Notes under the pieces: generated by a model
The model's database searches: none
The model's input: the letters and a program-made list of their open reading frames with translations, nothing else
What the model was told of the DNA's origin: nothing
Assembly: GCA_963757755.1 (NCBI GenBank)
Contig: CAVWTK010000007.1
Span: 132,629-196,628, forward strand
DNA length: 64,000 bases
Direction of reading: 5' to 3'
Source of the DNA: an uncultured bacterium
GTDB lineage: Bacteria; Desulfobacterota; Binatia; HRBIN30; CADEER01
Part shown: positions 1 through 64,000 of the stretch, piece by piece
How positions within the stretch are numbered: position 1 is the first letter of the stretch
How the letters are laid out: every line of letters starts with the position of its first letter
Made by a program: the position numbers and the translations under genes

Positions 1-30
1 GGATGTGAACCGGCAGGGGTCCCCCCCCCC

Positions 31-127
31 GATCGGCGTCCAAGATTGACCCCACCCGAGAACGCACAACCCGCCCCGCACATTGAACTTTCGCACCGCC
101 CCGCAGGGTCACGATTGGACGCCGAAA
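31..127. repeat. imperfect inverted repeat (~20-nt arms) with internal direct repeat CCGCCCCGCA
   Basis: tcggcgtccaagattgacccc (31-51) versus gggtcacgattggacgccga (108-127). CCGCCCCGCA occurs twice in the loop. Confidence 0.5.
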
Positions 128-234
128 GGGGGTCAAACTGCGGCGCCGATTCACACCCTTTCATAGGTAGCGTACGAACAGCCGCCGGAAGCCCCGGCGC
201 AGTCGCGCTCCCGTCCTCCTGCGCGGTCGCCGGG

Positions 235-666
235 TCAGCCGCCGCTGATGTAGTTTTCAAGCTGGGAGATCAGGAACTGCTTTTCCGCGATCACCGCCTT
301 GACGACGTCGCCGATTGACAGGACACCGATGAGCTGGGCGTCCGCGAGCACTGGCAGGTGCCGGATGTGCTTGTCGGTCATCAGCGCCATGCACTCCTCG
401 ATGTTCCGCTCGGGACGGATGAAGACCACCCGCGAGGTCATGACGTCGCGAAGCGGCGTGTCTTTCGATGCCTTGCCCTTGAGTACCACCTGGCGAGCGT
501 AGTCGCGCTCCGAGAAGATCCCGACCACGCGCCCCCCCTCCCGCACGACGAGGGCGCCGATGTTCTTCTCGGCCATGATGGTCAGCGCGTGGTACACAGT
601 GTCATCAGGCTTGGCGGCGAAGACCGCGCTACCCTTCGCCTTGAGGACATCTCCGACGGTTTTCAT
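235..666 (-). CDS. CBS-domain pair protein
   Basis: ORF 235..699(-). Two CBS-like halves (ALTIMAEKNIGALVV..., HIRHLPVLADAQLIGVLSIGDV). Start trimmed to ATG 664-666 (MKTVGDVL). Confidence 0.8.
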   Translation of the reverse strand: MKTVGDVLKAKGSAVFAAKPDDTVYHALTIMAEKNIGALVVREGGRVVGIFSERDYARQVVLKGKASKDTPLRDVMTSRVVFIRPERNIEECMALMTDKHIRHLPVLADAQLIGVLSIGDVVKAVIAEKQFLISQLENYISGG

Positions 667-1065
667 GAGCACCTCCTCGTCGACGGTGGCCGGCCCCATG
701 GGCGGAACTCACGGCGCCTCGCAGCGGGGCGATTTCGCCCGGGGCCTGCCGACGTCGTCTTACGTCTCGACTGCATGGGTATCCGCCGCCGCGTACCCGG
801 CATTTTACACCGGAACGCCCGCGTCGGTAGCTGGTTGCCTGCATCAGGAAGGAATTGCCCGTGCCGGACGGACGGTGCGCTCCGGGCCAGGACTGATGCG
901 CCCGATGCCGCGCCCTGAAGCGGTGACGACTTGGATCATCGAGACCGGGTCATGGCCGCATCTTTCCGGGTTCTGCTCCCGGCCCCTCTGTGGTACGCGA
1001 CAGTGTCAAGCGATCCGTCCCGATCCGCCGACAGGGCCATCCACACCAGCGAGGAGGCCACCACG

Positions 1066-2577
1066 ATGTCATTTGCTCACTACGAGCGCTTGAGCGCCCT
1101 CGACACGAGCTTTCTTGACATGGAGGACCAGTTCGCGAATGCCCACATGCACGTCGGCTCCGTCGCGCTCTTCGACGCCGCGCCGCTCCGCGACGCCGAT
1201 GGAGCCACCGATATCGAGAAGGTCCGGCGCCTCGTGGAGGTCGGCCTGCACCGCGTGCCGCGCTATCAGCAGAAGCTCGCACGCACCCCCGTGTTCGGCA
1301 ATGCGGTGTGGGTCGACGACGACCGGTTCAACCTTCTTTACCACATCCGCCACGTCAGCCTGCCGAAGCCGGGCACTGAACGCCAGCTCAAGCGGCTCAC
1401 CGGTCGCATCATGTCGCAGCGGCTCGACCGCGGGAAGCCGCTGTGGGAGCTCTGGGTCGTCGACGGCATTGACGGGGACCGCGTGGCGCTGATTTCCAAA
1501 GCACACCACTGCATGATCGACGGCGTGGGCAGCGTCGAGCTGAGTACGGCGTTGATCGGCGCGCGCCAGGACATCGAGGAGAAGCTCGTGAATCCGCCGG
1601 CTTTCAAAACCCGTCCGACGCCGAGCCCGCGCGCGCTGTTCCTCGACGAGCTCAACCGGCGCATCACCCAGCCGATCGGCGCCGCGCAGACGATGGGCAG
1701 CGCCCTCCGGAATCCCGTGCGCGCCCTGCGCTCGCTGGGCGATTCGCTCGGCGCCGTCGGCGCAGGCCTCAGCGCCGCCCTCAGCTCGGGGTCGCCGACC
1801 CCGCTCAACGACGAAGTCGGCCCCCACCGGCGCTTCGACTGGCTCGACATGAGTCTCGACGAGATCAAAGCCGTCAAGAACCGGCTCGGCGGCACGATCA
1901 ACGACGTGCTCCTGACTGTGGCGTCGGGGGCCCTCGGGCGCTTCCTCCAGGACCGCGGCGTCCGCATCGAGGAGCTCGACTTCCGCGCCATGCTGCCCGT
2001 CAACGTGCGGGGTGGCGACGAGCGCGAGAAGCTCGGCAACCGCGTGTCGTCGATGATGGCTTCTCTGCCGCTCGCCGAACCCGACCCGGTGAAGCGGTTT
2101 CAGCTCGTCATGCAGACCACCGGCCGACTCAAGCAGTCCGGTCAGGCCGCGGGGATCAAGATGATCGAGGAGCTGAGCGACTCGAGCATGGGTGGCCTGC
2201 TGTTGATCCTCAGCCGGCTCTACGCGATGCAGCGCCCCTTCAACGTCGTGATTACCAACGTCCCCGGGCCGCAGTTCCAGTTGTATTTCCTTGGCTCGCC
2301 GCTGCGGGCCGCCTATCCGCTGGTGCCGCTGTTCCACAACCAGACGGTCGGGATCGCGCTGTTCAGTTGCAACGGCATGCTCTTCTGGGGCTTCAACGTC
2401 GATTGGGACGCCGTGCCGGACGTGCACGAGCTGGTCGAAGGCGTGGCGAAGGAGTTCGCGCGCTTGAAGCGGGCGGCCGGTGTCGAGCTCCCGGCCAAGG
2501 TCAAGATGGCGACCTCGGCGCGCGCGAAGGCCAAGCCGGCGGGCCGCCGCCGGCGCCGGCCGGCCGCCGCTCGGTAG
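1066..2577 (+). CDS. wax ester synthase/diacylglycerol acyltransferase (WS/DGAT family)
   Basis: ORF 931..2577. HHCMIDGVGS fits the HHxxxDG catalytic motif. Family-like N-terminus MSFAHYERLSALDTSFL. RBS gaggagg lies just upstream of ATG 1066. Confidence 0.85.
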   Translation: MSFAHYERLSALDTSFLDMEDQFANAHMHVGSVALFDAAPLRDADGATDIEKVRRLVEVGLHRVPRYQQKLARTPVFGNAVWVDDDRFNLLYHIRHVSLPKPGTERQLKRLTGRIMSQRLDRGKPLWELWVVDGIDGDRVALISKAHHCMIDGVGSVELSTALIGARQDIEEKLVNPPAFKTRPTPSPRALFLDELNRRITQPIGAAQTMGSALRNPVRALRSLGDSLGAVGAGLSAALSSGSPTPLNDEVGPHRRFDWLDMSLDEIKAVKNRLGGTINDVLLTVASGALGRFLQDRGVRIEELDFRAMLPVNVRGGDEREKLGNRVSSMMASLPLAEPDPVKRFQLVMQTTGRLKQSGQAAGIKMIEELSDSSMGGLLLILSRLYAMQRPFNVVITNVPGPQFQLYFLGSPLRAAYPLVPLFHNQTVGIALFSCNGMLFWGFNVDWDAVPDVHELVEGVAKEFARLKRAAGVELPAKVKMATSARAKAKPAGRRRRRPAAAR

Positions 2578-2637
2578 CGTGGCGGTCGACGCGCGTCGAG
2601 GGAGTAGCTCCGCGCACGGTCGACGGCGGCGCGCGTC

Positions 2638-2973
2638 ATGGACGATCCGTACGCGCACTGGTTTCTCGGTCCGGTGCTGCGGGCGGCGCTGTCGCACGAG
2701 GGTGTGGCGCCGCAACTGGGCATCTATGCGGACTGGGCGACGGACGGCATCGTTGGGTTCGTCGTCGGGCGCCACCGGTACATCGACGACGCCCTGCGCC
2801 GCGCGTCACGGCGGGTCGGGCAGGTCGTGCTCCTCGGCGCCGGCTATGACATGCGGGCGTATCGCTTCGCGCGCGAGCTGCGCCGCTGCACCGTCTTCGA
2901 GGTCGACCATCCGGCGACCGCAGCGCGCAAGGCGCGCATTCTCGCTCGCCGGCAGAGGGATTGCCGGACGTGA
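2638..2973 (+). pseudogene. class I SAM-dependent methyltransferase (Leu-carboxyl/O-methyltransferase-like), 3'-truncated remnant
   Basis: DDPYAHWFLGP, VVLLGAGYDMRAYR (SAM motif I) and FEVDHPATAARK (motif II), after which similarity stops and a stop codon follows. Only about 105 aa of a family that is normally about 270-300 aa. Confidence 0.55.
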
Positions 2974-3185
2974 ACATGTGGCGACGCTGCAAGCCGTTCT
3001 CGAACAAGAACCGAGACGGGGCATTGCTGCTGCGAAGGCTCCTTGGGCCGATTCGGCTGGAACCGGTCAGACCGGAGGTCGGGCGTCCCTACTACCGCGC
3101 CGTCTCGACGCTTGACGCGCTGGCGATCGTCGAGGAGGACCCCGACGACGATCCGTCGGAGTCCAGTTCGAGTTCTTTGCGAAAG

Positions 3186-3534
3186 TGGAGGCGGGGGGAA
3201 TTGAACCCCCGTCCGGAAGTGATTCACAGCAGCGTCTACGTGCGTAGCCAGGTGATTTGATCTCGCCGTCTTGGCTCCCACCGGCAGGATTCGCAACGGC
3301 CAGCTCGTAAGTTTTCGTCCCCAGCCTACGAGCGTCGGTAGGGGCTTATCCCGAGTTTATGACGTTTGGGTCCGGCCCTACGGGAGCGTGCCGGTCAAAC
3401 GCTGGCGACCGTTAAGCAGCCAGAGCGAACGTATTGTCTGCGTTTAGTTTTCGCAGCCTGGGTTTTGGCGGGCCCCAAGTACCCGTTGCACGCAACTGCC
3501 GCTTCACAACCTCCGTCGAACCCAATTCGCCCCC
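3186..3534 (-). ncRNA. ssrA: tmRNA (one-piece)
   Basis: The minus-strand RNA begins GGGGGCGAAUUGGGUUCGACGG and ends GGACGGGGGUUCAAUUCCCCCCGCCUCCA. It has a 7-bp acceptor stem with a G3:U pair. The tag frame GCA GAC AAU ACG UUC GCU CUG GCU GCU UAA (ADNTFALAA*) lies at 3412-3441. CCA is not fully encoded. Confidence 0.93.
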
Positions 3535-3631
3535 GTAAGGTAGGAACGTCGAGCCGAAGGTAACCTCGCGACCAGCGCGGAGCAAGCGCCGGGCGTGGAG
3601 CGGGACGTGGAGGAACTTCAGGCGGGGGCGT

Positions 3632-3874
3632 TCAGTGCAGCTCGCCGATGAGCGACGTCCGCATGTCGGTCATGAACGTGCTCATCGACTGCAGCGCGGC
3701 AGTCGGCCACGGTCCGTCCTGGGCCAGGACCGACAGCGCCAGGATCAGCGCGCACTTCAGCACCTCTTCGGCATTGTCGTGACCAATGGCTCCCTCGAGA
3801 ACGGTGCCGTGAACCTCGACCTCTAAGTTGAATCGTCCCGACTCGTCAGAAATGCTGCGGCGACTTGTCTTCAT
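3632..3874 (-). CDS. hypothetical 80-aa protein, paralog of 4100..4339
   Basis: Intact ORF. By eye it aligns with the neighbouring divergent ORF (E[VI]EV.GTVL..AI, LAQ, PWP, M..MR..L). No signal peptide, TM segment or recognisable domain. Confidence 0.6.
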   Translation of the reverse strand: MKTSRRSISDESGRFNLEVEVHGTVLEGAIGHDNAEEVLKCALILALSVLAQDGPWPTAALQSMSTFMTDMRTSLIGELH

Positions 3875-4099
3875 CGAGATTGTTCCCCCAACGGAATTGA
3901 CCGTAAGATGCGAGTACCATGGGAGAATCTGCCTCGTCAGCTGGGACTTTCCCTACCGACCATTGGGGTTTTCCCTTAGGGAGATTGGACGACCCGCGGC
4001 ACCGATTTCATCTCGTTGGCAGCCTCGTGACCGCTGTTGCCTCGTAAGCAACCTATTTCATTTGAGGCCCGCAGCGGTCCTGAGAGGACAGGAGGTCAC

Positions 4100-4339
4100 A
4101 TGCCCACGCGCCTGATTGCCGACAGCGTCGGTCTTTTCACCTGCGAGATCGAGGTCTCGGGCACCGTGCTCAGCCAGGCCATCGAATTGAACGGCGCCGA
4201 CGAGATGCTGCATTCCGGTCTGACCGTGGTGCTCGCCGCCCTCGCCCAGGGGCCGCCGTGGCCGGAGCGCGTGCTCAACGCGCTCGCCGACCTGATGGTC
4301 GCGATGCGCGAGCAGCTGGCCGCCGAAGACCTCTCGTGA
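4100..4339 (+). CDS. hypothetical 79-aa protein, paralog of 3632..3874
   Basis: ORF 4037..4339 trimmed to ATG 4100, which is preceded by aggagg (4090-4095). Paralogy as for the previous feature. Confidence 0.65.
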   Translation: MPTRLIADSVGLFTCEIEVSGTVLSQAIELNGADEMLHSGLTVVLAALAQGPPWPERVLNALADLMVAMREQLAAEDLS

Positions 4340-4422
4340 CCGGTCGAGCCCCGCCGTCGCGCCGGTGACCCGTCCTCAACCCCCTGAGGATGCCGCACGG
4401 CCGGCGGCGGGGATCCCGGCCT

Positions 4423-5796
4423 CTAGATGTTGATCGCGATCTGCGCGCCGAGAACCAGGGCGTTGGGAATATCGCCGGTGCCGCCCGGCTCGATCACGTA
4501 TTGGATATCCGGCTCCAACTGGAGCCACGGCGTGATCTGCCAGATGTAGGACAGCTCGAGCACCATCTCGAAGTGCTGGGGTGATTGGCCGGCGGCGCGC
4601 TGGCCCTCGCGCAGGACGTTGGAGAACTGTCCGTAGAGGATCCCGAAGACGATGTCGTCGTACGGCCGCGCGGCGATCGGGCCGCGCATTACGACGCCGC
4701 TGTCGAAGAAGAAGGGGAACACGCTCACATCGGCGTTCGGCGCGCCGACGACCGAGACGAACGGCAGGACGCCGCGCGGATCCGGGGCCCCGCCGAAGCG
4801 CCACACCATCTGATCGACGGCGCCGTAGATGCCGCCGTTGCCGTACACATTGTCGCTCGGCAGGTCCGAGCTCGTCGGCGCATCGAGCTTCCGGAACCGG
4901 CCGGTGTGGTAGAAGCCGCCCAACGTGAAGTGGCCGGGCAGCGCCTGGCTCACGTCGCCGAGGCGGTCGTGGTAGCTGACCTCGGCGAGGATCATCACGC
5001 CGTCCGAGAAGTTCACGGCGAAATTGCCGCCGTGCGAGGCGTTCTGATCGAGATCGTCGTTGTAGACGCCGACCTGCATCGACAGGTGCTCGACAGGCTT
5101 GCCGTGGATGCGCGCACCGAGCGTGGCGTCGGGGTATTCGGTGAACGGGACGTTGAAGACCAGGGAGCCGGGGTTTCCGTCGATGCCGCTGGTCACGTAC
5201 TGCCAGTAGAGCGATGACGTGGCGAAGTCGTCGCCCATCGACAGGTGGCCGGCCCGGATGCCCAGTCGATCGTCGAAGAGCTGCTGTTCCCACGCGACGG
5301 TGACGACCTCGGTCTGCGGACCGCAGCAGACCTCGGCGACATTGAAGACGTTGCCGATGTCCTCGTCGGAGAGGCTGTTCCCGGTGCGCTGCGACACCGC
5401 GAGGTGAAAGTGGGCGCCGGGAATGCGCACGAGCTTGTCGAGGTCCAACAGGAAGTCGAGACCGATGTTGTGGAAGTAGCGCACCTTGCGGTTCATGCCG
5501 CCGGTGGCGTTGCCGAGGATGTCGGCGGTGTACGTGAACGCCATCTGCAGGCCGAAGTCGCTGAGCCGCTCGCGCCAGCCGAACCAGTTGCCGGTCAAAT
5601 ATTGCCCGCCCCACCACTGCTCGATCGCGGTCCCGCCGCCGAAGACGCTGTCGGCAACGCGATCGAAGGTGCGCATCGCGGCCGGCAGCGTCGGACCGGC
5701 CGTCTGGGTCGGCCGCGGGGCGGCGTCCTCGCCCAGGGCCGAGCTGGCGGCGAGCACCACCCAGATGAACGTCGTGCGCGCAACCCCCGCCCCCAT
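4423..5796 (-). CDS. carbohydrate-selective porin, OprB family
   Basis: ORF 4423..5973(-). WWGGQYLTGNWFGWRERL, FTYTADILGNATGG, and a beta-barrel-like alternating C-terminus ending LGAQIAINI. Start set at the Met of the signal peptide MGAGVARTTFIWVVLAASSALG. Confidence 0.8.
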   Translation of the reverse strand: MGAGVARTTFIWVVLAASSALGEDAAPRPTQTAGPTLPAAMRTFDRVADSVFGGGTAIEQWWGGQYLTGNWFGWRERLSDFGLQMAFTYTADILGNATGGMNRKVRYFHNIGLDFLLDLDKLVRIPGAHFHLAVSQRTGNSLSDEDIGNVFNVAEVCCGPQTEVVTVAWEQQLFDDRLGIRAGHLSMGDDFATSSLYWQYVTSGIDGNPGSLVFNVPFTEYPDATLGARIHGKPVEHLSMQVGVYNDDLDQNASHGGNFAVNFSDGVMILAEVSYHDRLGDVSQALPGHFTLGGFYHTGRFRKLDAPTSSDLPSDNVYGNGGIYGAVDQMVWRFGGAPDPRGVLPFVSVVGAPNADVSVFPFFFDSGVVMRGPIAARPYDDIVFGILYGQFSNVLREGQRAAGQSPQHFEMVLELSYIWQITPWLQLEPDIQYVIEPGGTGDIPNALVLGAQIAINI

Positions 5797-5902
5797 CACA
5801 CCACCCTCCAGCCGCGCGCAGGGTACTGCATCGTGCGGATTTTCACCACGGAGATCGCCCAGGCCGGCGCTCCCGTCGTGGCCTCTGTGGTAGAGCGGGA
5901 GG

Positions 5903-8161
5903 GTGAACGCTGCTCTCGCATCGTGGCAGGTGCCGGCGATCCCGCTCGCGCTGATGCTGATCAGCGGCGGCATCTACGTGCGGGGGTGGCGGGCACTGCA
6001 CGCGCAGCTGCCCGAACGCTTCACGCCTGCGCGGCTCGCCGCGTTCATCGGTGGGCTGGCGGTGATCGCGGCAGCGCTCGCCTCGCCGATCGACGCCTTC
6101 GCCGGGCTGCTCCTGCGCGTCCACATGCTCCAGCACATCCTCCTGACGATGATCGCGCCGCCGCTGCTCTGGCTCGGCGCGCCGGCGCTCCCGCTGCTGC
6201 GCGGACTGCCGACCGGACTCGCGAAGCGCGGCCTGGGTCCGTTTCTCGCCTGGCCGCCGCTGCTCGCGGCGGCGCGCGCGCTCGTCCATCCGGTGATCGG
6301 ATGGCTGGCACTGACGCTCGCGACGTTGCTCTGGCACCTGCCCGGCCCCTACCAGTTGGCCCTGCGCGATCCGGCCTGGCACCAGCTCGAGCACGCCTCC
6401 TTCCTCGTCGGCGGCCTGCTCTTCTGGTTCCCCGTCATCCAGCCCTATCCGAGCCGCCCGCACTGGCCGCGGTGGGCGATGGTGCCCTATCTGCTGCTCG
6501 GCGACATCGTGAACACGCTGCTCGCGGCGGTGTTCGTCTTCGCCGAGCGGCCGCTCTACGCGACCTACGCCGCCGCGCCCCACATCACCGGCCTCGACGC
6601 GCGCGCCGATCAATCGGTGGCCGGTGCGCTGATGTGGGTGGCCGGATCGGCGGCATACCTGATCGCCGCGGCGGCGATCATGATCGCCTGGCTGAACGGC
6701 CGCGCGGTCGTCGCCACCACAGCACCAGCCCGTCCGAGCGTGCGCGCGCGCCGGCGCTTCGACCTGCTGCGTGTGCCGGTCGTCGGCGCCGCGCTGCGCT
6801 CGCTCGCCGTGCGCCGTACCGCGCAGGCCCTCATGCTCCTCCTCGCGGCCGCGTTCATCGCCGACGGCCTCCTCGGGCCGCGCATGAGCCCGATGAACCT
6901 CGCCGGCGTCCTGCCCTGGACGTACTGGCGCGGCCTGATGGTCATCGGCCTGCTCGCCATCGGCAACGTCGTCTGCATGGTCTGTCCGTTCATGCTGCCG
7001 CGCGAGCTCGCCAAGCGCCTGCTACCGGCGCGCCGTGCCTGGCCGCGCTGGCTGCGCGGCAAATGGCTCGCGGCGGCGCTGCTCGTCCTCTACCTGTGCG
7101 CCTACGAGGCGTTCGATCTGTGGGACAGCCCACGCGCGACCGCCGCCGTCGCCCTGTCGTACTTCGGCGCGGCGGTGCTGGTCGACGGCGTCTTCCGCGG
7201 CGCCGCGTTCTGCAAGCACGTCTGTCCGATCGGCCAGTTCCAGTTCATGCAGGCGACCGTCTCGCCGTTGTCGATCGGGGCGCGCAGCACCGACGTCTGC
7301 CGCCGCTGCACCACCGCCGACTGCGTGCGCGGCAACGACCGGCATCGCGGCTGCGAGCTCGAGCTGTTCATTCCCGAGAAGCGCGGCAACCTCGACTGCA
7401 CCCTCTGCATGGACTGCGTGCGCGCCTGCCCGCACGACAACATCGGTCTGCTCGCCGTCGGGCCGGCCGCCGAGCTCGCCGTCGACCGGCCGCGGTCGTC
7501 GCTGCGGCGGTTGTCGGAGCGGCCCGACATCGCGGCGCTGGCGCTGGTCTGCGTGTTCGGCGCCTTCGCCAACGCCGCCGGCATGCTCGAGCCGGTCCTC
7601 GCCGCCGAGGACGCCTTCGCCGTCCGCCTCGGCTTCGCGTCGCCAGTTGGTCTGACCATCGGCGCGTTGCTCGTGGCACTCCTGCTGCTGCCGGCGGCGA
7701 GCCTCGGTGCGGCCGTCGCGTTGGGCCGGCGCATCAGCGGGGCGGCCGTGACGAGGCGCGCACTCGCCTGTCGTCTGGCGCTGGCCCTCGTGCCGCTCGG
7801 CCTGGCGATGTGGAGCGCGCACTTCCTCTTTCATTTCGCGACCGGCATCGGCACCGCGGTACCGGTCACGCAGCGCGCGCTCGCCGATCTCGGCGCCGGT
7901 TGGTTGGGCGCGGCGGATTGGTCGCATGCGGCGATGATGCGGACGCCGAGTTGGCTGACCGGCCTGGAGCTCCTGCTCCTCGACGCCGGCCTGCTGCTCA
8001 GCCTCGTGGTCGGCTGGCGATCCGCGCTCGACATCACCGGCGGCCGCGGCAGACGCGCCGTCGCCCTGCATCTCCCGTGGGCGGTCCTCGCCGTCGGGCT
8101 GTGGTGCGCCGGTGCCTGGATCGTCCTCCAGCCGATGCAGATGCGCGGCATGGTGCACTGA
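5903..8161 (+). CDS. fusion protein: Caa3_CtaG-type cytochrome oxidase assembly membrane domain + FixG/NapH-like polyferredoxin membrane domain
   Basis: Intact 752-aa ORF. The N-terminal ~270 aa are polytopic with the VHMLQHILLTMIAPPLLWLG and WHQLEH patterns of CtaG(caa3)/CopD-like proteins. The C-terminal part has CMVCPF, CKHVCPIGQFQF and CTLCMDCVRACPHDNI Cys clusters flanked by TM helices, as in FixG/CcoG. Confidence 0.7.
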   Translation: MNAALASWQVPAIPLALMLISGGIYVRGWRALHAQLPERFTPARLAAFIGGLAVIAAALASPIDAFAGLLLRVHMLQHILLTMIAPPLLWLGAPALPLLRGLPTGLAKRGLGPFLAWPPLLAAARALVHPVIGWLALTLATLLWHLPGPYQLALRDPAWHQLEHASFLVGGLLFWFPVIQPYPSRPHWPRWAMVPYLLLGDIVNTLLAAVFVFAERPLYATYAAAPHITGLDARADQSVAGALMWVAGSAAYLIAAAAIMIAWLNGRAVVATTAPARPSVRARRRFDLLRVPVVGAALRSLAVRRTAQALMLLLAAAFIADGLLGPRMSPMNLAGVLPWTYWRGLMVIGLLAIGNVVCMVCPFMLPRELAKRLLPARRAWPRWLRGKWLAAALLVLYLCAYEAFDLWDSPRATAAVALSYFGAAVLVDGVFRGAAFCKHVCPIGQFQFMQATVSPLSIGARSTDVCRRCTTADCVRGNDRHRGCELELFIPEKRGNLDCTLCMDCVRACPHDNIGLLAVGPAAELAVDRPRSSLRRLSERPDIAALALVCVFGAFANAAGMLEPVLAAEDAFAVRLGFASPVGLTIGALLVALLLLPAASLGAAVALGRRISGAAVTRRALACRLALALVPLGLAMWSAHFLFHFATGIGTAVPVTQRALADLGAGWLGAADWSHAAMMRTPSWLTGLELLLLDAGLLLSLVVGWRSALDITGGRGRRAVALHLPWAVLAVGLWCAGAWIVLQPMQMRGMVH

Positions 8162-8189
8162 CCGGCGCCGCGCGCCGCTCGGACCGCCC

Positions 8190-8705
8190 ATGCCGAGATT
8201 GCTCCGCCTCGCGACGGCGCTCGCCGTGCTGGTCGTGCCGGCCGTCGTCCATGGCGACGGCGGCCTGGTGCGCGTCAGCCAAACCGCCGGCCCGTTCACC
8301 GTCACCGTCTTCACCGCACCGACGCCGCTGCGCGCCGGGCCGGTCGACGTCAGCGTCCTCGTGCAGGAGACACACGGCGGGGACGTCATCGCCGACGCCG
8401 ACGTGTCGGTCGTCCTGCGCGCACGCGACGACCCCGCGCGGCAGGTGCGCGCGACCGCCCTGCACGAGCAGGCGACCAACAAGCTCCTGTATGCCGCGCT
8501 GCTCGACCTGCCCGCCGCCGGTGCCTGGCAGGTCGAGGTCGCCGTGACGCACGCCGGCTCGACCGCGACGCTCGCCTTCGACGTCGACGCCGCCCCGCCC
8601 CTACCGCCGTGGCGCGCGTACTGGCCATATTTCGCCCTGCCGCCGTTCGCGATCGCAATCTATGCGCTGCACCAGTGGCTGGTCCTGCGCCCGCGGCGTC
8701 GCTGA
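8190..8705 (+). CDS. FixH/YtkA-like membrane-anchored protein (architecture-based call)
   Basis: ORF 8112..8705 trimmed to ATG 8190. Signal/anchor MPRLLRLATALAVLVVPAVV, a beta-rich body, and a C-terminal TM (YWPYFALPPFAIAIYALHQWLV). It sits directly after the FixG-like domain. Confidence 0.45.
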   Translation: MPRLLRLATALAVLVVPAVVHGDGGLVRVSQTAGPFTVTVFTAPTPLRAGPVDVSVLVQETHGGDVIADADVSVVLRARDDPARQVRATALHEQATNKLLYAALLDLPAAGAWQVEVAVTHAGSTATLAFDVDAAPPLPPWRAYWPYFALPPFAIAIYALHQWLVLRPRRR

Positions 8706-8735
8706 GGGGTCCCGTCAGCCGCGCACCGTCTTCGG

Positions 8736-8861
8736 ATGGAGGGCCGCGCTCCCGCGCGGCCTGTTCCCGACGGTCCAACTCCATCGCCGCCCGCGAGCGA
8801 TCCACGGCGCGCATATGTGTCGCAGCGCGCTGCCAGGCGCCGCGGGAGCGGCGCCCTCCAT
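8736..8861. repeat. GC-rich palindromic element, GGAGGGCCGCGCTCCC type (copy 1)
   Basis: Arms atggagggccgcgctcccgcgcggcc / ggcgccgcgggagcggcgccctccat. Shares termini and part of the core with 54542-54641. Confidence 0.8.
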
Positions 8862-8922
8862 GCGGGAATGCCATGCAACCCGGCTGCCCATCCGCATGCG
8901 GCGTCTGGTAGGGTGCATCGCG

Positions 8923-10020
8923 ATGGCGGCGGATCCGTTTCACGAACGCCTCTCCGAGCTCGGACCGGCGCTACTGAATGCGCTGGCGGCATTTGAAGAG
9001 GTGCGGCGGCGACTCGATCCACCGCAGATCCCTGGCCTGCGCGACGCGGTGCAGCCGATCGCGACGCGGCTGCACGCCGCGTTGGCGGCGTTCGCCGCGA
9101 CGGACGCTCCCGAGGGCCTCGGCGATCTCGCCTCGCAACTGCGCCAGTCCGCCGAGGCCGCCGACGCCGCGCTCGAGCTGTTCTGCGGCGAGGCCTCGCC
9201 GGCGCAGGCGATCCCGCGCGTCCTGCGCGCCATGCACGAGCACTGCCGCGCCCAGGAGCTGCTCTACCCGCTGCGCCGCGTGCTGCCGCCGGTGAGCCGC
9301 TTCTTTCTCGAGCCGGCGGCGCGCGACCGCACCGCGGAGCTCGACCCCGAACCCAACGCCGAGCAGCCGACCGGCATCATCACCGCCCGCCAGAAGGACG
9401 GCGCCCGCGGCGGTTTCTCGCTCTACGTCCCCGAGTACTACGACCCGACGCGCGATTGGCCGTTGATCGTCGCGCTACACGGCGGCAGCGGCACCGGCGG
9501 CGACTTTCTGTGGACGTGGCTGACCGAGGCGCGCAGCCGCGGCTGCCTGTTGCTGTCACCGACGTCGCTCGGCTCGACCTGGTCACTGATGGATGAGGAC
9601 ATCGACGCCCCCGCGCTGCGCGCGATGGTCACCTACGTGCGCGAGCACTGGCGCGTCGACGACGACCGCATCCTCCTCACCGGCCTCTCCGACGGCGCCA
9701 CCTACACCCTGCTGTGCGGCCTCCAGCCCGACATGCCGTTCACCGCGCTCGCGCCGATCTCGGGCGTGCTGCATCCGGCCAACCTCATGAACGGCAACCT
9801 CGACCGCGCCGCCGGCCGCCGCATCTATCTCGTGCACGGCACGCGCGACTGGATGTTCCCCGTCGCCACCGCCCACATGGCCCACCGCGAGCTGCAGCGC
9901 GCCGGCGCCGACGTCACGTTCCGCGAGATCGAGGATCTCTCGCACACGTATCCGCGCGAAGAGAACGCCCGCATCCTGGAATGGTTCGACCCGTCCCTGG
10001 CGCTACCGGCGGCAAGCTGA
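8923..10020 (+). CDS. alpha/beta hydrolase (phospholipase/carboxylesterase or PHB-depolymerase-type esterase)
   Basis: ORF 8662..10020 trimmed to ATG 8923. LIVALHGGSGTGGDF, nucleophile elbow TGLSDGA, late DLSH. An extra ~130-aa helical N-terminal region. Confidence 0.7.
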   Translation: MAADPFHERLSELGPALLNALAAFEEVRRRLDPPQIPGLRDAVQPIATRLHAALAAFAATDAPEGLGDLASQLRQSAEAADAALELFCGEASPAQAIPRVLRAMHEHCRAQELLYPLRRVLPPVSRFFLEPAARDRTAELDPEPNAEQPTGIITARQKDGARGGFSLYVPEYYDPTRDWPLIVALHGGSGTGGDFLWTWLTEARSRGCLLLSPTSLGSTWSLMDEDIDAPALRAMVTYVREHWRVDDDRILLTGLSDGATYTLLCGLQPDMPFTALAPISGVLHPANLMNGNLDRAAGRRIYLVHGTRDWMFPVATAHMAHRELQRAGADVTFREIEDLSHTYPREENARILEWFDPSLALPAAS

Positions 10021-10063
10021 CGAGCGATCGCCGTCACCCCGCCCCGGCGGCGCGACGGCTGCC

Positions 10064-11416
10064 TCAGCCCGCGCCAACCTCGGGCTGGGTGGCCCGCGAA
10101 CGCTGCACGGCCATTCGCGACCAGCTCTCGAGCACGACGCCGAGCGAGGTGGCGAACTCGCGCAATCGCGCCTCGTCGCGGGCGTCGAACGCCTGGCCGT
10201 CGCGCCGATTGAGCACCTGCGCCACAGCGAAGACGGCGCCGCGCCGATCGGCGATCGGAACGCAGAGAATGGTGCGCGTGCGATAGCCGGTGGCCTGATC
10301 GACCGCCGGATTGAAGAGGGGCTCGACATAGGCGTCGGCAATGTTCATGGCCCTGCCGGTGGCCGCGACCTGACCGACGATCCCGGCGCCGACCGCCACC
10401 CGAATGGCGAGCGGTTTCTCGCCGTCGCTCTGTGCCACCTTGGAGAAGAGCTCGCCGCGGGCCGCATCGACCAGAAACAGCGACACCCGGTCGGCACCCA
10501 GGATGTCGCCGATCTTGAGCGTGAAGGCCCGCAGCGTCTGCTCGAGCATGCTCTCGAAGGCGTCCGTGTTGCTCATCTCGACGACCCGGAGGAACTGCTC
10601 GCATTCCGCGGTCGCCTGCGCGAGCTCGCGCGCGAACTGCTCGACCGTGAGGCCGGCGACGTGACGGGCGAGCTCCCCCTTGCGGTTGTGCTGCGCCAGC
10701 ATGTCCATCATGTGCTGGGTGTTCGCGGTGACCGCATCGGTGAACGAGGACAGTCGGCCGTCCTCGAGGTGGATGATCCGGTCGGCGATGTCGAGGATGC
10801 GGTTGTCGTGGGTGACGAGCAGCACGGTGACGCCCTCGCCCTTGGCAAGGTCGTGCATCAGCGTGACGACGTCACGCCCCGACTGCTTGTCGAGCGATGC
10901 CGTCGGCTCGTCGGCCAGAATGATGCGCGGGCGCGCCGCCAGGGCGCGGGCGATAGCCACCCGTTGCTTCTGCCCGCCGGACATCTGATTCGGGAAGTAC
11001 TCGAGCCGGTCCCCGAGGCCGACCGCCTCGAGCATTTCGACGGCGCGGGACTTCATCTGGCGCCGCGACAGGTCGCGATGCAGTTGCAATGACATCTGCA
11101 CGTTCTGGGTCGCGGTCAGCGCGTCGAGCAGGTTGTGGCTCTGGAAGATGTAGCCGATCCGCTTGCGGACGCGCCCGACGGTGCCGGCGGAAGCGCCCTG
11201 CATCTCGTCGCCGAGGACCCGCACGCTGCCCTCCTGGACCCGACGCAGGGCGCCGACGAGGGTGAGCAGCGTCGTCTTGCCGGAGCCGGAGGGACCCGTG
11301 ACGATCACGATCTCGCCGGCGGCGATCTCGGTCGAGATGTCGAAGAGGATCTGCTTGCGCAGCCCGCCGGAGCCGAAGAAATGGTTGACCTGCGCAAGCT
11401 CGATCGGTGCGCCCAT
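10064..11416 (-). CDS. devA: ABC exporter ATP-binding protein (DevA-like) with C-terminal GAF domain
   Basis: Walker A GPSGSGKTT, signature MSGGQKQRVAIARAL, Walker B ILADEPT. Residues ~290-430 look like a GAF fold (ADRVSLFLVD...GIVGQVAATGRAMNIADAY...ILCVPI). Confidence 0.8.
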   Translation of the reverse strand: MGAPIELAQVNHFFGSGGLRKQILFDISTEIAAGEIVIVTGPSGSGKTTLLTLVGALRRVQEGSVRVLGDEMQGASAGTVGRVRKRIGYIFQSHNLLDALTATQNVQMSLQLHRDLSRRQMKSRAVEMLEAVGLGDRLEYFPNQMSGGQKQRVAIARALAARPRIILADEPTASLDKQSGRDVVTLMHDLAKGEGVTVLLVTHDNRILDIADRIIHLEDGRLSSFTDAVTANTQHMMDMLAQHNRKGELARHVAGLTVEQFARELAQATAECEQFLRVVEMSNTDAFESMLEQTLRAFTLKIGDILGADRVSLFLVDAARGELFSKVAQSDGEKPLAIRVAVGAGIVGQVAATGRAMNIADAYVEPLFNPAVDQATGYRTRTILCVPIADRRGAVFAVAQVLNRRDGQAFDARDEARLREFATSLGVVLESWSRMAVQRSRATQPEVGAG

Positions 11417-11422
11417 GGCCCG

Positions 11423-12577
11423 TCAGAAGATCTCCGCCGGATCGGCGGAGCGGATCTTGCGCAGTGCGATGGCCCCGGACAGGCAACACATGATCACCGC
11501 CAGGGCGAGGACGAATGCGGCGGTCGGCGCGGTCATCTGCAGCGGCAGCCGGGTCGCGTCGCTGGTCAGGCGATAGAGGTAGATGCAGATCCCGAGCGCG
11601 GGCAGGAAGCCGAGGACCGCGAGGATGATCGCTTCCTGGAAGACCACGCCGAAGAGATAGCGATTGGTGTAGCCCATCGCCTTCAGGGTGGCGTACTCGG
11701 CCAGGTGGTCGGAGACGTCGGCGAAGAGAATCTGGTAGACGATGATCGCGCCGACGACGAAGCCCATGATCACGCCGAACGTGAAGACGTAGCCAATCGG
11801 CGTGCTGTTGCGCCAATAGGCCAGCTCGCGGGCGATGAAGTCGGCGCGCGTGAGCACCACGACGTCGTTCGGCAGTCCGGTGCGAAGCGCGTCGCGCACG
11901 GCGATCGGGTCGCTGCCCGGGGCGAGGCGAATCACGCCGACGTCGATCAGACCCAATGGCCGCAACGGGTCGATGCGGAGAAAGTTCATGTCGCTGGTCA
12001 GCACACTGCCGTCGATGCCGAAGGAGGTGCCGAAGGTGAACAGTCCCTGCACGAAGACGCGCCGGTGGGACACCTCGGTCGTCACCGGCTCACCGGCGGC
12101 GACCCGCTGGGCAATCGGGCCGTATTCGGGGCGGCTGTCGCGGTCGAAGAGCACGACGTCCTCACGCCGGATGCGTTCACTCTGCTCGATGAGCCCTGGC
12201 AAGCGGATGCCCGGATCCGTGGGATCGACGCCGATCAACATGATGGTCCGCGTCTTGCCGGTGTCCGGATTCTTCCACAGCGTCACCTCGAGATAGATGG
12301 GTGTCGCCGACACCACGCCGGGCCAGGCGAGGGCCTGATGAAGGCGGCGGCGCGAGAAGCTCTTCGGTTGGGGCAGAAAGTCGAAGGTGGGGCTGACGAG
12401 GAAGAGGTCCCCGTCGAGCGCCTCGTGGAAGTGCACGGCGCTCTTGAACATCGCGGATTGGAAACCGAGCTGCATGAAGATCAGCACGACCGCGAAGGCC
12501 ACGCCGGCAAGCGCCACCGCCAGGCGGAGCTTCTCCCGCTTCAGTTGCAGCCAGGACAGTGGGATGCCGCGGGTCAC
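11423..12577 (-). CDS. devC: ABC exporter permease, DevC/FtsX-like
   Basis: 384 aa. N-terminal TM, a large periplasmic loop and a C-terminal 3-TM FtsX-type module. Flanked by the DevA-like and DevB-like genes. Confidence 0.75.
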   Translation of the reverse strand: MTRGIPLSWLQLKREKLRLAVALAGVAFAVVLIFMQLGFQSAMFKSAVHFHEALDGDLFLVSPTFDFLPQPKSFSRRRLHQALAWPGVVSATPIYLEVTLWKNPDTGKTRTIMLIGVDPTDPGIRLPGLIEQSERIRREDVVLFDRDSRPEYGPIAQRVAAGEPVTTEVSHRRVFVQGLFTFGTSFGIDGSVLTSDMNFLRIDPLRPLGLIDVGVIRLAPGSDPIAVRDALRTGLPNDVVVLTRADFIARELAYWRNSTPIGYVFTFGVIMGFVVGAIIVYQILFADVSDHLAEYATLKAMGYTNRYLFGVVFQEAIILAVLGFLPALGICIYLYRLTSDATRLPLQMTAPTAAFVLALAVIMCCLSGAIALRKIRSADPAEIF

Positions 12578-13422
12578 CGACCGATCACGACGTCGACTTC
12601 GAGATTGGTGAGGCTGGCCACTTCGTGCGGATCGTCCAGCCGGATCTCGACCTCGATCACGCGCGCGTCCGTCTTCGCCGCGGGGTCGACGCTCAGCACG
12701 TCCTTCTTTCCGACCTTGAGGCCGATGCGATCGACGGTGCCCTGCACGGGACCGCCGAGCGCCGGACTGGTGACGGTGGCGCGCTGCCCGACGTGCACCC
12801 GTCCAATGTCGGTCTCATAGACTTCGGCGATGACCGTCATCTTCTGCGTCTTGCCGATCTCGGCGATGCCCTCGGGCCCGACACGCTCGCCCTGGCGCGC
12901 ATGCACCTGCAGCACCTGACCGTCGACCGGCGACCGCACGATCGTCAGCTCGAGCTCGGCGGCGGCGCGATCCCGTTGCGCATGGAGTGACGCGACCTTC
13001 ATCTGCCAGGTCTCGTACTCCGAATTCGACACCACACCCTGGCCACGCAACGACTGCGAGCGTTGCCACTCCGCCTCGGCGTTGCGCAGCTGAGCATCGA
13101 TCTCGGCGACAATGGCTTCGCTCACCGCGTGCGTGTCGAGCACCGCGATGGGCTGCCCAGCCTTCACGGGGTCGTTGTCGTCGACCAGCAGTTGGCCGAT
13201 GACCACCGCCGGCTGCGATGGACCGGCGACGTGGATCACCCCATCATCGGGTTCGATGCGGCCGAGCGCGGCCACCGTGCCGTCGGGCGTGGCCGGCGCC
13301 GCCGGTGCGACTCGCGCCACGTCGGCGTCCACCGGCCGCAGGGAGATCAGGCCTGCCAGCGCCAGCGCGCCGGCGACGGCGGCGAGCAGCAGCAGTCCAA
13401 CAATCACTCGCCGGACGTCCAT
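12574..13422 (-). CDS. devB: HlyD/DevB-family membrane fusion protein
   Basis: N-terminal anchor, a coiled-coil segment (EAEWQRSQSL...QMKVASLHAQRDRAAAELE) and barrel-sandwich motifs. A 4-nt overlap with devC. Confidence 0.75.
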   Translation of the reverse strand: MDVRRVIVGLLLLAAVAGALALAGLISLRPVDADVARVAPAAPATPDGTVAALGRIEPDDGVIHVAGPSQPAVVIGQLLVDDNDPVKAGQPIAVLDTHAVSEAIVAEIDAQLRNAEAEWQRSQSLRGQGVVSNSEYETWQMKVASLHAQRDRAAAELELTIVRSPVDGQVLQVHARQGERVGPEGIAEIGKTQKMTVIAEVYETDIGRVHVGQRATVTSPALGGPVQGTVDRIGLKVGKKDVLSVDPAAKTDARVIEVEIRLDDPHEVASLTNLEVDVVIGR

Positions 13423-13483
13423 CAGTGCGGCACAGCGGTCGTGCTCCGATCGGTCATTGTCTACCTAGAACGGGGTGCGCGCG

Positions 13484-13512
13484 ATAGTAGTGCCCTAGTA
13501 CTGAGACCGCAA
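13484..13512 (-). promoter_or_regulatory. candidate sigma70-type promoter for devBCA
   Basis: The minus strand reads TTGCGG-N17-TACTAT, about 60 nt upstream of the devB ATG, in a locally AT-richer patch. Confidence 0.3.
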
Positions 13513-13748
13513 CTCGCGCAGAGCATGTGCACCGGCCCGGGCGCGCGTGCTCACCAGACCGCACGCTCACCCGTGTCGGCGCTTTCGCTCTGCCACGCCG
13601 ATCAGCGTCGCACCCCGCGCACCAGGGCGGTCGCCGAAAGCGGAGGAGGACCCGGGATCGGCGACCCAGGGCGGTGTCAGGGCGTTGTTCGCCGGGGCGG
13701 ATTGTTCATTGCCGATCGTTCGGTTGGCCAGAGATCCGAGGCCGCCTA

Positions 13749-14287
13749 CTACGGTTCCCCGTGCCACATCTCGATCGGCAGGCGGTACAGCACGTGCGGC
13801 ATGCCGGCCCAGATGACGTCGCGCTCGTAGAGAAAGCCGACGCGCTGCATGACACCGCGTGAGGCGTAGTTGGTCGGGAGGGTGAAGGCGACGAGATCCT
13901 CGCGTCCGAGTTGCTCGAAGCCCACGCGCGCGCACGCGCGCGCCAGCTCGGTGGCGATGCCGCGGCCCCAGTACTGCGGCATCAGGGCGTAGCCGACCTC
14001 GACCTCGTCGCCACCACCAACCACGACGCGGCGCAGTCCGCCGCGGCCCATGAAGTCGCCGCTCTCCGGATCGCGCGCCATCCAGTACCCGAAGCCGTGC
14101 GCCTCCCAGTGGGCCATCAACTGCTGCAGGATGTCGGCGCTGACCTCGTCGGAGCGCACCCCGCCGAGCGTCGCCATGACCTGCCGATCGCGGTGCATGC
14201 GGCAGAGGTCGGGGAAGTCCTCGCTGCCGATGCGGCTGAGCAGGAGCCGCGGCGTGCGCAGCCGTGAGAGATCCTCGGGCATCCGCC

Positions 14288-14291
<4 letters not shown>
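13749..14291 (-). CDS. GNAT family N-acetyltransferase (RimJ/RimL-like)
   Basis: TPRLLLSRIGSEDFPDL..., QYWGRGIATELARA (acetyl-CoA binding Q/RxxGxG/A motif). Confidence 0.8.
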
Positions 14292-15082
<791 letters not shown>

Positions 15083-15130
15083 GGGCGGCTCCTTCGGCGC
15101 GTTGTGTGGCAGGCGCGGGATGAGACGGCA

Positions 15131-15238
15131 AGGAGCGCGGGCCTCCAGGCCCGTCGGGTCGGCGCAGCCGACCCGGTGCGCGGGGCCTCGCACTGCGCCG
15201 CCCCGCGGGCGGCGACGGGCCTGGAGGCCCGCGCTCCT
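15131..15238. repeat. GC-rich nested palindromic element, AGGAGCGCGGGCCTCC type
   Basis: Perfect 26-bp arms aggagcgcgggcctccaggcccgtcg / cgacgggcctggaggcccgcgctcct, with inner hairpins. Confidence 0.85.
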
Positions 15239-15241
15239 ACG

Positions 15242-15745
15242 CTATGCTGCGCGCGAGCCCAGGATCCTGGCGATGATTTCGTCGACCGGCAGCGTCGCGT
15301 CGATCACCAGCGCGTCCTGCGGCTCCTCCAACGTCGCCAACTGGCTCTCGAGCAACGCCGGCCCAAAGAAGTGCCCGCGCCGAGCCGCCAGCCTCTCCGC
15401 CAGCACGGCGCGATCGGCGCGCAGATACACGAGCCGCGCGCGGGCGATCCCGTCGAGCAGCACCGCGCGATACGCCGCCCTCAGCGCCGAGCACGCGAGC
15501 ACCACGCCCTGATCTGCCGCCGCGTACCGCGCCAGCACGTCGTGCAGCGCCGCCAGCCACGGCGCGCGGTCGGCGTCGTCGAGCGGCTCGCCACGTTGCA
15601 TCTTGGCGCGGTTCGCCGGTGGGTGCAGGTCGTCGGCGTCGACGAACCCGGCGCCGAGCCGCGCCGCGAGCCGCGTGCCGACCGTGCTCTTACCGGAGCC
15701 GGCGGCGCCCATGATCACGATCGACGGCGCCGGCGTACCGGCCAT
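15242..15745 (-). CDS. gntK: gluconokinase
   Basis: P-loop GAAGSGKSTVG followed by FVDADDLHPPANRAKMQRGEPLDDADRAPWL, which is typical of GntK-type kinases. Confidence 0.8.
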   Translation of the reverse strand: MAGTPAPSIVIMGAAGSGKSTVGTRLAARLGAGFVDADDLHPPANRAKMQRGEPLDDADRAPWLAALHDVLARYAAADQGVVLACSALRAAYRAVLLDGIARARLVYLRADRAVLAERLAARRGHFFGPALLESQLATLEEPQDALVIDATLPVDEIIARILGSRAA

Positions 15746-15764
15746 GGCGGAGGCGGCGGCGCGC

Positions 15765-17306
15765 TCAGGGGCGCGACGCGACCACGGACGACGGCGGCGC
15801 CGGCGCGTCCGCCATCCAGTGCGTCGCGCCGGCTTTGGTGAGCCGTCCCAACAGCATCTGGGTCGTCGGCTCGATGCGGTCGAGGAACGGCTTCGGGTAG
15901 AGGCCGATCCAGAAGATCATGCACGAGGATCGGGGCGATCGCGAGCACCTCGCGCACCGAGAGATCCTCGAGCGTCTTGTTCACGGCGTGCTTCACCGGG
16001 CCGAAGAAGACGTGCTTGTAGAGCGTCAGCATGTAGGCGGCGCCAAGCACGACGCCGAAGGACGCCGATGCCGCCCGCCAGCCAGTGGGCGCGGAAGGCG
16101 CCGAGCAGGATGAGGAACTCGCCGACGAAGCCGTTGGTCCCCGGCAGGCCGATCGACGACAGCGTGATGACCAGGAAGAGCGCCGCGAACGTCGGCATGA
16201 TGCTCCACAGCCCGCCGTACTCCTCGATCAGGCGCGTGTGGCGGCGATGGTAGATGTAGCCGACGAGGATGAAGAGCGCGCCGGTCGACAGGCCGTGGTT
16301 GATCATCTGCAGCACGCTGCCGGTCACGCCGACGTTGTTGAAGGCATAGAGGCCGAGCATGACGAAGCCCATGTGGCTCACGGACGAGTAGGCCACCAGC
16401 CGCTTCATGTCGGGCTGCAGCAGCGCGACCATGGCGCCGTAGATGATGCCGACCACCGCCAGGGTCATGATCACCGGGAACGCCTGCTCGGCGGCGTGCG
16501 GGAACATCGGCAGCGAGAAGCGCAGGAACGCCGTAGCAGCCCATCTTCAGGAGGACGCCGGCGAGATCGACCGAGCCGCCGGTCGGCGCTTCGGTGTGCG
16601 CGTCGGGCAGCCAGGTGTGCAGCGGCACCATCGGCACCTTGATCATGAACGCCAAGGTGAACGCGGCGAACAGGAGCACCTGCTCGAGGTCGGTGAGGTC
16701 CACCGAATAGAGCGTGACGATGTCGAAGGTGAGCGGATGCGTCTGCGCGTGGCGCAGGACGAGGTAGATCATGCCGGCCAGCATCAGCGCGCTGCCGCTC
16801 ATGGTGAAGAGCACGAACTTGATCGTCGCGTAGCGGCGGTTCGGGCCGCCCCACACGCCGATGATGAAGAACATCGGGAACAGCATCAGCTCCCAGAAGA
16901 GGAAGAACAGGAACAGGTCGACCGCCAGCAGCGCGCCGAGCATCATCCCCTCGAGGGCGAGGATGAGCATCATGAACTGCTTGCAGTTCTTCACGATGTC
17001 GCCCCACGCCGCGAGGATGATCGAGGGCGTCAGCAGGGTGGTCAGGAGCACGAGCCACAGCGAGAAGCCGTCGACGCCGAGCGCGTAATTGACGCCGAGG
17101 GCGGGGATCCACACGGCGCGCTCGGTGAGCTGCAGATCGCCGACCCCGGCCTGGAACATCGCCAGCATGATCAGTGCGAGCCCGAAGGGGATGAGCGAGA
17201 ACGCAAACGCCGCGCGGCGCGGGATCTGGAGCGGCTCGCCCGGGAGCAGGCCGATGAGGAACGCGCCGGCGAGCGGTGAGAAGATGATCAGCGACAGGAT
17301 CGGCAT
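15765..17306 (-). pseudogene. nuoM: NADH-quinone oxidoreductase chain M-like antiporter subunit, at least 3 frameshifts
   Basis: Conserved NuoM sequence is split over ORFs 16026..17336, 15917..16507 and 15715..16050. The last 55 codons (IFWIGLYPKPFLDRIEP...) are in a further frame after an extra C near 15925. Whether it is truly a pseudogene or a sequencing artefact is unresolved. Confidence 0.8.
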
Positions 17307-17316
17307 CGCGCGCCCC

Positions 17317-19251
17317 TCAGACCACCAGTATCGCAACCACGAACAGGGCGCCGATCAGCATCGCCAACGCGTACGCCTGCACGTTGCCGGTCTGCAGCCG
17401 GCGGACGCGGCCGCCGATGACGCGGACGAGGTCGCCGACGCCATTCACGGCACCGTCGATGTACTCCGTGTCGACCACCTGCCAGAAGTAGCGCGACAGG
17501 CGCACGTACGGCTGGATGAACAGCATGTCGTAGAGCTCGTCGACGTAGTACTTGTTCCACAGCACCCGGTACACCGCGCTGAGACGCGCGGCGATGCGGT
17601 CGGCGAGGTCCGACGGCTGGCCGTACATCAGATAGTCGAGCCCGATGCCGGCCAGGCCGACGCCGCTGGCGACGGCGATGAGGAACACGAGCGTACCGGT
17701 CGTCGGGTGAGGCACGTGCCGCGAGCATCGCCACCGACGGCTCGAGGTAGTGGCCGATCTCGTCGCCCCACAGCAAGCCGTGCGGCAGGCCGATCCAGCC
17801 GCCGAACGCCGACGAGCACCGCCAGCACGATCAGCGGGATCGTCATGGTGCTCGGCGACTCGTGCAGGTGGTGCGCTTTCTCCGGATCGACGCGGCTCGT
17901 CGCCCTCGAAGGCGAGGAAATAGGCGCGGAAGACGTAGAAGGCGGTCATGCCGGCGGCGACGACGCCGATCAGCCACAGCCAGGTGTGGCCGCTCATGTA
18001 GGCGGCCTCGAGGATCATGTCCTTCGAGAAGAAGCCGGAGAAGCCGGGGAAGCCGGAGATCGCCAGGGCCGCGACCAGGAAGGTGCGCGCGGTGATCGGC
18101 ATCTGCCTTCTTCAGGCCGCCCATCTTGAAGACGTCGAGCTCGCCGTGCATCGCGTGCATGACGCTGCCGGCGCAGAGGAACAGGCAGCGCCTTGAAGAA
18201 GGCGTGCGTCATCAGATGGAAGATCGCCGCCGAGAAGGCGCCGCAGCCGAGGGCGAGGAACATGTAGCCGAGCTGCGAGACGGTCGAGTAGGCGAGGATC
18301 TTCTTGAGGTCGCGCTGCACGAGGCCGATGGTCGCCGCGAAGAACGCGGTGGCGGCACCGATGATGGCGACGAGGTTCAACGTCTCCGGCGAGAGCACGT
18401 AGAGCGGCGACAGGCGGGCGATCATGTAGACGCCGGCGGTCACCATGGTGGCGGCGTGGATCAGCGCCGAGACCGGCGTCGGGCCGGCCATCGCGTCGGG
18501 CAGCCAGACGAACAGCGGAATCTGCGCCGACTTGCCGGTGGCGCCGATGAACAGCAGCAGGCAGACGGCCGTGACCACCGCCGGCGACCACTCCGCCAGC
18601 TTGCGGCGCGAGGCGGTTGATGTCGGCGAAGACCAGCGTCGGCGAATCGACCTGACCGAGGCTCCAGAAGAGCAGGAACATGCCGACCAGGAAGGCGGCG
18701 TCGCCGATGCGGTTGGCGATGAAGGCCTTGCGGCCGGCATCGGCGTTGGCCTCGTCGAGGTACCAGAAGCCGATCAGCAGATACGAGCAGAGGCCGACGC
18801 CCTCCCAGCCGATGAACATCATCGGCAGCGAGTCGCCGAGCACCAGGATCAGCATCGCCGTGGTGAACAGGTTCAGGTAGGCGAAGAACCGCGCCACGTC
18901 CGGATCGTCGTGCATGTAGCCGAGCGAGTAGACGTGGATGAGGAAGCCGACGCCGGTGATGATGAGGATCATCACGCTCGTCAGGTGATCGACGCGGAAG
19001 GCGGCCTCGAGGGTCAGCGGCGTCGCATGGATCCACGTGTACATGCGGTCGAGCAGCGCGCCCTCGGGCGGGAGCTGCAGGAGCTGGCCCACCGTGACCA
19101 GGGCGAACGCGAACGCCGCCAAGACCGACAGCGGACCCGCGAGCTTCGCCAGCGCCGCGCGGTTGGTCTTCGCGGCGATCAGGCAGAGGATCGTGCCGAT
19201 CAACGGACAGAGCACGATCCAGCGGAGGAGGGCCGTTTCGACTACGGGCAT
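17317..19251 (-). pseudogene. nuoL: NADH-quinone oxidoreductase chain L-like antiporter subunit, at least 6 frameshifts
   Basis: The N-terminus [14 protein letters not shown]...[17 protein letters not shown] is in the frame of ORF 18112..20316. It continues in ORFs 18015..18740, 17843..18160, 17317..18102, 17628..17846 and 17288..17776. Full length is about 645 codons. Confidence 0.8.
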
Positions 19252-19321
19252 ATCATTAGCGGGGTTGAACAGCCGCCGGTTCTTGCATGAACGGTTCGAC
19301 GCGGCAAGTCTAGACTGCGCC

Positions 19322-19489
19322 AGGAGCGCGGGCCTCCGTGCCCGTGGCGACGCGGAGCGTCGCCGGAGTGGACGCGGCGGCAGGCGCGAGACACCATCGG
19401 TCTCGGCGAGCATGCATGTCAACGCCACGCCCGCCGCGCTCCTCCGGGCGACGCTCCGCACCGCCACGGGCACGGAGGCCCGCGCTCCT
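19322..19489. repeat. GC-rich nested palindromic element, AGGAGCGCGGGCCTCC type (long form)
   Basis: 43-nt arms with 2 mismatches. The inner mini-hairpin is GGCGACGCGGAGCGTCGCC. It lies in the divergent nuoL/MHS promoter region. Confidence 0.85.
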
Positions 19490-19500
19490 TCCCGCCCCAC

Positions 19501-20793
19501 GTGATAGAAGCGGCGCGCCATGGCCGCGTCGGAACGATCCGCCGCCCGTCTCTCCCGCTGGCGCTGATCGCCGGAATGTCCGGCAATTTGATGGAGTGGT
19601 ACGACTTCGCGCTCTACGGCGTGCTCGCCTCCACGCTCGGCCAGCTCTTCTTTCCGAGCGGGAACCGGCTGCTGGCGTTGCTCTCCGTCTTCGGCGTCTT
19701 CGCCGCCGGCTACCTGATGCGCGTCATCGGCGGCGGCGCGTTCGGCCATATCGCCGATCGGCTCGGCCGCCGCCGGGCGCTGCTGCTCTCGGCCGCCAGC
19801 ATGGCCGTCGCCACGGCCCTCGTCGGCTGCCTTCCCACCTACGCCACCGCCGGCGTGGCGGCGCCGGTGCTGTTCACGGTCTTCCGGCTGATTCAGGGCC
19901 TGTCCGTGGGCGGCGAGTTCACCACCTCGGTCGCCTATCTGATCGAGCAGGCGCCGCCGCACCGGCGCGCGCTGCAGGGCAGCCTCGCCGGCCTCACCGG
20001 CGGCATCGGCATCCTTCTCGGCTCGGCGCTCGGCAACGCACTGTTCGCCATCTACAGCCCCGAGGAGGTGCTCGCCTGGGCGTGGCGGCTGCCCTTCCTG
20101 CTCTCCGTGCCGCTCGGCCTGTCGATGGCGATCCTGCGCGCGACCCTGCCGGCGGATGCGCCCGACGAAACCGCGGCCGCGGCGCCGTCGCCGGTGTGGC
20201 GCGTGCTCCGCCAACACCGCGGCGAGATCCTGCGCGGCGTCCTGCTCGGCTGGGGTCCGAACGCCGCCTTTTATGCGGTCGCGGTCTTCCTCGGCTCGTT
20301 CCTCGCTACCGAGCACCTGCTCCCGCAGCAGACGGCGCTCGGTCTGCAGACCAGCGCGATCGCGCTGATGGTGGCGCTGACCCCGGTCGCCGGCTACCTC
20401 GCCGACCGGTTCGGCCGCCGCACCGTCGTGCTCACCGGGATCGCCGCCTGCGCCGTCGCCGCGGTGCCGCTACTGGCGATCCTGCGCGATGGCGATCCGA
20501 CCAACGATCTCTTCGCCGAGCTCGCGTTCGCCGTCTGCATCATCGCCACCCTTCCGCCGTACCAGGTGTGGCTCGCCGAGCGCTTCCCCCGCGATCTGCG
20601 CGCGAGCGGCCTCGGTCTCGCCTACAACGGCGCCGCGGGCATCCTCGGCGGCACGACGCCGCTGCTCTGCGTCTCGGCGGTGGAGCTGACCGGCAGCACG
20701 CTCGCGCCGGGCGCGTACGTCGCGGTCGCGTGCGCCGTGAGTCTGCTGATCGCGATCCGCACACCGGAGACCGGCGACCGGCCGCTGACCTGA
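19501..20793 (+). CDS. MFS transporter, MHS (metabolite:H+ symporter) family
   Basis: Intact 430-aa [16 protein letters not shown] motif, 12 predicted TM segments. GTG start. Confidence 0.8.
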
Positions 20794-20892
20794 CGATCGC
20801 CTCGAGCTGGATGGCCGGCGTCGCCAACTTCGGCGGCGCGAGGCCATAGAGCACGATCCTCGCCTCGCGTGCGGCAATCTTCTCATGAAGCA

Positions 20893-22432
20893 TCATCCAA
20901 AGACCTTACCGCAGAGACGCGGAGGCGCGGAGCTCGCAGCAGCTCGCTCGTCCGATCTCTGCGTCTCCGCGCCTCTGCGGTGGAGCTCTGAGCTCCCCGC
21001 GGCGTCGCGCGCGGGGCGTTCATAGCCGGGGCGTAAGGTCGACATGAAGGCGACCAGCGCGGTGACTTCCGCCGGCCGCAGATTCTTGCCGTAGGCGGGC
21101 ATGTTGCCGCCGCCCTGCAGGACCTGGCGGACCAGTTGATCGGGGGTCAGGCGCGTCGCGACGTCGTCGAGGGCCGGGCCGCGCATGCCGCCCTCCCCGC
21201 CCAGGCTGTGGCAATTGCGGCACTGCTTCGCTTGCAGGACGATGGCGCCCTGCAACTCGAGCGGGCCGCGGCTCTTGACGAACTTGACGGGCGTTGGCGC
21301 GCCGCTCCACGCGTCCATCACCGGCGACCACGGCGAGTAGGTCCCGAGCCAGGCGAGCACGCTGCAGCGTGAGCATGATGACGATGACGCTCAGCACCGC
21401 CACGGGACGCCGCCGCGCGCTCTTCTCGCCGGTGTTGGAGAGGAACGGCACCAGGAAGAGGATGATGATGCCGACCACCGGCGCGACGAGGATGAGGACC
21501 GTCTCCATGTACGGCGGCAGCAGCGCGAAGGCGGAGAACAGCGGCAGGAAGTAGAAGTCGGGCCGCGGGTTGGTCTCGATCAGGGTGGGATTGGGCGGGC
21601 CGTTCGGACCCGCGGGGCCGAAATAGGCGGCGCAGGCGAGGATCGCGAGGATCAGGAAGCCGGCGAAGACGAGGTCCTTGCCGATCGCGTGCGGCACGAA
21701 GGCACGCCCTCTTTCTTGAGGATCTCTTCGTACTCCTCGTGGTAGGTCGCCGGGTCCACCGGCACGCCCGGCCGCGGATACTCGTTGATGCCCGCCGCCA
21801 GCACGAGGCGCAGGTGCACGCTGATCATGGCGATGATCAGGCCCGGCAGGACGAAGACGTGCAGCGTGAAGAAGCGCGAGAGCGTCTCGCCGGCGATGAT
21901 CGGTCCGCCGAGCAGCAGCGACGTGAGCGCCGCGCCGAGCACCGGCGTGCGCGCGAGGATCGCCGTGCCGATGCCGAGGCCCCAGTAGGCGTCCTGGTCG
22001 AAGCGCAGCACCTGGCCGGTGAACGCCATGCCGAGCGCGCACAGGAAGAGCACGCAGCCGGTGATCCAGGTCAGCTCGCGCGGATACTTGAAGGCGCCGA
22101 ACAGGAACACCTGGATCATGTGCAGCGTCATGATCGCCACCATGAAGTTGGAGCCCCAGTTGTGGACGGCGCGCAGAAACCAGCCGAGGTACTGGTCGTA
22201 GTTGAGGAAGATCAGGCTCGTCCACGCCTGGTCCGCCGACGGCACGTACGTCAGCGACAGGCACATGCCGGTGACGATCTGGATGACGAAGCACAGCAGC
22301 GTGCCGCTGCCGAAGACGTAGAACCAGCTGCCGGAGCTCGCCGGCACACTGTGCCCGGCCGTCGACTCGAACAGCTTGCGTCAGGTGCAGGCGTTCGTCG
22401 AGCCAGACGGCGATGTTCTGAGCCAGGCGCAT
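20893..22432 (-). pseudogene. cytochrome b with fused C-terminal mono-heme cytochrome c domain, at least 3 frameshifts
   Basis: The start MRLAQNIAVWLDERLHL, the cyt b core in ORF 21652..22347 (FYVFGSGTLLCFVIQIVTG...HNWGSNFMVAIMTLHM), a subunit-IV-like part (PDFYFLPLF) in ORF 21020..22432, and a CRNCH heme site in ORF 20893..21360. The C-terminal tail runs into a hairpin repeat, so the stop is uncertain. Confidence 0.75.
20906..20983. repeat. octamer-armed hairpin, TTCACC family (CGCRGAG variant)
   Basis: ccgcagagacgcggaggcgcggag / ctctgcgtctccgcgcctctgcgg. It lies between the convergent MHS transporter and cyt b 3' ends. Confidence 0.8.
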
Positions 22433-22523
22433 GTGGCTTATGGTCTACGGCCCGTGGCCTGAACCGTCATCGGAAGGCGTGCCCCTCTGGCCACGCGCCA
22501 TCTGCCGTCAGCCATGAGCTCCC

Positions 22524-23019
22524 TCACACGCCCTGCGCCAAGGTCGGCAGCTGGCCGCCGCGCACCAGGAGCTGGTCGCCGTCGACCTTGTACTCGTACT
22601 CGTAGAGTCGGCGCGGCGGCGGACCGGAGGCGCGCGTCGCCATCCTCGTAGTAGACGCCGCCGTGGCACGGGCACATGAACAGCCCCGACTCGGGGAACC
22701 AGCGCACCGGGCAGCCGAGGTGGGTGCAGTTGATGGCGAACACCTGGAAGCGGTCGGCGGCGATGCGCCGCACCCAGCACGGCACCTCGGCGGTCTCGCC
22801 GTCCCACGGCGTCTTGAACGGATTCGTGTACGTCGCGAGCCGCGTCTGCCCGACCGGAAAGGCGTCGAGCGCGCCGAGCGTGATCCACGCCTGATCGCGC
22901 CGGCGATTCTTCAGCGCCCCGCCGAGGTAGCCGACGATCGGGATCGCCAGCAGCGCCGCCGCAACCGCGTTCAGGGCCATGCCGAGGGTGACGAGGAAAT
23001 TTCGCCGTGAGGTTTTCAT
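22524..23019 (-). pseudogene. Rieske [2Fe-2S] protein, 1 frameshift near 22650
   Basis: Tat-type MKTSRRNFLV, CTHLGC...CPCHGG. After GVYYEDG the conserved end (GPPPRRLYEYEYKVDGDQLLVRGG...) lies one base out of frame. Confidence 0.8.
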
Positions 23020-23027
23020 TGCTCTTC

Positions 23028-23133
23028 TTCACCACGGAGGCGCGGAGACACGGAGATCTCGGCGCGCGGGTCCCTCTTATTTTTTGTCTTCGTCTTCATT
23101 CCGTTCTCCGGATCTCCGTGCCTCCGTGGTGAA
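23028..23133. repeat. octamer-armed hairpin, TTCACC family (CACGGAG units) with ~55-nt loop insert
   Basis: ttcaccacggaggcgcggagacacggag ... ctccgtgcctccgtggtgaa. It lies between the cyt c stop and the Rieske start. Confidence 0.8.
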
Positions 23134-23135
23134 CA

Positions 23136-23803
23136 TCAGGGAAACTGTGGACGCTTCGAAACCATCCATGCCACGACGTCGCTGATCTCCTGCTCGCTCA
23201 TCGGCGTCTGCGAGCCGGCGCGCCAGTCGGGCATGCCGAGGTCGATCCGGCCGCAGATCACGGCGAGGCGCAGCGCCTGGTCGGTGACGAGGCCGAGGTA
23301 GGCGCCGTCGACCACCGAGCCGCCGTGCGGACCGCCGCTCCCGTCGGCACCATGGCAGGAGGCGCAGCGCGCCGCGTACACCTGCGCACCGGTGTCCGGT
23401 ACGCCGGGGGCCATCGCCGTGTACGGCGGCAGCTGTTCCGGACGCAGCCCGCGCGCCCCCCACGTGCTGATGAGGCCGTCGGCGATGATGCCGACCTGAT
23501 CGTCGGTCAGCATACCGCCCGACGACGGCAGCGAAGCCCGGCATCGTGGTGTTCGGCACGCCCTCCGCGGTCGCGTGGAGGAGACGCTCGCGGCCGGCGA
23601 TCGTCAGATAGACGGGATCGTTGAGCGGACGCGCGCCGCCGAAGAGACCGTCCTGCCCGTGACAGCCCGAACAGTTCTGGCCGTACAGCGTGGCGAAAGT
23701 CGACGACCTGCGCCGGCCGCAGCGGCCGATCCGCTTCGGTCGGCTTGCCCGGGAGCGAGTCGCAAGCGGCCAGCAGACGTGCGTCACCGCCAGCAGGAAG
23801 CAC
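23136..23803 (-). pseudogene. diheme cytochrome c (lipoprotein-like N-terminus), at least 2 frameshifts
   Basis: LLAACDS lipobox-like segment, first CSGCH site in the frame of ORF 23077..23787, second CASCH site in ORF 23136..23513. The start (GTG 23803) is tentative. Confidence 0.65.
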
Positions 23804-23814
23804 GTTCGGCAAAC

Positions 23815-24650
23815 TCAGCTCGTTGTCCTTCGTTTCCGTCAGCCCCGGCGCTTCGATGCCGGCGCGGGCGGCGAACGGCAGGCTCTGCATCGTGCGGATG
23901 CGCTGCGAGTGCGTGATCACCGCGCCGGCGGCGAGGCCGAAGGCGAACTGCGACGCGACGAACCACTGCCAGTCGATGCGATCGTCGAGCGCCGGATTGA
24001 TCACGCCGAGCGACGCCCAGAGCAGGCCGCTCCACACCAGCGGCGCGATGAAGCCGCCCCACACCGCCGGGCGGCGCGGGAACATCGGCAGGATGGCGGC
24101 GTAGACGAGGCCGACGAAGATCGAGATGGCGATGTGGCTGATCAGCGCGACTCCGAAGGCCAGCCCGTCGAAGGCCATGAGCTGCGCCGTGTCGGCGGTC
24201 GCGAGCGAGGGCATCGCCACCGCCGCGAGCAGGTTGATCGGGATACCAGAGGCTGCCGTAGGCAATCACGCCGTAGGCGCAGGCCACCACCGCCATGGCG
24301 GCGCCGCCCACCAGGCCGCCCAGGATGCCGGACGAATACGGATGGAACTCGACCGGGATGCGCAGGCGGTGTCCCTCGACACCGGGCACGAGCTGCGCGA
24401 CCGCACGCGTCACCGGCTGGGCCGGCTGGGCGCGGCGCGCCAGCGGCAGCAGCGCAACCTCCTCGACGTGCTCGACCGGCAGCACCTCGCGGAACCAGCC
24501 GACGGCGCCCGCGATCACCAGCACCACGCCGACCATCGTGACCAGCGGATGCATGACGAGCCCGGCGAAGCCGAGCGCGACGCCCAGCGCCGCCACCATC
24601 GGCCAGGCCGTCGGCGCCGGCAGCTCGATGCGGTCGTCCGGCGCGCTCAT
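23815..24650 (-). pseudogene. polytopic membrane protein of unknown function inside the oxidase cluster, at least 1 frameshift
   Basis: ORF 23784..24650 (MSAPDDRIELPAPTAWPMVAALGV...) continues in the frame of ORF 23507..24265 (INLLAAVAMPS...FVGLVYAAILPMF...). About 7 hydrophobic helices. The 3' end is not defined. Confidence 0.45.
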
Positions 24651-24681
24651 CGGTGCACGGCCCTTCCGCGTCGCCGATCGG

Positions 24682-25265
24682 TCATCGTCCCACCACGTAG
24701 ACGACGGTGAACACGACGACCCACACCACGTCGACGAAGTGCCAGTACCACGACAGCACCTCGACCCGTTCAGCGTGCGACTCGCGCACCGCGCCGCGCA
24801 GCGCGAACACGAGCACCAATCCGAGCAACAGCAGTCCGACCGTGACGTGCCCCGCGTGGAAGCCGACCAGCGAGAAGTAGGTCGTGCCGAAGAGGTTGGT
24901 CCAGATCGTCAGGTTGTGGTCGTAGATCAGGCCCTTCCACTCGATGGCGGTGGCGACGAGGAAGAAGCCGCCGAGCGCGATGGTGACCGCCCACCACACG
25001 GCGAAGCCGCCGTGCGCGCCGCGGCGCAGCGCCCGCACCGCCAGGGTGATGGTGATGCTGCTCGACAGCAGCGCGATGGTGGCGAGCAGCGGCACGTCGA
25101 GCACATCCTGCGGGTACGGGCCGGTCAGGCTCTTGCCGATGTAGAAGAGGTACGCGGCGACGAAGACGGCGAACAGGCCGACTCGGCGAGGATCATGCAC
25201 GCCATTCCCACGCGCCCGCGGTTGGCGCCGTGGCCGACGGGCGCGCCGGCAGCGACCGCGCTCAC
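24682..25265 (-). pseudogene. ctaE: cytochrome c oxidase subunit III, 1 frameshift
   Basis: The C-terminal part of ORF 24682..26178 ([15 protein letters not shown]...[14 protein letters not shown]). The GTG start overlaps the cox1 stop (GTGA). Confidence 0.8.
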
Positions 25266-26937
25266 TCGTACTTCCAGTCGGGATCGTCGGGATGCTTGAG
25301 ATCCCACAGCGGACGGCGCGCTGCGCACCGTCGGGATGGTCTCGAAGTTGTAGTCCGGCGGCGGCGAGGTGGTGGACCACTCGAGCGTCCACGCGTCCCA
25401 CGGATCGTCGCCGGCCGGTGTGCCGCGGCGCAGCGCCCAGAAGATGTTGATCACCAGCAGCAGCACGCCGAGGATCTGGAACGGCACGCCGATGGTGGAC
25501 AACGCGTTCCACAGCTCGAGCCCGCGGCCGGAATCGTAGGTGTAGATGCGGCGCGGCATGCCGAGCATGCCGGAGATGTGCTGCGGCAGGAACGTCAGGT
25601 TGAAGCCGAGGGTGAAGATCCAGAAGTGCCACTTGCCGAGGCGCTCGCTGAGCATCCGGCCGGTGGCCTTGGGGAACCAGTAGTAGAAGGCGGCGAAGAC
25701 CGTGAAGAGCAGGCCGCCGATCAGCACGTAGTGGAAGTGGGCGACGACGAAGTAGGAGTCGGACAGCTGCCAGTCGAACGGCGCCGCCGCCAGCATCACG
25801 CCGGTCAACCCGGCGCAGAGGAACTGGAAGAGGAAGCCGGTGCAGAACAGCATCGGCGGCGCGAAGCGGATGCTTGCCGCCCCACATCGTGCCCAGCCAG
25901 TTGAAGATCTTGATGCCGGTGGGCACGGCGATGAGCATCGTCGAGAAGACGAAGAAGGTGTTGGCGCCGGCGGTCATGCCGACGGTGAACATGTGGTGCG
26001 CCCAGACGCCGAGGCTGATGAAGCCGATCGACACGGTCGCCGCGACCATCACCGAGTAGCCGAAGATCGGCTTGCGCGAGAACACCGGGATGATCTCGGA
26101 CGCGCAGGCGAACCCGGGCAGCATGAGGATGTAGACCTCGGGGTGGCCGAAGATCCAGAAGAAGTGCTGCCACAGCACCGGCCGAGCCGCCGGCCTGGGT
26201 GTCGAAGAAATGCGCGCCGAGGAAGCGGTCGAAGAGCAGCATCACCTGCGCCGCCGACAGCGGCGGCAGCGCGATGCAGCATCTGGAAGAAGACCACCAG
26301 CATCAGCCAGACGAAGAGCGGCAGGCGGCGGAAGGTCATGCCCGGGCAGCGCATGGTGAAGATGGTGGCGATCAGGTTGGCGGCGGTGGTGAGGCTGCCG
26401 ACGCCGCCGACCAGCAGGCCGATGATCCAGTAGTCGGTGCTGTTGCCGCGCGAGAAGGCGCGCCCGGTGAGCGGCGCGTAGGCGAACCAGCCGACGTCGG
26501 GCATCGAGCCGGCGCCGTACAGCCCGTCGCCGCCGAACACGCTGAAGTAGAGCAGCAGGCCGCCGAAGAGGAACATCCAGAAGCCGAAGGCGTTGAGGCG
26601 CGGGAACGCGAGGTCGCGCGCCCCGATCATCAGCGGGATGAGATAGTTCCCCATGCCGATGATGATCGGCATGCCGACCAGGAACACCATGCTGGTGCCG
26701 TGCATGGTGAACAGCCGGTTGAACACCTGCGGCGACAGGAAGGTGTTGTTCGGCACCGCCAGCTGGATGCGCATCGCCGTCGCCTCGAGCCCCGCGATGA
26801 CGAAGAACACCAGCCCCGCCATGATGTACATCAGCCCCGAGCTTCTTGTGATCGACCGTCGTCACCCACGCGTGCAGCACCGTGGTGACCCCGGGGCGCG
26901 TACGGGGAATCGCGATCGGATGTTCGGCGACAGCCAT
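25262..26937 (-). pseudogene. ctaD: cytochrome c oxidase subunit I, at least 5 frameshifts
   Basis: Highly conserved CoxI blocks ([16 protein letters not shown]-type [41 protein letters not shown]) are spread over ORFs 26242..26937, 26049..26831, 25805..26245, 24682..26178 and 25125..25853. Confidence 0.85.
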
Positions 26938-26950
26938 CGTTCAGACGCCT

Positions 26951-27021
26951 TTCACCACGGAGGCACGGAGACACGGAGCTTGGCGGCATTGTTCTCCGTG
27001 TCTCCGTGCCTCCGTGGTGAA
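26951..27021. repeat. octamer-armed hairpin, TTCACC family (CACGGAG units), perfect copy
   Basis: ttcaccacggaggcacggagacacggag - 15 nt - ctccgtgtctccgtgcctccgtggtgaa. It lies between the cox2 stop and the cox1 start. Confidence 0.9.
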
Positions 27022-27032
27022 TTCTTTTGTCT

Positions 27033-28101
27033 TCATTTCAACGTCGTCAGATACGCGACGATCTCTTTCACATCGGCATCCGCCAGCTGCATCGCCGGCA
27101 TCAGCACGCCTGGCTTGATCGCGTCGGGGTTGGTGATCCAGGCGTGGAGCGCGTCGGCGGTGTTCGGTGCGGCGCCGGCGGCGATGGTCTCGCGGCTCAT
27201 GAGGTGCGTGAGGTCGGGACCGAAGGCGCCGTCGGCGACGGTGCCGCCGATGCGGTGGCAGTTCATGCAGGCCACCGATTGGAACAGGTCGCGCCCGGTC
27301 GTCGCCGAGGTCGCCATCGCCGCCGGCGCGCGTTGTCCGGCGACCCACGCGTCGAACTCCGCCGGCGGATGGGCGATGACGCGCAGCATCATGCGCGCGT
27401 GCTGGGTGCCGCAGTACTCGGCGCACTGGCCGAGGTAGGTCCCGGCCTCGGTGCGGCTCGAACCACATGCGGTTCACGCGGTTGGGGATCACGTCGGTCT
27501 TGCCGTTCAGCTGCGGGATCCAGAAGCTGTGGACGACGTCGGCCGACTCGAGCGTCAGGAACGTCGCCCGCCCGACCGGCACGTGCAGCTCGTTGGCGGT
27601 GACGACGCCCTGCGTCCGGGTAGCGGAACTCCCACCACCACTGGTGGCCGATAACGCGCACGTGCAGGGCGTCGTCCGGCGGGGTCGCGTTCTCGATGGC
27701 GATCAGCGTCCGCGTCGTGACCAGGAAGAGCACGAAGACGATCAGCGTCGGGACCACCGTCCACGCCAGCTCGATCTGGTTGCTGCCGTAGATCTGCGGC
27801 GGCTCGCGGTCCTCATCGCCGGGCCGCGCCCGGAACCGTACGATGCTGTACGCGAGCAGGCCGCGCGACGATCACGAAGATGGCGGCACTGATGCCGAGC
27901 ACGAGCACCGACAGCACATGGATGCTGTCGCGCCGGCGGCGAGTGCGGATCGAAGATGCTCGGAACCGGCCCGGGCGCCGCCGCCGCGCATGTCGGTACG
28001 AGCAGGCTGGCCAGCAGCCCGAGCGCGCGTCTCGCCTCACGCTCTCGTACCCCGCACCACAACACGCGATCGGCTAACCACATCCGCGTCAAGGTCGTCA
28101 A
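27033..28101 (-). pseudogene. ctaC: cytochrome c oxidase subunit II with C-terminal cytochrome c domain (caa3 type), at least 3 frameshifts
   Basis: The CuA region (HSFWIPQLNGK...CAEYCGTQHARM) is split over frames. The CMNCH heme site is in ORF 27033..27392. The start may be Met 28083 instead. Confidence 0.8.
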
Positions 28102-28137
28102 CTTGCAGACGACGGTCGGCGTCCTCGGCGTGACCCT

Positions 28138-28234
28138 GTGGAGTGCGGCGCGTCAGCGCCGCTGGTTCGGGGCGCGGCGTCAGCCGCGCTGACGCGCGGC
28201 TAGGGCAGAGCGGCGCTGACGCGCCGCACTCCAC
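28138..28234. repeat. GC-rich nested palindromic element
   Basis: Perfect 26-bp arms gtggagtgcggcgcgtcagcgccgct / agcggcgctgacgcgccgcactccac. An inner gcgtcagc...gctgacgc hairpin. Confidence 0.85.
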
Positions 28235-28238
28235 GGAG

Positions 28239-30065
28239 CTACTGACACCGCCTGACGCTGCCGCTGCCGTTGCTCGTGCACGCGACCGCGGTGCCGAGTG
28301 CGCACTGGCCGGCGTCGCTCTCGGCCTGAGTCGGACCGAGGACCCAGGTGATGCGCAGCGGGCCGACCGGAGCCGCGATGGTGGCGTCGCGCGCCTTCAG
28401 CTGGAGATCGAGATCGGACGAATCCTTCGTCTTGTAGCGGATCTGGCTGAGCCCGTTGGCGGAACCGGCGGTGCACACCGGCGGGTCGAGGGCGCCGGAG
28501 CGGTTGCGGTAGAGGTTGCGCGCCGCGTCCCATCCCTCGCCCGCCTCGCAGACGCCGGCGGCCTGCCCCGGCACCGGCGTGGTGAAGCGGCTGAGCTCGT
28601 AGACGGACGCGCTGCCGTTGCCGAGATCCTCGATGAGGAGCTGGGCGCCGGCGGCGTACGGCGCAGCGACGGGAATGCCGGCGGGAAAGAACAGCGAGGC
28701 CTTGAGCGACACGCTCTGATCGCCGGCCGCGGAATTCAGGCCGCCGAGCTTCAGCTTCACGTTGCCGAGCGCGCCCCCGCCCGTGCAGAGCGGCGTGCTC
28801 ACCGGCGGTACGCAACCGCCCGAGACCGCTTGCGGGGTCCACCAGTTGCCCGACATGACGATCATCGCCAGCAGCTTGAGCGTGTTCTCGTAGTAGGCCT
28901 CGGCGTCGAGCGACGTGGCATTCACGAGGTCCCAGATACCGTTCAACCAGGCCTGATTGGTGGCGTCGGCCATCGCGCCCACGCCGAACGGTGCGACGAA
29001 CGCCATCGAGCGATAGTCGGCGCCGGCGCTCAGCGTACCGTCGAGCTGGTAGCCGGACTGGATGTTGGCCGGATCGTTGCCGGTCGCCGCGCGGATCCAG
29101 GTGGTCATGCGCTGCACGGCGGTCTTGGCGCGCGCGTCGCCGGAGACCAGGAAGTCGGTGCCGAGACGCCATGGATCGCGGCAGGCGTTGTAGTCGTACG
29201 CGCCGTCGTTGGGGCCCTCGAGGAACCCCGGCCCAACCGGCGACGGCGTGCCGAGCGGGTTGGCGATGAAGTCGGGCAGCAGACCGGTGGTCGGGCTGTG
29301 GGTCGTCTGCAGGCCGTCGAAGACCGTGTAGGTGTGGTTGAGGATGCTCGTCCACACCGGGTTGCCCGACGCGGCGGCGAAGGCGCGCAGGTGGTCGGGC
29401 ATGAAGTCCGACGAGCGCGTCGACTGATAGTACTGCGGATCGTCCGTGGGATCGGTCCAATCGCCGAGGCGCAGGTACGAGCCGCTGGTGTCGACTTCGC
29501 CGGTCTGGATGCCGGCGAGGACGTTCGCCGCTTCCGCCGCGTAGTCGATCGCGCCGCAACTGCCCCACTGCTTGTCGGCGAGCAGCAGCGCATAGGCGAT
29601 GTCGAGGTCGCCGTCGGTGGCGCTGTCCCCGCCCTGCGCGTCGCCGCACGACTTGCGCTGGTACCAGGCCATCAACCCCGGCGTGAAGATCGACGGATGC
29701 TCGCGGAAGAACGTGAACATGCCGTCGAAGATGGCGCGCGCGTCGGGGTCGTGCCCGGCCATCAGCGCCGCCAGCACCATGCCGTAGCCGTGCGCCTCGG
29801 ACACCGTGAGGTTGCCGGATTGCGTCTTCGCCTCGACGACGTAGCGGCCGGCGCCGCACGTCTGCTTGAGGAAGCGCCCCTTCCACGCGTCGTAGAAGTC
29901 GCGGGTCGCCTGGTCGAGCGCCGCCGGCGCGTGGTTGCTGGGGAGAATCGACCCGGCCGCGTAGCTCGCCGGGTGCGAGCCGAAGGGGTGGTTCTGCGCA
30001 CGAACGGCGCCGCTCAGCGCCAACAGCGCCGCCGCCACCAGGCCTGCCCGCCGGATGAGTGCCAT
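28239..30065 (-). CDS. secreted glycoside hydrolase family 8 enzyme with extra ~180-aa C-terminal domain
   Basis: Signal peptide MALIRRAGLVAAALLALSGAVRA. GH8-type TVSEAHGYGMVLAA and SATDGDLDIAYALLLA. Intact ORF. Confidence 0.75.
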   Translation of the reverse strand: MALIRRAGLVAAALLALSGAVRAQNHPFGSHPASYAAGSILPSNHAPAALDQATRDFYDAWKGRFLKQTCGAGRYVVEAKTQSGNLTVSEAHGYGMVLAALMAGHDPDARAIFDGMFTFFREHPSIFTPGLMAWYQRKSCGDAQGGDSATDGDLDIAYALLLADKQWGSCGAIDYAAEAANVLAGIQTGEVDTSGSYLRLGDWTDPTDDPQYYQSTRSSDFMPDHLRAFAAASGNPVWTSILNHTYTVFDGLQTTHSPTTGLLPDFIANPLGTPSPVGPGFLEGPNDGAYDYNACRDPWRLGTDFLVSGDARAKTAVQRMTTWIRAATGNDPANIQSGYQLDGTLSAGADYRSMAFVAPFGVGAMADATNQAWLNGIWDLVNATSLDAEAYYENTLKLLAMIVMSGNWWTPQAVSGGCVPPVSTPLCTGGGALGNVKLKLGGLNSAAGDQSVSLKASLFFPAGIPVAAPYAAGAQLLIEDLGNGSASVYELSRFTTPVPGQAAGVCEAGEGWDAARNLYRNRSGALDPPVCTAGSANGLSQIRYKTKDSSDLDLQLKARDATIAAPVGPLRITWVLGPTQAESDAGQCALGTAVACTSNGSGSVRRCQ

Positions 30066-30172
30066 CGCGTACCCCACGGCGCGGTATGCCGCAGGCGCGC
30101 CGCCTGAGCAAGTGCGTTTCGATCCACTGTCGAGCGGCGGTTCCGCGCTTGCCGCCCTTCGGTCCGTTCACG

Positions 30173-32200
30173 TCACCGCGAGCGTCGCGCGGGTTGATCG
30201 CCGGCGGCCGGCGCGCAGGCAAACCGCTGCACGCGGCTGGTCTCGTCGGTGACCAGCACGTCGCCGTTCGCATCGACCGCCACCGCCGTGGCCAGGTTGA
30301 ACTGCCCATCGCTCGTGCCGCCGCCGCCCCAGGCGGTGACAAACGTTCCGCCGGCGGTGAACTCCTCGACGCGCTCGTTGCCGTCGTCGACGGCGAAGAC
30401 ATGGCCATCGCCACCCACCGCGACGGCGAGGGCGCCGATGAACTGCCCGTCGCCGCTGCCGGTGCCGCCCCACTGGCCGAGAAAGTCGCCGGTGGCGGTG
30501 AACTTCTGGATGCGATCGTTGAAGAAGTCGGCGACGAACACGTTCAGGTCGCGATCGACCGCGATGCCGAAGGGTTTGGCGAACTGCCCGTCGCCGCCGC
30601 CGACGGTCCCCCACTTGGCGAGGAAGGCGCCGGCGTTCGTGAACTTCTGGACGCGATTGTTGAAGCGATCGGCGACGTACACGTCACCGGTCGCGTCGAC
30701 CGCGACTCCCGCCGGTCCGATGAACTGCCCGTCGCCGGTACCGGCCTCTCCCCAACTGATCAGGAACCGCCCGTCGCTGTCGAACTTCTCGACCCGATTG
30801 TTGTTCAGGTCGGTGACGAAGACGTTGCCCGCCGCGTCGACCGCGATTCCCACCGGGGTGTGGAACTGCCCCTGCGCGCTGCCCATGCTGCCCCACTGGC
30901 GGAGCAACGTTCCCGCGCCGGTGAGCTTCTCGATGCGATGGTTGCCGGTGTCGGCGACGAACACGGTGCCGTTGCGATCCACCGCGATCGCCTCCGGATC
31001 GAAGAACTGCCCGTCCCCGCTGCCGCGGCTGCCGAACGCACCGCGGAAGGTGCCGCACGGGACCGTCGTCACGGCCGGCGTGGCCGTCGGGGTGTCGGTC
31101 GTCGCGGGCGTGCGCGTCGCCATGGCCGTCGGCCCGGACGTCTGGGTCGCGGTGCCGCTGACTCGCGTCGCGCTGCCGGTCGGCGCCGGCGGGCATCCGT
31201 TCAGCGCCGCCGAGACCGCCTCGACCAGACAGTCGATCGTCACCCGGCCCGTGCCATCGCAGTCGAAGGACGCGCAATGGTCGAGCGGCGCCGTGCCGAG
31301 AGCGATGTTGACGCCGTTCACCAGCTCGTCGACGGTGACCGCGCCGCTGTTGTCGCAGTCCCCGACGCACGGCGGCCTGGCGCCGTCATTCGGCAGCGCC
31401 GCGCGGGCCGTTGAGGCGACACCGGCTTCGAGCGCGAGCGCCAGGAGCGCGAACGGGCCGGCGCGTGGGCCACCGAGGGAGACGAACGCGCCGCCCCGCA
31501 CCAGCGTGCCGGGACTGTTCCGGGTCGTGCTCGCCCCGGCGAGGCACATGTCGTCATTGCTGAAACTGGCCCAGCCGACGCACGCCGTCGGGGATGGCAC
31601 CCAGTCCGCCACCCACTCGGCCAGATTGCCCACCATGTCGAAGGCTCCGCGCCCCGATACGCAGCTGCTGCGGGCGCCAGTCGGAGACCGCTCCTCGCTC
31701 GCGCTGTTGCAGTCCGTCGTCCCGTTGTCCGGGCCGGGGTCGGGGGTCCCATTCGCCCCCACCTGCCACTCCGCGTTCGTCGGCAGCCGCTTGCCGGCGT
31801 TGGCGCAGGCTTCCTGCGCCTGGAACCACGTCACGGAGGCGGACGGGACCACCGACGGCAGGCTCACCGCGTAGAGGTCGTGTGCGCAGTTCTGGCCGTT
31901 GTCCGCGCAGGGCGCGTAGTCGTCGCCCGAGGTGCCCAACTGCGTCGCCCCGCCGGCCACCAGGTCCGTCGGGGTCGCAATCCCCAACTGGATCCGCTTC
32001 ACCAGGGTCGCATTCGTCGTCGTTGCAGCGGGCACCCGCCAGACGCTCGCCTCGTACTTGTCCAGACACACCGTCCCGGCCACCACCGCGTCGGGCGCGC
32101 ACCTCCGAATCGGCAACGCGGGCAGCTCCGCCACCGCCGCGCGCCCCACGCCGACCGCCAGCCCCGCGGCAAGCCACATCGTCGTCAGAGTTCGCTGCAT
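30173..32200 (-). CDS. secreted FGE-sulfatase (SUMF1-like) domain / dockerin-like pair / 6x NHL-repeat protein
   Basis: ORF 30173..32278 trimmed to ATG 32200 (RBS ggaagga). It contains an FGE-like region (KRLPTNAEWQ...GNLAEWVADW) and two EF-hand-like loops (DCDNSGAVTVDEL, DCDGTGRVTIDCL). A Thr/Pro linker and six ~47-aa NHL repeats (GQF..P.GIAVD..GNVFV.D..N.R[IV][EQ]KF) follow. Confidence 0.75.
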   Translation of the reverse strand: MQRTLTTMWLAAGLAVGVGRAAVAELPALPIRRCAPDAVVAGTVCLDKYEASVWRVPAATTTNATLVKRIQLGIATPTDLVAGGATQLGTSGDDYAPCADNGQNCAHDLYAVSLPSVVPSASVTWFQAQEACANAGKRLPTNAEWQVGANGTPDPGPDNGTTDCNSASEERSPTGARSSCVSGRGAFDMVGNLAEWVADWVPSPTACVGWASFSNDDMCLAGASTTRNSPGTLVRGGAFVSLGGPRAGPFALLALALEAGVASTARAALPNDGARPPCVGDCDNSGAVTVDELVNGVNIALGTAPLDHCASFDCDGTGRVTIDCLVEAVSAALNGCPPAPTGSATRVSGTATQTSGPTAMATRTPATTDTPTATPAVTTVPCGTFRGAFGSRGSGDGQFFDPEAIAVDRNGTVFVADTGNHRIEKLTGAGTLLRQWGSMGSAQGQFHTPVGIAVDAAGNVFVTDLNNNRVEKFDSDGRFLISWGEAGTGDGQFIGPAGVAVDATGDVYVADRFNNRVQKFTNAGAFLAKWGTVGGGDGQFAKPFGIAVDRDLNVFVADFFNDRIQKFTATGDFLGQWGGTGSGDGQFIGALAVAVGGDGHVFAVDDGNERVEEFTAGGTFVTAWGGGGTSDGQFNLATAVAVDANGDVLVTDETSRVQRFACAPAAGDQPARRSR

Positions 32201-32513
32201 CGTCTTCCTTCCCCGATCGCCGTCGCGCCGCGTCCGGCTCCGCTTGGGGCCCCACTGCGCCAGCGCGTCGTCGCCCATCGCCAGGGATCACAGCGTAGGC
32301 GCCGGCCCGTCTGGGAGCGATGGCCGTCCGGTTAACTTCGCGGTTAGGATTGCTCCGCCGCGACGGCGTGGAGCCGCGGTCACGGAGGCCGGTGGCCCAC
32401 GCGGAAGTGGCCCCGGACCCGGCACCGTTACCCTCAATCTCCGGAGGGGCCACGCGGCCCGACCTGCGGCGGGATTTCCCCCTCCCCGCTCGTTCGTGCT
32501 CTCTTGAGGCTCG

Positions 32514-33533
32514 GTGATACGCGTCTCCCTTCCCGCGCGCATCAATGTCGTCGGCAGTCCGACCGACGCCTGCGAGGGCGCCTACGCCACCATCTCGGCG
32601 GCAGTCGAACGGCGCGGCGGCGCCGACATCGCGCCGGCGACGGGCGGCGAAGTGCCGCCGTCCGCGATCGTCGCCGCGGCCACGGCCGCCCTCTGCCGCT
32701 ACGTGCCCGAGCTGCCGGCCGCGATGGCGGCGCGGCCGGCGACGATCCGCACCTGGACGGACATCCCCGCCTCGAGCGGGCTCGGCGGCTCGTCGGTGCT
32801 GCTGTTGGCGGCGCTGGCGGCGTTGCGCGCCTTCTACGCGCTCGATGCGCGACGCTGGAACGACTACGCGCTGGCGGAGATCGCCCAGCGCGCCGAGGAA
32901 CGCGACCTCGGCGTGGTGTGCGGCTACGCCGACCGCTACGCGCCGCTCTTCGGCGACCTCGCCTACATCGCCTATCACGGCAAGCTCTGGCATGCGCCGC
33001 TCGGCGAGGAGCCCTACGCCACCTACGAGAAGCTCGGCACGCTGGTGCCGCCGCTGTCGTTCGTCGTCGCCACCACCGGCGTCGAGCGCCACTCCGGCGC
33101 CGTGCACGCGCCGATGCGCGCCAGGTATCTGCACGAGCGCCGCGCCGACCACGGGCCGCTGCTGGCCCTGGCGCGGCAGATGGGCGAGACGGCGTGGCGC
33201 GGCAAGATCGCCCTCCTCGCCCACGACCTCGCCGAGCTCGGCGAGCAGATCGACCGCAACCAGGCGCTGGTCGACCAGATGATGGAGGCCTGCGGCTTCG
33301 CCAGCGGCGCCGGCGACGAGGTCCGCGCCCTCGTCGCCGCCGCCCGCAGCGCGGGCGCCCTCGGGGCCAAGCTCACCGGCGCCGGCGGCGGCGGCGCCGT
33401 CTTCGCGCTGCCGCCGCCCGACGGCGACGAGCGCCTCGCCGACGCGCTGCGCACCTTCGCGGCGCGCGAAGGTCTGGCGAGCGAAGTGTTCGTCGTACCG
33501 GTAGCGCGCGACGGGTTGCGGATCGACAGATGA
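32514..33533 (+). CDS. GHMP-family sugar kinase
   Basis: PARINVVG, TDIPASSGLGGSSVLLLAAL (GHMP motif II), GAKLTGAGGGGAVFAL (motif III). GTG start. Confidence 0.75.
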   Translation: MIRVSLPARINVVGSPTDACEGAYATISAAVERRGGADIAPATGGEVPPSAIVAAATAALCRYVPELPAAMAARPATIRTWTDIPASSGLGGSSVLLLAALAALRAFYALDARRWNDYALAEIAQRAEERDLGVVCGYADRYAPLFGDLAYIAYHGKLWHAPLGEEPYATYEKLGTLVPPLSFVVATTGVERHSGAVHAPMRARYLHERRADHGPLLALARQMGETAWRGKIALLAHDLAELGEQIDRNQALVDQMMEACGFASGAGDEVRALVAAARSAGALGAKLTGAGGGGAVFALPPPDGDERLADALRTFAAREGLASEVFVVPVARDGLRIDR

Positions 33534-33539
33534 CGACCC

Positions 33540-33608
33540 TTCACCACGGAGACACGGAGGCACGGAGAGCCGCGCTTCGTCTCCGTGTCTCCGTGTCTCC
33601 GTGGTGAA
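33540..33608. repeat. octamer-armed hairpin, TTCACC family (CACGGAG units)
   Basis: ttcaccacggagacacggaggcacggag - 13 nt - ctccgtgtctccgtgtctccgtggtgaa. It starts 7 nt after the GHMP kinase stop and contains the nucleotidyltransferase GTG start. Confidence 0.9.
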
Positions 33609-34317
33609 GAATCCGGGAATCATTCTCGCCGCCGGCGCGGGGTCGCGGCTCGGCGAGCTCGGCGCGCGCCACTCGAAGGCGATGGTGCCCGTCGCGGGCC
33701 GGCCCCTGATCGACTGGGGGATCGAACGACTGCGCGCCGGCGGTGTCGGGTCGCTGATCGTGGTGCGCCATGCGTCGGACGACGCGCTCGCCGCCCACCT
33801 GCACGAGCGCTGGCCCGACGCGCGCATCGCCGTGCAGGAGGCGCGGCTGGGCATCGCCGACGCGCTGCGCCTCGCGCTGCCCCTCCTCGGCGACGCGCCG
33901 GGCTATCTCGCCTGCGCGTGCGACAGCCTCTTCGCGGCCGATGACGTCGCCGCGCTGATCGCGGCCGGCGCCGGCGGCGACGCCGTCGTCGGCGTGCTCG
34001 CGATGGGCGCGGCGGCGACCGCCGGGCGCAGCGCCGTGCAGGTGGAGGGCGATCGCATCGTCGCGATCGTCGAGAAGCCGGCGCCCGGAACGGTGCCGTC
34101 GGGATTGGTGGCGGCGCCGCTCTACTGGCTCCCGCGCACCGTCGACCGCCACCTCGCCGCCGACGCCGCGCAGGGCGCCGAGCGCTACGTCAGCGTCGCC
34201 CTCGCCGCCTACGTGCGCGCCGGCGGCGTCGTGCGCGCCGTGCGCGTGCGCGAACGGCTGGAGGTGACGACCGCCGCCGACGTCGCTGCCGTCGCCGCCG
34301 TGCTCGGCGGTCGCTGA
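33601..34317 (+). CDS. sugar-phosphate nucleotidyltransferase
   Basis: The N-terminal ILAAGAGSRLG...KAMVPVAGRPLI signature of NTP_transferase enzymes. The only possible starts (GTG 33601/33604) lie inside a hairpin arm. Confidence 0.7.
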   Translation: MVKNPGIILAAGAGSRLGELGARHSKAMVPVAGRPLIDWGIERLRAGGVGSLIVVRHASDDALAAHLHERWPDARIAVQEARLGIADALRLALPLLGDAPGYLACACDSLFAADDVAALIAAGAGGDAVVGVLAMGAAATAGRSAVQVEGDRIVAIVEKPAPGTVPSGLVAAPLYWLPRTVDRHLAADAAQGAERYVSVALAAYVRAGGVVRAVRVRERLEVTTAADVAAVAAVLGGR

Positions 34318-34988
34318 ACGCGGCGACCGTGCGACGACTCGCCTTCCCACATGCGGTAGCCGCCGATGAAGGCGTTGGCGTTGGTGCCGATCTCGACGCC
34401 CTTGGGAACCTCGTCGAGCTTCTTGGCGTTGCCGCCGCCGACGACGACGTAGTCGGCCTGCATCGCGGCGCGGAGTTGCGTGATCACCGCCGCGACCTCC
34501 TTGCGCCACTTCTTCTTGCCCAGGCGCTCGAGGCCGCGCAGCCCGACGTAGTCCTCGTAGGTTTTGCCCTTCTTGAACGGCAGATGCGCCAGCTCGAGCG
34601 GCTCGACGCTGCCGTCGATGACCAGCGCCGTGCCGAGGCCCGTGCCGAGGCCGAGGAACAGCATGCGTCCGCCCTTGTAGCTGCCGAGGGCCTGCATCGC
34701 GGCGTCGTTGAGGATGCGCACCGGCTGGCCGAACGCGCGCGCGAAGTCGAAGCCGACCCACCCGCGGCCCAGGTTGTGCGGCTCGAGGAGCGGCCGGTTG
34801 TGCAGCACCGGACCGGGGTAGCCCATCGACACGACGTCGTAGGTCCAGCCCGTTGCCAGCTTCTTGACCGCCGTCACCAAGCGGCGCGGCGTCAGCGTCG
34901 GCCCCGAGGGCACGGCGCGCTTCTCCGTCTGCCCGGTGGCGAGGATCTTCACGTTCGTCCCGCCGATGTCGACCGCCAGCACTCGCAT
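34209..34988 (-). CDS. ppgK: ROK-family glucokinase (polyphosphate/ATP glucokinase-like)
   Basis: MRVLAVDIGGTNVK, LGLGTGLGTALV, VVVGGGNAKKL. The last ~45 codons are low-complexity and overlap the convergent gene, so the true stop is uncertain. Confidence 0.7.
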   Translation of the reverse strand: MRVLAVDIGGTNVKILATGQTEKRAVPSGPTLTPRRLVTAVKKLATGWTYDVVSMGYPGPVLHNRPLLEPHNLGRGWVGFDFARAFGQPVRILNDAAMQALGSYKGGRMLFLGLGTGLGTALVIDGSVEPLELAHLPFKKGKTYEDYVGLRGLERLGKKKWRKEVAAVITQLRAAMQADYVVVGGGNAKKLDEVPKGVEIGTNANAFIGGYRMWEGESSHGRRVQRPPSTAATAATSAAVVTSSRSRTRTARTTPPART

Positions 34989-34999
34989 GGCCTCTCCTC

Positions 35000-35662
35000 T
35001 CACCGCACCCGTTCGCGTACGCCGTCGGCGCCCGCGATCACCACGCGCTCGACCATTGGCGCGAGGAAGAGTCCGTGCTCGACGATGCCGGGAATCGCCG
35101 CCAGGCGCGCGGCCAGCGGCGCCGGATCGGGAATGCGATCGAAGGCCGCGTCCATCAGCAGGTTGCCGTTGTCGCTGCGCGCCGCGCGCGTGGTGACGGC
35201 GCGCGCGCCGAGCGCCCGCACCTGCGCCGCGGCGACCGCGGGCGCGAAGGGCAGCACTTCCAGCGGCAGCGGGAAGACGCCGAGGGTCTCGACCATCTTC
35301 GCTTCGTCGACGACGACGATGAAGCGGCGCGCCATGGTGGCGATGATCTTCTCGCGCAGGTGCGCGCCGCCACCGCCCTTGATCAGATTGCAGCGCGCGT
35401 CCACCTCGTCGGCGCCGTCGATGGCGATGTCGAGCTCGAGCAACTCGTCCGGCGGCACGACCCGCAGGCCGCGCTCGGTCGCCAGCGCCCGCGTGCGCTC
35501 CGACGTCGCGGCGCACACGATGTCCGGCTTTCGCTCGCCGAGGGCGACGATGGTGAAGTGCACCGTCGAGCCTGTGCCGAGGCCGACGCGCATGCCGTCG
35601 GTCACGTAGTCCGCGGCCTTTCGGCCAGCCTGCTCCTTTGCAGCGGCGCGCCGATCAGACAT
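35000..35662 (-). CDS. rpiA: ribose-5-phosphate isomerase A
   Basis: GLGTGSTV, DIAIDGADEVD, LIKGGGGAHLREKI. Confidence 0.88.
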   Translation of the reverse strand: MSDRRAAAKEQAGRKAADYVTDGMRVGLGTGSTVHFTIVALGERKPDIVCAATSERTRALATERGLRVVPPDELLELDIAIDGADEVDARCNLIKGGGGAHLREKIIATMARRFIVVVDEAKMVETLGVFPLPLEVLPFAPAVAAAQVRALGARAVTTRAARSDNGNLLMDAAFDRIPDPAPLAARLAAIPGIVEHGLFLAPMVERVVIAGADGVRERVR

Positions 35663-35683
35663 TCCCGCTCTCGGGACCCGGAG

Positions 35684-35773
35684 AAGACAAAAGACAAAAG
35701 GCAAAAGACAAAAGGCCAAAGGTGAGGAGGGGCACTTTGGTTTGTCTTTTGCCTTTTGTCTTTTGCCTTTTGC
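35684..35773. repeat. octamer-armed hairpin, GACAAAAG units
   Basis: aagacaaaagacaaaaggcaaaagacaaaaggccaaagg - 12 nt - ctttggtttgtcttttgccttttgtcttttgccttttgc. It lies between the pgl stop and the rpiA start. Confidence 0.85.
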
Positions 35774-36472
35774 TCACCCCGCGCCTCCGACCGCGTCCCG
35801 ATCCGCCAGCAGAATCGCCCGCTCCTGCCGCACCCGGCCGCCTGGAATGGACGGATTGCCCGCGCGCAGCTTCGCCAGCGCGTCGACCTTCTCCGCGCCG
35901 GTGACGACCCAGAGGATCTGCCGGGCGCGGTCGATGAGCGGATAGGTCAGCGTCAGGCGACGCCGGTTCTGGTACGTGCCGGCGGTCGGCGCGACGTCGG
36001 CGGCGTGGACGCCGAGCACGGCGTCGTGCGGCACCAGGGAGGCGGTGTGGCCGTCGGGGCCGAGCCCGAGGTGGACGAGGTCGAGCACCGGCGGATCGCC
36101 GCACGCCGCGCGCAAGGTCGCGGCGTAGTCCTGCGCCGCGCGGTTCAGGTCGGCGTCATTGACGGGCATCGCGTGCACCTGCGCCGCGGGCAGCGGCACG
36201 GTGGCGAGCAGGCTCTCGCGCAGATGCGTGAGGTTGCGGTCGGGATCGCCGTCCGGCGCCACGCGCTCGTCGACCTGGAAGACGTCGACCCCCGGCCACG
36301 GCACGTCCTCGGCGGCCAGCAGGCGCAGCATCACCCACGGCGTGTGACCGCCGCTCACCGCGAAAGCAAAGCGCCCGCGCGCCTTCACCGCCTCGCGCGC
36401 CGCCGCCGCGATGATCTCCGCGGCGCGTTTCGCGACCGCGTCGGCGTTCTCGAGAATCTCAATCTGCATCAT
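35774..36472 (-). CDS. pgl: 6-phosphogluconolactonase
   Basis: FAVSGGHTP, FQVDERVAP, LGLGPDGHTASL. Confidence 0.88.
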   Translation of the reverse strand: MMQIEILENADAVAKRAAEIIAAAAREAVKARGRFAFAVSGGHTPWVMLRLLAAEDVPWPGVDVFQVDERVAPDGDPDRNLTHLRESLLATVPLPAAQVHAMPVNDADLNRAAQDYAATLRAACGDPPVLDLVHLGLGPDGHTASLVPHDAVLGVHAADVAPTAGTYQNRRRLTLTYPLIDRARQILWVVTGAEKVDALAKLRAGNPSIPGGRVRQERAILLADRDAVGGAG

Positions 36473-36523
36473 GCGCCTGCACCACAGCGACCGCGGAGGC
36501 CTGCGTGTTCCGCCGTGGTGATC

Positions 36524-37537
36524 CTACTTCTTCTCCAGGTGGCCGCCGAAGCCGAAGCGCATCGCCGAGAGCACCTTGTTGGCGAAGTCCGCCTCGCCGC
36601 GCGACTCGAAGCGGTCGAACAATGCAGCGCTGAGGACGTGCGCCGGGACGCCTTCGTCGATCGACGCCTGCAGCGTCCAGCGCCCCTCGCCGGAGTCGGA
36701 GACGTGACCGGCGAACTGCGCGAGCTGCGCGTCGCCGGCGAAGGCCTGCGCGGTGAGGTCGAGCAGCCACGACGCGACGACGCTGCCGCGGCGCCACACC
36801 TCGGCGACGTCGGCGAGGTTGAAGTCGTACTGGTAGTGCTCGGGATTGCGCAACGGCGTGGTCTCGGCGTCGACCGTCTGCGTGGCTTTGCCGACGTTGG
36901 CCTTGTGCAGGATGTTGAGGCCCTCGGCGTAGGCCGCCATGAGGCCGTACTCGATGCCATTGTGCACCATCTTCACGAAGTGCCCGGCGCCGTTGGGGCC
37001 GCAGTGCAGATAGCCGTTCTCGGCGGTGCTGCCGGTGATCTTCTCGCGCCCCGGCGTGCGCGGGGCGGAATCCATCGACGGGGCCAGCGCGGCGAAGATC
37101 GGATCGAGGTGCTGCACGATGTCGTTCTCGCCGCCGATCATCTGACAGTAGCCCCGCTCGAGCCCCCAGACGCCGCCGCTGGTGCCGCAGTCGACGTAGT
37201 GGATGCCCTTCGCCTTCAGCTCGCCGGCGCGGCGGATGTCGTCGATGTAGTAGGAGTTGCCGCCGTCGATGATGATGTCGCCGCGCTGCAGGCGGCTGCT
37301 CACGTCGGCCAACGTCTTGTCGACCACCGCCGCCGGCACCATGATCCAGGCGGCGCGCGGCGCCGTCAGCTTGGCCGCGAAGTCGTCGAGCGAGGTCGCG
37401 CCGACCGCGCCCTGTTTGACCAATCCCTGCACCGCCTCCGGCGACACATCGTACACCACGCACTGATGGCCCGCCTTCATGAGGCGCAACACCATGTTGG
37501 CGCCCATGCGCCCGAGACCGATCATGCCGAGTTGCAT
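36524..37537 (-). CDS. gnd: 6-phosphogluconate dehydrogenase (decarboxylating), short ~335-aa type
   Basis: [15 protein letters not shown] Rossmann motif, [17 protein letters not shown]-terminal ...[11 protein letters not shown]. Confidence 0.88.
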
Positions 37538-37603
37538 GTGAATCCTCCTTCGCAGACGGGAGCCTGCTAACTACCGCGCCGTCGGGGCGTGTCAAACGGA
37601 AAA

Positions 37604-37687
37604 GCGTGAGCCGGTGAGCCGGTATGCCGGTATGCCGGTGACGGGCTCCCGACTGGCGTACTGGCGCACCGGCTCACTGGCGCACGC
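37604..37687. repeat. octamer-armed hairpin, GTGAGCCG/GTATGCCG units
   Basis: gcgtgagccggtgagccggtatgccggtatgccggtgac ... tggcgtactggcgcaccggctcactggcgcacgc. Pairing is imperfect. It lies between fdhD and gnd, and the right arm overlaps the last fdhD codons. Confidence 0.65.
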
Positions 37688-38498
37688 GGTTCCTCTGCCC
37701 GTAGACGTTGAACCGCTCTCCCCTCGCGAAGCCGATCAGCGCGATGCCGGCGCGCTCGGCGAGGTCGACGGCGAGAGACGTCGGTGCGGAGACGGCGGCG
37801 ACGATGGGGATGCGCGCGGCGAGCGCCTTCTGCGCGATCTCGAAGGAGATGCGGCCGGAGACGGCGAGGACGTGACCGGTGAGCGGCAGCGCGCCGCGGG
37901 CCATCGCCCAGCCGATGACCTTGTCGACGGCGTTGTGGCGGCCGACGTCCTCGCGCACGGCACGGACCGCGCCGGCCACGGTGAAGAGTCCGGCCGCATG
38001 CAGGCCGCCGGTCGCGGCGAACGCCGGCTGCGCGGCGGCGAGTTGCGCCATCACGGCGCGCACGACGTCGGGCGCGACGGTGGTCGGGTCGTCGAGCGGC
38101 GGCGCCACCGCCAACGCCTGCTCGATGCTGGCCTTGCCGCAGATCCCGCAGCTGGCGCTGGTGAACAGGTGGCGGCGCAGCGACTCGAGGTCGAGCGCGA
38201 CGTCGTCGCGCAGACTGACGGCGATGACATTGTCCTCGGCGTCCGGATGCTCGACGATGCGGCAGTGCCGCACGGCCGTGATCTCGTCCGCACCGCGCAC
38301 GATCCGCTCGGTGACGAGGAAGCCGCGCGCCAGCTCCTCGTCGTGGCCGGGCGTACGCATGAGCACGGCCATCGGCACGCCCCGCACCTGGATCTCGAGC
38401 GGCTCCTCGCACGCGACCGCATCGCGATCCGCCGACGCGCCCGCCGCCGCGACGCGGGTCAGCGCGACGGTGCGGATGGCATCGCCCTCGTCCTCCAT
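37674..38498 (-). CDS. fdhD: formate dehydrogenase accessory sulfurtransferase FdhD
   Basis: The lower part of ORF 37674..39875. SASCGICGKASIE and DVGRHNAVDKVIG. ATG at 38498. Confidence 0.85.
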   Translation of the reverse strand: MEDEGDAIRTVALTRVAAAGASADRDAVACEEPLEIQVRGVPMAVLMRTPGHDEELARGFLVTERIVRGADEITAVRHCRIVEHPDAEDNVIAVSLRDDVALDLESLRRHLFTSASCGICGKASIEQALAVAPPLDDPTTVAPDVVRAVMAQLAAAQPAFAATGGLHAAGLFTVAGAVRAVREDVGRHNAVDKVIGWAMARGALPLTGHVLAVSGRISFEIAQKALAARIPIVAAVSAPTSLAVDLAERAGIALIGFARGERFNVYGQRNRVRQ

Positions 38499-38530
38499 AT
38501 CCGGTCCTATGCCACGCGATCCGCGGCGCG

Positions 38531-39709
38531 TCAGCTCGGCGCGGGCAGCCCGCGCTGGTCGGCGGCGCGCACCACGGCGTCGAGATAGGCGAGCGTGGCG
38601 TCGAGCGCTTCGCGGTCGACGCGGTCGGGCGAGTCGGTGGCGGCGTGCATGCCGCGCGGCAGCGCGTGGCCGGGGAGATCGCTGACCAGCGTCAGGGCCG
38701 GGATGCCGTACGCGAGGAAGGATCGCGCATCGGTCGCGGCGCCGTACCACGTCACGTACAGCGGCTTCTGGCGCTGCTGGTGGTGGACGGCATCGAGCAG
38801 CCCGAGCAGCCGCGGATCGGGTGGGAACGACCGCAGCGAGAACTTCTCGCTGCCGAACGTCGCGAGGTCGGGCGACGCGCCGATGAACTCGAGATTCACC
38901 ACGGCCGTCGGGAGGTCGGGCGGAGCGCTGAAGCGCTGCCGCGCGTACTCCCACGACCCGTGGACCCCGATCTCCTCGCCGGAGAGCAGCGCGATCTCCA
39001 CCTCGGTACGCGGCAGCGGTCCGGCCGCGTGCAGGCGTTCGGCGAGGCGGAGCAGCACCGCGACGGCGGCGCCGTCGTCGAGCGCGCCCGGGCTGCGCGC
39101 CGGTACGAGGGCACCGGCGCTGAGCGAGGCGAAGAGGCCGAGGCCGTAGAGGGGCGCCGTCCAGACGGCGATGCGGGCGACCCGCGGCAGCGGTCCGGTC
39201 CGGTGGCGGCGGCGCGCCGCCCAGGCCGCGGCGACGATCATGAGCGCCGTCACCGGCAGGCCGAGCAGCTCGATCGGCGCGCGCTGCACGTGGTCGAGGA
39301 GGTCGGTCTTGGTGTCGTAGTGCGCCGACAGGATCAGCCGCTGCGTCGCCTGCTGGGCCGGCAGGCGGGCGACGACGTGATGCTGCGGCGTCGCGCCGAT
39401 CCAGGAGACGATCGGCACGTAGCGGTCGAGCTCGAGCAGGAGCAGCGCCGGCATGCCGACGGCGATGAACAGCGCGCCCAGCGGACGGCGCCGCCGCAGG
39501 CACCACGCATAGAGCAGGCCGCCGAGCAGCGCGAGCGCGCCGGCGAGGCGCAGCCGGTAGGGATGCGCGGTGTAGGCGACCGTGGTGACGTCGAGTCCGA
39601 GGTGCTGCAGGGTCTCGACCAACCACGCCGCCGTGTCGTGGATCGCCGCCGTGCCATTCTCGCGCGGCTGTTCGGTCAGCCGCGGCAGCAGGTCGGACCA
39701 GGCGAGCAT
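38531..39709 (-). CDS. membrane-anchored M28-family peptidase
   Basis: ORF 38531..39826 trimmed to ATG 39709. AHYDTKTD, LLSGEEIGVHGSW, several TM helices in the middle. Confidence 0.65.
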   Translation of the reverse strand: MLAWSDLLPRLTEQPRENGTAAIHDTAAWLVETLQHLGLDVTTVAYTAHPYRLRLAGALALLGGLLYAWCLRRRRPLGALFIAVGMPALLLLELDRYVPIVSWIGATPQHHVVARLPAQQATQRLILSAHYDTKTDLLDHVQRAPIELLGLPVTALMIVAAAWAARRRHRTGPLPRVARIAVWTAPLYGLGLFASLSAGALVPARSPGALDDGAAVAVLLRLAERLHAAGPLPRTEVEIALLSGEEIGVHGSWEYARQRFSAPPDLPTAVVNLEFIGASPDLATFGSEKFSLRSFPPDPRLLGLLDAVHHQQRQKPLYVTWYGAATDARSFLAYGIPALTLVSDLPGHALPRGMHAATDSPDRVDREALDATLAYLDAVVRAADQRGLPAPS

Positions 39710-39893
39710 GTCGGTCACACCGCCCCGTCGACGACCGGCTCGCGCCCGCTGATGGAGCTGAAGTAGAACTCGACGCGCCGCGAGTCGTCCGCCATGGCCC
39801 GCTGTATGCCGGGCGCAGCGCGGCATTCAAGCGCGGCGGCAGAAGCGAACGCGCTCCGCGGCGCGCGCCAGACATTCACCGGAGGAGTCATCG

Positions 39894-40655
39894 ATGGACG
39901 CCATTCACTACGAGATCGAAGGGCCGGTCGCGATCGTCACCATCAACCGGCCGCAGGCGCGCAACGCGGTGGACGGGCCGACGGCGGCGGCGCTGGCGGC
40001 GGCGTTCCGGCGTTTCGCGGACGACGACGCGCTGGCGGCGGCGGTGCTGACCGGGGCCGATGGCACGTTCTGCGCCGGCGCGGACCTCAAGGCCGTCGCC
40101 CAGGGACGCGGCAATACGGTCCGCCTCGACGGCGACGGGCCGATGGGGCCGACGCGCATGCTGCTCGACAAGCCGGTGATCGCCGCCGTCGAGGGCTACG
40201 CGGTGGCGGGCGGCCTCGAGCTGGCGGTGTGGTGCGACCTGCGGGTCGCGGCGCGCGACGCGGTCTTCGGGGTCTATTGCCGACGCTGGGGCGTGCCGCT
40301 GATCGACGGCGGCACGATCCGCCTGTCGCGCCTGCTCGGCCACAGCCACGCCCTCGACCTCATCCTCACCGGCCGCGGCGTCTGCGGCGACGAGGCGCTG
40401 CGCATGGGCCTCGCCAACCGCCTCGTCGAGCCCGGGACGGCGCGCCGCGAAGCGGTGCAGCTCGCCACCCAGCTCGCCGCTTTCCCGCAGCGCTGCCTGC
40501 GCGCCGACCGTCTCTCCTCGTACCACCAATGGGATCTCTCGCTCACCGATGCGCTACGCGCCGAGACCGAAGGCGGCCGCGCGGTGCTCGACGAAGCGCG
40601 CGACGGCGCCGCGCGATTCGCGGCCGGCAAGGGGCGGCACGGCAAGGTGGAGTAA
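39894..40655 (+). CDS. enoyl-CoA hydratase/isomerase family protein
   Basis: TINRPQARNA, GTFCAGADLKA, GYAVAGGLELAVWCD. Confidence 0.85.
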   Translation: MDAIHYEIEGPVAIVTINRPQARNAVDGPTAAALAAAFRRFADDDALAAAVLTGADGTFCAGADLKAVAQGRGNTVRLDGDGPMGPTRMLLDKPVIAAVEGYAVAGGLELAVWCDLRVAARDAVFGVYCRRWGVPLIDGGTIRLSRLLGHSHALDLILTGRGVCGDEALRMGLANRLVEPGTARREAVQLATQLAAFPQRCLRADRLSSYHQWDLSLTDALRAETEGGRAVLDEARDGAARFAAGKGRHGKVE

Positions 40656-41006
40656 TTCACCACAGCGGTCGCCCTGGCCGCGAAGAACGCGATCCTCATC
40701 GTCGAGTTCACGCGCCAGCTGCGCGGCGAGGGGATGGGCATCGCCGAGGCCGCCGTCGCAGCGACGCGGCGGCGCTTCCGCCCCATCCTGATGACCTCGC
40801 TGGCGTTCATTCTCGGCGTCGTGCCGCCGCTCACCGCCAGCGGCGCCGGCGCCGCCAGCCAGCAGTCGATCGGCACCGTCGTCTTCGGCGGCATGCTCGC
40901 CTCGACCCTGCTGGCGATCCCGTTCGTATCGGTGTTCGACGTCGCGCTGCGCGGGGTGGTGGAAAGACCGGAAACGGAACCGGCGTCGGCGCGCCAGTGG
41001 AATTGA
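40656..41006 (+). pseudogene. 3'-terminal fragment (~116 codons) of an RND (AcrB-type) efflux transporter
   Basis: The frame reads [10 protein letters not shown]...[20 protein letters not shown]...[14 protein letters not shown] from the first base after the preceding stop codon. There is no start, and about 900 N-terminal codons are missing. Confidence 0.7.
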
Positions 41007-41039
41007 CAGCGCCGCGCCCGCGCGACACACAACGGCGTC

Positions 41040-42080
41040 ATGATCTTCGAAGAGGTCCGCAGTGGCGGCTGCTGTTCCTACCTGGTCGCGTGCGGGGACA
41101 CCTGCAGCGGGCTTCTCGTCGATCCCGAGCTGTCGCAGACCGATCGGCTGCTCGCGCTGATCGCCAAGTCCGGCGTGCGCATTCACTACGTGATCGACAC
41201 GCACACGCACGCGGACCACTTTTCCGGCGCGCGCGAGTTGGCGCGGCGCTTCGGTGTTCCGGTGGTCATGCACAGCGCCAGCGCCGCGCCGTACGTGGAC
41301 CTGCGGGTCGATGACGGCGAGACGCTCATCGCCGGCAACCTGCGGGTGCGCGTCCTGCACACGCCGGGGCACACCGAGGACTCGATCTCACTGGTCCTCC
41401 CCGACCGTGTGCTGACCGGCGACGCGCTCCTGCGGCTCGCCACCGGGCGCACCGATCTCCCGACGGGCAACGCCGAGGCACTCTACGACAGTCTCTTCGG
41501 CAAGCTGCTGAAGCTCGACGACGCCATGGGCGTGTACCCCGGCCACAACTACAAGGGGACGCCGGTGACGACGATCGCGCAGGAGCGCGCCGAGAACCCG
41601 CGCCTGCAGAAGCGCGACCGGGCGGCCTTCGTCGAACAGATGCACGCGCTCAGCCTCGGCATGCCCGACCATCTGACCGAGGCGCTGCGGACGAACCGCA
41701 CCGGCGGGAAGACGGTGGCGCAACTGCTCGACGAGGCGGCGCGCCAGATCGCCTTCATGTCGATGGAGGACGTCCGCGCGGCGGCCCTCGCGGGCACCGC
41801 CGATCTGATCATTCTCGACGTCCGCGAGCGCGACGCCTACGAGGCGGGTCACATCCCCGGCGCGCGCTGCGCGCCGCGCGGCCAGCTCGAGCTGCGGGTG
41901 GATCAGGTGCTTCCCGACCCGACCGCGCGCGTCGTCACGTGCTGCGAGCTCGGGAAGATCTCGACACTTGCCGCCGCGACGTTGCGCACGCTCGGCTTCA
42001 CGCGGTCCGTGGCCCTCGACGGCGGGATGAAGGCCTGGCGCGACGCCGGCTATCCGACGACGGCAGGCAAGGAACCGTAA
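41040..42080 (+). CDS. MBL-fold persulfide dioxygenase-like domain fused to rhodanese domain
   Basis: IDTHTHADH, TPGHTEDS. The C-terminal rhodanese has a CCELGKIS active-site loop. Confidence 0.8.
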   Translation: MIFEEVRSGGCCSYLVACGDTCSGLLVDPELSQTDRLLALIAKSGVRIHYVIDTHTHADHFSGARELARRFGVPVVMHSASAAPYVDLRVDDGETLIAGNLRVRVLHTPGHTEDSISLVLPDRVLTGDALLRLATGRTDLPTGNAEALYDSLFGKLLKLDDAMGVYPGHNYKGTPVTTIAQERAENPRLQKRDRAAFVEQMHALSLGMPDHLTEALRTNRTGGKTVAQLLDEAARQIAFMSMEDVRAAALAGTADLIILDVRERDAYEAGHIPGARCAPRGQLELRVDQVLPDPTARVVTCCELGKISTLAAATLRTLGFTRSVALDGGMKAWRDAGYPTTAGKEP

Positions 42081-42108
42081 CCGCGGCCGCGCGGCCGTCC
42101 GGGCGACC

Positions 42109-42249
42109 GTAGCCGCAGCCCTTGCGGCCGCACGGCGACGCGAAGCGTCGCCCCGGAGGTCGGGGGCGCGGCATCACAGTCGCGCGCCCGGCCCCATCCC
42201 ATCCGGGCGGTGCTCCGCACCGCGGTGCGGCCACGAGGGCCGCGGCTAC
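42109..42249. repeat. GC-rich nested palindromic element with GGCGACGCGAAGCGTCGCC mini-hairpin
   Basis: gtagccgcagcccttgcggccgcac... / ...gtgcggccacgagggccgcggctac. It lies between convergent gene ends. Confidence 0.7.
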
Positions 42250-44453
42250 TTGCACTTCACCCGGTCGTTGTTCGCCAGGAAGCGGCAGGTCGGAGGCGAA
42301 CCGCCGTCGGGATTGAACACGCGCTCGGCGCATTGGCCGGCGGCGGCGGTGGACGAATCGCCGGGAATGACCAGCACCGTCACGCTCGGGCTCGACGGCG
42401 GCACCTGGAACGCCCCACCGCGGCCGAGCACCTTGAACTTCAGCTGACCGAGACCGCGCTGCTTGATGATCACCTTGTTGATGCCGCCGGCGGCGGTGCC
42501 CGACGTATCCTTGTACTTCCAACCCGAGCCACCGATCCGCCAGCCGGGAGCCCCGCCGGAGCTGAGGCCCCCCGGCACGTAACGGGAGACGAGAACGGTG
42601 CCGGTCGGGTCGAGCACGCTGAACGTGAAGCCGTGCAGCGCCGGATCGATCACCGGCGAGAGCTGGGTGAGGGCCATCTCGCCCCGTACCTTGATCAACT
42701 CGTCGCCGCTGGGGTCGAGGTCGTGCGCGATGTCGAGGCGCGCGTTGGTGATCAGCACGGCCGATCCGCAGAGCGGCGTCGGCGTCAGGGTCTGCGTCGC
42801 GGGCGCCGTGTCGGTGATGGTCGGCGTCGCCGTGCGGGTCTCGGTGCGGGTCGGCGTGTTGGTCCGCGTCGCGGTCGACACCGGCGTGTGGGTGCCGGTT
42901 GGCGTGCCGGTCCGGGTGTTGGTCGCCGTGCCCGTCGGCGTGTTGACCGGCGTGCTGGTCACCGTCGGCGTCGCGGTGATCGTCGCCGTCGGCGTCTGGG
43001 TGTGAGTAGGGGTGGAGGTTGCGGTATCGACCGGCGTACCGGTGAACGTCGCGGTCGCGGTCGCGGTGCGGGTCACGGTGAACGTCGCGCTCGCCGTCGG
43101 CGTCGCCGTCGCCGTCTGCGTGGCGGTCGGCGGCAGCGGGGTCGCGGTCGGCGACGGCGTGAACGTGACGCCGCCCTTGGTGATCGAATAGGTGTCGAAC
43201 ACCGCGCCGGTGGTGTCGATGGCCTGGAGGGTCATCGTGTTCCCGGAGATGGTGACCGACGTGTACTGATAGCGGTCGTAGCTGCAGTAGCCGCCCGGTC
43301 CGGACGGACAGGTCTGCGACAGCCAGTAGCAGTTCTCCTTCGGCGAGAAGAAGAACGGCTGCCGGTAGGGCAGGCCGCTGCCGTCGATCTTGGCGTCCTG
43401 ATCGAGCGTCGCGCCGCCGCCGCCCGTCATGACGTAGACGGTGCCGAGGCCATCGCTGCCGGCGCTGCCGTTGGCCAGGTAGTCGTCCATGAAGCGGGTG
43501 CGCTCATAGATGTGATCGTGGCCGTGGAAGACCACGTCGACCTGATTGCGCTCGAAGATGGGCCCCCACGTGTTGCGGATGTTCGTGTCGCTGCCGAGCG
43601 ACGCGATGCCGTTCGCGCAGGAGTAGGTGGTGTGGTGGTAGAAGACGAACTTCCACTTGCGCGCCGTCGTGGAGAGCAGGTTGTTGAGCCAGTTGGTCTG
43701 GCTGGCGCCGCAGCAGCTGTCGCTGTCGAGGATGACGAACAGCGCGTCGCCGTCCTCGAACCAGTAGTAGCGCTCCGGCTCCGGCGAGTTGGTCGGCAGG
43801 ACGAACGTCTTGACGTGCGCCGAATTCGCCCAGTTGGCGTTGCCCACGTCGTTCAGGTCGTGGTTCCCGATTGTCGGGAAGTAGAAGGCGCGCTGCAGCG
43901 GCACCTGGTAGTAGGCCATCGCGTTGTTGTCGAGCTCGGACTGGGTGCCGTTCGGGTAGGTGTTGTCGCCGACGGTGGCGATCATCGGCGGGTTGGCGGC
44001 GTTCACCAGGGCGGCGACCTGAGACTCGCCGGTGGTGCCCTGCCCCCAGTCGCCGATGACCGTGAAGAACAGGTCGGAGGGGTCGCTCGGCGCGTGCAGC
44101 GTGTTGAAGTAGGTGGTGTTCTGCACGACGACGCCGTTGGTCTTGAGGCGGTAGTAGTAGAGCGTCCCCGGCGTCAGGCCGGTCACCGTGACCAGGTGGC
44201 AGGTGCCGGCGGAGCCAACGTCGCAGCTGCCCGCCTGCGGGGCGGTCAACGTGGACCCCAGCGACGGGGTGAGGCCGTACTCGACGGTGCTGTCGCCGGT
44301 GACGTCAGTCCACCACGCGAAGCTCGCCGACGTCGGCAGCGCCTGCGGATTCTGGATGTACGGTCCGCGCGTCAACGTCTGCGCCGCAGCCCCGCCCGCC
44401 GCGAGCAAACCCGTGACTACGATGGCCAGTCGGCCAACTCCCCCAAAGCGCAT
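42246..44453 (-). CDS. secreted purple-acid-phosphatase-like metallophosphoesterase with Thr/Pro linker and ~175-aa C-terminal domain
   Basis: Signal peptide. LTRGPYIQ...YYYRL FN3-like N-domain. GDWG, GDNTY, GNHD, HGHDH metallophos motifs. A linker of about 130 aa that is T/P/A-rich. Confidence 0.75.
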
Positions 44454-44590
44454 GCCGTTGCCCCCCTCGGATCGGTTACCACGACACGCCGCCCAATCGA
44501 AGCCACTGATTCGTCACCGGCGGCGACCCCCGCGTCCGTGTCCATCCGTGGCTCCGCCTTCCTTGCAAGCAACGCATACCCTCTGGTAAC

Positions 44591-44604
44591 CAAACGATCG
44601 TTTG
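44591..44604. promoter_or_regulatory. perfect 14-nt palindrome CAAACGATCGTTTG overlapping the RBS region of the MerB-like gene
   Basis: A self-complementary 14-mer ending 11 nt before ATG 44616. Candidate operator or translational hairpin. Confidence 0.3.
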
Positions 44605-44615
44605 AGGATCCCACG

Positions 44616-45341
44616 ATGACCCAGGACGTTCCCGAGTTTCAGTTCAGCGACGACTCCCTGAAGCTGCGCCAGTTCATCTACGAGTACTGGTGCGCCAACG
44701 GGCACGGGCCCAATCTGCGCGCCGCGCATGAGGGCACCGGGCTCAGTCGCGACCAGATCATCAGCGCGTACAAGCAGCTCGACCTCGGCGTGATCTGCGT
44801 CGTCGATCACGACACGCAGAACTTCAACCTGCTCAAAGTCCAGCCGTTCTCGAGCTTTCCGAGCCAGGTCGAGGTGTACCTGGACGGCACGTTCCACTGC
44901 TACGCCGGCTGCGCGCTCGAATCGATCGCGCTGTCGCGCATGCCGCCGTTCCACGGCAAGCAGATCCGGCTCGAGTCGTACTGCGCCTGCTGCCTCGCGC
45001 CGGTCAGCATCACCGTCAAGGACGGCGAGGTGCTCAGCGCATCGCCGGAGTCGGTCTGCATCCACATCAGCGCGAGCCCGCGCGACTGGAACAAGACCAA
45101 TATCGTGTCGATGTGCGACAGCATGAACTACGTCCACGACGCCGCGCACGCCGACCGCTACGAGCGCCAGATCTCCCGCCGCGGCGTGCTCGTCACGCTC
45201 GAGCAGGCGCGGCGCTTCGTCGCCGACACCGGTAACAACCGCATGCACCGCTACGACTGGCCGCCCGTCGCCGTGAAGCCCGCCCGCATCATCGCCGGCC
45301 TGAAGGCGCTGGGCGTGGACCTGAGCAACTGGGGCGAGTAG
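44616..45341 (+). CDS. alkylmercury lyase (MerB)-like family protein
   Basis: The last 241 codons of ORF 42210..45341. YAGCALESIAL, SYCACCLAPVSITV and MCDSMNYVHD line up by eye with the MerB blocks YAWCALDTLIF, SHCAATGAPVSLTV and FCCHVHFFAS. Confidence 0.55.
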   Translation: MTQDVPEFQFSDDSLKLRQFIYEYWCANGHGPNLRAAHEGTGLSRDQIISAYKQLDLGVICVVDHDTQNFNLLKVQPFSSFPSQVEVYLDGTFHCYAGCALESIALSRMPPFHGKQIRLESYCACCLAPVSITVKDGEVLSASPESVCIHISASPRDWNKTNIVSMCDSMNYVHDAAHADRYERQISRRGVLVTLEQARRFVADTGNNRMHRYDWPPVAVKPARIIAGLKALGVDLSNWGE

Positions 45342-45347
45342 CCGCGG

Positions 45348-45422
45348 GATGGCGATGGCTTGTGGCGCGTGGCCAGAAGTCAGACTGCCCTTCAGGCCAC
45401 CCACCACCCGCCACGAGCCATC
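45348..45422. repeat. repeat-armed hairpin, GATGGC/GTGGCG units
   Basis: gatggcgatggcttgtggcgcgtggcc - 20 nt - ggccacccaccacccgccacgagccatc. It lies between the MerB-like gene and ACAD. Confidence 0.6.
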
Positions 45423-45436
45423 AGCAAGAGGAGCGC

Positions 45437-46618
45437 ATGTACCTCGACTTCACCCCCGAACAGAAAGAGCTCCGCGATCATCTGCGCGCCTACTTCGCGG
45501 CGATGATGACCGACGAGCTCAAGCAGGAGATCCAGGGCAGCGGCGAGGGCGGCGGTGGGCCGCTGTACCATCAGGCGCTGCAGAAGATGGGCGCCGACGG
45601 GTGGATCGGGGTCGGCTGGCCGACGGAGTACGGCGGCCAGGGCCGGACGCCGATCGAGCAGTTCATCTTCAGCGACGAAGTGCAGCGCGCCGGCTTCCCG
45701 CTGCCGTTCCTGACCATCAACTCGGTCGGCAACACGATCATGCAGTTCGGCACCGAGGAGCAGAAAAAGGAGTTCCTGCCGCGCATCCTGCAGGGCAAGC
45801 TGCACGCCTCCATCGGCTACACCGAGTCCGAGGCCGGCACCGACCTGGCGTCGCTGCGCACCCGCGCCGTGAAGGACGGCGACGACTACGTCATCAACGG
45901 CAGCAAGGTGTTCACCTAGCTTGCCAACTACGCCGACTACATCTGGCTGGCGGCGCGCACCGATCCCGACGCGCCGAAGCACGCCGGCATCTCGATCTTC
46001 ATGGTCGACACCAAGCTGCCCGGCTTCAAGCTGACGCCGATCTGGACGATGGCCAACGTGCGCACCAACACGACCTACTTCGAGGACGTGCGGGTGCCGA
46101 AGTCGGCGCTGGTCGGCGGCGAGAACATGGGCTGGTCGCTGATCGTCAACCAGCTCAACCACGAGCGCATCGCCCTGATGTCGGTCGGCCCGCTCGGCCG
46201 CAACCTCGAAGAAGTTCGCCAGTGGGCGCGCCACACACGGCTCGCCGACGGCCGCCGCGTGATCGACCAGCAGTGGGTCCAGCTCAACCTCGCCCGCGTG
46301 CGCGCCGGCTGGGAGGCGCTGCGCCTGCTCGCCTGGCGGCAGGCGTGGTGCATGACGAACGGCGGCGTCAACTTCGCCGACGCCTCGACGGTGAAGGTCT
46401 ACGCCAGCGAGTACTACGTCGAGGGCTACCGCCTGCTGCTCGAGGTGCTCGGCCAGCGCGCGTCGCTCAAGCGCGAGTCGGCCGCCGCCCTGCTCGAGGG
46501 CCGCCTGGAGATGATCTACCGCGCCATGCTCATCCTCACCTTCGGCGGCGGCACCAACGAGGTGCAGCGCGACATCATCGCCATGGCGGGGCTGCAGATG
46601 CCGCGCTCGATTCGCTGA
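45437..46618 (+). pseudogene. acyl-CoA dehydrogenase with one in-frame TAG (45917-45919)
   Basis: ORFs 45362..45919 and 46001..46618 are in the same frame. The sequence reads straight through (GSKVFT*LANYADYIWLAARTDP). ATG 45437 follows aagaggag. Confidence 0.8.
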
Positions 46619-46621
46619 GAA

Positions 46622-46707
46622 ACGTGCTGATGTGCTGACGTGCGGACGTGCTGACGTGACCTAGAGCCAGCGAACCTCAGTACGTCAGTACGTCAGCACG
46701 TCAGCAC
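46622..46707. repeat. octamer-armed hairpin, ACGTGCTG units
   Basis: acgtgctgatgtgctgacgtgcggacgtgctgacgtgac - 16 nt - tcagtacgtcagtacgtcagcacgtcagcac. It lies between the two adjacent ACAD genes. Confidence 0.85.
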
Positions 46708-46724
46708 TCTTTGAGGGAGTACCC

Positions 46725-47860
46725 ATGGATTTCGCATTCACCGAAGACCAGGACGCGCTGCGTCAGCTCGCGCACAAGATCTTTGCCGATCACTGCACGC
46801 ACGAGCGGCTGCGCGCGGTCGAGCAGACGCCGGAGTGGTTTCGATCGCGCGCTGTGGGACGATCTGGCCAAGGCCAATCTGCTCGGCGTGGCGTTGCCCG
46901 AGGACGTCGGCGGCAGCGGACTCGGGCTCCTCGAGCTCGCGGTGCTGCTCGAGGAGCAGGGACGCGCGGTGGCGCCGGTGCCGCTGTGGCCGACGCTCGT
47001 GCTGGCGGCGCTGCCCATCAACCTGTTCGGCTCCGAGGCGCAGCGCCAGCGTTGGCTGCCCGGCGTGGCACGCGGCGAGACGATCCTCACCGCCGCGCTG
47101 ATCGAGAACGGGTACGACGACACCAGCACCATCCTCGCGACGGCGCGCCGCGACGGCAGCACCTGGCGGCTCGACGGCGCCAAGACCTGCGTGCCCGCCG
47201 CCCATCTGGCGGCGCGCATCCTCGTCCCGGCCCGCACCGGCGACGCGGCGGCCGGCATGTTCCTCGTCGACCCGCACGCCGCCGGCGTGCAGCTGCAGCG
47301 CGACATCGCCACCAACGGCGAGCCGCAGGTCGAGCTGCAGCTGAGCGGCGCCACCGTCGGCGCCGATGACGTGCTCGGCGACCCGCAGGGTGGCGGCGCC
47401 ATCCTCGACTGGACGCTGCAACGCGCCCTCGCCACCTTGTGCGCCACCAACGTCGGCGTCGCCGACGCGGCGCTGCGCATGACGGCGACCTATCTCACCA
47501 ACCGCAAGCAGTTCGGCAAGCCGCTCGCGACCTTCCAAGCGGTGGCGCAGCGCGCCGCCGACGCCTTCATCCAGGTCGAGGGCATGCGATGGACGGCGTG
47601 GCAGGCGGTCTGGCGCCTGGCCGCAGGGACAGGCCGTGCCCGAGGACGTCGCCATCGCCAAGTTCTGGGCGGGCCAGGGCGGCCACTTCACCACCTACGC
47701 GGCGCAACACCTGCACGGCGGCATGGGCCTCGACCTCGACTATCCGGTGCATCGCTATTTCCTCTGGTCGAAGGCCATCGAGCTGACGCTCGGCAACCCG
47801 ACGCAGCATCTGGCCAAGCTGGGGGCGGCCATGGCACAAGCGGAGGCGTACCCGACCTGA
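46725..47860 (+). pseudogene. acyl-CoA dehydrogenase (partner of the preceding ACAD), 2 frameshifts
   Basis: The N-terminus is in ORF 46725..47369, the core in ORF 46711..47949 and the C-terminus in ORF 47636..47860 (HLHGGMGLDLDYPVHRYF). Confidence 0.75.
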
Positions 47861-47867
47861 CGTCACG

Positions 47868-48254
47868 ATGCGCATCCGGCTGCTGCCCCTCGCCCTGCTC
47901 GCCTGCGTCGCCGCCTGCAGCGGCGTCACCACCTCCACGTACGAGTTGATCGGCGCGCCGACGCGACCGCCGACGAGTCCCGACCGGGCGGAGATTCTCG
48001 AGCGGCCGCCGCTGCGCCCGTTCGTGCGCCTCGGACGCGTGCGCGCCGAGCCGTATGGTGGCGCCGACAACACCGCGATCGAAGCGGCGTTGCGCAAGGA
48101 AGCCGCGGCGAGTGGCGTCGACGCCATCATCATCAACTTCCAGGGCGAGCGGCCGATCGGCTTCACCATCGAAGGCATGCCGGGCGACGCCGAGGCGCGC
48201 CGCGAAATGGGACGCATCGTCGAAGGCCTGGCGATCGCGTACCGGGAACCGTAG
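47868..48254 (+). CDS. hypothetical lipoprotein
   Basis: Lipobox LLACVAAC. 128 aa. No recognised domain. Confidence 0.55.
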   Translation: MRIRLLPLALLACVAACSGVTTSTYELIGAPTRPPTSPDRAEILERPPLRPFVRLGRVRAEPYGGADNTAIEAALRKEAAASGVDAIIINFQGERPIGFTIEGMPGDAEARREMGRIVEGLAIAYREP

Positions 48255-48309
48255 GCGCCGCGCGCGCCGCCACTGCGCCTTGCGCGGCGCGGCGCGCCAG
48301 CCCCCCTCC

Positions 48310-49050
48310 ATGACGGCACTCGTCTTCGCCGCCGCGGCCTTCGGCGCGACGATGCTCGGCGGCGCCGTCGCATTGCGCCTGCGCGACCGGCTCCATCTCA
48401 TCCTCGGCTTCAGCGCCGGCGCCGTCGTCGCGGTGGCCTTCTTCGACCTCCTGCCGGAAGCGATCGAGCTCTCGGCCCCGCACTACTCACCCTCGACGGT
48501 CACCGCCGTCGTCGCCCTCGGATTCCTGCTCTACCTGCTCCTCGATCGCCTGCTGCTGCTCGGCCACGCGCACGCCGACGGCGCGCACGACCATAACGGC
48601 CACGATCACGGCGAGCAGGCGCGCGGCAACATCCGCGCCGGCTCGATGTCGTTGCACAGCCTGCTCGATGGCCTCGGCATCGGATTCGCCTTCCAGGTCT
48701 CCCCCGCGGTCGGCATGGTCGTCGGCCTCGCCATCCTGGCGCACGACTTCTCCGATGGCATCAACACCGTGAACGTCATCGTGCGCCACGGCGGCGACGT
48801 CCGCACCGCGCTGCGCTGGCTCCTGCTCGACGCCCTGGCACCGGTCGTCGGCGTGCTGGCCACCTTCCTCTTCACCGTGGCGCCCGATTCGCTGGGGCTG
48901 CTGATGGCGACGTTCTGCGGCTTCTTTCTCTACATCGGCGCCGCCGACCTCATCCCCGAGAGCCACCACGCCCATCCGACCTTCTGGACGACGTTCACGA
49001 CCCTGATCGGGGCGGCGGTGCTCTTCCTGGCCATCCATTTCGGCGGCTGA
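48310..49050 (+). CDS. ZIP-family divalent metal transporter (ZupT-like)
   Basis: ORF 48055..49050 trimmed to ATG 48310. His-rich loop HAHADGAHDHNGHDHGE, HSLLDGLGIG, AHDFSDG. Confidence 0.8.
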   Translation: MTALVFAAAAFGATMLGGAVALRLRDRLHLILGFSAGAVVAVAFFDLLPEAIELSAPHYSPSTVTAVVALGFLLYLLLDRLLLLGHAHADGAHDHNGHDHGEQARGNIRAGSMSLHSLLDGLGIGFAFQVSPAVGMVVGLAILAHDFSDGINTVNVIVRHGGDVRTALRWLLLDALAPVVGVLATFLFTVAPDSLGLLMATFCGFFLYIGAADLIPESHHAHPTFWTTFTTLIGAAVLFLAIHFGG

Positions 49051-49164
49051 GCCGCCCGCCCCTATCGGCCCCGCCACCGACGTCTTCGGTGGACTCGGAC
49101 GGACGTTTGAGGCATTGAAGGCGCGGTGTGGCGGCGATTCGCTGCGCCGAACGGAGGGTGGGTG

Positions 49165-49887
49165 ATGGCCGACGGTAGACGACGCGTCTGGAACGGCTTG
49201 GCGGTCCTGACAGTTGCAGGCGTGTTGGCGTCATTCGCCAACACCGCGCAGTCCGGCAACATCGGCTGCCTCAACAACTCCGACTGCGGCTGCGTGTCGC
49301 AGAACTGCACCGCGCCGGGTGACGGCGGCTTCTGCCTGAACGGCACCTGTCAGTGCAACCCGGGCTATCTGCCACCGTTGTGCGAACCCTCCGGTGCGTG
49401 TTGCGGCGTCTCCATTTGCGCCCAGGGCGCCGCGGCTGGCCAGGCGCAGGCCGTCTGCGCTCAGGTCGCCGCCTGCACCGAGTTGACCCAGGCCACATGC
49501 GCGCTCTTCAACGGCACCTTCGCCGGCACCAACACCACATGCGGGTCCGGCATCTGCGACTGCGACGGCACGTCGACAGCGACGGCAACGTCGACAGCGA
49601 CGGCCACCAACACCGCGACGTCAACCTCGACGGCGACGCCCGTCCCGCAGGGCGGCGGCTGCATGGACACCTCGCAATGCGATCCGGGCCTCACGTGCAG
49701 CGACGCGGTGTGCTGCAATGTGCCGTGTACGGCGCCGGGCTTCGACTGCAACCTGCCCGGTCAGGTCGGCACCTGCGCCGCCATCCCGGCAGCCCCCGCA
49801 CCCGCCGCGTCGAACACCGGACTGCTGCTGATGCTGGGCGCGCTGCTGGCGGTGGCGGGCGGAGCGTTGGTGTTGAAGAAAAGATGA
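49165..49887 (+). CDS. secreted Cys-rich protein with Thr-rich spacer and C-terminal hydrophobic anchor/sorting-like tail
   Basis: ORF 49126..49887 trimmed to ATG 49165 (RBS ggaggg). About 30 Cys in EGF-like spacing. The tail is IPAAPAPAASNTGLLLMLGALLAVAGGALVLKKR. Confidence 0.6.
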   Translation: MADGRRRVWNGLAVLTVAGVLASFANTAQSGNIGCLNNSDCGCVSQNCTAPGDGGFCLNGTCQCNPGYLPPLCEPSGACCGVSICAQGAAAGQAQAVCAQVAACTELTQATCALFNGTFAGTNTTCGSGICDCDGTSTATATSTATATNTATSTSTATPVPQGGGCMDTSQCDPGLTCSDAVCCNVPCTAPGFDCNLPGQVGTCAAIPAAPAPAASNTGLLLMLGALLAVAGGALVLKKR

Positions 49888-49951
49888 AGGTCAAGGGATG
49901 AAGGACGAACGATAGAGACGTTCGTCCTTCATTCCTTCGTCTTTCATCCTC
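49883..49951. repeat. octamer-armed hairpin, GATGAAGG units
   Basis: gatgaaggtcaagggatgaaggacgaacg - 7 nt - cgttcgtccttcattccttcgtctttcatcctc. It spans the gap between convergent stops and overlaps both stop codons. Confidence 0.8.
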
Positions 49952-51137
49952 ACGCGCCGAAATCCCACCCCTCGCCTTTCTTGTACGACCGCAGGATCAG
50001 CCGGGCGACACTGACCCGGTGGACCTCGTCGGGGCCGTCGTAGATCCGCGCGAAGCGGGCGTGGCGGTACATGCGTTCGAGGGGCGTATCGGCGCTGACG
50101 CCCTTGGCGCCGAAGACCTGAATGGCGCGGTCGATGGCATTGTGCAGCATCTGCGCCCCGACGACCTTGATGAGGCCGATCTCGACGCGCGCCGGGTCGC
50201 CCTGGTCGATCTTGTGCGCCGCGTCGAGGGTCAGCAGCCGGCACGCCTGGATCTCGGCGGCGGTCTCGAAGATCATCTGCTGGACCTGTTGCTTGTCGGC
50301 GAGGGGTGAGCCGAACGCCGTACGGTTGAGGGCGCGCTCGCACATCAGGTCGAAGGCGCGCTGCGCCTGGCCGAGCCAGCGCATGCAGTGGAAGATGCGC
50401 CCCGGCCCGAGGCGCTGCTGCGCGATGAGAAAGCCGGCGCCGCGCTCGCCGAGGAGGTTCTGCCGCGGCACGCGCACCTGGTCGTACGTCACCTCGCAGT
50501 GGCCGCCGTACATCCCCATCACCGGCACCTCGCGCACGATCGTGTAGCCGGGCGTGTCGGTGGGCACGACGATCATGCTGAACGCCGCGTGCGGCGGCGC
50601 GTCCGGCTCGGTGCGCGCCATCACCGTGGTGTAGGCGGCGACGTTGGCGCCGGTGGTGAACCACTTGCGGCCGGTGATGACCCAGTGGTCGCCGTCGAGC
50701 ACGGCACGCGTCTGCAGTTGCGTCGGGTCCGAGCTCGCCACCTCCGGCTCGGTCATCGCGAAGCTCGGGAAGACGTCGCCGGCCACCAGCGGCGCCAGGT
50801 AGCGCTCGCGCCACTCCGGCGAGGCGTGCAGGTTGAGCATGATCGAGTCCTGCAGCGAGTGCGTGCCGAGCGCGATCATCGCGTGCTCGGAGCGGCCGAC
50901 CACTTCGTTCACGTAGACGTAGTCGAGAAACGGCAGTCCCTGCCCCCCGATCTCCTTCGGATGGCCGAGCGCCCAGAGACCGGCGGCCTTGGCCTCGTCC
51001 ATCAGCCGGCGCAGCAGCACGCGCGCCGCGTCGCCGTGCTCGTCGAGCTGCGTCTCGACCGGGTAGATGCGCTCCTCGATGAACTGCCGCACGCGCGCGC
51101 GCAGCGGTCGAACGTGCTCGGGAACTTCAAAGCTCAT
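49950..51137 (-). CDS. acyl-CoA dehydrogenase
   Basis: ORF 49950..51329 trimmed to ATG 51137 (MSFEVPEHV). Intact, with typical ACAD length and C-terminal IYDGPDEVH. Confidence 0.8.
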   Translation of the reverse strand: MSFEVPEHVRPLRARVRQFIEERIYPVETQLDEHGDAARVLLRRLMDEAKAAGLWALGHPKEIGGQGLPFLDYVYVNEVVGRSEHAMIALGTHSLQDSIMLNLHASPEWRERYLAPLVAGDVFPSFAMTEPEVASSDPTQLQTRAVLDGDHWVITGRKWFTTGANVAAYTTVMARTEPDAPPHAAFSMIVVPTDTPGYTIVREVPVMGMYGGHCEVTYDQVRVPRQNLLGERGAGFLIAQQRLGPGRIFHCMRWLGQAQRAFDLMCERALNRTAFGSPLADKQQVQQMIFETAAEIQACRLLTLDAAHKIDQGDPARVEIGLIKVVGAQMLHNAIDRAIQVFGAKGVSADTPLERMYRHARFARIYDGPDEVHRVSVARLILRSYKKGEGWDFGA

Positions 51138-51189
51138 GGGTGAATCCCCCTCTGTGCGCTGCTGGGTTCTCTGTGGTAGGACGCCGCGC

Positions 51190-51939
51190 ATGTTGGTGCG
51201 ACGCCTCGGGTCGACGGTGTTCTGGGTATTTCTCGTCGTCAGCTCGATCCTGCTCTTTCCGATCGCGGTACTGATCTGGGCGACGACCCTGCTCTTCGAC
51301 AAGCGCCTGGTGCTGCTGCATCGCTTCACGTGCTTCTGGGCCTCGCTCTACTCCTGGCTCAACCCGGTGTGGCGCGTGCAGGTCGAGGGGCGCGAGAAGA
51401 TCGACCCCGACACGGCCTATGTGATGGTCGCCAACCATCAGTCGCTGCTCGACATCCTGGTCCTGTTCCGCCTCTTCACCCACTTCAAGTGGGTGTCGAA
51501 GATCGAGAACTTCCGCGTGCCCTTCATCGGCTGGAACATGACGCTGAACCGCTACATCAAGCTGCGGCGCGGCGACAAGGAAAGCGTCGATCAGATGATG
51601 GCGGCGAGCGAGCAGACACTCGCCGAGGGCAACTCGATCATGATGTTCCCCGAGGGCACGCGCTCGGCGGACGGACGGCTGAAGGCGTTCAAGCACGGCG
51701 CGTTCACCCTCGCGAAGCGCATCGGCACTCCCATCCTTCCCATCGTCGTCGAGGGCACCGCGGCCGCGCTCCCCAAGCGCGGCTTCGTCCTGCAGGGAAG
51801 GCATGCGATCCGCATACGCGTTCTCGATGCGATTCCGTATGCGCGCGTCGCGTCGCTCTCCGTCGAGGCGCTCACCGAGCATGTGCGATCGATCATCGCC
51901 GCCGAGCTCGGCGAACCGGCGGCGCGCGAGAGCGCCTGA
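51190..51939 (+). CDS. plsC: 1-acyl-sn-glycerol-3-phosphate acyltransferase
   Basis: ORF 51067..51939 trimmed to ATG 51190. NHQSLLD and FPEGTRS motifs. Confidence 0.8.
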   Translation: MLVRRLGSTVFWVFLVVSSILLFPIAVLIWATTLLFDKRLVLLHRFTCFWASLYSWLNPVWRVQVEGREKIDPDTAYVMVANHQSLLDILVLFRLFTHFKWVSKIENFRVPFIGWNMTLNRYIKLRRGDKESVDQMMAASEQTLAEGNSIMMFPEGTRSADGRLKAFKHGAFTLAKRIGTPILPIVVEGTAAALPKRGFVLQGRHAIRIRVLDAIPYARVASLSVEALTEHVRSIIAAELGEPAARESA

Positions 51940-52188
51940 CGGCGTCGCGTGACGCGCGCACGACGCTGCGTCACGATCGCGGCGCCAACACCGTAACGCC
52001 GTCCGTCATTTTGCGGCACTCTCGCGTTTGCGGCGCGGCGAGAACGCATCTTGCATTGCGTTCGCGTTCGCATCGCACAACGCAGCAGTCGCGGCGGCTG
52101 TATCCGCCACTCGGTGTGAGCCCGCGCACGTCACCTGGCGCGGCGCAGCCGGTGGCGGTGCGGTCACACGCGGTTGAGGAGGATCGAG

Positions 52189-54003
52189 ATGACCGCACGG
52201 CGTTCACACACCCTGGTAACCCTCGGTGGCGCCCTGATCGCGCTGACACTCGCGACCGCGCCCGACGCGGCGGCCGCGCAGTGCGGCGACGGCATCGCGC
52301 TCGCGCCCGAGGAATGCGACGACGGCAACACGCTCGGCGGCGATGGGTGCTCGGCGACCTGCACGCTCGAGGACGCGTCGGCACTCTGCGCCGGCGTCGC
52401 CACCCACGACGGCACGAGCCTCGCGGCCGTGCGTGTCGCGTCCGGGCTGTCGCAACCGATGCAGGTGACCGCTCCGCCACTCGACCCCAACAGCCTCTTC
52501 ATCGTCGAGAAGGGCGGCACCGTGCGCATCCTGCGCAACGGCAGCCTCCTGCCGACGCCGTTCCTCGACCTCACCGGCCGCGTCGGCCTCGGTGCCGAGC
52601 AGGGGCTGCTGAGCATCGCCTTCCACCCCAACTTCAAGAACAACCACCGCGTTTTCGTCGCGTACACCGACAGCCGCCTGTCGATCTTGTCGCGATTCGA
52701 GAGCACGGCGGGCGCGCCCGACGTCCTGCAGCCGAGCAGCGAACGCATCCTGCTGGTAGTGCCGCAGCCGTTCCCGACCAACAACGGCGGCCAGCTCGCG
52801 TTCGGTCTCGACGGGCGCCTCTACTATGGCCTCGGCGATGGCGGCGGCGTCAGCGACCCGAGCGACAACAGCCAGAGCAACACCTCGCTGCTCGGCAAGA
52901 TCCTGCGCCTCGACGTCAACGTCGAGGCGTCGCCGTTCTACGCCGTCCCGCCCGACAATCCGAATCCGGGCCTCGGACCGATGTTCGGCCTGGTGTGGGC
53001 GAAGGGCGTGCGCAACCCGTGGCGCTTCGGGTTCGATCGCTTCACCGGCGATCTCTACATCGGCGACGTCGGTGAAGACCTACGCGAGGAGATCGACGTC
53101 CTCCCGCCGGGTAGCGGCGGCGCCAACCTCGGCTGGGACGTCTTCCAGGGCAGCCTGTGCTTCGAGCCGGCGCCGCTCTTCCCGAGCTGCCCGGCCCCCA
53201 CCGCCGGCTTCACTTTCCCGGTGCGCGAGTATGACGACGCGGAAGGGTGCTCGGTCACCGGCGGCTTCGTCTATCGCGGCTGCGCGCTGCCCGACGTGCA
53301 CGGCACATACTTCTACGGCGACTACTGCAGCGCGTTCATCCGCAGCTTTGCGCTCGCCGGCGGCGTCGCCACCGCCGACGCCGACCACACCGCCGAGCTC
53401 GCGCCCGGCGGCGGCCTGAGCATCGACAACATCATCTCGTTCGGCGAGGACGCGCGCGGCGAGCTCTACGTCGTCGACCAGGGCGGCGAGGTCTTCCAGA
53501 TCATCGCCGGCCCCGAGCCGACCGCCACCCCGACCAGCACTCCGACGGCGACCGACACGTGGACGCCGCCGCCGACCGCGACGGCGACGGTGACGGTGAC
53601 CGCGACCCCGGTCGACACCGACACACCGACGCCGCTGGACACGACCACGCCCACGGCGACCAATACCGCCGTGCCGCCGACCAACACGCCGATCCCGGCC
53701 ACGGGCACGCCGAGCCCGACGGCGACGTTCGTCGAGACGACGCCGACCGCGATCGTCGCACCGCCGACCAGCACGCGGACGGGCGTGCCGACGAGGACGT
53801 CGACGCCGACGCGCACGTCGACGCCGACGCGGACGCCCACCCGGACATCGACTCCCACCCGCACGCCGACGACCCGCCGGCCGACGGCCACGCCGGACCA
53901 TTCCCGTCAGTGCGGCCGCAACGATGACGACGATCACGACGGCCATGACTCCGGCTCGTCTCACGGCCATTCCTGGGACGATGACGACGACTGGGGTCGA
54001 TGA
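52189..54003 (+). CDS. secreted PQQ-dependent sugar (glucose/sorbosone) dehydrogenase-like beta-propeller with N-terminal Cys-rich repeat and Thr/Pro + Asp/His-rich tail
   Basis: ATG 52189 follows gaggagga. CGDG...EECDDGN...GDGCSATC repeat. GLLSIAFHPNF and LYYGLGDGGG blocks. Tail ...NDDDDHDGHDSGSSHGHSWDDDDDWGR. Confidence 0.7.
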   Translation: MTARRSHTLVTLGGALIALTLATAPDAAAAQCGDGIALAPEECDDGNTLGGDGCSATCTLEDASALCAGVATHDGTSLAAVRVASGLSQPMQVTAPPLDPNSLFIVEKGGTVRILRNGSLLPTPFLDLTGRVGLGAEQGLLSIAFHPNFKNNHRVFVAYTDSRLSILSRFESTAGAPDVLQPSSERILLVVPQPFPTNNGGQLAFGLDGRLYYGLGDGGGVSDPSDNSQSNTSLLGKILRLDVNVEASPFYAVPPDNPNPGLGPMFGLVWAKGVRNPWRFGFDRFTGDLYIGDVGEDLREEIDVLPPGSGGANLGWDVFQGSLCFEPAPLFPSCPAPTAGFTFPVREYDDAEGCSVTGGFVYRGCALPDVHGTYFYGDYCSAFIRSFALAGGVATADADHTAELAPGGGLSIDNIISFGEDARGELYVVDQGGEVFQIIAGPEPTATPTSTPTATDTWTPPPTATATVTVTATPVDTDTPTPLDTTTPTATNTAVPPTNTPIPATGTPSPTATFVETTPTAIVAPPTSTRTGVPTRTSTPTRTSTPTRTPTRTSTPTRTPTTRRPTATPDHSRQCGRNDDDDHDGHDSGSSHGHSWDDDDDWGR

Positions 54004-54219
54004 CTCGATCGAGCCGTCAGCCTCCCTGCCCCTGACCCCGAAGGGCCGCGCGCACCCCGCGGCCCTTCCGGGGGTGGCGGCGCCGGTAACCCCGTCTCCG
54101 GCGGCGTCGCGAGGTCGAGCGGCGAGTGGACCCGACACCCACTCGCCGCCCGCCTCACCCCCCGAATAGAATTTCCCTCGGCGCGCTCGGAGGCCTACGA
54201 TGGCCCGACCGGTGCGGAA

Positions 54220-54498
54220 ATGGTCGCGGCTCGTCGCATGCGTGTGTTCGCGTGGTCGCTGGCGGTCGAAGGGATCGTCGCCACGTACGGATCACTCCTG
54301 ATCCTCTGGTCCCTCGGCGATTGGGTCAGCACCGCCCTGCACCGCTACCCCGCCGTCCTCGTGCTCGCGCTCGCGCTGCCGCTGATGGGCCTGCTGATGG
54401 TCCTGTCCCAATGGGCGCTCGGCGTCCGCCTGACCCGCATCGACGGCCATTGGGTATTCGTCGACCGACGGTTGCCGGCGGAACGAAGCGAATCGTAG
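54220..54498 (+). CDS. hypothetical small membrane protein
   Basis: 92 aa with two hydrophobic helices. No recognised domain. Confidence 0.4.
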   Translation: MVAARRMRVFAWSLAVEGIVATYGSLLILWSLGDWVSTALHRYPAVLVLALALPLMGLLMVLSQWALGVRLTRIDGHWVFVDRRLPAERSES

Positions 54499-54541
54499 CG
54501 TTGCCCCTGTAATCGATACGCCATCGAATCGTTCATTCTGT

Positions 54542-54641
54542 CACCGATTGGAGGGCCGCGCTCCCGCGCGGCCTGAAGCGGGCGGTCCATCGCAACCCCA
54601 GCGCTGCCGGGCGCCGCGGGAGCGGCGCCCTCCAATCGGTG
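54542..54641. repeat. GC-rich palindromic element, GGAGGGCCGCGCTCCC type (copy 2, short)
   Basis: caccgattggagggccgcgctcccgcgcggcc / ggcgccgcgggagcggcgccctccaatcggtg. Confidence 0.8.
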
Positions 54642-54737
54642 ATGGTATGTGCCGTCGGTAGGTGAACGGCCGCGCCGACGCCCGATCCACGCCTGATCCC
54701 CCGTCGACGTCGCGGGACACGACACCGTCGACCCCTG

Positions 54738-54767
54738 TTGCAAGTGCCCGGCTCGGTTGGTTAGTAG
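54738..54767 (+). promoter_or_regulatory. candidate sigma70-type promoter upstream of the Rrf2 regulator/suf operon
   Basis: TTGCAA-N18-TAGTAG in a locally AT-richer patch, about 40 nt before ATG 54807. Confidence 0.25.
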
Positions 54768-54806
54768 TTGAATCAAGACCGATCCAGTCTGGTATCAGGA
54801 CAGGGG

Positions 54807-55278
54807 ATGATTCGCATCGGCAGACTGACCGACTACGGCATCGTGCTGCTGAGCCACATGGCGACGCGGCCAGATCGCGTTCACACGGCCACCGAGCTGG
54901 CGGCGGAGACCCATCTGCCGCTGCCGACGGTGAGCAAGCTGCTGCGCCTGCTCACCAGGGAGGGGCTGCTCGCAGTCGCAGCGCGGCGTGAAGGGCGGCT
55001 ACGGCCTGGCGAGCACGCCCGAACGCATCACCGTCAGCAGCGCCATCGCCGCCCTCGAAGGGCCGATCGCCATCACCACCTGCACCTCGGCGGCGCCGAG
55101 CGACTGCGCGCACGAGCCGATCTGCCCGGTGCGCGGCCACTGGAATCTCATCAACCTCGCGATCCGCCAGGCGCTCGACAGCGTCACCCTGGCCGATCTC
55201 GCCCGTCGCCCGCGCCTGATGCCGCTGCCCACCCTGCGCGCGGCCGGCGGCCGCGCCGGCCGCGCCGTCGGCCGATAG
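54807..55278 (+). pseudogene. Rrf2-family (IscR/SUF regulator-like) transcription factor, 1 frameshift near 54975
   Basis: MIRIGRLTDYGIVLLSHM...LPLPTVSKLLRLLTREGLL in ORF 54768..55412. It continues (GGYGLASTPERITVSSAI...C..S....C.....C) in ORF 54988..55278. Confidence 0.75.
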
Positions 55279-55290
55279 GAGACGCGCGCC

Positions 55291-56744
<1,454 letters not shown>

Positions 56745-56751
56745 TCCGGAT

Positions 56752-56827
56752 TTCACCACGGAGGCACGGAGCCACGGAGAAATCCCGTTCTAGGTTTTGC
56801 CTCCGTGTCTCCGTATCTCCGTGGTGA
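56752..56827. repeat. octamer-armed hairpin, TTCACC family (CACGGAG units)
   Basis: ttcaccacggaggcacggagccacggag - 21 nt - ctccgtgtctccgtatctccgtggtga. It lies between the sufB stop and the sufC start. Confidence 0.85.
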
Positions 56828-56844
56828 GAAGAGAAACGATTTCT

Positions 56845-57614
<770 letters not shown>

Positions 57615-57618
<4 letters not shown>

Positions 57619-58960
57619 GCCGCGTCAGCCCGAGATCGAGCAGCACCTGGCGACACCTGCCGGCACCCTGCTCGACGGCGCGCCGGCCTTCGCTGCGCGC
57701 CCTGCGCCAGCGCGGCACTGGCGCGCTTCGCCGACGCTCGGCTTTCCGACCACGCGCGCTCGAGGACTGGAAGTACACCAACGTCGCGCCGCTCGCGCGC
57801 GCAGGCGTTCCGCCTGGCCGACGACGGCGTGCCCGACGGCGCCGCGGCGCTCGCCGCGCGCCGCCCGCCTCGGCGGCGGCATCGAGCTGGTGTTCGTCAA
57901 CGGCCGCTTCGCGCCGGCGCTGTCGACGCGTCGCCGCGCTGCCGGCCGGCGTCGTCGTCGAGCAGCCTGGCCGCCGCCCTGGCCGCGCACGCCCGCGCTG
58001 GTCGAGCCGCACCTCGGCACGCTGCGCCGGCGATCGACGACGACGGCCTCGCCGCGCTCAACACCGCCTTCGTCCAGCGACGGCGCCTTCGTCCACCTGC
58101 CCGACGGCGCGAGCTCGACGTGCCGATCCACTGCCTGTTCGTCTCGCTCGCCAACGGCACGCCCGATCGTCAGCCATCCGCGCATCCTGATCGTCGCCGG
58201 CGCCGGCAGCCGCGCCACCGTCGTCGAGCAGCACGTCGGCGCGGCGGCGACGCTACTGGACCAACGCCGTCACCGAGATCGTCGCTCGGCGCCGGCGCCG
58301 CGCTGGCGCATCACAAGGTGCAGCGCGAGAGCGACCGCGCGCCTTCCACGTCGCCGCCGATCGCCGCCGCGCAGGCGGCGCGACAGCCGCTTGACCTCGC
58401 ACGCCGTCTCGCTCGGCGCCGCGCTGGTCGCGCAACGCCATCGCCACCGCTTCGACGCGCCCGGGCGCCGCCTGCACCTTCGACGGGCTCTACCTCGCCG
58501 GCGGCGCGCAGCACGTCGACCACCACACCACCATCGACCACCGCCGGCCGCGCGTGCACCAGCCGCGAGCTGTACAAGGGCATCCTCGACGGGCGCGCCA
58601 CCGGCGTCTTCAACGGCAAGGTGTTCGTGCGCGCCGACGCGCAGCAGACCGACGCCCAGCAGATGAACAAGAACCTGCTGCTCTCGCGACGACGCCGCAG
58701 GTCGACACCAAGCCGCAGCTCGAGATCTTCGCCGACGACGTCAAGTGCAGCCACGGCGCCACCATCGGCCAGCTCGACGAGGACGCGATCTTCTACCTGC
58801 GCGCGCGCGGCATCGACGCGCCCGCGGCGCGCGCAGCTGCTCATCTACGCCTTCGCCAACGAGCTGATCGACCGCGTCGCGCGTCGCGCCGCTGCGCGCG
58901 CAGCTCGAAGAGCTCCTGCGCCGCGCGCTTCCGGGCGCGAAGCCGCTGCCGAGGTGCCGC
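57615..58960 (+). pseudogene. sufD: Fe-S cluster assembly protein SufD, many frameshifts; boundaries approximate
   Basis: [13 protein letters not shown] near 57765. NLLLS...PQLEIFADDVKCSHGATIGQLDEDAIFYLRARGI around 58670-58810. Confidence 0.65.
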
Positions 58961-58974
58961 GATCGAGAGCCGCG

Positions 58975-64000: not shown

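Follow-up and report, generated by a model that had tools for sequence, protein, structure and literature searches.

Genes and frame breaks in the window

The DNA analysed here (the window, 64,000 nucleotides of a draft genome from an uncultured bacterium) carries a nuoL-nuoM pair, a Rieske/cytochrome b/cytochrome c/cox cluster, an acyl-CoA dehydrogenase (ACAD) gene and an Rrf2-sufBCDSUT operon (Table 1), all of them described in the initial annotation as broken by 1-nt indels. This description was confirmed by frameshift-aware protein-to-DNA alignment to the window, in which the intact orthologues of a same-genus genome (G001) served as the reference; protein-guided alignment was chosen because gap counts from plain DNA alignments are uninformative in diverged blocks. 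Altogether, 17 genes hold around 79 single extra bases and around 10 missing ones, so that about eight of every nine break events add a base, random in identity and in surroundings. The minimum counts first given for each gene were reached or passed, cytochrome b coming to three only when its deletion is counted, and the three example sites (near 15925, 23700 and 25315) were located at ~15921, ~23698 and ~25319. The Rrf2 gene, whose break had not been singled out before, carries one insertion.

Table 1. Broken and intact genes of the window, named by Pfam matches of the G001 orthologues where so indicated; identities are those of frame-corrected proteins to G001
Feature	Coordinates	Strand	Frame breaks and remarks	Basis of name
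nuoM-like (Proton_antipo_M)	15771..17321	-	3 insertions: ~15921, 16057, 16532; 465/516 aa identical, no stops	Pfam
nuoL-like	17320..19263	-	6 insertions: ~17719, 17813, 17901, 18103, 18188, 18603; 572/646 aa identical	Pfam
MFS (MHS-type) transporter	19501..20793	+	one intact 430-aa frame; absent here in G001	MFS_1, Sugar_tr
Cytochrome b, C-terminal cytochrome c domain	20992..22460	-	insertions ~21364, 22378 (22433 uncertain); deletion ~21705; 438/488 aa identical	Pfam
Rieske 2Fe-2S subunit	22527..23040	-	1 insertion ~22635	Pfam
Dihaem-type cytochrome c	23139..23864	-	insertions ~23529, 23698 (23795 uncertain)	Pfam
291-aa conserved protein	23819..24706	-	insertion ~24242 (24670 uncertain)	no Pfam match
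cox3 (COX3)	24685..25310	-	one missing base ~25178	Pfam
cox1 (COX1)	25265..27032	-	insertions ~25319, 25872, 26179, 26276, 26838; 509/585 aa identical	Pfam
cox2 with cytochrome c domain (caa3 type)	27036..28101	-	4-5 insertions: ~27453, 27613, 27863, 27924	Pfam
GH8 glycosyl hydrolase	28242..30124	-	intact; first clean gene past the island	Pfam
ACAD	46665..47857	+	2 insertions: ~46845, 47623	Pfam
Rrf2 regulator	54816..55251	+	1 insertion ~54972	Pfam
sufB	55279..56741	+	5 insertions: 55306, 55460, 55740, 55795, 56078; 443/485 aa identical	Pfam
sufC	56830..57613	+	7 insertions	Pfam
sufD	57608..58950	+	~20 insertions, 3 deletions (~1 per 57 nt), densest stretch	Pfam
sufS	58933..60243	+	8 insertions, 2 deletions	Pfam
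sufU (NifU_N)	60195..60693	+	5 insertions, 1 deletion	Pfam
sufT (FeS_assembly_P)	60779..61347	+	5 insertions	Pfam
Two intact genes after sufT	61358..62829	-	176 aa with CxxCH haem motif; 314 aa secreted protein; absent here in G001	

A GC3-phase Viterbi track gave the same picture, with a same-strand coding phase that flips every 80-800 nt in four stretches of the window (15.7-19.2, 20.8-27.9, 46.8-48.2 and 54.8-61.4 kb) and about once per 100 nt in the suf island. As had been claimed, the neighbours are clean: 1-15.7 kb and 28.2-46.6 kb consist of single-phase runs 0.5-2.5 kb long, the MFS gene is one frame and neither of the two genes after sufT is broken. Clean genes have zero internal events, the few terminal calls falling within N-termini padded by the analysis. 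Within an island every gene is affected, and error density spans five-fold inside a single one, from 0.35% in sufB to 1.7% in sufD.

The broken pieces remain family-like, in agreement with the initial reading. Frame-corrected proteins keep 88-91% amino-acid identity to G001 with no internal stop, and over the ~17 kb of broken genes stops, larger indels and amino-acid drift are all absent. Moreover, sequence between the extra bases is conserved as well as elsewhere. The comparison with a sister genome, proposed in the initial annotation, revealed that G001 is single-phase across all orthologues of the broken genes and intact at those sites. An early impression of frameshifts in G001 itself, at Rieske-cox3 and sufD-S, was discarded on the clean phase track of that genome; its long mixed-frame ORFs are not frameshifts, since such ORFs are normal at 70% GC.

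Extent of the breakage and gene redundancy

The genome comprises 7.2 Mb in 9 contigs, with a completeness of 68%. Defining an island bin as a 5-kb bin with at least 6 same-strand phase switches, 405 of 1446 bins (~28%) qualify. As a baseline, a 649-kb contig of the sister genome (G001:C8) showed 0.37 same-strand switches per kb, no 5-kb bin holding more than 8; against this background the switching of the suf island is far beyond chance. The large contigs of the genome under study reach 0.79-1.19 switches per kb, which implies an excess of at least ~3,700 over the sister baseline. The ratio of +1 to -1 switches is 2.4-2.8:1 in dense bins vs ~1:1 in sparse ones. Among the pairs with G001, 64 of 265 orthologues are broken. 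Genes split in the same manner include rpoB, present only once, both copies of tuf and two class-I tRNA synthetase (aaRS) genes.

The suggestion that redundant paralogous operons had been hit did not hold, and the intact second copies whose search had been advised were not found for suf and cytochrome b. Cytochrome b is single-copy in the genome and the window holds its sole SufB/D locus, while nuoL/M and cox1 have only distant paralogues (27-41% identical for nuoL/M, ~37% for the other cox1 copies, on contig C9). A near-identical duplicate of the region, as expected of a second strain, was found nowhere else in the bin, and a scan of a collection of genome contigs gave distant relatives only. 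An exact-protein look-up for the MFS gene, aimed at an independent contig, gave no record, and public metagenomes scanned with an unbroken 224-aa piece of cytochrome b gave no same-species contig, the best match being 79% identical at the amino-acid level.

Signature of the inserted bases

The insertions are spread over the three codon slots (24/19/19), and the inserted bases (C24, G19, A10, T9) agree with the ~70% GC composition. Only 16 of 62 duplicate an adjacent base, which rules out homopolymer error. At 33 well-placed sites the codon contexts are all different and information does not exceed 0.17 bits anywhere within +/-5 nt, ruling out a methylation-motif basecalling error or a shift-site motif. 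Nor do insertions concentrate beside wobble sites, so that a wobble-site "allele doubling" was also rejected; this is contrary to a simple model in which both alleles of a SNP are kept. GC content was excluded as a driver because the dense bins of the genome show no GC deficit (0.706 vs 0.694; rho 0.21), and the GC offset relative to G001 is inconsistent from island to island.

The residual errors classically left by Nanopore sequencing are homopolymer deletions. The strong insertion bias seen here, with no link to homopolymers, departs from that profile. Instead, it resembles the one of raw PacBio CLR reads, with 8% insertions and 3% deletions (10.1101/2021.08.23.457338).

Islands lie in DNA shared with relatives

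The initial annotation placed the breaks in the most conserved operons, a restriction that the data do not support. Within the 265 orthologue pairs, the broken share is 21-23% for each class of protein identity up to 90% and 36% above it (rho 0.07, p 0.23), and neighbours just as conserved are clean, for example 14.3-15.1 kb, with 84-86% nucleotide identity in six relatives, and 36.5-37.6 kb, with 92.6% amino-acid identity in a tblastn match.

The islands are almost confined to shared DNA. Coding DNA that aligns to the sister species has 0.83 switches of the +1 type per kb, vs a baseline of 0.21 per kb in unalignable coding DNA. In a circular-shift test, the observed count was 40 against 113 +/- 18 expected, and none of 2000 shifts was as low; simulated insertions were detected equally in the alignable and unalignable classes (93% and 97%). 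Event density is 0.53-0.55 per kb where nucleotide identity lies below 82% and climbs to ~0.9-1.0 per kb above that level. Moreover, island edges are sharp at lineage-specific genes, and no breaks occur in the lineage-specific inserts within or beside islands, which are the MFS gene and the gene pair after sufT; around the MFS gene, positions 19308-20995 match only ~200 bp in G001. As equally conserved shared genes adjoining the islands are also clean, sharing with relatives is necessary for breakage, not sufficient.

Origin of the frame breaks

From the pattern of the sequence we infer that the frame breaks were, very probably, introduced in the consensus of a long-read metagenome assembly and are not mutations that the organism carries, since they consist of random single bases, patchy over the whole draft, that reach essential genes. 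On this point the initial preference for a consensus or polishing artefact over decay is upheld by the genome-wide extent of the breaks, the splitting of essential genes, the randomness of the insertions and the lack of stops or drift. As to how such errors would arise, a cause in mixed populations is slightly favoured. In shared stretches, the noisy single-molecule reads behind the consensus would form a heterogeneous pile-up, in which the target population is mixed with congeners or co-occurring strains whose reads map or collapse onto the same place. Correction by accurate reads may not have succeeded in such stretches, and the consensus caller would then have output extra bases, while a homogeneous pile-up would give a clean consensus in stretches unique to the population. 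The role that the initial annotation gave to related populations thus has indirect support, from the contrast in +1 switch rates between shared and unshared DNA and the circular-shift test. Points against the account as a whole are the insertion bias without a homopolymer link, the lack of any gathering of insertions beside wobble sites, the clean shared genes that adjoin the islands and the five-fold range of error density inside one of them.

Known systems offer partial parallels. Frameshifting indels persist in long-read MAGs whose depth is not uniformly high (proovframe preprint, 10.1101/2021.08.23.457338), and ORFs of an Antarctic soil Nanopore assembly were still fragmented after Racon/Medaka/Pilon polishing (PMC8692599). 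As in those cases, single-base indels split healthy genes here, essential ones too, and depress marker-based completeness; such errors are worst in complex soil samples without uniformly high depth. Unlike them, the errors described here are insertions in a proportion of ~8:1, have no tie to homopolymers and are patchy (~28% of bins) and limited to DNA shared with relatives. Microdiversity effects have been noted for the long-read MAGs of Microflora Danica (PMC12313526). A consensus collapsed over strains or species has in common with our case the kilobase-scale islands, the errors only in sequence common to related genomes and the clean lineage-specific inserts, but it differs in that the insertions here show no preference for wobble or SNP-like sites and many equally shared genes are clean.

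A rather unlikely alternative keeps the class of artefact but changes its cause. It starts from a noisy long-read backbone, or hybrid gap fills, that accurate short reads mended nearly throughout, correction failing where co-occurring relatives share sequence, either because short reads multi-map or because the short-read graph breaks, so that the islands would be unpolished consensus. Random, insertion-dominated noise of 0.2-1.7% does resemble a raw or low-depth single-molecule consensus, the confinement of islands to shared DNA with sharp edges would follow, and within the ~34 kb of clean regions every gene testable against a G001 orthologue is free of frameshifts. However, the use of short reads would be an assumption; many long-contig soil MAGs of the same collection are Nanopore-only, large catalogues of this kind relying on a single Medaka round (PMC12313526), and one uniform gap fill would not be expected to vary five-fold in density inside the suf island.

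Less probable still is pure low-coverage noise, by which islands would be dips to 1-3 reads in an assembly of few-fold long-read depth, with related populations irrelevant. Islands measure 1-7 kb, a size comparable to read lengths, density differs among islands, the ~28% of affected bins would correspond, by our own estimate, to Poisson dips at ~5x depth, and low coding densities, values examined as a potential mark of Nanopore errors, have been reported in lower-coverage MAGs (PMC12313526). Random dips, however, should strike lineage-specific and shared DNA alike, which is not what the rates of +1 switches and the circular-shift test show.

Genuine recent pseudogenisation of redundant operons, the biological alternative first contemplated, is highly improbable. 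The further cox1 copies and the distant nuoL/M paralogues could be taken in its favour, and many genes are frameshifted as in decaying genomes (e.g., those of recent host-restricted lineages). Those genomes, however, spare essential genes and show stops, deletions of all sizes and relaxed protein conservation, none of which is found here. The broken rpoB, tuf and aaRS genes already contradict this reading, as do the single-copy sufB/D and cytochrome b, the intact G001 orthologues and the ~17 kb of broken genes free of stops, larger indels and drift; the 8:1 insertion bias, the kilobase clustering and the thousands of events are equally unlike mutational decay. We likewise give very little credence to extra bases being real in the DNA, whether in a dying or relic population or mutator lineage whose recombined core-genome tracts gained +1 insertions by the thousand, or tolerated through context-free recoding. 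Programmed +1 recoding at the insertion sites, by ribosomal frameshifting or transcriptional slippage, is barely conceivable: nearly all events are +1 and downstream frames are conserved, but the sites share no common codon, motif or slippery run, are missing from the same-genus orthologues and reach a density of 1 per 57 nt in sufD.

Consequences for the organism and its genome

Altogether, the frame breaks are almost certainly not a real feature of the organism, and there is no biological discovery in them. Descriptions of the living organism should regard its nuoLM genes, bc-type complex, caa3 oxidase, ACAD and SUF system as whole and functional. The assembly is a species representative in which about a quarter of the genes are falsely split, and its 68% completeness underestimates the genome. 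Pseudogene counts, pangenomes and metabolic reconstructions made from it would err, for example by wrongly listing SUF, the caa3 oxidase or the bc complex as lost, and the genome requires frameshift-aware correction. The signature described here, with random single-base insertions, islands in shared DNA and clean lineage-specific inserts, may help to recognise this class of artefact as opposed to decay or recoding.

Frame breaks in the window

With 70% GC overall, this genome has more than 90% GC at third codon positions, and therefore composition alone reveals the coding phase. A seven-state Viterbi model of GC by codon phase (the phase track) gave long single-phase runs at 1-15.7 kb and 28.2-46.6 kb of the window, and four stretches (table) in which the phase changes each 80-800 nt on one strand, nearly always from k to k+1. 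The yardstick for all gene comparisons was G001, a genome of the same genus in 10 contigs and 100% complete. It aligns collinearly over most of the window (78-89% nucleotide identity), and its orthologues of the affected genes are intact and single-phase. When G001 proteins were used as tblastn queries, clean genes gave one HSP in one frame and the affected genes 2-6 HSPs in alternating frames. Protein-to-DNA dynamic-programming alignment, with frameshifts allowed and G001 proteins as guide, placed about 79 single-base insertions versus about 10 deletions. This alignment revealed no internal stops in the broken genes of the window, which after frame correction keep 88-91% amino-acid identity to G001. 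These three analyses confirmed the pattern of broken genes beside intact neighbours described in the initial annotation, and its three example insertions were recovered at ~15921, ~23698 and ~25319.

Features of the window. Phase-switching stretches (each on one strand) are from the phase track, single-base insertions (+1) and deletions (-1) from the frameshift-aware alignment
Feature	Position in window	+1	-1
Phase-switching stretch	15.7-19.2 kb
Phase-switching stretch	20.8-27.9 kb
Phase-switching stretch	46.8-48.2 kb
Phase-switching stretch	54.8-61.4 kb
nuoM		3
nuoL		6
cyt b	20992-22460	2-3	1
Rieske		1
cyt c		2-3
291-aa unknown		1
cox3			1
cox1		5
cox2		4-5
ACAD		2
Rrf2		1
sufB		5
sufC		7
sufD		~20	3
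sufS		8	2
sufU		5	1
sufT		5
MFS (MHS-type) transporter, intact	19501-20793
Post-sufT gene 1, intact	61358-61888
Post-sufT gene 2, intact	61885-62829
sufU/sufT remnant	62903-63016
tmRNA (-)	3183-3534
355-nt element	2621-2975

The gene names already proposed were upheld by Pfam searches on the G001 orthologues, which identified nuoM, nuoL, ACAD, Rrf2, sufB, C, D, S, U and T, a cytochrome b fused to a c-type domain, Rieske, cytochrome c, cox3, cox1 and a cox2 with a cytochrome c domain; only the 291-aa protein of the cluster had no Pfam family match. Cytochrome b (G001 orthologue L018:9104-10573) carries a monohaem cytochrome c domain at its C-terminus (Pfam order Cytochrome_B, Cytochrom_B_C, Cytochrome_CBB3). 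After it come Rieske, a cytochrome c with two stretches that match the Cytochrome_CBB3 family, and the conserved 291-aa protein, all upstream of cox3-1-2.

The transporter gene (within 19308-20995) separates nuoL from cyt b and is read from the other strand; in G001 only ~200 bp lie between those two genes. Copies 80-84% identical occur on other contigs of the relatives G004 and G012, so that the transporter moved or was acquired. Downstream of the two post-sufT genes, specific to the genome under study (G000), we find a 115-nt composite remnant, made of 68 nt 92.6% identical to an internal sufU piece (60461-60528) fused directly to an exact duplicate of the final 50 nt of sufT (61301-61350); the two-gene cassette is therefore flanked by a 50-nt perfect direct repeat. 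This remnant, absent from G001, may have been left by a recombinational insertion, or may mark a point where the assembly joined different haplotypes. At the other end of the window, a tmRNA gene, which scores 170.6 bits against Rfam, encodes the tag peptide ADNTFALAA and has 79-91% identical counterparts in many relatives, adjoins a 355-nt element with a second copy, 99% identical, at C7:387615-387970.

Genome-wide spread

G000 comprises 7.21 Mb in 9 contigs at ~70% GC, with a marker completeness of only 68%; the window is C7:132629-196628. The same phase track, run on all its contigs in 5-kb bins, counted at least 6 same-strand phase switches in 405 of 1446 bins (28%), and such bins were present on every large contig; the distribution peaks at a normal 2-3 switches, with a tail that reaches 43 per 10 kb. 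Same-strand switches reached 0.79-1.19 per kb on the large contigs versus 0.37 per kb on the 649-kb baseline contig G001:C8, where only 2 of 130 bins had six or more. At least ~3,700 switches exceed the sister rate, and this figure underestimates the excess, as events that lie close together are merged. Steps of +1 and -1 were balanced in sparse bins, whereas +1 led by 2.4-2.8 to 1 in dense ones. Of 265 genes of G001:C8 that have an orthologue-like match in G000, 64 (24%) were split between frames. Searches retrieved no exact-protein record for the transporter and, with an unbroken 224-aa cyt b piece as query, no same-species contig in public metagenomes.

Nature of the insertions

The G001 codon alignment allowed 62 insertions to be placed, 33 of them uniquely. 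They fell between codons (24), between positions 1 and 2 (19) or between positions 2 and 3 (19), and the inserted bases (C24, G19, A10, T9) followed genome composition. Slot, base and context being random, four kinds of error are rejected: homopolymer slips, with the neighbouring base duplicated in only 16 of 62 cases; a methylation motif or a programmed shift site, with at most 0.17 bits at any position within +/-5 nt of the 33 uniquely placed events and all their codon contexts different; and simple doubling of wobble SNPs, with no codon-phase preference, likewise among the 22 best-placed events. The insertions look like the random insertion noise of single-molecule reads. Raw PacBio reads carry 8% insertions versus 3% deletions and Nanopore reads roughly equal rates, according to figures quoted in the proovframe preprint (10.1101/2021.08.23.457338). 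Most related records in a contig scan came from a catalogue of long-contig soil MAGs built from Nanopore data only (metaFlye, then a single Medaka round), which does not imply that G000 belongs to it.

Conservation or sharing

The initial annotation had confined the indels to the most conserved operons, a rule that fails: breakage was 21-23% in each orthologue identity class up to 90% and 36% above (rho 0.07, p 0.23), and clean DNA includes conserved pieces at 14.3-15.1 kb (84-86% nucleotide identity in six relatives) and 36.5-37.6 kb (92.6% amino-acid identity in a tblastn match). Instead, a strong association links the error islands to any DNA that the sister species also has. Across the 624 kb of G000 syntenic to G001:C8, +1 switches occurred at 0.83 per kb in alignable coding DNA versus 0.21 per kb, the baseline, in unalignable coding DNA. 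Unaligned DNA held 40 of 314 events versus 113 +/- 18 expected from circular shifts, with none of 2000 shifts as low, and simulated insertions were detected equally in aligned and unaligned classes (93% and 97%). Within aligned blocks, event density was 0.53-0.55 per kb below 82% identity and ~0.9-1.0 per kb above. The window agrees: what is missing from G001 at these positions is precisely the clean transporter and the two clean post-sufT genes.

Origin of the frame breaks

A consensus artefact, as initially suspected, is supported by random, insertion-biased errors that extend genome-wide and split essential genes. Reads from co-occurring strains or congeners were probably recruited or collapsed into shared stretches; noisy long reads of mixed origin would then have piled up there and yielded a consensus that no accurate reads corrected, with stretches unique to the G000 population called cleanly. 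Two variants of the artefact compete with this pile-up: short-read polishing or hybrid gap filling that failed at multi-mapping reads, which is possible but less likely, and plain depth dips, which are disfavoured because they predict equal rates in shared and unique DNA, and the observed rates differ.

The other initial proposal, recent inactivation of redundant paralogous operons, is rejected: the sole rpoB (C7:702.9-704.6 kb) and, nearby, both EF-Tu (tuf) genes are split, on contig C9 two class-I tRNA synthetases lie in four pieces each, and a cell could not live with such essential genes broken. Nor did the search for second copies favour redundancy, since the assembly has a single copy of sufB/sufD and of cytochrome b, the paralogues of nuoL/M share no more than 27-41% identity with the window pair, and two cox1 paralogues on C9 (1.04 and 2.03 Mb), both intact, are ~37% identical to the window copy. 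A second caa3-type cox1 (C2:35931-37249), ~45% identical to that copy, is in five frame pieces, so that its locus is another error island; the rpoB/EF-G/EF-Tu region (C7:694-712 kb) is among the densest of the genome.

The errors are random and insertion-biased, lie in islands, are confined to shared DNA and could not be borne by a living cell. The frame breaks are almost certainly not a real biological feature, and their main value is as a warning on the quality of G000 as a reference genome.

What the first reader, a model, noticed from the sequence alone, without database searches (positions are those of the whole stretch)
26951..27021. Intercistronic TTCACC...GGTGAA hairpins whose arms are three tandem octamers
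The best copy reads ttcac-CACGGAGg-CACGGAGa-CACGGAG, a 15-nt loop, then CTCCGTGt-CTCCGTGc-CTCCGTG-gtgaa, giving a 28-bp stem. Related copies lie at 23028-23133 (with a ~55-nt loop insert), 33540-33608 and 56752-56827. A variant built from CGCRGAG units lies at 20906-20983 and 60703-60778; both of its arms changed together, which is compensatory covariation. A degenerate copy lies at 36480-36520. Six of the seven copies sit in the 60-115-nt gap between consecutive cistrons of one operon: cox2|cox1, cyt c|Rieske, GHMP kinase|nucleotidyltransferase, sufB|sufC, sufU|sufT and gnd|pgl. This holds regardless of which strand is coding. The placement resembles REP/BIME elements, but I do not recognise the strict 8-nt internal periodicity of the arms from described REP, MITE or terminator classes. 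A U-rich tail flanks only some copies (for example 27022-27040, which is antisense to the operon), so these are not canonical intrinsic terminators. ORF callers translate them into recurrent peptides such as FTTEARRHGE and SPCLRGE.
Basis: partly seen in the sequence, partly recalled or inferred. Interest (0 to 1): 0.7.

Follow-up and report, generated by a model that had tools for sequence, protein, structure and literature searches.

The report
Mobile hairpins with tandem-octamer arms
These are copies of a REP/MITE-like mobile palindrome whose two arms are each three tandem 8-base units; it occurs in many bacterial phyla and viral contigs but has barely been described, and in this genome it sits inside operons where ribosomes apparently read straight through it.

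Summary
Six clean copies and one decayed copy of a palindrome occur in the window: TTCAC + (CRCRGAG+N)x3, a variable centre, then the complement + GTGAA. Predicted folding energy is -49 to -63 kcal/mol (z -5 to -12).

It matches no Rfam family and is not a canonical terminator. It is best described as a non-autonomous, REP/MITE-like mobile element without target-site duplication. The same arms occur in at least 15 phyla and in viral contigs. Some contigs hold copies that share the whole element between unrelated flanks.

The only earlier record I found is a supplementary figure legend for Geobacter metallireducens (2009), "class 2 global regulator binding sites". No function was tested there.

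New findings:
- In relatives of this Binatia-like genome, the same operon junctions (cox2|cox1, kinase|nucleotidyltransferase, pgl|rpiA) keep a tandem-repeat hairpin while its unit sequence and centre turn over.
- Arrays gain or lose whole units.
- Every clean window copy lies in a short relay ORF that starts at an ATG overlapping the upstream stop codon.

I infer that ribosomes translate into and melt the hairpin (through all of it in five of six copies), which couples the flanking genes. The reason for the periodicity, the fixed arm polarity and the mobilising enzyme remain unexplained.

The parts
26951..27021 (.). Copy 1, CACGGAG type, perfect 28-bp stem with 15-nt centre; cox2|cox1 junction (operon on the - strand)
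   Evidence: I10; -59.7 kcal/mol, z -12.4
26941..27036 (-). Relay mini-ORF (31 codons). Its ATG overlaps the COX2 stop (AAATGA). It crosses the whole hairpin and stops 3 nt before the COX1 ATG at 26937.
23028..23133 (.). Copy 2, CACGGAG/CGCGGAG units, 48-50-nt centre; cyt c|Rieske junction (- strand)
   Evidence: I15; -54.2, z -8.5
23077..23136 (-). Relay mini-ORF (19 codons). Its ATG overlaps the cyt c stop (TGATG). It reads the 5' arm (MFTTEARR...) and stops in the centre.
33540..33608 (.). Copy 3, CACGGAG type, 13-nt centre; GHMP kinase|nucleotidyltransferase junction (+ strand)
   Evidence: I6; -59.5, z -11.3. The orthologous site is empty in L122, L129 and L131 and filled in L121 and L123-L126.
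33530..33607 (+). Relay mini-ORF (25 codons). Its ATG overlaps the kinase stop (AGATGA). It stops at the TGA of GGTGAA, which overlaps the GTG start of the downstream gene (GTGGTGA, 33601/33604).
   Evidence: same arrangement in ortholog L121
56752..56827 (.). Copy 4, CACGGAG type, 21-nt centre; sufB|sufC junction (+ strand)
   Evidence: -48.6, z -8.9
56741..56827 (+). Relay mini-ORF (28 codons). Its ATG overlaps the SufB stop (GGATGA). It ends at the TGA of GGTGAG, 17 nt before the sufC ATG at 56845.
20906..20983 (.). Copy 5, CGCRGAG type, 24-nt centre; downstream of cytochrome b (- strand)
   Evidence: -51.2, z -5.2. The orthologous site in L124 holds a different unit family, GTTGCGGC/GTTTCGGA.
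20883..21023 (-). Relay mini-ORF (46 codons). Its ATG overlaps the upstream stop (CTATGA). It crosses the hairpin and ends overlapping the start region of the next gene.
60703..60778 (.). Copy 6, CGCRGAG type, 20-nt centre; sufU-like|sufT-like junction (+ strand)
   Evidence: -62.8, z -10.1
60693..60785 (+). Relay mini-ORF (30 codons). Its ATG overlaps the upstream stop (GAATGA). It crosses the hairpin and stops 12 nt after it.
36480..36520 (.). Copy 7, decayed two-unit remnant at gnd|pgl. The upstream stop is TAG and there is no relay start.
   Evidence: -22.4, z -2.3. L121 has a full CGCAGAG-type element at this junction.
35680..35775 (.). Related hairpin of another unit family: AAAAGRC heptamer array and its complement; pgl|rpiA junction (- strand). 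The pgl stop GGGTGA gives a GTG that opens an ORF through the hairpin, ending 4 nt after the rpiA ATG.
   Evidence: I11/I16; -50.2, z -10.2. Orthologs carry GAAGGAY or GATGAAG heptamers.
37596..37690 (.). Related hairpin: GTGAGCCG/GTATGCCG octamer arrays. On the - strand it is followed by GCTTTTCC and a conserved promoter-like TTGACAC-N17-TAGTTA upstream of gnd. Probably the fdhD terminator.
46622..46710 (.). Related hairpin: (GTGCTGAY)4 ... (GTCAGYAC)4 in a 107-nt gap between two + strand genes. No relay start.
   Evidence: -58.2, z -7.7

Best explanation
The copies belong to a family of short, non-autonomous, REP/MITE-like mobile palindromes.

Anatomy (shown). Each end is about 28 nt: a 5-nt head (TTCAC or a covarying variant) plus three tandem octamers (C-R-C-R-G-A-G + 1 spacer). 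The second end is the reverse complement. The centre is free in sequence and length (6 to more than 200 nt). There is no target-site duplication.

Behaviour (shown):
- The element is copied as a unit to new sites.
- It occurs in many phyla and in viral contigs.
- It lies mostly within 60 nt after a stop codon.
- Its arrays gain and lose whole units.
- Unit types are replaced in concert on both arms.

In this Binatia-like lineage (shown). The elements occupy translationally coupled operon junctions, just 3' of an ancestral overlapping stop/start (xTGA). That start codon is retained although it needs very rare A-ending codons. It opens a short relay ORF that runs into the 5' arm. In five of six copies the ORF runs through the whole hairpin and ends 0-20 nt from the next gene's start.

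Mechanism (inferred). In the mRNA the element folds into a hairpin of -50 to -63 kcal/mol that separates the two cistrons. Ribosomes finishing the upstream gene re-initiate at the overlapping ATG. They melt the hairpin as they translate it and terminate next to the downstream start. Expression of the downstream gene therefore stays tied to translation of the upstream one. On untranslated mRNA the hairpin would act as a barrier to 3'-5' decay or as a double-strand RNase site. The host has either co-opted the element or merely tamed it.

Not explained: the mobilising enzyme, the reason for 7-8-nt periodicity, and the fixed purine-5'/pyrimidine-3' polarity.
For: Family and structure:
- Enrichment and stability.
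- Arms and free flanks covary.
- Orientation of adjacent arrays is 82 L-R against 8 R-L in genomes and 65:4 in viral contigs.

Mobility:
- Identical 28-nt arms lie between unrelated flanks at four window sites.
- Copies within one contig share arms plus interior. Similarity starts at TTCAC and ends at GTGAA, in either orientation, with no direct repeats at the borders: L170, L238, L107, L166.
- The kinase|transferase junction is empty in some relatives and filled in others.

Distribution:
The hits span at least 15 phyla and include isolates such as Magnetospirillum sulfuroxidans and Lewinella cohaerens.
- The viral scan also hit its limit. Phage baseplate and P22-type coat genes lie between copies.

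Position:
- 62% have an ORF end within 60 nt, against 14% for random positions. 16% sit between convergent gene ends, against 0.7%.

Dynamics:
- The only indel in 12.9 kb between two 99.5%-identical contigs is one 7-nt unit in an array.
- cox2|cox1 holds a hairpin in five of five genomes compared (the window and four relatives), with units CACGGAG, CGCRGAG or CGCGAAG and unrelated centres.
- Window against L121: arms differ at 3 of 56 positions while 4-fold sites differ at 26%, and the centres cannot be aligned.

Translation:
- Six of six clean copies have an ATG overlapping the upstream stop.
- The last sense codons are AAA, AGA, GGA, GAA and CTA in a genome with 3.1% A at third positions. 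Their joint frequency is about 4e-8.
- The same xTGA plus through-ORF occurs in all five cox2|cox1 orthologs. In L125 the kinase ORF itself runs into the 5' arm.
Against: - No RNA-level signal. Sense-strand mismatches are 11 G.U against 18 A.C, and the sense strand folds better than the antisense only 10:7. Pairing could therefore be maintained at the DNA level, or simply by copying.
- The overlapping start is ancestral. It is the true start of the downstream gene in relatives without the element. Its presence alone does not prove selection for a relay.
- The open frame through the arms is nearly automatic, because the arms contain no stop in any frame.
- In other phyla most copies follow TAA, TAG or TGA stops without an overlapping start. 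The relay is therefore a feature of this lineage, not of the family.
- No transposase or RAYT was found near any copy.
- Centres of the window copies are unrelated, unlike typical MITEs or REPINs.
- There is no expression, end-mapping or ribosome data.
Confidence: 0.55

Rival explanations
1. Purely selfish palindromic DNA with no host function. Copies persist at the same junctions because those sites are insertion hot spots or the only tolerated sites. The relay ORF is just the orphaned start codon of the downstream gene, and the hairpin is mildly deleterious or neutral.
For: - The xTGA start is ancestral.
- Unit families are interchangeable at one site.
- Decayed remnants exist: window 36480, and solo 5'-arm remnants at cyt c|Rieske in L122 and L124.
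- The elements occur in viral contigs and many phyla.
- There is no sense-strand pairing bias.
Against: - cox2|cox1 carries a hairpin in five of five genomes compared (the window and four relatives) despite complete sequence turnover.
- Arms evolve about five times more slowly than 4-fold sites.
- The rare A-ending codons that make the ATG are kept at five junctions where the downstream gene no longer uses that ATG.
Confidence: 0.25
2. Arrays of double-strand DNA binding sites for a multimeric protein. The Geobacter authors proposed IHF/HU-type 'global regulators'. Ribbon-helix-helix proteins such as MetJ or omega also bind tandem 7-8-bp boxes. The two arrays would be bound as duplex DNA and no hairpin would be needed.
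For: - Strict 7-8-bp tandem periodicity and a fixed relative orientation of the arrays are what cooperative protein binding would give.
- The proposal is in PMC2700814.
- Mismatches are strand-symmetric.
Against: - The unconstrained 5-nt heads and the spacer bases covary between the arms. Independent binding sites do not require that.
- The distance between arrays varies from 6 to more than 200 nt.
- One junction uses unrelated units in relatives (CACGGAG, CGCGAAG, GTTGCGGC, AAAAGRC), which would need many different proteins.
- Copies lie inside transcribed and translated operon junctions, not at promoters.
Confidence: 0.08
3. Transcription terminators or attenuators. The long GC-rich stem stops or pauses RNA polymerase unless a closely following ribosome (on the relay ORF) prevents folding. 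Transcription of the distal genes would then depend on translation.
For: - The position directly after stop codons and between convergent genes.
- A sister hairpin at 37596-37690 is followed by a T-run and then a conserved promoter.
- Relay ORFs would give ribosome-dependent anti-termination.
Against: - None of the six CRCRGAG copies has a sense-strand U-tract.
- Loops are 13-50 nt and stems 28 bp, far from canonical terminators. The terminator scan reports none.
- They sit inside obligatory operons (cox2|cox1, sufB|sufC), where termination would be harmful.
Confidence: 0.08
4. Hairpins grown in place by slippage, with no mobility. A short local stem is extended by tandem duplication of 7-8-nt segments on both arms and homogenised by contraction and expansion.
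For: - Unit gain or loss between near-identical contigs.
- Unit number varies from 2 to 9.
- Each junction and lineage has its own unit family.
Against: - Identical 28-nt arms at four unrelated window sites and in many phyla.
- Whole-element copies with a shared interior.

Slippage explains the dynamics but not the spread.
Confidence: 0.04

Closest known systems
[quoted passage not shown] 2009, PMC2700814, Additional file 8)
   Same: Three tandem repeats with consensus TCTCCGTS[Y] (= CTCCGTG + spacer). They are paired on opposite strands at a variable distance, with 21 pairs in that genome. Sister classes built from other 7-8-mers (GTTGCTYN x4, MTYCTGA x5) exist in the same genome, one of them between proB and proA. 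This matches the co-existing unit families found here.
   Different: That record is only an alignment legend with a speculative IHF/HU role. It gives no hairpin or mobile-element reading, no distribution beyond one genome, and no link to translation. I could not see the sequences themselves.
REP / BIME / REPIN elements mobilised by RAYT transposases (E. coli, Pseudomonas); from my own knowledge
   Same: Short extragenic palindromes in hundreds of copies, placed after genes and between cistrons, with no target-site duplication. They form mRNA hairpins that protect upstream mRNA. REP within about 15 nt of a stop codon affects terminating ribosomes.
   Different: REP has a conserved GTAG or CGTC head and a non-periodic stem of about 12-15 bp, and each clade has its own REP with a cognate RAYT gene flanked by REPs. 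Here the head is TTCAC-like and the arms are 28 nt and internally periodic. The same unit spans phyla and viral contigs, and no RAYT was seen (not testable genome-wide).
Correia/NEMIS elements of Neisseria and ERIC/IRU of enterobacteria (MITE-type repeats transcribed into mRNA); from my own knowledge
   Same: Non-autonomous elements with terminal inverted repeats, inserted between genes and co-transcribed. The TIR hairpin is an RNase III (Correia) or RNase E (ERIC) target that changes mRNA stability.
   Different: Those have a TA duplication (Correia), a conserved interior and non-periodic TIRs. Here there is no duplication, the centre is mostly unconserved, and the TIRs are tandem octamers.
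Cyanobacterial STRR (short tandemly repeated repetitive) heptamers and other intergenic heptamer arrays (Beggiatoaceae TAACTGA, PMC4679880; Nostoc, bioRxiv 10.1101/2022.06.06.494920)
   Same: Tandem 7-mers in intergenic DNA close to starts and stops, lineage-specific in unit sequence, with unknown function. The heptamer hairpin at window 35680-35775 is of this type.
   Different: In the two papers I read these are direct arrays upstream of genes, not obligatory inverted pairs forming 28-bp stems. The period is 7 rather than 8.
Rickettsia palindromic elements (RPE); from my own knowledge
   Same: Palindromic repeats tolerated inside translated sequence because they carry no stops.
   Different: RPEs are 100-150 bp, inserted in-frame within proteins, and restricted to Rickettsia. 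Here the element lies in a separate relay ORF or in the first codons of the downstream gene.

Membership tests
REP/REPIN-RAYT | Short imperfect palindrome, many dispersed extragenic copies | tested here: met
   7 copies in 64 kb; at least 120 loci in genomes and at least 120 in viral contigs
REP/REPIN-RAYT | Conserved GTAG or CGTC tetranucleotide head | tested here: not met
   Heads are TTCAC, TGAAC, TTAAC, TCTCA and similar, and they covary with the other end
REP/REPIN-RAYT | Cognate RAYT (Y1/HUH transposase) gene flanked by the repeats | not testable with these tools
   Genes lying between pairs of copies are ordinary. Only 64 kb of a contig longer than 1.5 Mb was available. The window ORFs were not all scanned against Pfam.
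REP/REPIN-RAYT | No target-site duplication | tested here: met
   Flanks of 10 paralogous copies show no direct repeats
MITE (DDE-transposase type) | Terminal inverted repeats | tested here: met
   28-nt ends, 91.6% paired over 62 copies
MITE (DDE-transposase type) | Target-site duplication of fixed length | tested here: not met
MITE (DDE-transposase type) | Interior conserved among copies of a family | tested here: inconclusive
   Shared in L170, L238, L107 and L166. Unrelated among the window copies and in L010.
Intrinsic (Rho-independent) terminator | Short GC-rich stem, 3-8-nt loop, U-tract on the transcribed strand | tested here: not met
   Stems are 28 bp and loops 13-50 nt, with no sense-strand T-run. 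The scan finds none at the copies. The sister hairpin at 37596-37690 does have a T-run.
Geobacter class 2 paired tandem-repeat sites | Three tandem TCTCCGTS[Y] units, paired on opposite strands, variable distance | tested here: met
   The legend text matches the window copies. The Geobacter sequences themselves were not retrievable.
Any Rfam RNA family | Score at or above the gathering threshold | tested here: not met
   Only tmRNA passes in the window. The element gives sub-threshold generic hairpin (miRNA precursor) hits.
Structured cis-regulatory RNA (selection on RNA pairing) | Compensatory changes with G.U tolerated on the transcribed strand only | tested here: inconclusive
   Covariation is strong but strand-symmetric
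Cyanobacterial STRR-type tandem heptamers | Tandem 7-nt units in intergenic DNA | tested here: not met
   The finding's copies have period 8. A period-7 relative exists at 35680-35775.

The most novel reading that the evidence does not exclude
Tandem-repeat hairpins may be a pan-bacterial and phage-borne class of mobile element with its own, still unknown, mobilisation chemistry. That chemistry would recognise arrays of 7-8-mers in a fixed 5'-purine/3'-pyrimidine polarity and leave no target duplication. Hosts would have domesticated the elements as exchangeable intercistronic modules. Under this reading a ribosome-traversed hairpin, often with Shine-Dalgarno-like units paired to anti-Shine-Dalgarno-like units, sets translational coupling and mRNA fate at conserved operon junctions. 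Its sequence would be free to turn over by unit slippage and cassette-like replacement.
Probability: 0.15. Interest if true: 0.85.

Novelty: new variant of a known kind. Interest (0 to 1): 0.62.

Why it matters
Dispersed palindromes such as REP, Correia and ERIC are known to shape mRNA stability and operon stoichiometry, but each known family is confined to a narrow clade. This architecture differs in several ways:
- It recurs with nearly the same unit in at least 15 phyla and in viral contigs.
- It is absent from Rfam and has no name in the literature I could search.
- It causes spurious small ORF calls with recurrent peptides.
- It shows conservation of place and architecture without conservation of sequence.

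If the relay-ORF reading is right, it gives a simple, testable way in which a very stable hairpin can sit inside essential operons (cytochrome oxidase, Suf) without uncoupling them. If a dedicated mobilising enzyme exists, it would be a new transposition system. At the least, a covariance or pattern model for these elements would improve annotation of MAGs and phage genomes.

Tried and rejected
- Rfam at gathering and E-value thresholds gave only tmRNA and generic miRNA-like hairpin hits.
- A literature search for six exact two-unit strings found 0 papers. A generic search on 'CACGGAG' found irrelevant papers.
- The Geobacter supplements do not hold the sequences as text.
- BLAST of the element against the plasmid and phage collections gave no match. 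The low-complexity filter and the short query may be the cause, because the IUPAC scan of viral contigs did find it.
- I looked for a cargo or autonomous version. Long L...R pairs enclose ordinary genes: glyoxalase-like, L,D-transpeptidase-like, pyruvate dehydrogenase (E1) beta/transketolase-like, hydrolase, phage coat and baseplate.
- No target-site duplication was found.
- The test for RNA-level selection by G.U against A.C on the sense strand was negative or inconclusive.
- Relay ORFs ending exactly at the TGA of GGTGAA occur in 2 of 6 window copies, which is no more than the 1/3 expected by frame. I do not claim this as a feature.
- A Chi-site array idea (protection of a breakage-prone palindrome centre) would explain the polarity. 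I rejected it as the main reading because several unrelated unit families co-exist in one genome.
- The metagenome scan with the kinase returned only 5 loci. The window's own contig could not be fetched by exact protein look-up.
- I did not run a full Pfam scan of all window ORFs. No transposase-like translation was noticed by eye, which is a weak negative.
Full report
**1. Observation**

The best copy, 26951-27021, reads TTCAC-CACGGAG-G-CACGGAG-A-CACGGAG, a 15-nt centre, then CTCCGTG-T-CTCCGTG-C-CTCCGTG-GTGAA. This is a perfect 28-bp palindrome.

A two-unit degenerate pattern occurs 24 times in the window against 3.96 +/- 1.87 in dinucleotide shuffles. The six clean copies fold at -48.6 to -62.8 kcal/mol with z-scores of -5.2 to -12.4. 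The seventh copy (36480-36520) is a decayed remnant (z -2.3).

The window has 69.5% G+C. A kinase encoded in it is identical to a protein from a 1.5-Mb contig, and its relatives are labelled Candidatus Binatia. Several genes (COX1, SufB, SufC) are frame-broken, so the assembly carries indel errors.

- (GTGCTGAY)4...(GTCAGYAC)4 at 46622-46710
- GTGAGCCG/GTATGCCG arrays at 37596-37690
- AAAAGRC heptamer arrays at 35680-35775

**2. Not a described RNA family, but seen once before**

Rfam gives nothing but tmRNA at gathering thresholds. The element itself gives only sub-threshold generic hairpin matches. No paper in the library contains the two-unit strings.

[quoted passage not shown] It also lists sister classes built from GTTGCTYN x4 and MTYCTGA x5, and speculates on IHF/HU binding (PMC2700814). 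That is the same element. It was never followed up as far as I could find.

Heptamer arrays in cyanobacteria and Beggiatoaceae are likewise described without a known function.

**3. Distribution**

A scan of one genome per species for CRCRGAGNCRCRGAGNCRCRGAG stopped at its 120-locus limit. My rough expectation for random sequence of equal base composition is about 17 hits in 596 Gb.

The hits come from Acidobacteriota, Planctomycetota, Gemmatimonadota, Chloroflexota, Cyanobacteria, Alpha-, Beta-, Gamma- and 'Delta'-proteobacteria, Bacteroidota, Verrucomicrobiota/Kiritimatiellia, Actinomycetota, Nitrospirota, Binatia and others. They include cultured isolates. Most are inverted pairs with the same architecture.

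A scan of IMG/VR viral contigs also hit its limit, with the same heads (TTCAC...GTGAA). Genes between copies there include a phage baseplate hub and a P22-type coat protein.

**4. Anatomy across 62 copies**

- 91.6% of stem cells pair.
- 225 cells change on both sides, against 96 +/- 15 in shuffles.
- The 5-nt heads were not used to select the copies, and they covary (TTCAC/GTGAA, TGAAC/GTTCA, TTGGC/GCCAA, TCTCA/TGAGA).
- Spacer bases are purines on the 5' arm and pyrimidines on the 3' arm. They are complementary more often than chance, but not strictly.
- The purine-rich array comes first on both strands. Adjacent arrays are 82 L-R against 8 R-L in genomes and 65:4 in viral contigs.
- Among unrelated unit families found without that pattern, 11 of 12 also have the purine-rich arm 5'. 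Several of these are orthologous, so the effective number is smaller.

**5. Evidence for mobility**

Identical arms lie between unrelated flanks at four window sites.

In several contigs two copies share arms and interior, while similarity stops exactly at TTCAC and GTGAA:
- L170, 82% over 73 nt
- L238, 94% over 107 nt, inverted
- L107, 74% over 176 nt, inverted
- L166

No direct repeats flank any of ten such copies. No transposase lies between or beside copies. The element therefore behaves like a REP/REPIN or a duplication-free MITE whose mobilising enzyme is unknown.

**6. Orthologous junctions**

Relatives with 74-89% identical kinase keep gene order.

- cox2|cox1 carries a tandem-octamer hairpin in all five genomes compared (the window and four relatives). 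The units are CACGGAG (window, L122), a degenerate form (L124), CGCRGAG (L125) or CGCGAAG (L126). Centres are unrelated and heads differ, while the flanking coding sequence aligns.
- Kinase|nucleotidyltransferase is empty in L122, L129 and L131, where the genes overlap by GTGA or ATGA. It is filled with the CAC type in the window and L121, and with the CGC type in L123-L126.
- pgl|rpiA carries heptamer arrays of three different unit types, or nothing.
- The site after cytochrome b carries CGCRGAG in the window and GTTGCGGC-type units in L124.
- The fdhD|gnd hairpin is followed by a T-run and a conserved promoter-like sequence, so there the same architecture serves as a probable terminator.

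Between the window and L121, 4-fold degenerate sites are 74% identical. The 56 arm bases differ at only 3 positions, all spacers, and the centres cannot be aligned.

Between two contigs 99.5% identical over 12.9 kb, the only indel is one 7-nt unit of the pgl|rpiA array.

In summary, place and architecture persist, arms are constrained or homogenised, centres churn, and arrays slip by whole units.

**7. Translation**

Read in the sense of the operon, every clean window copy is preceded by an ATG that overlaps the upstream stop codon. Five are ATGA and one is TGATG. This ATG opens an ORF into the 5' arm.

In five of six copies the ORF crosses the whole hairpin and ends 0-20 nt from the next start. 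At 33607 its TGA overlaps the GTG start of the next gene.

The A that makes each ATG is the third base of AAA, AGA, GGA, GAA or CTA. In this genome only 3.1% of third positions are A, and these codons make up 8.4%, 1.3%, 4.5%, 14.5% and 0.5% of their amino acids. Their joint frequency is about 4e-8.

All five cox2|cox1 orthologs have the same arrangement (four ATGA, one GTGA). In L125 the kinase ORF itself runs into the arm and stops at a TGA created by a variant unit. The heptamer hairpin after pgl is preceded by GTGA, and its ORF ends 4 nt after the rpiA ATG.

Two caveats apply:
- The overlapping start is ancestral. It is the real start of the downstream gene where the element is absent.
- An open frame through stop-free arms is nearly automatic.

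What is not automatic is that the start is retained after the downstream gene has moved to a new start. In other phyla most copies simply follow a stop codon (62% within 60 nt against 14% for random positions; 16% between convergent ends against 0.7%).

**8. Mechanism**

Shown: the anatomy, the spread, the position, the dynamics and the relay ORFs.

Inferred: in mRNA the element forms a very stable hairpin between cistrons. Ribosomes leaving the upstream gene restart at the overlapping ATG, unwind the stem while translating it, and terminate next to the downstream start. This preserves translational coupling. When untranslated, the hairpin would block 3' exonucleases or attract a double-strand RNase, as known for REP, Correia and ERIC elements (my own knowledge).

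I could not show that pairing is selected at the RNA level. Sense-strand mismatches are 11 G.U against 18 A.C, and the sense strand folds better only 10:7.

Rivals are listed with their evidence:
- purely selfish DNA
- double-strand DNA protein-binding arrays
- terminators or attenuators
- in-place growth by slippage

**9. What remains strange**

- Why are the arms periodic at all, and why do they stay periodic after the unit is replaced?
- Why is the purine-rich array always 5'? Its units are often Shine-Dalgarno-like (GGAG, GAAGG, AAGGA).
- How does one unit span many phyla and viral contigs with no enzyme in sight?
- Why are the centres of the window copies unrelated?

These points keep the finding interesting beyond 'another REP'.

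**10. Verdict**

This is a real, widespread and essentially uncharacterised variant of the dispersed-palindrome kind. It was noted once, in a supplement. The relay-ORF context in this lineage is specific and testable.

Noticed in passing
window 3183-3534 (-): tmRNA gene, Rfam RF00023, 170.6 bits, full length.
   Followed up: no
window, e.g. ~56870-56880 (sufC), 24682-26937 (COX1/COX3), 55442-56744 (sufB): Several conserved genes change reading frame mid-gene. SufC starts MGDVILQIE in one frame and continues [15 protein letters not shown] in another. COX1 is split over ORFs. This suggests indel errors of a long-read MAG assembly, so ORF-based statements in this window need care.
   Followed up: partly
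window 19322-19489 and 15131-15238: A second palindrome family sharing AGGAGCGCGGGCCTCC...: 59-nt arms (86% complementary) 50 nt apart, and 26-nt perfect arms 56 nt apart. Not periodic.
   Followed up: no
window 8733-8864 and 54534-54649: A third repeat family: GGAGGGCCGCGCTCCCGCGCGGCC and its complement, as inverted pairs 36-70 nt apart.
   Followed up: no
window 28138-28234: A perfect 26-nt inverted repeat (GTGGAGTGCGGCGCGTCAGCGCCGCT) with a 45-nt spacer, next to the GH8 gene.
   Followed up: no
window ~37566-37597 (- strand): Promoter-like TTGACAC-N17-TAGTTA directly after the fdhD hairpin and T-run and upstream of gnd. It is conserved in L121, L123 and L125. The simple promoter scan did not report it.
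   Followed up: partly
L005:560-1230 and L072:5990-6700: Several nested layers of different octamer arrays (CACAGAG, CGCAGAG, CGCAAAG, CACGAAG, CATCGCA) on the left, and their complements on the right, enclose a core of about 400 nt. The two cores are weakly collinear between these two Acidobacteriota MAGs and have no Rfam match. This could be a structured RNA, or successive insertions into hairpin centres.
   Followed up: partly
L162:5767-6094 (viral contig): Three head-to-tail copies of a 120-nt unit, each containing one octamer-arm hairpin with the same 42-nt centre: a tandem amplification of the whole element.
   Followed up: no
L122:2870-2960 and L124:2810-2900 (cyt c|Rieske junction): Where the window has a full element, these relatives keep only a solo, degenerate 5'-arm-like stretch (CACCATGGAGACACCGAG; CCCGGAGGAGCGGAGCAACGG) just upstream of the Rieske start. 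It may serve as a ribosome-binding region.
   Followed up: no
L061 (Methanotrichaceae archaeon MAG), ~1290-1380: A CACAGAG-type hairpin (two-unit 5' arm, three-unit 3' arm, GTGAA head) in a contig binned as archaeal. This is either a real cross-domain occurrence or binning contamination.
   Followed up: no
L125 vs L126, positions 1-7900 vs 8135-21000: The two contigs are 99.5% identical over 12.9 kb but only 90.6% identical over the adjacent 7.9 kb, which includes the cox operon. This suggests recombination or a chimeric assembly.
   Followed up: no

What the first reader, a model, noticed from the sequence alone, without database searches (positions are those of the whole stretch)
35684..35773. 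Sequence-unrelated hairpins built to the same octamer-repeat plan
At least five more intercistronic hairpins have arms made of 3-4 tandem 7-8-nt units, but with different unit sequences. The units are GACAAAAG (35684-35773, pgl|rpiA), ACGTGCTG (46622-46707, ACAD|ACAD) and GTGAGCCG/GTATGCCG (37604-37687, fdhD|gnd). They also include GATGAAGG (49883-49951, between convergent stops) and GATGGC/GTGGCG (45348-45422, MerB-like|ACAD). Stems are about 25-38 bp and loops 7-20 nt. Several units are far more AT-rich than the roughly 70% GC background. Fragments of these unit types (tttgtcttcgtcttcatt) also occur inside or next to TTCACC-family copies at 23077-23100 and 27022-27040. What is conserved is the architecture (periodicity, length, placement), not the sequence. 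That points either to a common generating mechanism, such as slippage-driven expansion mirrored onto both arms or a structure-specific mobile element, or to selection for a register-tolerant long stem. I cannot name a described element class with this design.
Basis: seen in the sequence. Interest (0 to 1): 0.65.

Follow-up and report, generated by a model that had tools for sequence, protein, structure and literature searches.

The report
Intergenic hairpins with tandem-repeat arms
The gaps between genes in this soil bacterium (probably Candidatus Binatia) hold long DNA/RNA hairpins whose two arms are runs of a repeated 7-8-base unit; the design is real and non-random, occurs in several phyla and in phages, and was noted in 2009 in Geobacter as untested "regulator binding sites", so it is a poorly understood known kind rather than a new one.

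Summary
All five hairpins fold far better than shuffles (z -3.9 to -7.1). A (7-nt unit, not 8), B and C (8-nt) have clearly periodic arms; D and E are marginal. Such hairpins occur at about 11 per 100 kb here and in close relatives, against 0.2 per 100 kb in 1.8 Mb of other genomes and none in shuffles. They sit between a stop codon and the next gene.

At the same gap, relatives carry the same hairpin with one unit more or fewer, a hairpin with an unrelated unit, or none. Slippage is therefore shown. Immediate mirroring onto the other arm is not.

Some unit families are dispersed: TTCACC-(CACGGAGR)n, (GGAYGAA)n and GTTGYC. They occur in other phyla and in real phage contigs, sometimes nested inside each other. 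B and C were found only at their own locus.

The class has a precedent. Geobacter metallireducens "class 1-3" paired tandem octa/heptanucleotide sites include class 2, TCTCCGTS[Y], which is the window's TTCACC family. Xanthomonas has inverted (GGGAATC)n pairs.

Best reading: REP-like palindromic microsatellites, remodelled by slippage and spread by an unknown route. They probably act as intercistronic mRNA stem-loops. Function is untested.

The parts
35684..35773 (.). Hairpin A. Arms 35684-35722 and 35741-35773 hold about 5 tandem heptamers (GACAAAA/GGCAAAA). It fills 90 of the 111 nt between the pgl stop (35774) and the rpiA start (ATG at 35662). GC content is 42%.
46622..46707 (.). Hairpin B. 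Arms of about 4 tandem octamers (ACGTGCTG / TCAGCACG). It starts 4 nt after the stop of the first acyl-CoA dehydrogenase gene (46618) and ends 3 nt before the GAGGGAG ribosome-binding site of the next gene (ATG at 46725).
37598..37693 (.). Hairpin C. Arms of 4 tandem octamers (GTGAGCCG/GTATGCCG). The arm nearest fdhD includes that gene's last codons and its stop codon (37674-37676, minus strand).
49883..49951 (.). Hairpin D, of the GGAYGAA heptamer family and only marginally periodic. It exactly fills the space between two convergent stop codons (49885-49887 on + and 49950-49952 on -). It is the only one of the five that looks like an intrinsic terminator.
45348..45422 (.). Hairpin E (GATGGC-type units, marginal periodicity). 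It lies between the stop of the MerB-like gene (45341) and the ribosome-binding site of the ACAD gene (ATG at 45437).
20908..20981 (.). TTCACC-family hairpin, CGCRGAGR variant, between convergent genes.
23028..23133 (.). TTCACC-family hairpin (CACGGAGR units) between a cytochrome c gene and a Rieske gene. Its 48-nt loop holds a solo GAAGAC-type half-array at 23080-23102.
26951..27021 (.). TTCACC-family hairpin in the COX2|COX1 gap, orthologous to L083 17133-17201. Both arms are identical between the two (57/57 bases) while the loop and flanks are unrelated. A solo GAAGAC-type fragment follows at 27022-27040.
33539..33609 (.). TTCACC-family hairpin between the GHMP kinase and NTP transferase genes. 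In L083 and L084 these two genes overlap by 4 nt and there is no hairpin.
36480..36523 (.). Small, decayed TTCACC-type hairpin in the gnd|pgl gap. It is better preserved in L081 and L084 and absent in L082. By itself it is not significant (z = -1.1).
56753..56827 (.). TTCACC-family hairpin 8 nt after the sufB-type stop codon.
60701..60780 (.). TTCACC-family hairpin, CGCAGAGR variant, in the suf cluster, 6 nt after a TGA stop codon.
35000..38498 (-). Pentose-phosphate gene run on the minus strand, in transcription order: fdhD (37674-38498), hairpin C, gnd (36524-37537), small T hairpin, pgl (35774-36472), hairpin A, rpiA (35000-35662). Every intercistronic gap holds a hairpin.

Best explanation
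The five hairpins, and the TTCACC family next to them, belong to one loosely defined class: intergenic palindromes whose arms are inverted arrays of a 6-10-nt unit, mostly 7-8 nt. I call them palindromic microsatellites or REP-like elements.

Shown:
- (1) They are DNA-level repeats that change by replication-type slippage of whole units on one arm at a time.
- (2) They turn over fast at a given gap. They can be present, absent, or replaced by a hairpin with an unrelated unit. The boundaries fall exactly at the upstream stop codon and at the ribosome-binding site or start of the next gene.
- (3) Some unit families are dispersed in many copies, are shared between phyla and occur in phages. These are TTCACC-(CACGGAGR)n, (GGAYGAA)n and GTTGYC. 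They therefore spread like REP or MITE elements.
- (4) The arms of the TTCACC family are held constant in sequence while the loop and flanks drift.

Inferred:
- The two arms are kept complementary by selection for pairing and/or by intra-palindrome templated correction.
- The elements persist only in the gap between a stop codon and the next ribosome-binding site. A compact stem-loop there does not disturb the flanking genes.
- On the polycistronic mRNA they act as long (25-57 bp) intercistronic stem-loops. Likely roles are a 3'-exonuclease barrier or an RNase III-type processing site that uncouples the stability of neighbouring cistrons.

The route of spread and any trans-acting partner remain unknown.
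For: Non-randomness and enrichment.

Position: 33 of 53 periodic hairpins have the stop codon of a 100-aa or longer open frame within -20 to +12 nt of the stem foot, against 14% for random placements. Every gap of the fdhD-gnd-pgl-rpiA run holds a hairpin. So does every gap of the terminase-portal module in phage contig L192.

Slippage:
- (GGATGAA)5 versus (GGATGAA)6 in otherwise identical phage contigs L269 and L275/L303/L308.
- Window hairpin C versus L081: one 8-nt unit fewer on one arm, with nearly identical flanks.
- L189 versus L190: one extra 7-nt unit plus homogenised units on one arm.

Turnover:
- The gap after the MerB-like gene holds GATGGC, CACGAAGRM, CGTTGYC, GTTGTCR, GACRACA or GGTCCCT hairpins, a plain GC-rich hairpin, or nothing.
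- The pgl|rpiA gap differs between relatives in the same way.
- Phages L189 and L190 are 91-93% identical. One shared gap holds TAGTCGR units in one and CAGCYRT units in the other, and the alignment breaks exactly at the stop codon and at the ribosome-binding site.

Dispersal:
- Four CGTTGTC hairpins with unrelated loops lie within 20 kb of L087.
- Six or seven TTCACC copies lie in the window.
- The CACGGAGR triple array occurs in 35 IMG/VR contigs. Those contigs also carry 21 periodic hairpins of other unit types.
- (GGATGAA)n hairpins occur in 18 of 79 phage loci.
- Variants occur in Pirellulales, Bryobacteraceae and Chthoniobacterales contigs.
- The same unit, TCTCCGTS[Y], is in Geobacter metallireducens (PMC2700814).

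Nested composites: TTCACC arms on the outside with arrays of other units inside.

Arm constancy: at the orthologous COX2|COX1 gap of the window and L083, the arms are 57/57 identical. Coding sequence is 80-84% identical, spacers 31-47% and the loop 21%.
Against: - No transposase, no target-site duplication and no conserved termini were found for the non-TTCACC families.
- Loops differ completely between copies of one family. A simple cut-and-paste or copy-paste element would not give that.
- B- and C-type units were found only at their own locus in everything sampled. C's array begins inside the fdhD coding end. Both fit growth in place better than insertion.
- Nothing supports RNA function directly. 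Free energy and G:U counts show no sense/antisense asymmetry.
- Only D has a T-rich tail.
- Some relatives have a 4-12-nt gap or overlapping genes at the same junction. A hairpin there is therefore not essential.
Confidence: 0.45

Rival explanations
1. The arms are arrays of protein-binding sites on double-stranded DNA. Each arm would be a row of 3-5 recognition motifs, placed as an inverted pair at variable distance. They would be bound by a nucleoid or global regulator, or by a transposase-like protein. This is the reading of Aklujkar et al. 2009, who proposed IHF/HU for the Geobacter class 1-3 sites. On this view the hairpin potential is incidental.
For: - The TTCACC-family arms are conserved base for base at an orthologous site while everything around them has drifted. 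The same 26-nt core recurs in contigs with 58-70% GC from different taxa.
- The R/Y variable position does not covary between the arms: 13 of 24 are Watson-Crick pairs, against 11.1 expected.
- Spacing between the arms ranges from 11 to about 170 nt.
- Within a family, units keep a 4-5-nt core and vary in the other 2-3 positions, for example CAGC-NNT, CGTT-NNC and GAAG-NNA.
Against: - More than 20 unrelated unit families share the design and occur together in single contigs. That would need as many binding specificities.
- The window has no match to the IHF consensus WATCAANNNNTTR.
- A 7-8-bp spacing does not put successive motifs on one face of the helix.
- Stems extend into copy-specific flanks and into stop codons. 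That argues for pairing, not only motifs.
- Units come and go by slippage without visible constraint on their number.
Confidence: 0.2
2. These are purely functional RNA stem-loops: terminators without a U-tract, RNase III sites or mRNA stabilisers. Each would have evolved in place under selection for a long stem. The periodic arms would be only the cheapest mutational route to a long stem, namely unit duplication on both arms, in lineages with high slippage. No mobility is involved.
For: - They occupy exactly the space between the stop codon and the next ribosome-binding site. They are present in every gap of an operon and of a phage late-gene module.
- A hairpin is retained at the gap after the MerB-like gene in many lineages although its sequence differs.
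- C's array is seeded from the fdhD coding end.
- B and C are private to their loci in the sample.
- Compensated A:T/G:C unit differences separate window hairpin A from L082.
Against: - Identical 28-nt arms occur at unrelated loci, in different phyla and in phages. Convergence cannot explain that.
- Nested composites of the same inner family occur inside different outer families.
- There is no strand asymmetry of G:U against A:C.
- The hairpins are dispensable in close relatives.
- Solo arrays of the same units exist in the phage contigs.
Confidence: 0.2
3. The hairpins are classical non-autonomous transposons, either MITEs or RAYT-mobilised REP/REPIN elements. Each family would be moved by a cognate transposase encoded elsewhere in the genome.
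For: - Multi-copy families, presence/absence polymorphism and clean replacement at one site.
- The TTCACC...GGTGAA termini look like terminal inverted repeats. Phage copies are 150-190 bp, the size of a MITE.
- In Geobacter, IS110-family elements (ISGme8/ISGme9) sit at a fixed distance from class 1 sites, as IS110 elements do with REPs.
Against: - No target-site duplication at the one filled-versus-empty comparison.
- No GTAG/CGTC head as in RAYT-type REPs (sequences).
- No transposase among about 40 window proteins scanned.
- Internal sequences differ completely between copies.
- Stems continue outward into copy-specific complementary sequence. A transposon insertion does not produce that.
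Confidence: 0.12
4. The pattern is chance or an assembly artefact.
For: The window shows several apparent frameshifts, so its assembly is not error-free.
Against: - Ten shuffles of the window (640 kb) contain no such hairpin.
- The same hairpins occur at the same gaps in independent assemblies from JGI, ENA, NCBI and IMG/VR.
- Differences between relatives are whole 7- or 8-nt units, not homopolymer errors.
Confidence: 0.01

Closest known systems
Geobacter metallireducens 'putative global regulator / IHF-HU binding sites', classes 1-3 (Gmet_I1xx-I3xx; Aklujkar et al. 2009, BMC Microbiol 9:109, PMC2700814)
   Same: - Each site is 3-5 tandem octa- or heptanucleotides: class 1 GTTGCTYN x4, class 2 TCTCCGTS[Y] x3, class 3 MTYCTGA x5.
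- Sites come in pairs on opposite strands at variable distance.
- There are several classes per genome, and some sites belong to two classes at once.
- They lie 3' of genes or between co-directional genes, for example pdhA|pdhB and proB|proA.
- Class 2 has the same unit as the window's TTCACC family (YCTCCGTG = reverse complement of CACGGAGR).
- The GTTGYC units seen in L087, L083 and L115 resemble class 1. That is a resemblance only and was not aligned.
   Different: - The units of A, B, C and E are new sequences, in a different phylum.
- The Geobacter authors read the sites as double-stranded binding sites and did not discuss hairpins, slippage, turnover or phages.
- Their function is untested.
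- The Geobacter sequences themselves could not be read here, because the alignments are figures.
Xanthomonas (GGGAATC)n heptamer arrays in inverted pairs (Rehm et al. 2015, PLoS One, PMC4692102); long simple-sequence repeats (LSSRs) with 5-11-nt units in general (Mrazek et al. 2007, as cited there and in PMC4679880)
   Same: - Intergenic tandem heptamers, typically about 4 units.
- 70-75 inverted pairs per genome that can form stem-loops.
- Repeat length differs between related species at orthologous sites, while the type (single or paired) is kept.
- No link to IS elements.
   Different: - There is one G-rich unit per genome, interpreted as G-quadruplex forming.
- Here many unrelated units coexist, most cannot form G4 structures, and almost all period-7/8 arrays in the window are paired.
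REP / BIME / REPIN elements of Proteobacteria (with RAYT transposases)
   Same: - Multi-copy extragenic palindromes.
- Located between co-directional or convergent genes, close to stop codons.
- Used as insertion targets by IS110-type elements.
- Thought to stabilise upstream mRNA.
- Evolve within genomes as selfish DNA (PMC3116915, PMC3733652, PMC8266576, listed; REP biology from own knowledge).
   Different: - A REP arm is itself a short imperfect palindrome with a conserved GTAG/CGTC head.
- Here an arm is a non-palindromic tandem array, no such head is present and no RAYT was seen.
Foldback / Galileo transposons of Drosophila (terminal inverted repeats built of tandem units)
   Same: Inverted arms made of tandem short units. 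Arm length varies by unit number (PMC3573991, PMC4079207, listed; own knowledge).
   Different: They are eukaryotic, kilobase-scale and transposase-encoding or transposase-dependent. This is an analogy of design only.
RNase III processing hairpins between cistrons of phage T7 and bacterial operons
   Same: Stems of 20 bp or more placed between cistrons, in both phage and host operons, with little sequence conservation (own knowledge).
   Different: They are not periodic and not multi-copy families. Cleavage is demonstrated there and untested here.

Membership tests
Geobacter-type paired tandem-repeat sites (Aklujkar 2009, classes 1-3) | Each site is 3-5 tandem units of 7-8 nt | tested here: met
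   A has 5 x 7 nt, B 4 x 8 nt, C 4 x 8 nt and the TTCACC copies 3 x 8 nt. D and E are marginal (p=0.04).
Geobacter-type paired tandem-repeat sites (Aklujkar 2009, classes 1-3) | Two sites on opposite strands (an inverted pair) at variable distance | tested here: met
   Loops are 7-48 nt in the window and up to about 130-170 nt in phage contigs.
Geobacter-type paired tandem-repeat sites (Aklujkar 2009, classes 1-3) | Class 2 unit consensus TCTCCGTS[Y] | tested here: met
   Met by the TTCACC family, for example TCTCCGTG x3 at 33579-33603. Not met by A-E, which would be further classes.
Geobacter-type paired tandem-repeat sites (Aklujkar 2009, classes 1-3) | Many copies of each class in one genome | tested here: inconclusive
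   The TTCACC family has 6-7 copies in 64 kb. A-E have one copy each in the window and the rest of the genome is not available. D- and A-type hairpins exist elsewhere; B and C types were not found elsewhere.
Geobacter-type paired tandem-repeat sites (Aklujkar 2009, classes 1-3) | Bound by IHF/HU or another global regulator (the authors' hypothesis) | not testable with these tools
   Only a proxy was possible: the IHF consensus WATCAANNNNTTR has 0 matches in the window.
Inverted LSSR pairs (Xanthomonas type, Rehm 2015) | Intergenic tandem 5-11-nt units in convergent pairs, with unit number varying between relatives | tested here: met
Inverted LSSR pairs (Xanthomonas type, Rehm 2015) | G-tracts able to form G-quadruplexes | tested here: not met
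   The units GACAAAA, ACGTGCTG, GTGAGCCG, GGAYGAA and CACGGAGR have no GGG runs.
REP/REPIN with RAYT | Conserved GTAG or CGTC tetranucleotide at the foot; each REP is itself a short palindrome | tested here: not met
   The feet read TTCACC (TTCACC family) or are family-specific. The arms are tandem arrays, not palindromes.
REP/REPIN with RAYT | A RAYT (Y1 transposase) gene in the genome | not testable with these tools
   About 40 window proteins were scanned with Pfam and none is a transposase. The rest of the genome is not available.
MITE | Terminal inverted repeats plus a target-site duplication | tested here: inconclusive
   The TTCACC family has TTCACC...GGTGAA ends. The filled-versus-empty comparison at 33539 shows no clear duplication beyond a TGA that is part of the terminus.
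MITE | Presence/absence polymorphism at orthologous sites | tested here: met
Intrinsic (Rho-independent) terminator | GC-rich stem followed by a T/U run | tested here: not met
   In 33000-51000 only D is flagged, and its 'tail' is part of the arm.
RNase III substrate | About 20 bp or more of near-perfect double-stranded RNA | tested here: met
   The minimum-free-energy structures have 26-43 pairs. Cleavage itself is not testable here.
Any Rfam family | Score at or above the family's gathering threshold | tested here: not met
   In the window only the tmRNA passes. The hairpins give sub-threshold hits to eukaryotic miRNA-precursor models (38 bits or less, against thresholds of 85-103). In the 12 other loci scanned only Acido-Lenti-1 passes, and it lies away from the hairpins.

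The most novel reading that the evidence does not exclude
The hairpins are products and substrates of one unidentified hairpin-specific machinery that reads structure and periodicity rather than sequence. It could be an HUH/IS200-like, IS110-linked or polymerase-type activity. It would be shared by bacteria of at least five phyla and by their phages. It would create new unit families from local seeds such as gene 3' ends, copy one arm onto the other, and place the elements between a stop codon and the next start. A related reading is that the perfect stem brings the stop and start codons together at its foot. An insertion would then remain translationally silent, because coupling is kept across the stem.
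Probability: 0.12. Interest if true: 0.85.

Novelty: new member of a known kind. Interest (0 to 1): 0.55.

Why it matters
The design has been seen before but never explained. It was annotated as "putative IHF binding sites" in one Geobacter genome paper and read as G-quadruplex repeats in Xanthomonas.

This window and its relatives show that it is general:
- Many unrelated unit families follow one plan.
- They occur together in single genomes and in phages.
- They change by whole units and are replaced at the same gene junction within closely related lineages.
- One family (CACGGAGR / TCTCCGTG) is kept base for base across phyla.

That points to an unrecognised, widespread class of non-coding element sitting at operon junctions. 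The same family exists in the cultivable, genetically tractable G. metallireducens, so its function and mode of spread can be tested directly.

Practical consequences:
- These hairpins break short-read assemblies. Contigs L081 and L086 end at or inside them.
- They can shift predicted gene ends and starts.

Tried and rejected
- **RNA-strand selection:** free energy and G:U counts were compared on the sense and antisense strands for 27 hairpins. There is no consistent asymmetry.
- **'Unit variants differ only by transitions':** rejected. Within arms there are 158 transitions and 270 transversions. Arm-to-arm mismatches are 85 transition-type and 72 transversion-type.
- **Mirrored order of unit variants:** observed matches are 1162, against a permutation mean of 1096. 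With 3-4 units per arm the test has little power and is biased by the choice of register. Only L190 5797-5856 is a perfect four-variant mirror.
- **Covariation at the TTCACC family's R/Y position:** none.
- **Rfam:** nothing at gathering thresholds, and only generic miRNA-like hits at E<1.
- **IHF consensus:** absent from the window.
- **Terminator scan:** only D is flagged.
- **Exact-protein look-up of the window's pgl:** not on record, so the source genome itself could not be fetched. The nearest GTDB species representative has only 77% Gnd identity.
- **BLAST of a TTCACC-type element against GenBank phages and PLSDB plasmids:** no match. This is uninformative because the low-complexity filter masks tandem repeats.
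- **Literature search by sequence strings:** nothing relevant. Mrazek 2007 is not held.
- **In-place origin of the L081 unit from the 'empty' L083 gap (TGAAGGACGA):** left open. The same 13-mer also occurs in window hairpin D, so it may be a remnant of a dispersed family.
Full report
**1. The observation**

The window has 69.5% GC. Its closest relatives are metagenomic contigs and MAGs labelled Candidatus Binatia. Its Pgl protein is 97-80% identical to many of them, and P0031 carries that name. The best species representative in GTDB has only 77% Gnd identity.

- As RNA they fold with dG of -44 to -78 kcal/mol.
- As single-stranded DNA their z-scores against dinucleotide shuffles are -6.8 (A), -6.1 (B), -7.1 (C), -6.6 (D) and -3.9 (E).

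Arm periodicity is strong for three and marginal for two.
- A has period 7, so it is a heptamer (GACAAAA/GGCAAAA), not an octamer.
- B has period 8 (ACGTGCTG) and C has period 8 (GTGAGCCG/GTATGCCG).
- For A, B and C autocorrelation is 0.84-0.96, with p=0.002 against shuffled arms.
- D and E reach only 0.67, with p=0.04.

All ten period-8 runs of at least 24 nt in the window lie in hairpin arms.

Pfam confirms the gene contexts. On the minus strand the order is fdhD, hairpin C, gnd, a small decayed TTCACC-type hairpin at 36480-36523, pgl, hairpin A, rpiA. Every junction of this gene run therefore holds a hairpin.

**2. More than chance, and lineage-specific**

One detector was used throughout: stem of at least 22 nt, at least 80% complementary, the same period 6-10 on both arms, and shuffle p of 0.02 or less. 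Periodic-arm hairpins per 100 kb:
- window: 10.9
- seven close relatives: 13.3
- 429 kb of more distant relatives of the MerB-like locus: 0.23
- 1.37 Mb around gnd in 80 diverse genomes: 0.22
- 640 kb of shuffled window: 0

The three hits in the diverse set are all CGCRGAG-type hairpins, in a Pirellulales contig and a Bryobacteraceae contig.

Of 53 periodic hairpins, 33 have the stop codon of a long open frame within -20 to +12 nt of the stem foot. Random placements give 14%. In the window the stems start 0-9 nt after the stop or include it. C contains the last codons of fdhD. D exactly fills the space between two convergent stop codons.

**3. Orthologous gaps**

pgl|rpiA gap:
- L082 (Pgl 86% identical) has the same GGCAAAA hairpin as the window. 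The loop differs and some unit differences are compensated A:T/G:C changes.
- L081 (97%) has a period-7 hairpin with other units (GGAYGAA / CCGTCGT).
- L083 has a 12-nt gap, and in L084 the two genes overlap.

fdhD|gnd gap: L081 has hairpin C with nearly identical flanks but one 8-nt unit fewer on one arm only. L084 has no hairpin.

Gap after the MerB-like gene: across 80 metagenomic relatives, different lineages carry GATGGC-, CACGAAGRM-, CGTTGYC-, GTTGTCR-, GACRACA- or GGTCCCT-unit hairpins, a plain GC-rich hairpin, or nothing. In each case the element runs from the stop codon to the next ribosome-binding site.

Phage contigs L189 and L190 are 91-93% identical.
- One AGCNNTC hairpin differs by one extra 7-nt unit and by homogenised units on one arm.
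- One gap holds a TAGTCGR hairpin in L189 and a CAGCYRT hairpin in L190. The alignment breaks exactly at the stop codon and at the ribosome-binding site.

Contigs L269 and L275/L303/L308 differ by (GGATGAA)5 versus (GGATGAA)6 and by almost nothing else.

Unit-number change by slippage is therefore shown. It happens on one arm at a time.

**4. Families**

The 'sequence-unrelated' hairpins are not all private to one locus.
- D belongs to a (GGAYGAA)n family. This family forms hairpins in 18 of 79 phage loci that hold the array.
- A-type hairpins occur in 2 of 50 loci.
- GTTGYC-unit hairpins occur four times within 20 kb of L087, with unrelated loops and 3-6 units. They also occur in L083 and L115.
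- B- and C-type units were found as hairpins only at their own or the orthologous locus. Only 64 kb of this genome is visible, however.
- C's array begins in the conserved coding end of fdhD (..RVRQ*), and the motif GTGCGCCA recurs 16 nt downstream. This fits growth in place.

The neighbouring TTCACC family is widespread.
- The triple array CACGGAGR occurs in 35 IMG/VR contigs with 39-70% GC.
- Five proteins from three of these contigs (L168, L190, L192) match capsid, portal or terminase families, so at least those are real phages.
- Those 35 contigs also carry 21 periodic hairpins of other unit types in 334 kb. Examples are AGTTGCG, CGTTTCN, CAGCNNT, GTCGAYG, GAAGGNA, AACGGTTT and CGCGAAGGA.
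- In L192 every gap of the terminase-portal module holds one.
- Many phage copies are 150-190 bp long and are composites. The TTCACC arms are outside and a second pair of arrays with another unit is inside. The same inner family (GCAGATNNAC) lies inside two different outer families.
- Some stems continue outward into copy-specific complementary sequence.

**5. Sequence constraint on the TTCACC arms**

The copy at 26951-27021 lies in the COX2|COX1 gap, as does L083 17133-17201. Identity between the two loci by segment:
- flanking coding sequence: 80-84%
- spacers: 31-47%
- loop: 21%
- both arms: 57 of 57 bases identical

The variable eighth position (R/Y) does not covary between the arms. For this family something holds the sequence itself, not only the pairing. 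That could be a trans-acting partner, or homogenisation from a shared pool.

At 33539 the element separates two genes that overlap by 4 nt (GTGA) in L083 and L084. The downstream GTG start now appears to lie in the element's terminal GGTGAA. No clear target-site duplication is visible.

**6. What did not show up**
- No sense/antisense asymmetry of stability or of G:U pairs.
- No T-run except at D.
- No Rfam family.
- No IHF consensus.
- No transposase among about 40 window proteins.

**7. Comparison with what is known**

*Geobacter metallireducens.* Aklujkar et al. [quoted passage not shown]
- Class 1: four tandem octanucleotides GTTGCTYN, 24 pairs. IS110-family ISGme8/ISGme9 elements sit at a fixed distance from some of them.
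- Class 2: three tandem repeats TCTCCGTS[Y], 21 pairs.
- Class 3: five tandem heptanucleotides MTYCTGA, 8 pairs.
- Four sites belong to classes 1 and 2 at once.
- In their table the pairs lie 3' of genes or between co-directional genes, for example the pyruvate dehydrogenase E1 alpha and beta genes.

Class 2 is the reverse complement of the window's CACGGAGR unit. The TTCACC family is therefore a known, if uncharacterised, element.

*Xanthomonas.* Rehm et al. 2015 (PMC4692102) found about 185 (GGGAATC)n arrays per genome, with 70-75 inverted pairs. Lengths vary between species, and the authors interpreted the arrays as G-quadruplex formers.

*Other classes.*
- REP/REPIN elements are the nearest well-studied class, but their defining GTAG/CGTC head and self-palindromic arm are not met here.
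- MITE criteria are only partly met.
- Drosophila Foldback/Galileo elements are an analogy of design only.

**8. Most likely mechanism**

Shown:
- whole-unit slippage on single arms
- rapid gain, loss and replacement confined to the space between a stop codon and the next ribosome-binding site
- multi-copy families shared across phyla and with phages
- nesting of one family inside another
- sequence constancy of the TTCACC arms

Inferred:
- The arms are kept complementary by selection and/or templated correction.
- The elements are tolerated, or useful, because they fold into compact stem-loops at operon junctions.
- On mRNA they probably act as exonuclease barriers or RNase III-type sites.

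I put 0.45 on this composite reading. The rivals are:
- 0.20: double-stranded protein-binding arrays, the Geobacter authors' idea. Its best support is the constancy of the TTCACC arms and the lack of covariation.
- 0.20: purely local functional RNA hairpins.
- 0.12: classical transposase-driven MITE or REP elements.
- about 0.01: chance or artefact.

**9. Verdict**

The class is not new, but it is nearly unstudied. The breadth seen here makes it worth a dedicated study: many families built to one plan, phage carriage, and turnover at single junctions. G. metallireducens offers a tractable system for that study.

Noticed in passing
window 3183-3534 (-): A tmRNA gene (Rfam RF00023, 170.6 bits). 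It is the only Rfam family above threshold in the window.
   Followed up: no
window 45437-46618; 46711-47949; 24682-26178; 55442-56827: Several housekeeping genes look frameshifted.
- The first ACAD gene is split into an N/M part and a C part in different frames.
- The second ACAD gene starts at ATG 46725, but its domains lie in the frame of 46711-47949.
- One ORF carries a COX1 fragment plus COX3.
- SufB is split.
- There is a 1-nt indel relative to L083 in COX1.
This suggests indel errors in the assembly, or pseudogenes.
   Followed up: partly
window 8733-8864, 54534-54649 (also L083 313-362); 15131-15238, 19322-19489; 28138-28234 (also L087 14591-14688): Three further families of GC-rich, non-periodic palindromic repeats: GGAGGGCCGCGCTCCCGCGCGGCC, AGGAGCGCGGGCCTCC and GTGGAGTGCGGCGCG. 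They look like ordinary REP-type elements and coexist with the periodic hairpins.
   Followed up: no
window 33531-33625: The TTCACC hairpin separates the GHMP kinase and NTP transferase genes, which overlap by GTGA in L083 and L084. The downstream GTG start now seems to lie in the element's terminal GGTGAA. Stop and start codons therefore sit at the two feet of the stem.
   Followed up: partly
window 26951-27021 versus L083 17133-17201: These are orthologous TTCACC hairpins in the COX2|COX1 gap. The arms are 57/57 identical, the loop 21%, the spacers 31-47% and the coding sequence 80-84%.
   Followed up: yes
window 30298-31033: A 141-nt tandem repeat (about 5 copies, 67-70% matches) lies inside the gene at 30173-32278 (-). 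It corresponds to NHL / beta-propeller repeats of the protein.
   Followed up: partly
L166/L191/L192, L168, L171 (IMG/VR phage contigs): Composite hairpins of 150-190 bp. The outer arms are CACGGAGR or CACAGAGGM units. The inner arms are a second unit family (GCAGATNNAC, AGTTTCN, AATTTNN). L166, L191 and L192 are overlapping pieces of one phage, 100% identical.
   Followed up: partly
L169 3283-6708; L189 172-259; L173 775-822 and 3027-3082: Long unpaired heptamer arrays lie in the same phage contigs, for example (CACGCCT)9, (AACCGCG)6(AACCAAG)4 and (TTCGACT)8. Solo arrays and inverted pairs therefore coexist there, unlike in the window.
   Followed up: no
L081 (contig end at 2425) and L086 (contig end at 1607): Short-read metagenome contigs end just after (L081) or inside (L086) a periodic hairpin. 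This suggests that these elements break assemblies.
   Followed up: no
L168 3218-3263 (+): An Acido-Lenti-1 RNA (RF01687, 54.1 bits) lies in a phage contig that also carries TTCACC-type hairpins. This hints at an acidobacterial host.
   Followed up: no
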